From an uncultured delta proteobacterium (GTDB taxonomy: Bacteria > Myxococcota_A > Polyangia > Polyangiales > Polyangiaceae), in assembly GCA_903893335.1 (NCBI GenBank), contig CAITLX010000648.1:1-33716 (forward strand): 33,716 bases of DNA, written 5' to 3'. Positions 1 through 33,716 of this stretch are shown here, in pieces; the first letter of the stretch is position 1, and each line of letters opens with the position of its first letter. The notes beneath the pieces are model-generated. The model ran no database searches. It saw only the letters and a list, made by a program, of their open reading frames with translations, and was not told the origin of the DNA. The position numbers and the translations under genes are program-made.

Positions 1-79
1 CGACGTCGACGGCGAGACGCCGGGCAAGCTCCCGATCCGCGCGACGATCTTGCCGGGCGCGCTCTCGCTGCGCGCCTGA
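1..79 (+). CDS. 3' end of a CDS truncated by the window edge; the C-terminus resembles YegS/BmrU/DagK-family lipid kinases
   Basis: The frame from nt 2 reads DVDGETPGKLPIRATILPGALSLRA, then TGA at 77-79, with G/C-rich third positions. The DGE...LPGAL tail resembles the C-terminal strand of diacylglycerol-kinase-fold lipid kinases. Only 25 codons are visible. Confidence 0.35.
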   Translation, partial: DVDGETPGKLPIRATILPGALSLRA

Positions 80-124
80 GCCCGAGCCCGACCCCCAAGC
101 GTGGGCCTGTGCGCGCGCCGACGC

Positions 125-1675
125 TCAGCGCGACGCGGTCGCGGCGCTCGCGTCGACCAGCCAGAAGCGCCCGCGGTGCGAGAGCAGGCGCGCGTCGCCG
201 GCGCGCTCGCCGAACGTGACGAGGCGCGGATCGTCGGCCGGGTGGTCGTCGGGCGTGCGCACGAGCACCGTCGGGAACCAGCGCGCGTAGTCGCTGTCGA
301 CGTCGTACTTGCGCGCGTCCCACTCGAGCCCGCCCGCGACCTGCGGCGGCCGCGCCTCGGGGCGGTAGTGCACCGGCATCGACTCGAACTTGAGGAACGA
401 GTAGCCGATGAGCCCGCGACGGCGCGCCTGGTAGTACGCGAGCAGGTGCACCCAGCTCTCGCGCAGCACGACGGGCTCGCCGCGCGTCGACCAGGTGACG
501 GCGACGACGCGCGCGCCCTCGGGGATGTCGTCGAGGATGGCGTCGGCGTCGCGCTGGTCGGGCAGGTGCGCGAGGTGCCACGCGGTGTTGAGCCCCGCCG
601 CGAGCGCGAGCGCCGCCGCGATCGGCCGCACGCGCCGCAGCGTCGCTTCGCCCACGAGCGGCGCCGCCGCGACGGCGAACACGAGCGCCCAGGTGGGGAA
701 GCGCTCGAAGATGAACCAGGTCGCGATGAAGACCTTGGGCACCACGCAGTACAGCGCGGCCCATGTGACCGCGAGCGCGCCCAGGACGACGTGCGCCCCC
801 GCGCGCCGCTCGCGCGCCTGGTAGAGCGCGACGAGGGCCACGAGCGCCGCCGCGAGGATCGCCTGGTCGGTGTAGTCGCTGAAGTTGCCGACGGCGAAGG
901 CGGTCGCGTGCAGCAGCTTGTACCAGAGCGGGTCGTCGAGGCCGTCGTCCCAGCCCTCCCAGTTGGCGTGCGACGAGCGCCGGTTGTGCACGAAGACGGT
1001 GATGCACCAGACGAACGCCGGCCAGAGCGGCCACGGGGCGCGCAGCAGCCCGCGCAGGCGCGCGCCCCACGTCGCCCCGAGCGACGACCAGCTCGCGAGC
1101 GCGGCGACGCCGACGCACACGCACAGGCAGAGCGTCACCAGCACGTGCGAGTACGCGAGCACGAACGCGACCGCCGCGAGCCGCGGCAGCATCCCGGGCT
1201 CGCCCCGCCACCAGCGCAGCCACCAGCCGAACGCGAGCAGCGCGATCGGCACGCTCACGAAGTAGTTCGCGAAGCCCCAGCCCACCGCGAAGCTGAAGGT
1301 GATGGGCAGCACGAGCAGCGCGTACCAGCGCGGCCTGCCCGCGATGCGGCAGAGCTCGAGCGCCGCGAGGCCCAGCAGCGGCGGGTAGAGCGAGATGACG
1401 AGCTTGCCGGCCGTCTCGGGCGACACGAGGAACGACAGCGCCGCGACCAGCAGGTGGAACCCGCCGTTGTAGGTCACGAGGTCGACCTCGAAGAGGGCGC
1501 GCTCGGGCGACGCCGGGTCGGCGAGGCGCCGGAGCATCGCGGCGACCGCGACGTGCTGCGGGTAGTCGATGAGCGGCGGGAAGCGCGCGAGCCAGAACGC
1601 CGCCATGAACGCCGCTACCGCCGACCAGAAGGCCACGGTCAACGCGCGCGTCTCGAGGCGGAAGAGGTCGCGCAC
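125..1675 (-). CDS. 516-aa polytopic integral membrane protein with a C-terminal soluble domain; possible GT-C-type transferase, family not recognised
   Basis: GTG start at 1675 with GAGG 8-9 nt upstream, 12 nt after the upstream stop. The first ~390 aa hold many hydrophobic helices (e.g. ALTVAFWSAVAAFMAAFWLA, YALLVLPITFSFAVGWGFANYF, VAFVLAYSHVLVTLCLCVCVGVAALA). A ~125-aa polar C-terminal domain follows. It is the last gene of the sugar operon. Confidence 0.8.
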   Translation of the reverse strand: MRDLFRLETRALTVAFWSAVAAFMAAFWLARFPPLIDYPQHVAVAAMLRRLADPASPERALFEVDLVTYNGGFHLLVAALSFLVSPETAGKLVISLYPPLLGLAALELCRIAGRPRWYALLVLPITFSFAVGWGFANYFVSVPIALLAFGWWLRWWRGEPGMLPRLAAVAFVLAYSHVLVTLCLCVCVGVAALASWSSLGATWGARLRGLLRAPWPLWPAFVWCITVFVHNRRSSHANWEGWDDGLDDPLWYKLLHATAFAVGNFSDYTDQAILAAALVALVALYQARERRAGAHVVLGALAVTWAALYCVVPKVFIATWFIFERFPTWALVFAVAAAPLVGEATLRRVRPIAAALALAAGLNTAWHLAHLPDQRDADAILDDIPEGARVVAVTWSTRGEPVVLRESWVHLLAYYQARRRGLIGYSFLKFESMPVHYRPEARPPQVAGGLEWDARKYDVDSDYARWFPTVLVRTPDDHPADDPRLVTFGERAGDARLLSHRGRFWLVDASAATASR

Positions 1676-1687
1676 CGTCGTGCCTCG

Positions 1688-2506
1688 TCAGCCGGCCGCG
1701 CGAGGCGACGGCGCGCCCGGGCGCTCGAACAGCAGCCACTTGTAGTCGGCGAGGGGCTCGAGCGACGGCGCGAGGTCGAGCAGTCGCTCGCCCGCGTCGA
1801 ACGCGGGGCCGACGAGCGCGTCGGGCAGATCGCGCCACGCGAGCGCGAGCCGAGCGGGGACGAAGCCCATGCCGCCGCGACGCGCGAGCACGAGCCCGGC
1901 GCGCGCCGCGTGCTCGATCCAGGCCTCGACGCCGAGCGGCAGGATGCGCCGCAGCAGGCGCGAGCGGTGGATGGGCTCGAGCAGCAGGAGGCGGCCGCCG
2001 GGGCGCGTGATCGACACGAGGTGCGCGAGCGCGCGGTCGAACGTGGGCACGTCGGCGCAGGCCATCGCCAGGCACGAGATGGTGAAGACGAGATCGAACG
2101 CGCCGACGAGCGCGTCGGGCGGGGGCTCGAGCACGTTCCAGGTGCGGTAGTCGACGGCGAGGCCCGCCGCGCGGGTCTCGCGCTCGGCCGCCGCGAGCGT
2201 CTCGGGGGCGAAGTCGAGCCCGGTGACGCGCGCGCCGCGCGCCGCGAAGTGGCGCGAGAGGCGGCCGGTGCCGCACGCGACGTCGGCGACGCGCTTGCCG
2301 TCGACGTCGCCGAGCACCGAGTCGACGATGGTGCGCTGACGCGCGTCCCAGTGGCGGTTGTACGTGTTGCTCGGCCAGATGCTGCGCGCGAGCCCCTCGT
2401 ACGACGCGGCCTTCATGTCCCAGTAGCGGGGCGAGTCGTAGAGCCCCTGCTTGCTCATGCGGTCGGCGAGCAGCTGGCGGAACGTGCGCCCGGCCTTCGC
2501 GCTCAC
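1688..2506 (-). CDS. Class I SAM-dependent methyltransferase (272 aa)
   Basis: Motif I VADVACGTGRLS followed by VTGLDFAPE. Rossmann-like core DLVFTISCL...ITRPGGRLLLLEP. I chose the GTG at 2506 because it overlaps the upstream TGA as GTGA (2503-2506). An alternative ATG is at 2458. The Arg-rich N-terminal 177 aa of track ORF 1688..3037 lies antisense-free over the ATP-grasp gene and was discarded. Confidence 0.85.
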   Translation of the reverse strand: MSAKAGRTFRQLLADRMSKQGLYDSPRYWDMKAASYEGLARSIWPSNTYNRHWDARQRTIVDSVLGDVDGKRVADVACGTGRLSRHFAARGARVTGLDFAPETLAAAERETRAAGLAVDYRTWNVLEPPPDALVGAFDLVFTISCLAMACADVPTFDRALAHLVSITRPGGRLLLLEPIHRSRLLRRILPLGVEAWIEHAARAGLVLARRGGMGFVPARLALAWRDLPDALVGPAFDAGERLLDLAPSLEPLADYKWLLFERPGAPSPRAAG

Positions 2507-3714
2507 GTCGGCTCCGTGACGATGCGGATGGCCGCCGCCGCGCGCGAGGCGTTCGCCGCGGCGTCGTCGCGATCGAGCCCGTGGGCGAGCACGTGGCCCG
2601 CGCGCTTCGAGCCGTCGGTCAGCGGGTGCACCGTGCCGCCGACCGGCACCCAGACCTCGGCGCCCGCGATGCCGGGCATCGCGCGCGCGGCCTCGAGGCC
2701 CTCGATGCCGACGACGCGCCCCGGCGTGCCGATGAGGAACTTGCCGATGGCGCCGCCGTGCGGCGCGCTCTCGGCGTCGGCGGCCTCCCAGTCGTCGCGC
2801 GCCATCGCGACGCCGAGGATCTTGCGGAAGAGCGACGTGCCGGACGCGAGCCACGCCACGTCGGGGTCGAGGCCACCGCCGAGGCGGTGCGCCGTCTCGA
2901 CGATGAACGCCCCCTTGGGGCCGACGCGCATCTGCGTGTACGAAGGCCCCCGCACGATGCCGAGCGCGCGCGCGCCGAGCACGGCCGCGTCGACGACCTT
3001 CGCCTCGGTCGCCGCGTCGAGGCCCGATGGAAACCACTCGGCGAAGGTGATGCCGGGCGGGTCGGGGTACTCGGTGATGACGCGCTCGGTGACGCTGTAG
3101 ACGCGCGTCTCGCCGGCGCGCGTGTAGGCGTTGACGCTGAACTCGCGCCCCTCGAGGAAGCCCTCGACCATGACGACGCCCGTGCTCGACGCCGCCTGCG
3201 CCGCGGCGAACGACGGCGCGAGCTCGGCGTCGTGCTCGACCTTGGCGACGCCGCGCTGCCCCCAGCCGCGCGACGGCTTCACGATGAGCGGCAGTCCGTG
3301 CTCCGCGCGGAAGCGGGCGAGCTCATCGAGCGTCGTCGCCGCGACGAACACGGGCACGGGCGCGCCGCCGGCCAGGTACGCCGCCCGCATGAGATCCTTG
3401 GACTGGCAGCGGTCGATCGTCGCGACGTCGGCGTAGAACGGCAGGCCGAGCCGCTCGGCGGCGCGCGCCGTCGTGGCGACCGCGACCTCGGAGCCGCACG
3501 ACGCGATGCCCGTCGCGCCGCTCGCGCGAACGGCCGCCGCGATCGCCTCGGGCTCGCCCGTCGAGGCGCGCACGAACGTGTCGCACTCGCGCACGCCGAT
3601 GGCCCCGGGGTTGAGGTCGGCGCCGACGACCTCGAGGCCGAGCGCGCGCGCGTAGCGCAGGAGGCCGAGCTGCGGCGCGCCGCACCCGACGATGAGCACC
3701 CTGCCCTCACCCAT
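2503..3714 (-). CDS. ATP-grasp domain carboxylate-amine ligase (403 aa)
   Basis: N-terminal Rossmann-like RVLIVGCGAPQLGLLRYARALGLEVVG. ATP-grasp core LPLIVKPSRGWGQRGVAKV...VMVEGFLEGREFSVNAY...IVETAHRLGGG. The ATG at 3714 overlaps the GT2 stop (3707-3709) by 8 nt. Confidence 0.9.
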   Translation of the reverse strand: MGEGRVLIVGCGAPQLGLLRYARALGLEVVGADLNPGAIGVRECDTFVRASTGEPEAIAAAVRASGATGIASCGSEVAVATTARAAERLGLPFYADVATIDRCQSKDLMRAAYLAGGAPVPVFVAATTLDELARFRAEHGLPLIVKPSRGWGQRGVAKVEHDAELAPSFAAAQAASSTGVVMVEGFLEGREFSVNAYTRAGETRVYSVTERVITEYPDPPGITFAEWFPSGLDAATEAKVVDAAVLGARALGIVRGPSYTQMRVGPKGAFIVETAHRLGGGLDPDVAWLASGTSLFRKILGVAMARDDWEAADAESAPHGGAIGKFLIGTPGRVVGIEGLEAARAMPGIAGAEVWVPVGGTVHPLTDGSKRAGHVLAHGLDRDDAAANASRAAAAIRIVTEPT

Positions 3715-4651
3715 CGAAGCCGACCTCCTCGGCCACGACGTAGAGCGGGCGCCCCTGGGCCTGGATGAAGATGCGCCCGACGTACTCGCCGATGACGCTG
3801 AGCGCGATGAGCTGCAGGCCGCCGAGGATGACGATGGCCGCGAAGAGGCTCGTGTAGCCCATCGCGATGTCGACCCCGAGCAGCTTCTGGGCGATGCGGT
3901 AGAGGCCGAAGGCGACGCCCGAGAGGGCGACGAGCACGCCGCCCGCGCCGATGATGCGCAGCGGCCGCGTGCTGAAGCCGACCATCAGATCGAACGAGTG
4001 GTTGATGAGCTTGGCGAGGTCGTACTTGGTCGTGCCGCTCGCGCGCGCCGCGTGCCCGACCTCGACGGTCGCCGACCGCGCGCCCGACCACACCGCCAGC
4101 GCGCTGAAGAATTTCTTCTTCTCGGGCAGCCCGGCGATGAGCCGCGCGGTGCGTCCGTCGATGACGCGGAACGTCGTCACGTCGTCCGGGAGCTCGATGC
4201 CGAGCAGCGTGCGCATGCCCCACACCAGCGCGCGCGAGGCGACGACGCGGTGCCAGGGGTCCTTGCGCGCGACGCGCACGCCGTAGACGATCTCGTAGCC
4301 CTCGTCGCGCTTGGCCAGCAGCTTGAGCAGCTCCTCGGGCGGATTTTGCAGGTCGCCATCCATCTGCACGACGAAGCGCCCCGACGACCGGAGGATGCCG
4401 GCCTGCACCGCGGCCTCCTGGCCGTAGTTGCGCGAGAAGCGGACCATGCGCACGCGCGGGTCGGCCGCGGCGAGCGCGCGAAGGAGCGTCGGCGTCTGGT
4501 CGCGGCTGCCGTCGTCGACGAAGACGATCTCGAAGGGCGCGCCCGCGGCCTCGAGCACCGGCACGAGCCGCTCGACGAGCGCGCGCACGTTGCCCTCCTC
4601 GTTGAGCACGGGGATGACGACCGAGTGCTCGATGGGGCCGCGCTCGCTCAC
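3707..4651 (-). CDS. GT2-family polyprenyl-phosphate glycosyltransferase (ArnC/GtrB/DPM1-like, 314 aa)
   Basis: Motifs SVVIPVLNEEGNV, FVDDGSRD and QMDGDLQNPPEEL. Two C-terminal TM helices (IIGAGGVLVALSGVAFGLY and TSLFAAIVILGGLQLIALSVIG). The GTG at 4651 overlaps the upstream TGA as GTGA (4648-4651). Confidence 0.9.
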   Translation of the reverse strand: MSERGPIEHSVVIPVLNEEGNVRALVERLVPVLEAAGAPFEIVFVDDGSRDQTPTLLRALAAADPRVRMVRFSRNYGQEAAVQAGILRSSGRFVVQMDGDLQNPPEELLKLLAKRDEGYEIVYGVRVARKDPWHRVVASRALVWGMRTLLGIELPDDVTTFRVIDGRTARLIAGLPEKKKFFSALAVWSGARSATVEVGHAARASGTTKYDLAKLINHSFDLMVGFSTRPLRIIGAGGVLVALSGVAFGLYRIAQKLLGVDIAMGYTSLFAAIVILGGLQLIALSVIGEYVGRIFIQAQGRPLYVVAEEVGFDG

Positions 4652-5799
4652 GGCGCGCCCCCTTGGGCTTCGTCGATCGACGCGCGCAGGGCCTCGACCA
4701 CCCGCGCCGCCTGCGCGTCGGAGAGCGAGGGGTAGAGCGGCAAGGACAGCGTGCGCTCGCCGATCGACGCCGCGTGCGGCAGCGCGTCGCGAGCGAGGGC
4801 GAAGCGCTCGCGGTAGTAGGTGAGCGTGTGCACGGCGCGGTAGTTGACCGCGACGCCGACGCCGCGTCGCCCGAGCCCCGCGAGCACGGCGTCGCGCAGC
4901 CGCGCGTCGACGAGCACCGGGAAGAGGTGGTGACCCGAGCGGCCGACGCGCGCCATCGGCGTGACGCGAGGGTCGGACGCCAGCGCGGCCTCGTAGCGCG
5001 CGACGACGGCCTCGCGCTGGTCGCGCCGCCGCGCGAGCCCGGGCACCTGCGGAAGCAGCAGGGCCGCCTCGACGTCGGTCATGGCCGCCTTGTAGCCGAG
5101 CTCGACCATGTCCCAGTGCGCGTACGGGGCGCCGTGGCGCGCCGCGGCGTCCTTCGTCATGCCGTGCGAGCGCAGCAGCCGCAGGCGCTCGGCCAGCCTC
5201 GGGTCGCGCACGGCGACCGCGCCGCCGTCGCCGGAGGTGATCGTCTTGGTGGCGTAGAAGCTGAAGACGGTGGCGTCGCCGAGCTCGGCGGTGCGGACGC
5301 CGTCGCGCTCGGCCTCGATCGCGTGCGCGGCGTCCTCGACGAGCGCGACGCCGTGGCGGTCGGCGATGGCCCGCAGCGCGCGCATGTCGGCGAGCTGGCC
5401 GTAGAGGTGCACGGCGACGATGGCGCGGGTGCGCGGCGTGATCGCGGCCTCGACGGCGGCGGGATCGATGAGCCCCGTGGCGGGGTCGACGTCGGCGAAC
5501 ACCGGCGTCGCGCCGAGGTGCAGCGCCGCGTTGGGCGTCGCGACGAACGTCATCGGGGTCGTGACGACCTCGTCGCCCGGCCCGACGCCGAGGGCGCGCA
5601 GCGCAAGGATGAGCCCGAGGGAACAGCTGGAGACGCCCACGACGTGCGGCGCGCCGAGCCACGCGCCGAACGCGCGCTCGAACTCGGCCACGCGCGGGCC
5701 GAGCGTGAGAAACAGGCTGCCGACGGTCTGGGCGACCGACGCCAGCTCGGCGTCGCCCAGCTCGTGGACGTAGAACTCGATGCGGTCGGGCTGCGACAT
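4648..5799 (-). CDS. DegT/DnrJ/EryC1/StrS (ArnB-like) PLP-dependent sugar aminotransferase (383 aa)
   Basis: Internal ATG at 5799 gives MSQPDRIEFYVHELGDAEL. Family pattern VGVSSCSLGLILALRALGVGPGDEVVTTPMTFVATPNA. PLP-lysine context FSFYATKTITSGDGGA. The upstream 267 aa of the track ORF are Arg/Ala-rich shadow sequence. Confidence 0.9.
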   Translation of the reverse strand: MSQPDRIEFYVHELGDAELASVAQTVGSLFLTLGPRVAEFERAFGAWLGAPHVVGVSSCSLGLILALRALGVGPGDEVVTTPMTFVATPNAALHLGATPVFADVDPATGLIDPAAVEAAITPRTRAIVAVHLYGQLADMRALRAIADRHGVALVEDAAHAIEAERDGVRTAELGDATVFSFYATKTITSGDGGAVAVRDPRLAERLRLLRSHGMTKDAAARHGAPYAHWDMVELGYKAAMTDVEAALLLPQVPGLARRRDQREAVVARYEAALASDPRVTPMARVGRSGHHLFPVLVDARLRDAVLAGLGRRGVGVAVNYRAVHTLTYYRERFALARDALPHAASIGERTLSLPLYPSLSDAQAARVVEALRASIDEAQGGAP

Positions 5800-5810
5800 G
5801 GCGTGGGCGC

Positions 5811-6848
5811 TCAGGACAGCACGCGACCGTCCATCGCCACGTCGTTCCAGGTGCGCTCGACCTCCGCGAGGAACATGTACTGCCGCAGCGTGTACCAGCG
5901 GCGATCGTCCGGATCGATGGCGCCCGACTGCAAGACCTCGAGGATCTCGTCGATGCCGTCCTCGATGGTGCGGGTGGGCGACCAGTCGAGCACCTCCTTC
6001 ACGCGCTCGAACGCGACGTTGTAGTCGCGCAGATCGGGGTCGGTCGACGCCATGACGATCTCGGTGCCCGGCACGCGGTCGCGCACGCGGTACGCGAGGT
6101 TGACGATGCGCACGTTGTTGGCGGTCGAGCCGATGTTGACCACCTGGCCGGCGACGCGCTCGCGCGGCGCGAGCAGCGTGCGGTGCACCGCCTCGGCGAT
6201 GTCGCGCACGTGGGCGAACGGGCGCCACTGCTTGCCGCCGCCGTCGACGGTGATCTTGCGCGAGGTGTACGCGTTCTTCGTCATGACGTTGACCGCGAGG
6301 TCGAAGCGCATGCGGCGCGAGAGGCCGAACACGGTGGCGAAGCGCAGCGCGGTGACGGTGATGCCCGTGGCGCGCGCGAGCTCGAAGAGGTGCGCCTCGG
6401 CGTCGGCCTTGCATCGCGCGTAGAGCGAGACGGGGCGCAGCGGCGAGGCCTCGGAGAGCGCCAGGCCGTCGCCGTGACCGTAGACGCTGCACGACGAAGC
6501 GAACACGATCCGCGACGCGCCGGCCGCCTGCGCGAGCCGCGCCACGCGCGCGGAGCCCTCGAGGTTGACGCTGCGGGTGAGCTCCGCGTCCAGCTCGCAC
6601 GAGGGGTCGTTCGAGATGCCGGCGAGGTCGACCAGCCCCTCGATGCCCTCGAACACGCGCGGGTCGACGCGGCGCACGTCGGCGCGCACCAGGCGGAGGC
6701 GCTCGCCGTGCGCGGCGCGCGCGGCGTCGAGCGAGCTCTCGCCGAAGTAGAAGCGGTCGACGACGGTGACGTCGTGGCCAGCCTCGAGCAACACGGGGAC
6801 GAGGGTCGAGCCGATGTAGCCGGCTCCGCCGGTGACGAGGACGCGCAT
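5811..6848 (-). CDS. Extended-SDR NAD-dependent sugar epimerase/dehydratase (345 aa)
   Basis: MRVLVTGGAGYIGS (GxxGxxG), ASSCSVYG, and YARCK (YxxxK). ATG at 6848. It is the first gene of the minus-strand operon. Confidence 0.9.
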   Translation of the reverse strand: MRVLVTGGAGYIGSTLVPVLLEAGHDVTVVDRFYFGESSLDAARAAHGERLRLVRADVRRVDPRVFEGIEGLVDLAGISNDPSCELDAELTRSVNLEGSARVARLAQAAGASRIVFASSCSVYGHGDGLALSEASPLRPVSLYARCKADAEAHLFELARATGITVTALRFATVFGLSRRMRFDLAVNVMTKNAYTSRKITVDGGGKQWRPFAHVRDIAEAVHRTLLAPRERVAGQVVNIGSTANNVRIVNLAYRVRDRVPGTEIVMASTDPDLRDYNVAFERVKEVLDWSPTRTIEDGIDEILEVLQSGAIDPDDRRWYTLRQYMFLAEVERTWNDVAMDGRVLS

Positions 6849-6940
6849 CGCGCGGCTTCTTACAAGACCCGGGCCCGCGTGGGAACCGGCGAGCCCCCGC
6901 CGGGCACCCGGACCGAACGGGTTACCCCCGACGTGCCCGG

Positions 6941-6970
6941 TTGGCAGGCCCGCGGCGAGGGGAGTATGCT
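6941..6970 (+). promoter_or_regulatory. Possible sigma-70-type promoter for the 7045 gene (TTGGCA-N18-TATGCT)
   Basis: TTGGCA at 6941-6946 and TATGCT at 6965-6970, inside the 196-bp divergent intergenic region. Identified by pattern match only. Confidence 0.25.
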
Positions 6971-7044
6971 GGTCGCGCCTTGAAACGGGGGGGTGTGCGG
7001 CACGGCATCGCGCCGGGCTCTCCCCACGCGGAGGCGAACCCTCG

Positions 7045-8049
7045 ATGCATGCCGTCGTCCACAGGCCGTCCGTCGCACCTGCGTGGGATTTCCCCACCGT
7101 GCTGGGGCAGCCGCTCATCGTGCGCCAGGTCGCGTGGCTGCGCGCGGTCGGCTGCACGCGCATCCTCGTCGAGGTGCACGCGGACCCGGCGGGCTTCGCG
7201 GTCGCCCGCTGGCTCGGCAGCCACGCGCCCGGAAGCTGCGACGTCGAGCTCGTCACGACCCCGCGCCCCCGCGGGCACGAGCAGGTCGCGCGCCGAGCCG
7301 GGCTGGCCGCCGGAACGCCGTACCTCGCGCTGCCCTCCGACGTCCTGGCCGACGCCGACCTCGCGCAGGTGCTCCGGTCGTCACGCGGCGACGGCGCGCG
7401 CGTGCTGCTCTGGTCGCCCGCCGGCGCGCGCGCGACGAGCGTGCTCATCCCCGTCGTCGGCCGCGCTCGCGAACCCGCGATCGTCGCCGGCGCGGGCTGG
7501 GCCGCCACCCTGCGCTCGCGGCGCGACGCGGTCGCGCTCGCCGACCTCGCCCTGATGGGGCGCCTGCCGCTCGACGGCCCCTGCCCGGTCACGCCGGTCG
7601 GCGCGGTCACGTCATCACCGCTCCCGCTCGCGTGGGTGGCTCCCACCGCGCACGTCGCGTCGACCGCCGAGCTGTTCGGGGCGGTCTACGTCGGCCCCGG
7701 CGCCTTCGTGGGTCCCGGCGCGCGGGTCGGTCCGAGCGTGCACGTCGGCGCTGGCGCGCGCATCGAGGCCGGAGCGCGCGTCGAGGAGGCGTGGGTCGAG
7801 GACGGCGCGACCGTCGAGCCGAGCGCGACGATCCTGCACGCCTCGCACGGACCGCAGGGAGCCGCCTCCCTCGACGACGGCGAGCCGGCGACGTTCGGCG
7901 ACACGCTGCTGTCGCGCCACAGCACGCCCTCCGCGCCGCGACGCGCGGGCTCACTGCTCGGCCGCGCGTTCGCCTGGCTCGAGCAGCCGGTCAGCGCGCT
8001 CGGCGGCCTCGAGACCCGCGACGACGCTTCGCGCCTGCGGCGCGCCTGA
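7045..8049 (+). CDS. Nucleotidyltransferase-like N-domain plus left-handed beta-helix (hexapeptide) C-domain protein; the canonical NTP-binding signature looks degenerate (334 aa)
   Basis: ATG at 7045 with GGAGG at 7030-7034. The N-terminus MHAVVHRPSVAPAWDFPTVLGQPLIVRQVAWLRAVGCTRILVEV resembles the sugar-1-P nucleotidyltransferase layout. Hexapeptide-like run VYVGPGAFVGPGARVGPSVHVGAGARIEAGARVEEAWVEDGATVEP. Confidence 0.75.
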   Translation: MHAVVHRPSVAPAWDFPTVLGQPLIVRQVAWLRAVGCTRILVEVHADPAGFAVARWLGSHAPGSCDVELVTTPRPRGHEQVARRAGLAAGTPYLALPSDVLADADLAQVLRSSRGDGARVLLWSPAGARATSVLIPVVGRAREPAIVAGAGWAATLRSRRDAVALADLALMGRLPLDGPCPVTPVGAVTSSPLPLAWVAPTAHVASTAELFGAVYVGPGAFVGPGARVGPSVHVGAGARIEAGARVEEAWVEDGATVEPSATILHASHGPQGAASLDDGEPATFGDTLLSRHSTPSAPRRAGSLLGRAFAWLEQPVSALGGLETRDDASRLRRA

Positions 8050-8090
8050 CGTTTGACGACCGGGCGGCCCCGCACGTCATCGCGTTGACG
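8047..8090. promoter_or_regulatory. Cluster of four TGACG/CGTCA pentamers; candidate activator or regulator binding region
   Basis: TGACG at 8047-8051, 8054-8058 and 8086-8090, and CGTCA at 8075-8079. The 8054/8075 pair forms TGACG-N16-CGTCA. The cluster lies 63-106 bp upstream of the sigma-54-like element. Confidence 0.3.
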
Positions 8091-8152
8091 CGCCGAGCCG
8101 CCGCGGCGCGGCCCAGACGCGAAACGCCGGGAGAGTTGCCCAAGCTCCGCGC

Positions 8153-8168
8153 TGGCAAGTTTCCTGCA
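8153..8168 (+). promoter_or_regulatory. Sigma-54 (RpoN) type -24/-12 promoter candidate
   Basis: TGGCAAG-TTTC-CTGCA compared with the consensus TGGCACG-N4-TTGCA. The GG and GC dinucleotides are at the correct 10-nt separation. The element is 102 nt upstream of the ATG at 8270. Confidence 0.4.
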
Positions 8169-8269
8169 AAAGCGTCGGCGAAGAGACCGCTCCCCTCCCG
8201 CCCGGGGGGTGAGCCCGTTGCCCTGGCAGAGCGCGCGTCGCGCTCGTCCGGACCTTCGCGAGGCCCCCG

Positions 8270-9133
8270 ATGTCCGAGTCGCTCAAGCCCATCCACCACC
8301 ACAACCCCGAAGCGATGGACGACGACCAGCTCCGCGCCGAGGCGCGCATTTTCCTGGCCAAGTCCCCTCCGTTGCAGATCGTCGCCGAGCTGCTCGGCAA
8401 GCTGCGCTCGATGCAGCTGCCCTGGTGGACGTCGGACTACACGCACGAGACCTGGAACGCGATGCAGCGCATGCACTGGTACTCGCCGCGCGCCGATCTC
8501 CGCCAGCAGATCACGACGACGCTCACGGGCCTCGCGCCCAAGGCTGCGCGCAAGCGGTGGCCGAACTCCCAGGCCGAGCTCGTCGAGGCCGTCATCGAGG
8601 GGGGCGACATCACCTCGGCCCAGTTCGAGGAGGCGTACGACCCGTGCGACATGGTCGTGTACGGCCCCGCCGCCGAGTTCTGGTGGCGGTTCCGCGAGCG
8701 CATGCCGTGGGAGGAGGACTCCGCGACGCACAAGAAGCTCGCGGCGTGGCTCATGCGCGCGCTGCTCTCCGATCGCAGCTCGATCGAGGGGCTCAGCCGC
8801 CGCCCGGTGCTGTCGGCGTGGGACGTGCGCAACGCGATCGACCCCGCGGCGTGGCAGCGCTACCTGCCCGCCGAGGTGCGCGTCGCGATCGACGAGGCGC
8901 GCCTGCGCCAGGAGCGCCAGCGCCCGCGCGACCCGTACCACGCGCGCCACGAGCTCGCGGTGGCGACGCCGGAGATCATCACGACGCACACGCCCGTCGC
9001 CGAGCTCACCATGGTGTTCGCCCACGCCGAGAAGGCGATGGGCTTCGAGGCCTGCCCGACCCGCTCGCAGAGCGACGTCGAGTTCCTCGGCTCGCCGCCG
9101 GTCGCGTCGCTGTCGATCCTCGCGACGGGCTGA
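8270..9133 (+). CDS. Hypothetical cytoplasmic protein, Trp-rich, no family recognised (287 aa)
   Basis: ATG start, balanced protein-like composition, and 11 Trp by my count (PWWTSDY, EFWWRF, MPWEED and others). HHH near the N-terminus. No signal peptide or TM segment. Confidence 0.75.
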   Translation: MSESLKPIHHHNPEAMDDDQLRAEARIFLAKSPPLQIVAELLGKLRSMQLPWWTSDYTHETWNAMQRMHWYSPRADLRQQITTTLTGLAPKAARKRWPNSQAELVEAVIEGGDITSAQFEEAYDPCDMVVYGPAAEFWWRFRERMPWEEDSATHKKLAAWLMRALLSDRSSIEGLSRRPVLSAWDVRNAIDPAAWQRYLPAEVRVAIDEARLRQERQRPRDPYHARHELAVATPEIITTHTPVAELTMVFAHAEKAMGFEACPTRSQSDVEFLGSPPVASLSILATG

Positions 9134-9143
9134 CGCCCGCGGC

Positions 9144-9172
9144 CACGAGGCCGCGCTACGCTCGGCCTCGTG
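9144..9172 (+). promoter_or_regulatory. Perfect 10-bp stem / 9-nt loop hairpin whose 3' arm contains the GTG start of the sulfurtransferase gene
   Basis: CACGAGGCCG (9144-9153), loop cgctacgct, and CGGCCTCGTG (9163-9172). The start codon is at 9170-9172. Confidence 0.5.
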
Positions 9173-10027
9173 ATCCCCTCCCCGCTCGTCGACGTCGACT
9201 GGCTCGCGGCGCACGCCGCGCGCGACGACGTCCGCATCGTCGATTGCCGATGGAGCCTCTCCGGCCCACCCGCGGCCGAGGCGTACGCGCGCGGGCACCT
9301 GCCTGGCGCCGCGTTCGTCGATCTCGACCTCGAGCTCGCGGCGCCTCGCGGGCAGGGCCCAGGTCGCCACCCGATCCCCCGCGCCGAAGACTTCGCGCGG
9401 GTGCTCGCGCGCCTCGGCGTGCGCGCCGAGACGCGGGTCGTCGGGTACGACGACGTCGGCGGCGCCATCGCCGCGCGCCTCTGGTGGCTGCTGCGCCATT
9501 TCGGTCACGGCGGCGGGCGCGTGCTCGACGGCGGGCTGCAAGCCTGGACCGCGAGCGGCCGACCGCTCGACACCGAAGCGCCGACGATCGCCCCCGCAGC
9601 GCCGCTCGCGCTCACCGCGGGGCACGCTCCCGTGGTCGACAAGCGGCAGGTCGATCTTCTGCGCCGCGACCCGACCGCGCGCGTGGTCGATGCGCGCGCG
9701 CGCGAGCGCTACGAGGGTCGAAGCGAGCCGGTCGACGCGCGCCCCGGGCACATCCCCGGCGCGCTCGCGGCGCCGTTCGTGGAGAACCTCGTCGCCCCCG
9801 GCGGTCGCTTCGCGCCGCTCGACGCGCTGCGCGCGCGCTACGCCGCGCTCGGCTTGCTCGACGCGCGCGCCGTCGTCTGCTCGTGCGGCTCCGGGGTCAC
9901 CGCGTGCCACGATCTGCTCGCGCTCGCGCTGCTCGGCCGCGACGACGCGGCGCTCTACGAGGGCTCGTGGAGCGACTGGGCCGCGGACGCGAGCCTGCCC
10001 GCCGCAACGGGAATCGAGCCGGGCTGA
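9170..10027 (+). CDS. sseA: Tandem-rhodanese 3-mercaptopyruvate/thiosulfate sulfurtransferase (285 aa)
   Basis: Two rhodanese halves. N-terminal VDVDWLAAH...VRIVDCRW...GHLPGA. Active-site loop VCSCGSGVTACH (CGSGVTA is the MST-type signature). C-terminal YEGSWSDW. Confidence 0.9.
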   Translation: MIPSPLVDVDWLAAHAARDDVRIVDCRWSLSGPPAAEAYARGHLPGAAFVDLDLELAAPRGQGPGRHPIPRAEDFARVLARLGVRAETRVVGYDDVGGAIAARLWWLLRHFGHGGGRVLDGGLQAWTASGRPLDTEAPTIAPAAPLALTAGHAPVVDKRQVDLLRRDPTARVVDARARERYEGRSEPVDARPGHIPGALAAPFVENLVAPGGRFAPLDALRARYAALGLLDARAVVCSCGSGVTACHDLLALALLGRDDAALYEGSWSDWAADASLPAATGIEPG

Positions 10028-10049
10028 GAAGCGCGCCGCCGCGGACCTG

Positions 10050-10086
10050 CGCCGCGCGATGACGCGCGGCGTTATTCGCCTTTTCC
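10050..10086 (+). terminator. Rho-independent terminator candidate
   Basis: Perfect 9-bp GC stem: CGCCGCGCG (10050-10058), loop ATGA, CGCGCGGCG (10063-10071). The stem is followed by TTATTCGCCTTTTCC. Confidence 0.6.
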
Positions 10087-10120
10087 AGACGAGGCTCGGT
10101 CGCGTGTAACGTGAGGAGCG

Positions 10121-11404
10121 ATGAGCGCGACCTCCTCGGCGACCGCGATCCGCCGCAACCCCCTCGCCCAGGGCTGGCGAGGGCGCGCCGCCGTGGCCGC
10201 CCTCGTGGCCGCGGCCCTCGCGCTGTTCGCCACCGCCGCGAGGAGCGACCCCGCGGCGCTCGGCTGGCTGCGCGCGCACCGCTGGCTGGCCGCGCTGGGG
10301 CTGTTCGGCGGCACGCTGGCCGCGCTCGCGGCGACGTACGTCGCGCTGCGCCGGCGCGACCCTTCGCGCGCCGAGCTCGTCGTGCGCGCGACGCACGTGG
10401 TGCCGATCGTCGCGCAGGTCATCCTCTTCTCGTACTGGACGGCGTACTGGCCGCAGCTGGGTCGATGGCTGCCGTTCCTCTTCGCGCTCGTCGCGTTCGC
10501 GCTCGCGACCGACGCGACGATGAGCTGGATCGTGCGCCACCGCCTCGTGCTCGGCTTCGGCCCGGTGCCCATCACGCTCGGCATGCACCTGTTCGCGCAG
10601 TTCTCGCCGGTCGACTGGCACGCGCCCGCCGCGATGCTGCTGCTCGCGATCGGGTCGAAGGCGCTCGTCTCGCGCGACGGCCACCCGCTGGTCAATCCCT
10701 CCGCGTTCGGCCTCGCGTGCGTCGGCGCCGCGACGCTGGTCGCGCCCGCCGTCGGCTACGGCGACGTGGCGTTCCGCTTCAACCTGCCGCCGAGCATGAC
10801 CGAGCTCATCCTGCTGGTGACGCTGCTGCCGCAGATCCGTCAGCCCATCGTGCTCGTCTCCATCGGCGCCTTCCTCGGCAACGAGCTCACCCACTACGCC
10901 TTCGGCTTCAGCGAGTTCCGCGCGGCGTGGGCTCCGGTGACGCTCGGCCTCGCGCTCTTCGCGACCGACCCCGCGACCACGCCGCGGCGCAACCCCGGCC
11001 GCCTTCTCTTCGGCGTCGCGTACGGCGTGGCGATGGTGAGCCTCGCGCACGCGCTCGAGGCGAGCGGGCGCTCGGACTTCTACGCGAAGGTCATCCCGAT
11101 CCCGCTGCTCAACGTCCTCGCGCCGACGTTCGACCGGCTCGGCGACGCCCTCGTCGCCGCCCGCCCCCGCCTCGCGCGCGCGCTCGAGCCTCGCTGGAAC
11201 CTCGCGCACATCGCGGCCTGGGTGCTCGTCATCACGCTGGGGCTCGTGGGGCAGAAGGAGCGCACGTTCCTCGCCGACCAGCACACGACCGAGCAGACGC
11301 GCGGCGTCCGCCGCGACGCGCGGGGCGAGATCACCTGCGAGCTGAACCGCCCCTGGTGTCGCCCCTGGGACATCGGCGGCGAGATCGCCACCTGGGTGCG
11401 CTGA
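10121..11404 (+). CDS. RnfD/NqrB-family-like polytopic membrane protein, not adjacent to any other Rnf/Nqr subunit (427 aa)
   Basis: GAGGAG lies 2-8 nt upstream of the ATG at 10121. Motifs HPLVNPSAFG and LFATDPATTPR resemble the family FNPAAFG and MATDPVT(S)P blocks. About 9-10 TM helices. Polar ~70-aa tail with two Cys (ITCELNRPWCRPW). Confidence 0.75.
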   Translation: MSATSSATAIRRNPLAQGWRGRAAVAALVAAALALFATAARSDPAALGWLRAHRWLAALGLFGGTLAALAATYVALRRRDPSRAELVVRATHVVPIVAQVILFSYWTAYWPQLGRWLPFLFALVAFALATDATMSWIVRHRLVLGFGPVPITLGMHLFAQFSPVDWHAPAAMLLLAIGSKALVSRDGHPLVNPSAFGLACVGAATLVAPAVGYGDVAFRFNLPPSMTELILLVTLLPQIRQPIVLVSIGAFLGNELTHYAFGFSEFRAAWAPVTLGLALFATDPATTPRRNPGRLLFGVAYGVAMVSLAHALEASGRSDFYAKVIPIPLLNVLAPTFDRLGDALVAARPRLARALEPRWNLAHIAAWVLVITLGLVGQKERTFLADQHTTEQTRGVRRDARGEITCELNRPWCRPWDIGGEIATWVR

Positions 11405-11421
11405 CGCGCGCGCGTCAGCGC
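11398..11421. terminator. 24-bp perfect palindrome spanning both stop codons of convergent genes; bidirectional terminator candidate
   Basis: GCGCTGACGCGC|GCGCGTCAGCGC. It contains the plus-strand TGA (11402-11404) and the minus-strand TGA (complement of 11415-11417). Confidence 0.45.
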
Positions 11422-12536
11422 GGCAGGGGGAGCAGCGGCAGCACTGCGTCGGCGAGGCTCTGCGCGATGCGCTCGTGGCCCGCGGCGTTGGGGTGCGTCA
11501 CGTCGAAGCGCTCGTTCGGCTTGGCGTAGCGGCGCGGATCCTCGCCGCGGAACGCGTCGGCCACGCGCGCGACGGCGAAGCCCTGCGCCCGCGCGACGCT
11601 CTGCACCTGGTCGTAGAGCCCGAGGCAGATGGGGTCGTCGAAGCGCTCGACGATGGGCAGCGGCGCGACGAGCACGCGGAAGCCGTCGGCCTCGGCGAGG
11701 AGCCGCAGGCGCTCGAGCGACTGGCGCACCACGAGGTCGAACGAGTAGCCCTGGTGCATCGGCGCGAAGAGGCCGCACATCGAGCCCCCCGCGAGGTGCT
11801 GCGCGAGCGGCCCGAGCGTGAAGGTGAAATAGCTGTTGCCCATGCGGCGGTAGGCGCCGTTCTGCAGGAACGGGTCGTTGAGCACGTAGGCGACGACGAC
11901 GAGGTCGGGGCGGTACTTGCGGCCGACCGTCTCGAAGAGCCGCACCTCTTGCTGCGTGTTGTACCCCTCGCACGAGACGTTCATGACCTCGACGCGACGC
12001 CCGGCCGGAGCCCGCTCGGCGAGCAACGCCTCGAGCCGCCGCGGAAACCGAGCCTCGAACGCGATGGAGCCGTCGTTCGGGACCGAGTCGCCGAGCACCA
12101 CCACGCGCCAGGTGTCCGCGCGCCGCTCGAGCGCGTGCGGGAGATCCCACAGCCCCTCGGGCGTGACGTCGGGCTCCGCCGCGTCGGGCAGGCGGCTCGG
12201 CATGGGCCCAGGGCGGTAGCGGTAGCGCAGCAGAGGGTCGCTCGTGACCTCGAGGCGCTGCGAGGTCGCGCCCCGCGAGGCGAGCCTGGCCTCGTACGCG
12301 ACCAGGCCCACCGGCACGGCGAGCGCGAGGGTGAAGCAGACGGTGCGCGCAGCCGACGCGCGCAGCAGCACGCCCGCGGCGAACACCGCGAGCGCGCCGA
12401 GCACGAGCGGGTGAAACGGGTCGGGCAGCACGAAGTCCGCGTCGCGCGCGTGCACCGCCCAGGCCTCGACGGCCGCGACCGCGCCGAGGAACGCGAGGAC
12501 GACCGAGGCCCCCACCGTGCGCGGACCTTGCGGCAT
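11415..12536 (-). CDS. Membrane-anchored SGNH/GDSL-family hydrolase (373 aa)
   Basis: ATG at 12536. Three N-terminal hydrophobic segments. SGNH blocks VVVLGDSVPNDG (block I), NVSCEGYN, AYVLNDP, and DVTHPNAAGH (DxxH). Confidence 0.85.
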   Translation of the reverse strand: MPQGPRTVGASVVLAFLGAVAAVEAWAVHARDADFVLPDPFHPLVLGALAVFAAGVLLRASAARTVCFTLALAVPVGLVAYEARLASRGATSQRLEVTSDPLLRYRYRPGPMPSRLPDAAEPDVTPEGLWDLPHALERRADTWRVVVLGDSVPNDGSIAFEARFPRRLEALLAERAPAGRRVEVMNVSCEGYNTQQEVRLFETVGRKYRPDLVVVAYVLNDPFLQNGAYRRMGNSYFTFTLGPLAQHLAGGSMCGLFAPMHQGYSFDLVVRQSLERLRLLAEADGFRVLVAPLPIVERFDDPICLGLYDQVQSVARAQGFAVARVADAFRGEDPRRYAKPNERFDVTHPNAAGHERIAQSLADAVLPLLPLPR

Positions 12537-12640
12537 GCGAGGTCGCGTACCATGCGCGAAACACGCGTCGCAAGCCGTCGCGCCGCGCGACCGGCGAAGG
12601 CGAGCGCTCCCGACGAAGGGCCGGGGCCACGCGCGCGAGC

Positions 12641-12669
12641 TTGACGGCCGAGCGCCGGGCGACTGTTCT
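12641..12669 (+). promoter_or_regulatory. Possible promoter TTGACG-N17-TGTTCT, only 8 nt ahead of the ATG at 12678
   Basis: TTGACG at 12641-12646 and TGTTCT at 12664-12669. There is no Shine-Dalgarno sequence between the -10 element and the ATG. Confidence 0.2.
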
Positions 12670-12677
12670 CCCGCCCC

Positions 12678-13106
12678 ATGCACGACGCCCTGCTCATCGC
12701 GCACTTCCTCGGACTCGCGCTCGGCCTCGGCGCGAGCTTCGCCAGCCTCACCCTCGGCCTCGCCACGCGCGAGCTGCCCGCCGACGAGCGGACGCGCCTG
12801 CTCGTGCGCGCGCTCGCGCTCGGCAAGAACGCGAGCGCGGGCCTCGCGCTGCTGATCGTGAGCGGAACCGCGATGCTCCTCCTGCGCGGCGTCGGCCCGA
12901 CGTTCGCCGCAGCGGGCGGCGCGCTGCACGCCAAGCTGACGCTCGTCGTCGTGATCGTCGGCCTCTTCGGCTACCAGCAGGTGCTCGGCAAGCGAGCGCG
13001 CGTGGCCGGCGGCGGACCCGCGCTGGCCCGCGCCGCGACGGTCGGCCGGACCCTGCTCGCGACCACCGTGGCGACCGTCGTTCTGGCCGTCCTCGCCTTT
13101 CACTGA
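12678..13106 (+). CDS. Small 4-TM membrane protein of unknown function (142 aa)
   Basis: Four hydrophobic helices (LLIAHFLGLALGLGASFASLTLGL, AGLALLIVSGTAMLLL, LTLVVVIVGLFGY, LLATTVATVVLAVLAF). Good third-position G/C bias. Confidence 0.7.
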   Translation: MHDALLIAHFLGLALGLGASFASLTLGLATRELPADERTRLLVRALALGKNASAGLALLIVSGTAMLLLRGVGPTFAAAGGALHAKLTLVVVIVGLFGYQQVLGKRARVAGGGPALARAATVGRTLLATTVATVVLAVLAFH

Positions 13107-13126
13107 ACGCGCGGCGCCCGATCCAG

Positions 13127-13155
13127 TTGACGAGTCCCGTCGGGTCCGTCATATT
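13127..13155 (+). promoter_or_regulatory. Sigma-70-type promoter candidate TTGACG-N17-CATATT upstream of the small ORF and rpsT
   Basis: TTGACG at 13127-13132 and CATATT at 13150-13155. The -10 element sits in a locally A/T-richer patch. Confidence 0.4.
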
Positions 13156-13227
13156 GCGCGCCCTTTCCGGTGGACGGGCGTGCCGCACATGGCACCCGCG
13201 GCCGCCCCCCCGAGCCGCGAGATCACC

Positions 13228-13398
13228 ATGGTTTCCTCGACGCAGCAGTTCGACCGCATCCGCAAGCGCAAGGCCACGAAGAACGGCAAGTGGAACAAGC
13301 GCGCGCGCCGCCGAATCGGCACGCCCGCCTTCGCCGTTCACCCCGAGGGGTACGACCCCAAGGCGGCCGACTCGCGCCCCACCGCTTCTCAGAAGTAA
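13228..13398 (+). CDS. Small basic protein (56 aa) immediately upstream of rpsT; function unknown
   Basis: Sequence MVSSTQQFDRIRKRKATKNGKWNKRARRRIGTPAFAVHPEGYDPKAADSRPTASQK. Nearly all third positions are G/C. TAA stop at 13396-13398, 15 nt before the rpsT ATG. Alternative in-frame starts are the GTG at 13180 and the ATG at 13189. Confidence 0.45.
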   Translation: MVSSTQQFDRIRKRKATKNGKWNKRARRRIGTPAFAVHPEGYDPKAADSRPTASQK

Positions 13399-13413
13399 GA
13401 GCAGGATCCCGAC

Positions 13414-13761
13414 ATGGCCAACCACGCATCCGCCGAGAAGCGCAACCGTCAGCGCATCAAGCGCACCACGACCAACCGCAGCGTCAAGGCCGCGGTCCGT
13501 ACGATCGTCAAGAGCACGCGCGCCGCGATCGAGCAGGGCGGAGCCGACACGAAGGCTGCCGTGAGCAAGGTCGCCAGCGCCGTCGATCGCGCCGCCTCCA
13601 AGGGCACGCTCCACAAGAAGAAGGCCTCGCGCACCAAGGCTCGCATCGCGCGCGCCGCGTACAAGGCCTCCAAAGCCTCCGCGGCCTCCACGGCCTCCAC
13701 GGCCGCCAAACCCGCGAAGTCCGCCAAGCCCGCCAAGCCCGCGAAGCCCGCCAAGGCCTGA
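13414..13761 (+). CDS. rpsT: 30S ribosomal protein S20 with a ~33-aa Ala/Lys/Pro/Ser C-terminal extension (115 aa)
   Basis: MANHASAEKRNRQRIKRTTTNRSVKAAVRT... is a typical S20 N-terminus. The tail is KASKASAASTASTAAKPAKSAKPAKPAKPAKA. Confidence 0.95.
   Translation: MANHASAEKRNRQRIKRTTTNRSVKAAVRTIVKSTRAAIEQGGADTKAAVSKVASAVDRAASKGTLHKKKASRTKARIARAAYKASKASAASTASTAAKPAKSAKPAKPAKPAKA
13705..13758 (+). repeat. Six in-frame 9-bp GCC-AAG-CCC-type repeats encoding (AK[PSA])x6 at the S20 C-terminus
   Basis: gcc aaa ccc / gcg aag tcc / gcc aag ccc / gcc aag ccc / gcg aag ccc / gcc aag gcc. Confidence 0.85.
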
Positions 13762-13762
13762 T

Positions 13763-13781
13763 CAGGCCCGCGAGGGGCCTG
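13763..13781 (+). terminator. Hairpin directly after the rpsT stop (7-bp stem, 5-nt loop, no U-tract)
   Basis: CAGGCCC gcgag GGGCCTG. Confidence 0.35.
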
Positions 13782-13934
13782 AGAGCCCCAGCCGCGGCGC
13801 TTCCCGCTTCACCGCAGGCGAGCGCCGCGAACCTCGCAAACCGGGGTCCCATCGACGCAGAGCCGGCCGCCGCAAGGTGGTCGGCTTCGTCGTGTGCGGA
13901 GCCCGACGGCGGCTGGCCTGGGACGAAACGTCCG

Positions 13935-13964
13935 TTGTCGTGCCGGGGCTGCCTTCGCTAGGCT
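13935..13964 (+). promoter_or_regulatory. Possible promoter TTGTCG-N18-TAGGCT ending 6 nt before the acs ATG
   Basis: TTGTCG at 13935-13940, TAGGCT at 13959-13964, and ATG at 13971. There is no Shine-Dalgarno sequence. Confidence 0.2.
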
Positions 13965-13970
13965 CGTGGG

Positions 13971-15941
<1,971 letters not shown>

Positions 15942-15969
15942 CGCCCGCCGCGCCGCGTGCGGGGCTCGC

Positions 15970-17412
15970 CTACTTCGTCGCGGCGTCGTCGCCGACGGCG
16001 TGCTCGAGCCGCAGGCGCGACACGCGCTGATCGATGCGAGCGTTGACGACCTCGAGCTCGGCGCGCAGCAGCTCGGACTCGGCGTCGGTCAGCTCGCTGC
16101 TCGTCGCGCGGCCGTTCTTGAACAGCTCGCGCCGCACCCGGTACGACTCCTCGGCGGCGGCGTGCTCGCGCACGCTCGTCTCGGCGGCGACGTCGGCCTC
16201 GCGCACGGCCTGGTTGGCCTGCGTGACCTCGAGGCGCACGCCGTCGCGCAGGCCCATCTTCTGGGCCTCGGTCTGCGCCGCGCGCGCGGCCATCTCGGCC
16301 CCCTGCGCGCCCGCCGAGAACACGTCGTTGGGCGTCCACGTCACCTGCACGCCGACGTCCCAGGTGAACTTGTACTCGTCGGACTGGGGGAAGAAGCGCG
16401 GGTGCGGGTTGGCGTAGTACGCGTCGGCGAAGCCGTCGATGCGCGGGAGCTGCGAGGCCTTGATCGCCTTCGTCTGCTCGCGCAGCGACCACACCGTCTC
16501 GTCGAGGGCGCGCACCTCGAGCCGCTTGTCGAACGCGCGCGCGATGAGCGCGTCGAGCGAGCGCGCCCCCTCGACGGGCGGCAGGCTCGAGCGCAAGTCC
16601 TCGCCGACGTCGTAGGAGCGCCTCACCTCGTCGTGCATCGCGACGCGCAGCGCCTCCTCGGCCACGAGCGCGAAGTCCTCGGCGCGCGCCACCAGCAGCT
16701 CGGCGCCCGCGACCTGCGACTCGACGCGCAGCGCGTCGGCCTTCGACGCGGTGCCGACCTCGAACGCGTGGCGCACGTCGTCGAGGTGCCCGCGCGCCTG
16801 CGCGAGCCCCTGCGAGGCGACCGAGTGCTGCGCGCGCGCGCGCACCCAGGTGTAGTAGGAGACGCGCCCGTCGAGCACGGCCTTGAGGCGCGCAGCGTGC
16901 TCGTCGAGCCGCGCCGCCTTCTCGCCGTGCGAGGCCGCCGCGAGCTGCTGCGAGGTGCGCAGCACGTAGTCGCTGAAGGGCACGCCGACGTTGGCCTGGA
17001 AGTAATACTGGTTGAGGAAGACGGGGAACGCGAAGGCCACCGCCGCGGTCGGCGTCGGGTTGATCGACCCCGGCGGAAGCGGCGTCGCGACGAAGCTGCC
17101 CGAGCCGAGCGACGGCATCTCGATGCTCGACAGGCGCGTGTAGCGCCCGGTGAGCGCGACGCGCGGGACGTAGGCGATGATGGCCTGGTCGACCCGGGCG
17201 CCAGCCGCCGCGACCGCCTCGCGCTTGGCGCGGACGTCGAGGCTGCTCGACAGCGCGCGCTCGGCGACCTGCTCGGAGGTGAGCCCCCCGGCGACGGGCG
17301 GAGGCGTGAGGTCGGTCAGCGTTCGCTCGGCCCCCGGACGCTCTGCGCGCGCCCCGGCGGCGGTGGCGAGGATGGCGAGCGCGAAGAGCGGAAGCGAGCG
17401 GACGTGTCTCAC
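15970..17412 (-). CDS. TolC-family outer-membrane efflux protein (480 aa), monocistronic
   Basis: GTG at 17412 with GGGAGG 7 nt upstream. Signal peptide VRHVRSLPLFALAILATAAGARA. Two TolC-like repeat halves have long helical segments with short strand segments between them (AYVPRVALTGRYTRLS; PRIDGFADAYYANP; WDVGVQVTWTPND). Confidence 0.85.
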   Translation of the reverse strand: MRHVRSLPLFALAILATAAGARAERPGAERTLTDLTPPPVAGGLTSEQVAERALSSSLDVRAKREAVAAAGARVDQAIIAYVPRVALTGRYTRLSSIEMPSLGSGSFVATPLPPGSINPTPTAAVAFAFPVFLNQYYFQANVGVPFSDYVLRTSQQLAAASHGEKAARLDEHAARLKAVLDGRVSYYTWVRARAQHSVASQGLAQARGHLDDVRHAFEVGTASKADALRVESQVAGAELLVARAEDFALVAEEALRVAMHDEVRRSYDVGEDLRSSLPPVEGARSLDALIARAFDKRLEVRALDETVWSLREQTKAIKASQLPRIDGFADAYYANPHPRFFPQSDEYKFTWDVGVQVTWTPNDVFSAGAQGAEMAARAAQTEAQKMGLRDGVRLEVTQANQAVREADVAAETSVREHAAAEESYRVRRELFKNGRATSSELTDAESELLRAELEVVNARIDQRVSRLRLEHAVGDDAATK

Positions 17413-17610
17413 GAGGGAACCTCCCAGAGTTGGCGACGTGCCTTGAGAGCCGACGGCGCTTTGTGCGGGTTTGCGGGGCGGTTGGCAAGCTCGGATCGAG
17501 CGTCTCGCCGCTCGGGGAGCGCCCAGACGGCCCGGGCGACCCCGAACGGCCGGGTTGCCGGAGCCCAAACAGCGGTGCTACAAGGTCATTTCTCAATCTT
17601 TAGTTTTCCG

Positions 17611-18615
17611 ATGCGACAATCTATCGCCCTGTGCGTCAGCCTCCTCGTTTCCCTCGCCTGCGGGTGCGCGGACGGCGGCGCGCGCGACGACGCGCTGCGG
17701 ATCTCGGCCTTCAGCGTGGTGCGCGAGGCCTACGACCAGGCCGTGCTGCCCGCCTTCGCGCGCGCCTGGCGAGCCCGCACGGGGCGCACCCCGCGCTTCG
17801 AGGTCTCGTACGGCGCGAGCGGCGCGCAGTCGCGCGCGGTGGTCGGGGGGTTCGACGCCGACGTGGTGGCGTTCTCGATGCAGGCCGACGTCGACAGGCT
17901 CGCCGCCGCGGGCCTCGTGACGCACGACACGCACGCCGCGCCGCACGACGGCATGGTCACGCGCTCGATCGTCGCGCTCGCGGTGCGCGCCGGCAACCCG
18001 AGGCGCGTCACGGGCTGGAGCGACCTCTCCCGCCCGGACGTGTCGGTGCTCACGGCCAACCCGCGCACGAGCGGCGGCGCGACCTGGAACGTCGCCGCCA
18101 TCCTCGGCGCCGCGCGGCGCGCGCACACCGGGCGCAGCGACGAGCAGGTGCTGCAAGGCGTGCTCGCGCGGGTCGACATCCTCGACCGCAGCGGGCGCGA
18201 CTCGGTGCAGACCTTCGAGCGCGGCATGGGCGACGTCGTCGTCACGTACGAGAACGAGATCGTCGTGGGGCGCCGCTCCGGCCAGACCTACGAGCAGGTC
18301 ACCCCGCGCTCGACGCTGCGCATCGACAACCCCGCGGCGCTGGTCGACGCGTACGCCGACGCGCACGGGCGCCGCCCGATCGCCGAGGCGTTCCTCGCCT
18401 TCCTGCGCTCGCCCGAGGCGCAGCGGGCCTTCGCCGACTGGGGTCTGCGCCCCGTCGACCCCGGCGTCGCGCGCGAGACCGAGGGGCGCTTCGCGCCGGT
18501 CGACGACCTCTTCACCATCGCCGACCTCGGCGGCTTCGGGGCGCTGCAGCGCGAGGTGTTCGCGCCCGGCGCCGTGTGGGACAGGGCCTTCGCCGCGGCG
18601 CGGAGGCCCCGGTGA
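17611..18615 (+). CDS. sbp: Sulfate/thiosulfate ABC transporter substrate-binding lipoprotein (334 aa)
   Basis: ATG at 17611. Lipobox-like LVSLACGC. Sbp/CysP-like blocks SYGASGAQSRAVVGGFDADVVAFSMQADVD, VLTANPRTSGGATWN, and GMGDVVVTYENE. Confidence 0.9.
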   Translation: MRQSIALCVSLLVSLACGCADGGARDDALRISAFSVVREAYDQAVLPAFARAWRARTGRTPRFEVSYGASGAQSRAVVGGFDADVVAFSMQADVDRLAAAGLVTHDTHAAPHDGMVTRSIVALAVRAGNPRRVTGWSDLSRPDVSVLTANPRTSGGATWNVAAILGAARRAHTGRSDEQVLQGVLARVDILDRSGRDSVQTFERGMGDVVVTYENEIVVGRRSGQTYEQVTPRSTLRIDNPAALVDAYADAHGRRPIAEAFLAFLRSPEAQRAFADWGLRPVDPGVARETEGRFAPVDDLFTIADLGGFGALQREVFAPGAVWDRAFAAARRPR

Positions 18616-19433
18616 GGCGCCCGCTCGGGACGCGCGCCCCGCTGCTGGCGGTGCGGGGCGCCGCCCTCGCCTACCTGCTCGCGTTCGTCGCGCTGCCGGT
18701 CGCCGCGCTCGCGCGCGAGGGGTTTCGCGGCGGCGCGGCGAAGTTCGTCGCCGCGCTCGCCTCGGACCAGGCGCGGGCCGCGCTCGGGCTCACGCTGAAG
18801 GTCGCGCTCGCGATGGCCGCCGTCAACGCCGTCATGGGCACCTGGATCGCGTACGTGCTCGTGCGCCGCCCCTTCCCGGGGCGCGCCGTCGTCGACGCGC
18901 TGGTCGATCTCCCGTTCGCGATCCCGACGCTCGTGACGGGCGTCATGCTCGTCGCGCTCTACGGCCCGCAGTCCACCCTCGGCGCGCTCGCCGGAGCGAG
19001 CGGGCTGCGCCTGATGTACGCGCCGCCGGGCATCGTGATCGCGCTGCTCTTCGTCACGCTGCCGTTCGTCGTGCGCGCGGTGCAGCCCGTGCTGCTCGAG
19101 CTCGACGTCGGGCAGGAGGAGGCCGCCCTCACCCTCGGCGCGTCGCCGTGGACGGCGTTCCGCCGCGTGCTGCTGCCGCCGCTGGTGCCCGCGATCACCA
19201 GCGGCACCCTGCTGAGCTTCGCGCGCGCGCTCGGCGAGTTCGGCGCCATCGTCGTCGTCTCGGGCAACATCCCAGGCCGCACGCTCACCGCGGCCGTGCT
19301 CGTCTACGGCGAGATCGAGAGCGGCCGCCCCCAGGTCGCCGCGGCCGTGTCGACCGCGCTGCTCTCGTTCGCGTTCGCGCTGATCGTCACGGTCGACTGG
19401 CTCCAGCGCAGGGCTCGCCATGCCGTCCTCTGA
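18612..19433 (+). CDS. cysT: Sulfate ABC transporter permease CysT (273 aa)
   Basis: The GTG at 18612 overlaps the sbp TGA as GTGA. Permease EAA loop EEAALTLGASPWTAFRRVLLP and the SFARALGEFGAIVVVSGNIPG block. Confidence 0.9.
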   Translation: MRRPLGTRAPLLAVRGAALAYLLAFVALPVAALAREGFRGGAAKFVAALASDQARAALGLTLKVALAMAAVNAVMGTWIAYVLVRRPFPGRAVVDALVDLPFAIPTLVTGVMLVALYGPQSTLGALAGASGLRLMYAPPGIVIALLFVTLPFVVRAVQPVLLELDVGQEEAALTLGASPWTAFRRVLLPPLVPAITSGTLLSFARALGEFGAIVVVSGNIPGRTLTAAVLVYGEIESGRPQVAAAVSTALLSFAFALIVTVDWLQRRARHAVL

Positions 19434-20301
19434 GGCCACCGCCGCCGTCCGCATCGGCGCGCGCCCCCCGCTGCGCCCAGGCGCCGCGCTCGGCCGCGTG
19501 CTGCTGCTGCTCGTGCCCGGCGCGTACCTCGCCGCGCTGCTGCTCGCGCCGCTCTTCGCCGTGGTGCGCGCGGCCTTCGCCCACGGGCCGCTCGCCTTCG
19601 CGGCCGCCGTGTCGTCGCCGCTCGCGCTGCACGCCTTCGCGATGACGGCGCTGACCACCGCGGTCGCCGTCGTGCTCAACACGGCGTTCGGGCTCGCGAT
19701 CGCGTGGGTGCTGGTGCGCGACGACTTCCGCGGGCGGCGGCTGCTGTCGGGGCTGGTCGATCTCCCCTTCGCCGTGTCGCCCGTGATGATCGGCCTGATG
19801 GCGATGCTCCTGTTCGGCACCGGGGGCTGGCTGCTGCCCGCGACGCGCGCGCTGCACCTGCGCGTGCTGTTCGGGTGGCCCGCGATGGCGCTCGCGACCA
19901 CGTTCGTGTCGCTCCCGCTGGTCGTGCGCGAGCTCGTGCCGGTGCTCGAGGAGGCCGGCATCGCCGAGGAGGAGGCCGCGCGCACGCTCGGCGCGAGCCG
20001 GTGGCAGACGCTGCGCCACGTCGTGCTCCCCACCGTCCGCTGGGGCCTGCTCTACGGCGTCGTGCTCACGACGGCGCGCTGCCTCGGCGAGTTCGGCGCG
20101 GTCTTGCTCGTCAGCGGCGCGATGCCCGGGCAGACCGAGACCGCGACGCTGCTCGTCTACCGCCTGCTCGAGGAGCGACGCGACGCCGAGGCGCACGCGG
20201 TCGCCGTGGTGCTCGCGACCGCGTCGGTCGCGCTGCTCGCGGCGATGAAGCTCGTCGAGTCGCGCCGCAACCGCGAGCACGCGGCGGAGGGTGCGGCGTG
20301 A
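19420..20301 (+). CDS. cysW: Sulfate ABC transporter permease CysW (293 aa)
   Basis: The ATG at 19420 overlaps the cysT end by 14 nt. Motifs [21 protein letters not shown] and [15 protein letters not shown]. Confidence 0.9.
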
Positions 20302-21359
20302 GCATCGAGGTCCGCCACGTCACCAAGCGCTTCGGCGGCTTCGTCGCCTCCGACGACGTCTCGTTCGTCGCGCCCGAGGGGCAGGTCACCTCGCTGCTCG
20401 GCCCGAGCGGCTCGGGCAAGAGCACGCTGCTGCGCGTCATCGCCGGGCTCGAGCCCCCCGACGCGGGCGAGGTCTACATCACCGGCAGCGACGCGACCTG
20501 GGTGCGCGCGCAGGACCGCGGCGTCGGGTTCGTGTTCCAGCACTACGCGCTGTTTCGCCACATGACCGTCGCCGAGAACGTCGGGTTCGGCCTCGTCGTG
20601 CGCAAGCAGAAGCGGAGCGAGGTGCGCGCCCGCGTCGCGGAGCTCCTGCGGCTCGTGCAGCTCGACGGGCTCGCCGACCGCTACCCCGCCCAGCTCTCGG
20701 GCGGCCAGCGCCAGCGCGTGGCGCTCGCCCGCGCGCTCGCTCCGAGGCCGCGGGTGCTGCTGCTCGACGAGCCGTTCGGCGCGCTCGACGCGCGCGTGCG
20801 CGAGGAGCTGCGGGCCTGGCTGCGCAAGCTCCACGACGAGGTCCACATGACGACGCTGCTCGTCACGCACGACCAGGAGGAGGCCATGGAGCTGTCCGAC
20901 CGCGTCGTGGTCATGAACCGCGGCAAGATCGAGCAGGTGGGCTCGCCCGACGACATCTACGACCAGCCCGCCACGCCGTTCGTCGCCGAGTTCATCGGCT
21001 CGACCAACCGCCTCGAGGTCAAGCTCGACGGCGACCGCGCGTCGGTCGAGGGGCACCGCGTCGATCTCCCTCCGGGCGTGCTGCAGCGCGACGGCTCGGG
21101 CGAGTCGGTCGCGTGGTACGTGCGGCCGCACGAGGTCGAGCTGCGGCTCGTGTCGGGGCGCGGGGCGATCCCGTCCGACGTCGTGCGCATCATGCGGCTC
21201 GGGTGGGTCGTGAAGCTCGAGCTGCGCCTCCCGAGCGGGCGCGTCGTGCTCGTGCAGCAGACGCGCGAGCAGGTCGACGAGCTCGGGCTCGCGCCCGGCG
21301 ACCTCGTCTACCTCGCCCTGCGCGGCGCCAAGGCGTTCCCGGCCGCGTATTCGATCTAA
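20298..21359 (+). CDS. cysA: Sulfate/thiosulfate ABC transporter ATP-binding protein CysA (353 aa)
   Basis: The GTG at 20298 overlaps the cysW TGA as GTGA. Walker [10 protein letters not shown], signature LSGGQRQR, Walker [13 protein letters not shown]-loop VTHD, and a CysA-type C-terminal regulatory domain. Confidence 0.95.
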
Positions 21360-21370
21360 GCTGCGCCTCG

Positions 21371-22180
21371 ATGCGCCTCCGCAGGCCCGCCCTCGCGCTC
21401 GCCGCGCTGTCGCTCGTGGCGACGCTGCCGCGCGCGTCGCGCTCGGCGCCTGGCAGGGTCGACGTCGACGTGGACGGCTACGCGGGGCGCACGACCGGCG
21501 GCTGGGCGTGCGGCCCCACCGCGCACACGACCTACGGCGGCGGCGCCGCGCAGGTGCGCTACGCCGACGCGCATGCGGGGACCCGCGAGGGTGGCGTCGC
21601 GGCGGTCGTGGGCGGCAGCGTCGCGCGCGAGACAAACCAGCGCATCGACCCGTCCGGGGGATGCGCGCCGGACGACACGCGCGGCGTCTGCGGCGAGGTG
21701 CCCGCGCCGCGCACGATGGCGGCGGTGCAGGGGCGGGCCGACTGGAGCGACGAGCGCTGGGGCGTCGGGGTCGGCGTCGGCAGCGCGCAGTGGTGGTCGA
21801 ACCACGACGACGCGCGCCCCTACTGGCACACCTGGCCCGCGTTCGACGCGCGCATCGGCCGCGTCTCGCCCGGAAGGACGTCGGCGCACGTCGGGCTCGG
21901 CACCACCGTCCCCACGATGGCCGCGCGCCCCGGGCTCTACGGCGGCGCCGTGCACACACCCGACGACGACATGGGGTGGGAGGCCTGGGGCTCGCTCACG
22001 CGCTGCGGCCCCTCGTTCGACCTCTGCGCGCGCGCCGATGGCGCCTTCACCTTCCCGCTCTCGCCGACGCTGCGCCTGCGCGCGGGGCTCTCGCTCGACT
22101 GGGTCGATGTCTCGCGCGCCGACCTGCGCGTGCAGGCGCTCGACCCTGCCGGCAGCGTCGGCCTCGGCGCCCGCTTCTGA
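21371..22180 (+). CDS. Secreted protein of unknown function, possibly an outer-membrane beta-barrel (269 aa)
   Basis: ATG 11 nt after the cysA stop. Signal peptide MRLRRPALALAALSLVATLPRASRSAP. Gly/Trp/aromatic-rich. The C-terminus is ...AGSVGLGARF, ending in Phe. Confidence 0.65.
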   Translation: MRLRRPALALAALSLVATLPRASRSAPGRVDVDVDGYAGRTTGGWACGPTAHTTYGGGAAQVRYADAHAGTREGGVAAVVGGSVARETNQRIDPSGGCAPDDTRGVCGEVPAPRTMAAVQGRADWSDERWGVGVGVGSAQWWSNHDDARPYWHTWPAFDARIGRVSPGRTSAHVGLGTTVPTMAARPGLYGGAVHTPDDDMGWEAWGSLTRCGPSFDLCARADGAFTFPLSPTLRLRAGLSLDWVDVSRADLRVQALDPAGSVGLGARF

Positions 22181-22224
22181 CCCCCTTTCTCGCGCCGCGC
22201 GGGGCGTGCTACGTCGGGGCCGCC

Positions 22225-23367
<1,143 letters not shown>

Positions 23368-23373
23368 CGCGAC

Positions 23374-24081
23374 ATGCGCCCCGCGCTCCCCTTCGTGACG
23401 CTCGTCGCGGTCGTCGCGCTGGTCGCGTGCGGGTCCGCGCCGCCGCCCCCCCCCGCGCCTCCCGCCGCGCCCGTGCGCGCCGCGCGGCCGCACCGGCCCG
23501 GCATGGCCATGAGCAGCGAGCTCGGCCAGCTCGACGCCGCACAGGTCGACGCGACCTTTCAGGGGCTGCTGCCGCAGCTCTCGGCGTGCCTCGAGCGGGG
23601 CGCGCGGGCCAACGAGCTTCTGTCGGGGCACGCGAAGCTCTTCGTGCGCATCGGCCAGGACGGCCGCGCGCGCTGGGCGTACCTCGTCGAGTCCACGCTC
23701 GGCGACCGCGACACCGAGCGCTGCATGCTCGAGTCGGCTCGGCGCGCGAGCTGGCCACCCCCCGAAGGAGGCGAGGGGCAGGCGCAGAAGGCCTTCGACT
23801 TCGACCTCGCCGCCGACGCGCGCCCGCCGGTCGCCTGGGAGCCCGCGCGCGTGCGCGCCGCCCTCGAGGCCGCGCGCCCCAAGCTCGCCGCGTGCGGGCC
23901 GCTCGCGGGGGCCACCGTCACGCTCTACGTCGGCACCGACGGCGCGGTCACGGCCGCCGGCGTCGCGCCCCGCGACGAGAAGGGCGAGGGCGCGATCGAC
24001 TGCGCCGCCGACGTGCTGCGCGCGCTCAAGCTCGACTCCCCCGGAAGCTGGCCCGCCAAGGTGACGGCGCGGCTCGACTGA
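23374..24081 (+). CDS. Lipoprotein with two AgmX/PglI-like (TonB-C-like) Cys-pair domains (235 aa)
   Basis: Lipobox VALVACG, then a Pro-rich linker. Two similar modules each carry a Cys pair: LSACLERG...TERCMLESARRASWPPP, and LAACGP...AIDCAADVLRALKLDSP. Confidence 0.75.
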   Translation: MRPALPFVTLVAVVALVACGSAPPPPPAPPAAPVRAARPHRPGMAMSSELGQLDAAQVDATFQGLLPQLSACLERGARANELLSGHAKLFVRIGQDGRARWAYLVESTLGDRDTERCMLESARRASWPPPEGGEGQAQKAFDFDLAADARPPVAWEPARVRAALEAARPKLAACGPLAGATVTLYVGTDGAVTAAGVAPRDEKGEGAIDCAADVLRALKLDSPGSWPAKVTARLD

Positions 24082-24088
24082 GGCCCCC

Positions 24089-25237
<1,149 letters not shown>

Positions 25238-25244
25238 GGCGCGC

Positions 25245-25258
25245 GGGGCGCGCGCCCC
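25245..25258. terminator. 14-bp perfect GC palindrome between convergent genes
   Basis: GGGGCGC|GCGCCCC. It lies in the 28-bp gap between the ACAD stop (25237) and the kinase stop (25266). Confidence 0.3.
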
Positions 25259-25265
25259 TACCCCG

Positions 25266-28559
<3,294 letters not shown>

Positions 28560-28574
28560 CGCGGGGCACCTCGC

Positions 28575-30062
28575 TCAGGGTTGCTGCGGGTCGCACTTGT
28601 CGTCGGGGCCGCACGGCGTCGACGACACGCCATGCGCGGACACGGCGAAGGTGTACGAGAGGCAAGTGAGCGGCGCGCCGGGCGCGCGCGTGACGCGCAG
28701 GTACCAGCGCTGCGAGTCGTCGATGCAGTCGTTGGGCTGGCCGTTGCGGCCGCAGACCGCCTGGCCGAGCGAGCCGAGGTTGAAGTCCACGCACCAGTCG
28801 TAGTCGCTCAGCGCGGCGTGCCCGCCGGTCGCGCTCGCGCAGTCGGCGGCGCGGAAGACGTCGAAGCGCAGCGTGCCGTTCGGCGCAGGCGCCGTGAAGT
28901 GCACCTGGAAGTGGAAGGAGTCGGCGTCCCCCTCGGGGGTGTCGAGCGCGTCGACCTGGTACCAGTCGGCGTCGTTGTCGGAGCCCATCGAGCCGGTGAC
29001 GACGACCGGGTTGGGGTCGACGTCGCTCACCGAGGCGATGGGGGTGGCCTTCGCGCACGCGTCGTTGGGCTCGCCGACCTCGGCCGAGCAGGTGCAGCCT
29101 GCCGCCTCGGGCGTCGAGGTGGGGTAGCGGGCCCAGCCCGGGTCGCACGCGCCGAACGCGCACGCGCCCGAGCCGCAGGCCCAGTGCGCGTGGGGGGGCG
29201 GCGCGCCCTTCTTCTTCGCGCAGAGCGCGTCGCCGGTGCCGTCGTCCTTCTTGCCGTTGCAGTCGTTGTCGACCGCGTCGCACGACTCGACCGCCGGCGT
29301 CAGCGCGTTGCAGCCCGTCCAGCTCGCCGACTTGCCGTCGCAGTGCTCCTTGCCGAGGCAGGTGCCGATGGCGTTCTTCTGCGAGCAGTTGCGCTCGACG
29401 CCGTCGCGCTTGGGGCCGCAGGCGCAGGCGCCGTCGGTCACGGGGGTGCACCAGGCGTCCTCGCGCTTCGGGATGCCCGCGTCGCCCGCGCCGTCGGCGG
29501 ACGCGTCCGAGGGGCCGCCCGCGTCGGGCGGGGGGCCGGCGTCGGCGCCGCTCGCCGTCTTGCAGGCGTAGCCGGTCGGGCAGACGCCGTCCCAGCTGCA
29601 GTCGCGCGAGCAGTAGTTGTCGCCGAGCGGCGCGGTGGCGCAGCGGTCGGACGCGCCGCACGACGTGTCGCTCGCGCACGGCGCGCAGAGCAGCCCGAGG
29701 TCGGGGAGGCACTGGTAGCCCTTGCCCGCGACCCAGGCGCAGTACGCGCCGCCCGGGCACGCGCCGGCCGTGCACGCGACGGTGCACACCTTGTCGGTGC
29801 CCTTGGGGCCGATGGCGGTGCACTGACCCGAGGTGCACTGCGCCGCGGAGGAGCAGGTGGCGCCGAACGTGCCCGGGGCAGCCGCGTCGCTCTTGCCGGG
29901 GAACTTGGTGACCTCGTCGGCGGCGTCGCCGACACCCGCGTCGTCGAGCGTGCCCTCGTCGTCGGCCGAGGTGCCCGAGGCGCACCCCGCGAACAACCCG
30001 AGAGCGACCGCGGCAGCGGCGAAGAAGGAGGGGCGGAGCGCGGGGGTTCGGCGGGGCGGCAT
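28575..30062 (-). CDS. Cys-rich secreted lipoprotein with a DNDCNG-type putative metal-binding motif and a PPC-like (EPND...DWY) C-terminal domain (495 aa)
   Basis: The ATG at 30062 gives MPPRRTPALRPSFFAAAAVALGLFAGC (lipobox). About 40 Cys by my count. Motifs CDAVDNDCNGKKDDG and EPNDACAKATPI...GSDNDADWYQV. The stop is 15 nt before the kinase start. The track start at 30158 (GTG) would add 32 non-signal-like residues. Confidence 0.8.
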   Translation of the reverse strand: MPPRRTPALRPSFFAAAAVALGLFAGCASGTSADDEGTLDDAGVGDAADEVTKFPGKSDAAAPGTFGATCSSAAQCTSGQCTAIGPKGTDKVCTVACTAGACPGGAYCAWVAGKGYQCLPDLGLLCAPCASDTSCGASDRCATAPLGDNYCSRDCSWDGVCPTGYACKTASGADAGPPPDAGGPSDASADGAGDAGIPKREDAWCTPVTDGACACGPKRDGVERNCSQKNAIGTCLGKEHCDGKSASWTGCNALTPAVESCDAVDNDCNGKKDDGTGDALCAKKKGAPPPHAHWACGSGACAFGACDPGWARYPTSTPEAAGCTCSAEVGEPNDACAKATPIASVSDVDPNPVVVTGSMGSDNDADWYQVDALDTPEGDADSFHFQVHFTAPAPNGTLRFDVFRAADCASATGGHAALSDYDWCVDFNLGSLGQAVCGRNGQPNDCIDDSQRWYLRVTRAPGAPLTCLSYTFAVSAHGVSSTPCGPDDKCDPQQP

Positions 30063-30188
30063 CGGGCTGGGTGGCGGGACGCTCCGGCGAGAATGCGACC
30101 GGCAGGACCACAACCTTACGCTCCCGGCGTGCGCCGGGTCAAACGCGGGCGGTGACACGCCCCGCGATCCGCGCTAGAGCCGCGCCGC

Positions 30189-30875
30189 ATGCGAGCTTCC
30201 GTCGTCGTGTTCCCGGGCTCCAACGCCGACGCCGAGATGATCCACACGCTGCGCGATCTCGTGCGGCTGCCCACCGAGGTCGCCTGGCACAAGGACGCCG
30301 AGCTTCCGCCGGACACCGATCTCGTCGCCATTCCGGGGGGCTTCTCGTACGGCGACTACCTGCGCTGCGGGGCGATCGCGCGCGTGAGCCCCATCATGGC
30401 CGCGGTGCGGCGGCACGCCGAGCGCGGCGGCTGGGTCATCGGCGTGTGCAACGGCTTCCAGATCCTCACCGAGGCCGGGCTGCTGCCGGGTGCGCTTACG
30501 CAGAACCAGCACCTGCGCTTCGAGTGCCGCGACGTCTACGTCACGCCCGCCGCCGACGGCCCCTTCACGCGCGGCCTGCCCAGCGTGCTGCGCCTGCCCA
30601 TCGCGCACGCCGAGGGGCGCTACCAGGCCGACGCAGCCACGCTCGAGCGCCTCGAGCAGGGCGGCCTCGTGGCGTTCCGCTACTGCGACGCAGCCGGCGC
30701 GGTCGGCGGAGCGGCCAACCCCAACGGCGCCATGCACGACATCGCGGGCATCTACGGCGGGCCGCGCAAGAACGTGCTCGGCCTGATGCCGCACCCCGAG
30801 CGCATGAGCGAGCCGCTCGTCGGCGGGGCCGACGGCCGGCGTCTCTTCGACGCGCTCGTCGCGGCGGCGTCGTGA
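30189..30875 (+). CDS. purQ: Phosphoribosylformylglycinamidine synthase subunit PurQ (glutaminase; 228 aa)
   Basis: Motifs VVVFPGSNADAEM and GGFSYGDYLRCGAIA. Nucleophile context VIGVCNGFQIL. Motifs NPNGAMHDIAGI and GLMPHPER. Confidence 0.95.
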   Translation: MRASVVVFPGSNADAEMIHTLRDLVRLPTEVAWHKDAELPPDTDLVAIPGGFSYGDYLRCGAIARVSPIMAAVRRHAERGGWVIGVCNGFQILTEAGLLPGALTQNQHLRFECRDVYVTPAADGPFTRGLPSVLRLPIAHAEGRYQADAATLERLEQGGLVAFRYCDAAGAVGGAANPNGAMHDIAGIYGGPRKNVLGLMPHPERMSEPLVGGADGRRLFDALVAAAS

Positions 30876-31108
30876 GCGAGGCCCCGGTCGGCGCGCGGCG
30901 CGCGGCCTCTGCGTGGCGCTTCGTCGGCGCGGCGACCGCGGCCTTCGGCGTGCCGTCCGCGGCGATCGTCGCGGGGGTGCTGGCGATCGCTCCCGCCTCG
31001 CGCGGCGAAGCCGCCGCCGCCTGCGTAGCCGCTGCGACACCCTTCGCGTTCGCTGCCTTCGCGCTCCGGCGCGCGTCGCGGCTCGCGTCGGCGCGAGGCG
31101 GCGTTTGA
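30872..31108 (+). CDS. Possible small Ala-rich two-helix membrane peptide (78 aa); weakly supported
   Basis: The GTG at 30872 overlaps the purQ TGA as GTGA. Its stop overlaps a TTG at 31105 as TTGA. Hydrophobic stretches FVGAATAAFGVPSAAIVAGVLAIA and AAACVAAATPFAFAAFAL. The composition is also compatible with non-coding GC-rich DNA. Confidence 0.3.
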   Translation: MSEAPVGARRAASAWRFVGAATAAFGVPSAAIVAGVLAIAPASRGEAAAACVAAATPFAFAAFALRRASRLASARGGV

Positions 31109-32370
31109 CCGAGGGACCGCCGCGCGAGCGGCGCGACCGGCGGGCGCTCAGCCACGTCGGCGGCGCGGTCGAGCTACGGGGCCCCGACACGACGCTCGGG
31201 CCGGCGCTCGCGCACGCGCTCGACGTGACGCCCGACGAGGAGGCCACGCGCGCGCACGTGCACGGCTTCCACAGCTATCCGGCGCGCCTGCACCCGTTCA
31301 CCGCGCGGCGCCTCGTCGAGGCGCTCGCCGCGCCCGGCGCGACGGTGCTCGACCCCTTCTGCGGCAGCGGCACGGTGCTCGTCGAGGCGAGGCTCGCGGG
31401 GCGCCGGGCCATCGGCACCGACGCGAACCCGCTCGCCGTCGAGCTCGCGTGGCTCAAGGTGCGCGGCTCCTCCGCGACCGAGCGCGCCGCGCTCTCGCGC
31501 GCCGCCGAGCAGGTCGCCGAGGCCGCCGAGGCGCGTCGCCTCGCGCGCGCGGGCGCCACCCACCGCTACCCGCCCGACGACGTCGAGCTGTTCGACCCGC
31601 ACGTGCTGCTCGAGCTCGACGGGCTGCGCGCCGCGATCGGGCAGTGCGAGGGGCGCGCGACGGCGAACACGCTCGCGCTCGTGCTCTCGTCGATCCTCGT
31701 CAAGGTCAGCCGCAAGGGGGGCGACACCGGCCTCGACCAGGGGCCGCGCCGCCTCGCCTCGGGGTCGACCATCCGCCTCTTCCGCGCGAAGGCCAGCGAG
31801 CTCGCGTCGCGGCTGCACGCCTTCGCAGACGCGCTTCCCCCCCTCGCCCCCGAGCCCGCCGTGCACCTCGCCGACGCGCGCGCGCTGCCGCTCGACGACG
31901 GCTCGGTCGACGCCGTCGTCACCTCGCCCCCCTACCCCGGCAACTACGACTACCTCGCGCACCACGCGGTGCGCCTGCGCTGGCTCGGGATGCCCGCCGA
32001 GGGCTTCGACCGCGCCGAGATCGGCGCGCGACGGCGCCTCGACCCGCTCGGGCCCGAGGCCGCGGTCGCCGCGTGGCGGCGCGAGTTCGGCGACGTGCTC
32101 GGTGAGCTTGCGCGCGTGCTCGTGCCGCGCGGCGCCGCGGCGATCGTCACCGCAGACACGGTGGTCGCGGGGCGCCCGCTCGACGCCGCCGCCCTGCTCG
32201 TCGCCCTCGCCCCCACCTGCGGCTTCGAGGTCGCAGCCATCGCGTCGCAGCCGCGACCGCATTTCCACGCGCCCACCTCGCGCGCGTTCGACCGCATGCC
32301 CCGCCGCGAGCACGTCGTCATCGTGCGTCGCCCCCGCGTGCGCACCGGAGCGCGTCGCCTGGCGCGCTGA
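31105..32370 (+). CDS. Orphan amino-methyltransferase (N6-adenine/N4-cytosine DNA, or RNA m2G-type) with motif I before motif IV; start uncertain
   Basis: Motif I VLDPFCGSGTVLVEARLAGRRAIGTDANP (DPFCGSGT at 31351-31374), preceded by HSYPARLHPFTARRLV. Motif IV VVTSPPYPGNYDY (SPPY at 31924-31935). Candidate starts are the TTG at 31105 and the GTGs at 31225 and 31258. Confidence 0.75.
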   Translation: MTEGPPRERRDRRALSHVGGAVELRGPDTTLGPALAHALDVTPDEEATRAHVHGFHSYPARLHPFTARRLVEALAAPGATVLDPFCGSGTVLVEARLAGRRAIGTDANPLAVELAWLKVRGSSATERAALSRAAEQVAEAAEARRLARAGATHRYPPDDVELFDPHVLLELDGLRAAIGQCEGRATANTLALVLSSILVKVSRKGGDTGLDQGPRRLASGSTIRLFRAKASELASRLHAFADALPPLAPEPAVHLADARALPLDDGSVDAVVTSPPYPGNYDYLAHHAVRLRWLGMPAEGFDRAEIGARRRLDPLGPEAAVAAWRREFGDVLGELARVLVPRGAAAIVTADTVVAGRPLDAAALLVALAPTCGFEVAAIASQPRPHFHAPTSRAFDRMPRREHVVIVRRPRVRTGARRLAR

Positions 32371-32561
32371 CGGCCGCTCGCTCGCAGCCGCGTAACACGC
32401 TTCTCGGACAGCCCGCGACCGCGAAGCCGCGTTCGCACCTGGGCGCCCGACGCGCTGTCTCTTCCGCGAGATTGCTCATGATTTCGCGCGCGGGCTGGGT
32501 CCGTTCGCACGGCACGATCGTCGCACCCCGACGGCGCACCCGGCGTCACTCCTTCGTGACG

Positions 32562-32591
32562 TTGACGAGACGCCCTCGCCGTTCGTACGTT
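32562..32591 (+). promoter_or_regulatory. Possible promoter TTGACG-N18-TACGTT upstream of the PAP2-like gene
   Basis: TTGACG at 32562-32567 and TACGTT at 32586-32591. The ATG at 32611 has no clear Shine-Dalgarno sequence. Confidence 0.2.
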
Positions 32592-32610
32592 GCGCGCCGC
32601 CGACTCCCCC

Positions 32611-33633
32611 ATGGCCCAGGACCACGCCTTCGAGCGCCGCGAGGCGACCCCGCGAGACCGCCCCACCCCGGCGGGCGTCGCGGGCTGGGCGCTGCAGGTG
32701 CTGCGCGAGCTCGCGCTGCAAGACTGGGTCGTGCTCGCCTACCTCGGCGTGCTCACGCTCGCCGCGGCGGCCGCGACCACGACGACGAGCACGCGCGCCG
32801 ACGTCACGGCGCGCACGGGCGTCTGGTTCCTGCTCTGGTGCGCGACGCTCGCCGTGGTGCGGGGGCGGCTGCTGCCCGGGCGGTTCATCTCGCCGCTCGC
32901 CTACCGCGTGGTCATCTTCACGAGCATCCAGGGCTCGTACCTCGTGCTGCGCGACCTGCTGCCGCTGGTGAACCCCGGCTCGCTCGACGCCGAGCTGCTG
33001 CGCTTCGACCTCGCCGTGTTCCGCTTCGAGCCGGCGCTCGTGCTCGACCGCTACGTGACGCCGGCCTCCGCGGGCTGGTTCGCGTTCTTCTACTTCGGCT
33101 ACTTCCTGCTGCTGGCGGTGCACATCTTCCCGCTCGTGCTGCTCGGGCGCGACCACCGGCTGCTGTCGGAGTTCGCGCTCGGCATGCTGGTGCTCTACTG
33201 CGGCGCGCAGGCGACCTACATGCTCGTGCCGGGCTACGGGCCCGTCCACCACCTCGCCGGGCAGTTCGAGCACCCGCTCCCCTACGGCTATTTCCAGCGC
33301 GTGGTGGTCGAGGCCGTCGAGCAGAGCGGCGCCAAGAAGGACATCTTCCCCTCGCTGCACACCGGCGGCCCCGTCTTCCTCACGCTGTTCTCGTGGCGCC
33401 ACCGGCGCGAGCTACCGTTCCGCTGGACGTGGCTGCCGACGGCCTTCTTCGCGGCCAACATCGTGGGGGCCACGCTCTTCTTGCGCTGGCACTGGCTCAT
33501 CGACGTCGTCGCCGGCGTCGCCGCGGCCGCGGCAGCGTCCGCCCTCGCCGCCCACTATGCCCCGCGCGAGGCCGAGATGCGCGCCGAGCGCGGGCTCGCG
33601 CCCGTCTGGCCGCCGATGCTGCGCGAGAGGTGA
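32611..33633 (+). CDS. PAP2_C / lipid phosphate transferase family membrane protein (sphingomyelin/IPC-synthase-like H-H-D motifs; 340 aa)
   Basis: ATG at 32611 (the track TTG at 32590 adds 7 aa). About 6 TM helices. Motifs FPSLHTGGP and LRWHWLIDVVAGVAA match the SGH and H-x3-D blocks of PAP2_C-type transferases. Confidence 0.85.
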   Translation: MAQDHAFERREATPRDRPTPAGVAGWALQVLRELALQDWVVLAYLGVLTLAAAAATTTTSTRADVTARTGVWFLLWCATLAVVRGRLLPGRFISPLAYRVVIFTSIQGSYLVLRDLLPLVNPGSLDAELLRFDLAVFRFEPALVLDRYVTPASAGWFAFFYFGYFLLLAVHIFPLVLLGRDHRLLSEFALGMLVLYCGAQATYMLVPGYGPVHHLAGQFEHPLPYGYFQRVVVEAVEQSGAKKDIFPSLHTGGPVFLTLFSWRHRRELPFRWTWLPTAFFAANIVGATLFLRWHWLIDVVAGVAAAAAASALAAHYAPREAEMRAERGLAPVWPPMLRER

Positions 33634-33716
33634 CCCTCTCGTCCGAGCCCCCGCCGAGCCAGCGGACAGCCGCGCGCGGCGTGGTAACGTCCGCGCCGCG
33701 ATGAAGCTCGCCTCCC

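Follow-up and report, generated by a model that had tools for sequence, protein, structure and literature searches.

A six-gene operon of uncultured Polyangia as a candidate periplasmic glycosylation system with a proposed ATP-grasp-tailored aminosugar donor

Six tightly packed genes were found in the window, the whole 33,716-nucleotide stretch of DNA from an uncultured delta proteobacterium that was analysed here. With a probability of roughly 55%, the block encodes a three-component-type periplasmic glycosylation system whose donor would be an N-acylated, methylated 4-amino sugar. Its architecture (gene structure, family and fold assignments, conserved linkage, and a flippase-GT-C fusion in relatives) is well supported. 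The operon would represent an undescribed variant of a well-known bacterial route of envelope decoration; in the literature searched no description of this gene combination was found, in agreement with the original prediction.

Gene organization

At a GC content of about 74%, raw ORF lists of the window were crowded with spurious frames. Gene models were derived from a GC3 frame plot, from inspection of start codons and from an independent codon-usage gene caller. The three approaches agreed on the same six minus-strand genes between 125 and 6848, confirming the predicted series of genes joined by short overlaps or gaps of at most 12 nt:

5811..6848, minus strand: extended SDR, 345 aa
4648..5799, minus strand: DegT/ArnB-type PLP aminotransferase, 383 aa
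3707..4651, minus strand: GtrB/ArnC-type GT2, 314 aa
2503..3714, minus strand: ATP-grasp carboxylate-amine ligase, L-amino-acid-ligase type, 403 aa
1688..2506, minus strand: class I SAM-dependent methyltransferase, 272 aa
125..1675, minus strand: polytopic GT-C-fold membrane protein, 516 aa
6849..7044, no strand: divergent intergenic region upstream of the operon, presumed promoter region

The SDR gene is followed by an 11-nt gap. Overlaps mark the next three junctions: 4 nt between aminotransferase and GT2, 8 nt between GT2 and ATP-grasp, and 4 nt between ATP-grasp and methyltransferase. A 12-nt gap precedes the membrane protein gene. This packing is not due to chance, because dozens of relatives show the same gene order and median junctions of -4 nt. 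Along the borders of the block, 6849..7044 is the only non-coding gap of more than 12 nt; a consensus scan did not find the operon promoter there and returned one sigma-70-like site, on the opposite strand. Inside the block no coding space remains for a formyltransferase, a deformylase or a small flippase. The first two had been predicted to be missing, and no ArnD-like deformylase was detected in the loci of relatives either. Examination of the neighbourhood indicated that the block does not lie inside an O-antigen or EPS locus. All six predicted family assignments held, by Pfam domains or, for the membrane protein, by the GT-C fold of its model.

Enzymes proposed for aminosugar supply and lipid loading

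The SDR carries an Epimerase domain (PF01370, 151 bits). Among solved relatives 6VO6 ranks first (4.5e-41), ahead of UDP-GlcNAc 4-epimerases and UXS1. The motif S118-S119-C120-S121-V-Y-G and Y143xxxK147 were kept in 28 of 29 operon SDRs, and in the alignment a Ser occupies the place of the Glu in the UXS motif STSEVYG. Without this decarboxylase Glu the SDR is, judged by its sequence, not ArnA-like. The Arn-like reading of the operon survived for the aminotransferase, the GT2 and the GT-C but failed for the SDR, which we propose to be a nucleotide-sugar C4 oxidase supplying a 4-keto sugar. In one related locus (L025) the SDR gene is replaced by that of a 4,6-dehydratase-like SDR. Such enzymes are the classical suppliers of NDP-4-keto sugars to C4 aminotransferases.

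The aminotransferase (DegT_DnrJ_EryC1, PF01041, 381 bits) is proposed to be a C4 transaminase. Among NCBIfam models it matched PseC (312 bits) and ArnB (282 bits), both under the equivalog cut-offs. As predicted, it is of ArnB type: its best solved relatives are ArnB structures (8SNG, 1MDO, 4OCA; E ~1e-72).

The GT2 contains a Glycos_transf_2 domain and could be aligned along its full length with the structures of Synechocystis GtrB (5EKP, 3e-59) and ArnC (9HWJ/9BHC/8VXH, ~1e-51), bearing out its predicted GtrB/ArnC likeness. NCBIfam scores for PgfS (209 bits) and ArnC (200 bits) were under the cut-offs. The motif DGDLQNPPEE spans residues 98-107, and two hydrophobic stretches in the C-terminal region are consistent with two TM helices. 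These features point to a polyprenyl-phosphate glycosyltransferase of the GtrB/ArnC type. In every related locus with upstream sequence its gene lies directly upstream of the ATP-grasp gene.

ATP-grasp ligase and methyltransferase

The ATP-grasp ligase matched ATP-grasp_4 (41 bits) and LAL_C2, the C-terminal domain specific to L-amino-acid ligases (71 bits, cut-off 29), and its best PDB match by sequence is the L-amino-acid ligase BL00235 (3VOT, 5e-18). With its AF2 model (pLDDT 94.6), Foldseek returned 4DIM and 3VOT at TM ~0.8, and also BacD and RizA. By analogy with ATP-grasp ligases that join amino acids to aminonucleosides (PMC11641026), N-acylation of the sugar amine is a plausible function. 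The acyl group may be small, because the formate-dependent ligase PurT fits the model (TM 0.78-0.83) as well as some L-amino-acid ligases do; this makes PurT-like ligation of a small acid possible.

We consider it unlikely, nevertheless, that the enzyme ligates formate or some other small carboxylate in the manner of PurT and replaces the folate-dependent formyltransferase domain of ArnA in an Ara4N-type cationic aminosugar modification, with the methyltransferase as an extra decoration. NCBIfam PurT models do match its N-terminal half (6e-9), ArnB-like and ArnC-like partners flank it, and the operon has no linked genes dedicated to amino-acid biosynthesis. However, the LAL_C2 score and the best sequence match favour an L-amino-acid ligase, PurT was not in the phmmer list of the PDB search at E<=1e-3, neither the block nor any relative's locus contains an ArnD-like deformylase, and the SDR lacks the decarboxylase Glu needed for a pentose.

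The methyltransferase scored over the cut-offs of Methyltransf_25/11/12/31 and of NNMT_PNMT_TEMT (32 bits, cut-off 25). The PDB search yielded no informative relative, its matches being weak (UbiG 1e-11, CalS10 1.6e-5). By analogy, methylation of the sugar or its acyl group is plausible.

Conservation in relatives

The comparison covered 52 related genome loci, every one of them from a Myxococcota MAG. The six-gene operon occurred only in uncultured Polyangia (Myxococcota), and all homologues are unnamed proteins from MAGs or metagenomes. The GT2 gene precedes the ATP-grasp gene in all 42 informative loci and the methyltransferase gene follows it in 41 of 43, with a median junction of -4 nt; order and strand are constant across ATP-grasp identities of 46-68%. 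The invariant core is the triad GT2-ATP-grasp-methyltransferase. The block proved syntenic in relatives as expected, but the conserved unit is this triad and not the six genes. SDR and aminotransferase are present in 32 of the 47 loci with upstream sequence and a linked GT-C in 17 of 52; they are frequent yet separable modules.

A triad-only clade of 15 loci contains the triad plus TauE but lacks genes for SDR, aminotransferase and GT-C in the surrounding 8-9 kb. Either the missing genes are elsewhere in these genomes, or the ATP-grasp ligase does not need a 4-amino group. The latter would suit an enzyme that acts on a uronic acid, activating the sugar's own carboxylate and joining an amine to it; the 4-amino group from SDR and aminotransferase would then be a separate decoration or absent. 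Such an enzyme would resemble the ATP-grasp amidoligase that serves the HS:2 capsule of Campylobacter jejuni. The chemistry of the family permits the sugar as either partner (family description, PMC11641026). This reading is nonetheless improbable: GT2 identity to the window is about equal in the triad-only clade (58-62%) and in clades with SDR and aminotransferase (57-71%), two loci (L045 and L050) combine SDR and aminotransferase with TauE, and the operon has no linked UDP-glucose dehydrogenase gene. Moreover, the ATP-grasp tree places the triad-only clade as a single branch within a set of branches bearing SDR and aminotransferase, a position that fits a single relocation.

Membrane protein and flippase candidates

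The 516-aa membrane protein had no Pfam or NCBIfam match and no sequence-level PDB match, profile search included. It consists of a TM region of ~370 aa and a soluble C-terminal domain of ~145 aa. When its AF2 model (pLDDT 94.2, pTM 0.93) was submitted to Foldseek, all top matches were GT-C proteins, with ArnT first (5EZM, E 1.1e-5, TM 0.54) and STT3/PglB, DPY19, AftA, EmbB, ALG3 and PimE among the others. The predicted role as a transferase was thereby upheld; the protein does not model as a transporter (Foldseek probability of transporter matches <0.1). P34, D37, Q40 and H41 (PPLIDYPQH), directly after TM1, are invariant, and the Asp in this loop is in keeping with a GT-C enzyme. On the basis of the model, the protein appears to found a new GT-C glycosyltransferase family with ArnT as the closest structure. 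GT-C genes were also found alone (L003, L004, L007), and loci without this GT-C often have other polytopic proteins nearby (U572 and c16).

The original prediction had noted the absence of a flippase. This is correct for the clade to which the window belongs: HMMs for both flippase candidates of the relatives, LPG_synthase_TM and TauE/SafE, matched nothing anywhere in the window. It is not correct for most relatives, in which a gene for one or both of these proteins directly follows the methyltransferase gene. An MprF-type LPG_synthase_TM protein was present in 20 of 52 loci and a TauE/SafE protein in 17 of 52. In L060 and L061, from two independent samples, the operon ends with a gene that fuses the LPG_synthase_TM domain to the GT-C. 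MprF-type domains flip aminoacylated lipids. Three-component systems of GT2, flippase and GT-C draw their flippases from varied families (PMC11127046).

The same genes could be read as making an aminoacylated surface glycolipid, in which the polyprenyl-phosphate (or other lipid-phosphate) glycoconjugate is the end product, exported by LPG_synthase_TM or TauE, and the GT-C is optional. GT-C is missing in about two thirds of the loci, the loci usually have a candidate for export or flipping, and the Pfam description of PF03706 (membrane region of lysyl-phosphatidylglycerol synthase) ties MprF-type domains to that synthase. We regard this, too, as improbable, since the GT-C shows translational coupling in the window clade and forms a fusion with LPG_synthase_TM in L060, products of GtrB/ArnC-type enzymes are known as donors, not end products (PMC11127046), and many loci without this GT-C have the other polytopic proteins nearby.

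Proposed pathway

In the glycosylation pathway that we favour, a nucleotide sugar would be oxidised at C4 by the SDR, which has no decarboxylase signature, and released as a 4-keto sugar. The ArnB-like aminotransferase would convert it to a 4-amino-4-deoxy sugar. The ATP-grasp ligase would convert a carboxylate, in all likelihood that of an amino acid, to the acyl phosphate and link it as an amide to the 4-amine; like N-formylation in Arn, this step would pull transamination forward and create the GT2 substrate. The methyltransferase would methylate the sugar or the acyl group, and the GT2 would place the sugar on polyprenyl phosphate. The lipid-linked sugar would then be flipped, in relatives possibly by the MprF-type LPG_synthase_TM protein; for this clade the flippase is not in the window. 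Finally, the ArnT-like GT-C would pass the sugar to an envelope acceptor at the periplasmic face. We infer the identity of the sugar, the substrates of ligase and methyltransferase, the order of the ligation, methylation and GT2 steps, and the acceptor. The ArnT analogy does not supply the last, because at least one Polyangiaceae isolate was reported to be without LPS (Keck et al. 2011, as cited in PMC12971839).

Neither ligase nor methyltransferase has a characterised close relative, but that they are chance passengers of the operon with a metabolically unrelated task, making or modifying some small molecule or peptide, is highly improbable given their constant order and strand (GT2 upstream 42/42, methyltransferase downstream 41/43, ATP-grasp identities 46-68%, median junctions -4 nt).

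Comparison with known systems

The operon shares with Arn (PmrHFIJKLM; 4-amino-4-deoxy-L-arabinose on lipid A) an ArnB-like C4 aminotransferase, an ArnC-like GT2 with DGDLQNPPEE, an ArnT-like GT-C as final transferase and, presumably, an N-acylation step between transamination and transfer. It differs in its SDR, which lacks the decarboxylase Glu and is not ArnA-like, and in having an ATP-grasp ligase and a methyltransferase instead of a folate-dependent formyltransferase, ArnD deformylase and ArnE/F. Its GT-C has no sequence similarity to ArnT/PMT_2, and all equivalog scores of its proteins are far under the cut-offs.

In relatives, the operons encode a stand-alone LPG_synthase_TM, GT-C-fused in one variant, reminiscent of MprF (lysyl-phosphatidylglycerol synthase/flippase). 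Unlike MprF, these proteins lack the aminoacyl-tRNA-dependent synthase domain, their cargo would presumably be a sugar on polyprenyl phosphate instead of phosphatidylglycerol, and the gene is absent from the window.

The L-amino-acid ligases BL00235, BacD/YwfE and RizA have the same ATP-grasp plus LAL_C2 architecture (TM ~0.8 to BL00235), but identity is only 14-22% and the operon enzyme sits in an envelope-glycosylation operon. In peptidyl-nucleoside antibiotic pathways, ATP-grasp ligases couple carboxylic acids with nucleophiles via an acyl-phosphate intermediate (PMC11641026).

The type B flagellin glycan of C. difficile is an aminosugar with a taurine/Ala/Gly peptide cap; mutants show that it requires a GT2-family transferase (GT3) and a PF13535 ATP-grasp protein (CDR20291_0245), while a further gene of the locus, for an FdtB-like aminotransferase (CDR20291_0247), could not be mutated (PMC5207245, PMC5207246). 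Common to both loci would be an aminosugar made by a DegT-family aminotransferase and amide-capped by amino acids, with an ATP-grasp ligase and a GT2-family transferase. The C. difficile system, however, is a cytoplasmic flagellin O-glycosylation of a Firmicute, its sugar is Fuc3N with a C3 amine, and it lacks a GT-C, a flippase and any polyprenyl-phosphate GT2 bearing C-terminal TM helices.

Three-component systems (GtrA/GtrB/Gtr*; polyprenyl-phosphoribose synthase with MATE flippase and GT136; CsbB/GtcA/YfhO) differ in that here four dedicated enzymes, including an ATP-grasp ligase, would tailor the donor sugar, the flippase candidates are LPG_synthase_TM and TauE/SafE and not GtrA, SMR or MATE, the window clade operon has no flippase gene, and the GT-C is from an unmodelled family. 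What they share with the operon is a division of labour in which a polyprenyl-phosphate glycosyltransferase works in the cytoplasm and is joined by a flippase and a GT-C, and a GT2 that in the operon matches the GtrB structure 5EKP at 3e-59.

Gene organization of the operon

Because the GC content of the window is about 74%, mechanical ORF lists were swamped by spurious frames. The six gene models were obtained by a third-position GC frame plot, start-codon inspection and a codon-usage caller, and all three were concordant. The codon log-odds gene caller, which was applied to the window and to the related loci, reproduced the window's genes. The operon contains the following genes (Pfam/NCBIfam matches in parentheses):

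5811-6848, minus strand: SDR, 345 aa (Epimerase)
4648-5799, minus strand: aminotransferase, 383 aa (DegT_DnrJ_EryC1)
3707-4651, minus strand: GT2, 314 aa (Glycos_transf_2)
2503-3714, minus strand: ATP-grasp protein, 403 aa (ATP-grasp_4 and LAL_C2)
1688-2506, minus strand: methyltransferase, 272 aa (Methyltransf_25)
125-1675, minus strand: membrane protein, 516 aa (no match; GT-C fold predicted from an AlphaFold2 model)

Going from the SDR gene to the membrane protein gene, the first pair is separated by 11 nt and the last pair by 12 nt, and the three junctions in between overlap by 4, 8 and 4 nt, exactly as described in the original prediction (six minus-strand genes packed with overlaps of 4-8 nt or gaps of at most 12 nt). 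Five of the proposed family assignments were borne out by Pfam and NCBIfam, and the sixth protein is assigned to the GT-C enzymes by its model. Rfam and tRNA scans of the window gave no matches (0), and a promoter/terminator scan yielded nothing informative.

Genomic context

The block lies outside any O-antigen/EPS locus. Its surroundings comprise rpsT and genes for a divergent hexapeptide-repeat protein, a rhodanese, acetyl-CoA synthetase, an outer-membrane efflux protein, a sulfate ABC transporter, acyl-CoA dehydrogenases and a hybrid histidine kinase. In L001, a related locus from another Myxococcota MAG, the operon is found between rpsT and rpmG-mreBCD-pbp2-rodA. Since the flanking genes vary from locus to locus, the block appears to move as a unit. 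Some of the neighbouring features are:

7045-8049, plus strand, divergent from the operon: hexapeptide-repeat (left-handed beta-helix, LbH) protein
17779-21359: sulfate/thiosulfate-type ABC cluster (binding protein, two permeases, ATPase with TOBE and CysA_C)
22159-25237: two acyl-CoA dehydrogenase genes
25266-28574: hybrid histidine kinase, 1,102 aa

The hexapeptide-repeat protein weakly resembled mannose-1-phosphate guanylyltransferase (ManB), GlmU and LpxD in their C-terminal parts. It was rejected as a part of the system: the LbH matches were weak only, and no homologue was found beside the operon in the related loci searched. When 6849-13761 of the window was compared with L001:4075-4740, the rpsT gene (ribosomal protein S20) directly adjoined the operon in L001 but was 6.5 kb away in the window (13399-13761). 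About six genes intervene, which look like an insertion relative to L001; they include those of the hexapeptide protein, the rhodanese and several membrane proteins without a confident Pfam match, two of which gave weak sub-threshold ones. The ABC cluster, the acyl-CoA dehydrogenases and the hybrid histidine kinase have no evident tie to the operon. No functional lead came from other genes located by the related loci (IF-1, sigma-54 activator, HAD, PLD-like, MFS, DUF2961, ATE, histidine kinase).

Predicted functions of the SDR and the aminotransferase

The solved structure closest to the SDR was PDB 6VO6 (4.5e-41), which we take to be Cj1427, a GDP-heptose C4 dehydrogenase releasing a 4-keto sugar. 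It was followed by UDP-GlcNAc 4-epimerases and human UDP-glucuronate decarboxylase (UXS1). Residues S119-C120-S121 of the SDR motif SSCSVYG align with T-S-E of UXS1, and the Ser occupying the position of the UXS1 Glu is kept in 28 of 29 members of the SDR family. This replacement makes it unlikely, as judged from the alignment, that the SDR is a decarboxylase of the ArnA/UXS type; the score with the NCBIfam ArnA model was 28.9 bits (cut-off 777). 4,6-Dehydratases carry an Asp-Glu pair within a 'TDEVYG' motif, and this pair is missing as well. The assignment to extended SDRs (Epimerase) stands, and the enzyme does not look ArnA-like.

The best solved relatives of the aminotransferase were three ArnB structures (E ~1e-72), with perosamine synthases next. 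Since the protein scored below the NCBIfam equivalog cut-offs for both ArnB (282 bits, cut-off 631) and PseC, it is probably a C4-type sugar aminotransferase and not an ArnB orthologue. In the related locus L025 a dTDP-glucose 4,6-dehydratase-like protein (330 bits) stands in for the usual SDR; its gene is located after that of the methyltransferase (L025:6458-7471), and the aminotransferase is encoded on the opposite strand. C4 aminotransferases classically receive their NDP-4-keto sugars from dTDP-glucose 4,6-dehydratase. The replacement thus supports the notion that the role of the operon SDR is to supply a 4-keto sugar. The sugar of L025 itself may be a 4-amino-4,6-dideoxyhexose.

GT2, ATP-grasp protein and methyltransferase

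The GT2 could be aligned end to end with Synechocystis GtrB (5EKP, 3e-59) and with three ArnC structures (~1e-51). It carries the sequence DGDLQNPPEE, its C-terminal part has two hydrophobic stretches that would fit two TM helices, and it scored 200 bits with the NCBIfam ArnC equivalog (cut-off 529). It is predicted to be a polyprenyl-phosphate glycosyltransferase of the GtrB/ArnC/DPMS type.

The ATP-grasp protein matched ATP-grasp_4 with 41 bits (cut-off 27) and LAL_C2, the C-terminal domain of L-amino-acid ligases, with 71.4 bits (cut-off 29.4). Its best sequence match in the PDB was the L-amino-acid ligase BL00235 (3VOT, 5e-18), to which the fold is similar with TM 0.81-0.82. The AlphaFold model (pLDDT 94.6) resembles 4DIM, BL00235, BacD and RizA, and also PurT and biotin carboxylases, all at TM ~0.8. 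The protein has the architecture of the L-amino-acid ligase branch, an ATP-grasp core with the LAL-specific C-terminal domain.

The methyltransferase scored above the respective cut-offs with Methyltransf_25 (59 bits), Methyltransf_11 (52 bits) and Methyltransf_12 (52 bits), and appears to be a generic class I SAM-dependent enzyme with a Rossmann-type SAM-binding domain. None of its PDB relatives was informative on the substrate class.

The membrane protein as a putative GT-C glycosyltransferase

The AlphaFold2 model of the membrane protein, built with an alignment of 61 homologues, had a pLDDT of 94.2 and a pTM of 0.93. When the model was compared with the PDB by Foldseek, the best eight matches were all GT-C enzymes (probability 1.00), in the order ArnT (E 1.1e-5, TM 0.54), STT3/PglB, DPY19, AftA, EmbB, ALG3 and PimE. 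Transporters appeared in the list with probabilities below about 0.1 only, and the proposed role as a transferase held up against a transporter-like fold. The model thus identifies the protein as a predicted glycosyltransferase of GT-C fold.

GT-C enzymes usually place their catalytic acid just after the first TM helix. Among the 61 sequences P34, D37, Q40 and H41 are invariant; they lie right behind the first TM helix (residues 10-29), and D37, eight residues past it, is within the segment PPLIDYPQH. The Arg-rich N-terminus suggests an inside orientation, in which case the loop bearing D37 would be periplasmic.

At the sequence level the protein stands apart. A search of its profile against PDB sequences gave noise only, and neither Pfam nor NCBIfam, including the PMT_2/ArnT Pfam domain, had a match to the window's protein. 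In an exhaustive profile search, 8,854 representatives of clusters at 50% identity matched at E<=1e-3, and 1,019 did so at E<=1e-30; a faster word-index search had pointed to 101 relatives. GT-C Pfam domains were absent from ten sampled distant members, and the members looked up were all unnamed or 'hypothetical' proteins. Some members are encoded away from the operon (L003, L004, L007).

Two further polytopic families without a Pfam match, U572 (L005:5025-6743, L014, L025:7511-9280) and c16 (L030:15059-16522, L007, L052, L058, L059), recur next to the operon or to the GT-C gene. They are about 500-590 aa long and have acidic early-loop motifs (FPFTDDEW; DLDTDAYGHH). Comparison by hhalign revealed no similarity of U572 (from L005), c16 (from L030), a 553-aa protein of L037 or a neighbour in L004 to the GT-C family, and these proteins, all large and without a Pfam match, were rejected as divergent copies of it. 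U572 and c16 could be alternative or additional GT-C-like transferases. Since loci lacking the GT-C often encode one of these other polytopic proteins, the donor module may serve several transferases.

Conservation in related loci

Scanning for relatives of the ATP-grasp protein with one genome per species yielded 52 loci, all 52 from Myxococcota MAGs (mostly Polyangia) and none (0) from isolates. To call gene families, tblastn, clustering and, in the end, profile HMMs run against six-frame ORFs were used. All 42 informative loci had GT2, and 41 of 43 had the methyltransferase; the order GT2 > ATP-grasp > methyltransferase and the strand were constant, with median junctions of -4 nt. This triad is the real conserved unit, and it is invariant. 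Of the 47 loci with sequence upstream of it, 32 have the SDR and aminotransferase genes there. The GT-C gene is linked in 17 of 52 loci, where it can be downstream or upstream and on either strand. The six-gene block is syntenic in Myxococcota relatives, but only the triad is invariant, and the SDR-aminotransferase pair and the GT-C gene vary.

In the clade of the window's own locus (with L001, L008, L011 and the partial loci L002, L009 and L010) the GT-C gene follows the methyltransferase gene directly, and neither LPG_synthase_TM (PF03706, the MprF flippase-type domain) nor TauE/SafE (PF01925) is present. In the other loci the methyltransferase gene is followed by LPG_synthase_TM in 20 cases, L006 among them, and by TauE in 17. 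A clade of 15 loci, including those of the MAGs DASYBG01 and CAVXOZ01, has only the triad and TauE at the locus. It forms one branch of the ATP-grasp tree, nested among branches that bear the SDR and the aminotransferase, and L045 and L050 combine these two genes with TauE. The nested position and this combination suggest that the triad-only clade arose by a single relocation event rather than representing a different pathway.

Two contigs of one MAG (CAYVRP01), L018 and L020, carry apparently identical SDR-aminotransferase-GT2-ATP-grasp-methyltransferase-LPG_synthase_TM blocks with the same flanks, reflecting either a recent duplication or assembly/binning redundancy.

Flippase candidates

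HMM searches with LPG_synthase_TM and TauE found no match anywhere in the window. The originally noted lack of a flippase holds for the window's own clade only, since other relatives carry these two candidates. An association with the GT-C was found in P0225, an 872-aa protein in which LPG_synthase_TM (residues 24-312) is fused to GT-C (residues 346-866). It is encoded by the final gene of an SDR-aminotransferase-GT2-ATP-grasp-methyltransferase operon and is identical in two independent samples:

L060:9782-12400: P0225 fusion gene
L061:880-3498: P0225 fusion gene

As a Rosetta-stone fusion, P0225 is an argument for a shared lipid-linked intermediate, on which the MprF-type domain would act as the flippase and the GT-C as the transferase.

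TauE/SafE proteins are 'sulfite exporter' membrane proteins (examples are L022:2538-4186 and, in a triad-only locus, L041:11084-11842). According to the profile census, L022 holds both LPG_synthase_TM and TauE (tblastn and clustering disagreed). Because of this coexistence TauE may not be a simple alternative flippase. Since the peptidylamido sugar of C. difficile includes taurine (PMC5207245, PMC5207246), a sulfonate link of TauE is conceivable by analogy, but this is pure speculation.

Proposed pathway and alternatives

The architecture fits a three-component periplasmic glycosylation system. In the proposed pathway the SDR would oxidise a sugar at C4 and the ArnB-like enzyme would transaminate it. 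The ATP-grasp protein would then N-acylate the product, most likely with an amino acid, and the methyltransferase would methylate it. GT2 would load the sugar onto polyprenyl phosphate, the lipid-linked product would be flipped, and the GT-C would transfer the sugar. What sugar is made, which acyl group it receives, where it is methylated and to what it is transferred are all inferred. The original interpretation was largely right on the architecture, with corrections on three points: the extent of the conserved unit, the flippase and the kind of SDR.

The order of the steps is open to an alternative. In the Arn pathway N-formylation makes an unfavourable transamination productive, and ArnC accepts the N-acylated donor; by analogy, the ATP-grasp step was placed ahead of GT2. 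Acylation after GT2, on the lipid-linked sugar, is equally possible. Two real alternatives concern the ATP-grasp reaction. The enzyme could be a PurT-like ligase of formate or another small acid, and PurT is among its structural matches (TM ~0.8); the LAL-specific C-terminal domain points to the amino acid ligases. It could also amidate the carboxylate of a uronic acid; the triad-only clade counts for this, and its tree position suggests relocation.

One of the Polyangiaceae, Sorangium cellulosum So ce56, has no lipopolysaccharide according to Keck et al. (2011) as cited in PMC12971839. Going by that citation, lipid A cannot be assumed to be the acceptor. The most far-reaching interpretation, held as less likely than not (probability about 0.3), is that in Polyangia a polyprenyl-phosphate-linked, aminoacylated (peptidylamido) and methylated 4-amino sugar is made, flipped by an MprF-type flippase and attached by a member of a very large GT-C family to an acceptor other than lipid A, the last point because at least part of the lineage is, by the cited description, without LPS. 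If this is true, no sugar on a carrier lipid has been found before to undergo tailoring by an ATP-grasp amino-acid ligase; an MprF-type flippase domain would have been recruited to polyprenyl cargo, and the very large GT-C family that attaches the sugar would have gone unrecognised until now.

Periplasmic glycosylation via polyprenyl-phosphate monosaccharides is the basis of polymyxin resistance (Ara4N) and of O-antigen seroconversion, and it is also how teichoic acids are glycosylated and mycobacterial arabinan is made. To our knowledge, the described periplasmic systems all use simple or lightly modified sugars. The operon would provide the donor with ATP-driven amide ligation and methylation, and would widen the range to peptidyl-type sugars. 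It also points to a large GT-C family (the 8,854 cluster representatives) without a Pfam or NCBIfam model for the members tested and to a possible new role of MprF-like flippase domains, for which the natural fusion speaks. A further pointer is to a Polyangia-specific modification of the envelope; the outer membrane of this group has an unusual chemistry of which little is known.

Comparison with known systems

The Arn pathway, which modifies lipid A with Ara4N, differs from the operon in several respects. The C-terminal UDP-glucuronate C4 oxidase/decarboxylase of ArnA has a catalytic Ser/Thr-Glu pair, which the operon SDR lacks. Arn also includes an N10-formyl-THF-dependent formyltransferase (the N-terminal domain of ArnA) and the deformylase ArnD. 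Neither domain was detected by Pfam or NCBIfam in the six operon proteins, as originally noted; the block leaves no coding space for them, and none recurs in the related loci. The counterparts of ArnB, ArnC and ArnT are alike at the family or fold level only, below the equivalog level.

Three-component periplasmic glycosylation is well established, with flippases drawn from several families (PMC11127046). Such systems combine a polyprenyl-phosphate GT2, a flippase and a GT-C, and the operon GT2 and GT-C fit them by sequence and by model, respectively. A parallel for the ligase is found in C. difficile, where the terminal aminosugar of the type B flagellin glycan bears a cap, a taurine/Ala/Gly peptide. 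Mutants showed that this glycan requires a GT2-family transferase and a PF13535 ATP-grasp protein; an FdtB-like aminotransferase is encoded at the locus as well, but its gene could not be mutated by the authors (PMC5207245, PMC5207246). ATP-grasp ligases also join amino acids to aminonucleosides (PMC11641026).

The literature searched contained no paper combining ArnC, ArnT and ATP-grasp, or related terms, in agreement with the view that the gene combination does not correspond to a described pathway. The system, seen so far only in uncultured Myxococcota, can be classified as an Arn/Gtr-type lipid-carrier glycosylation system with an ATP-grasp protein and a methyltransferase built into donor synthesis and a transferase from an unmodelled GT-C family.
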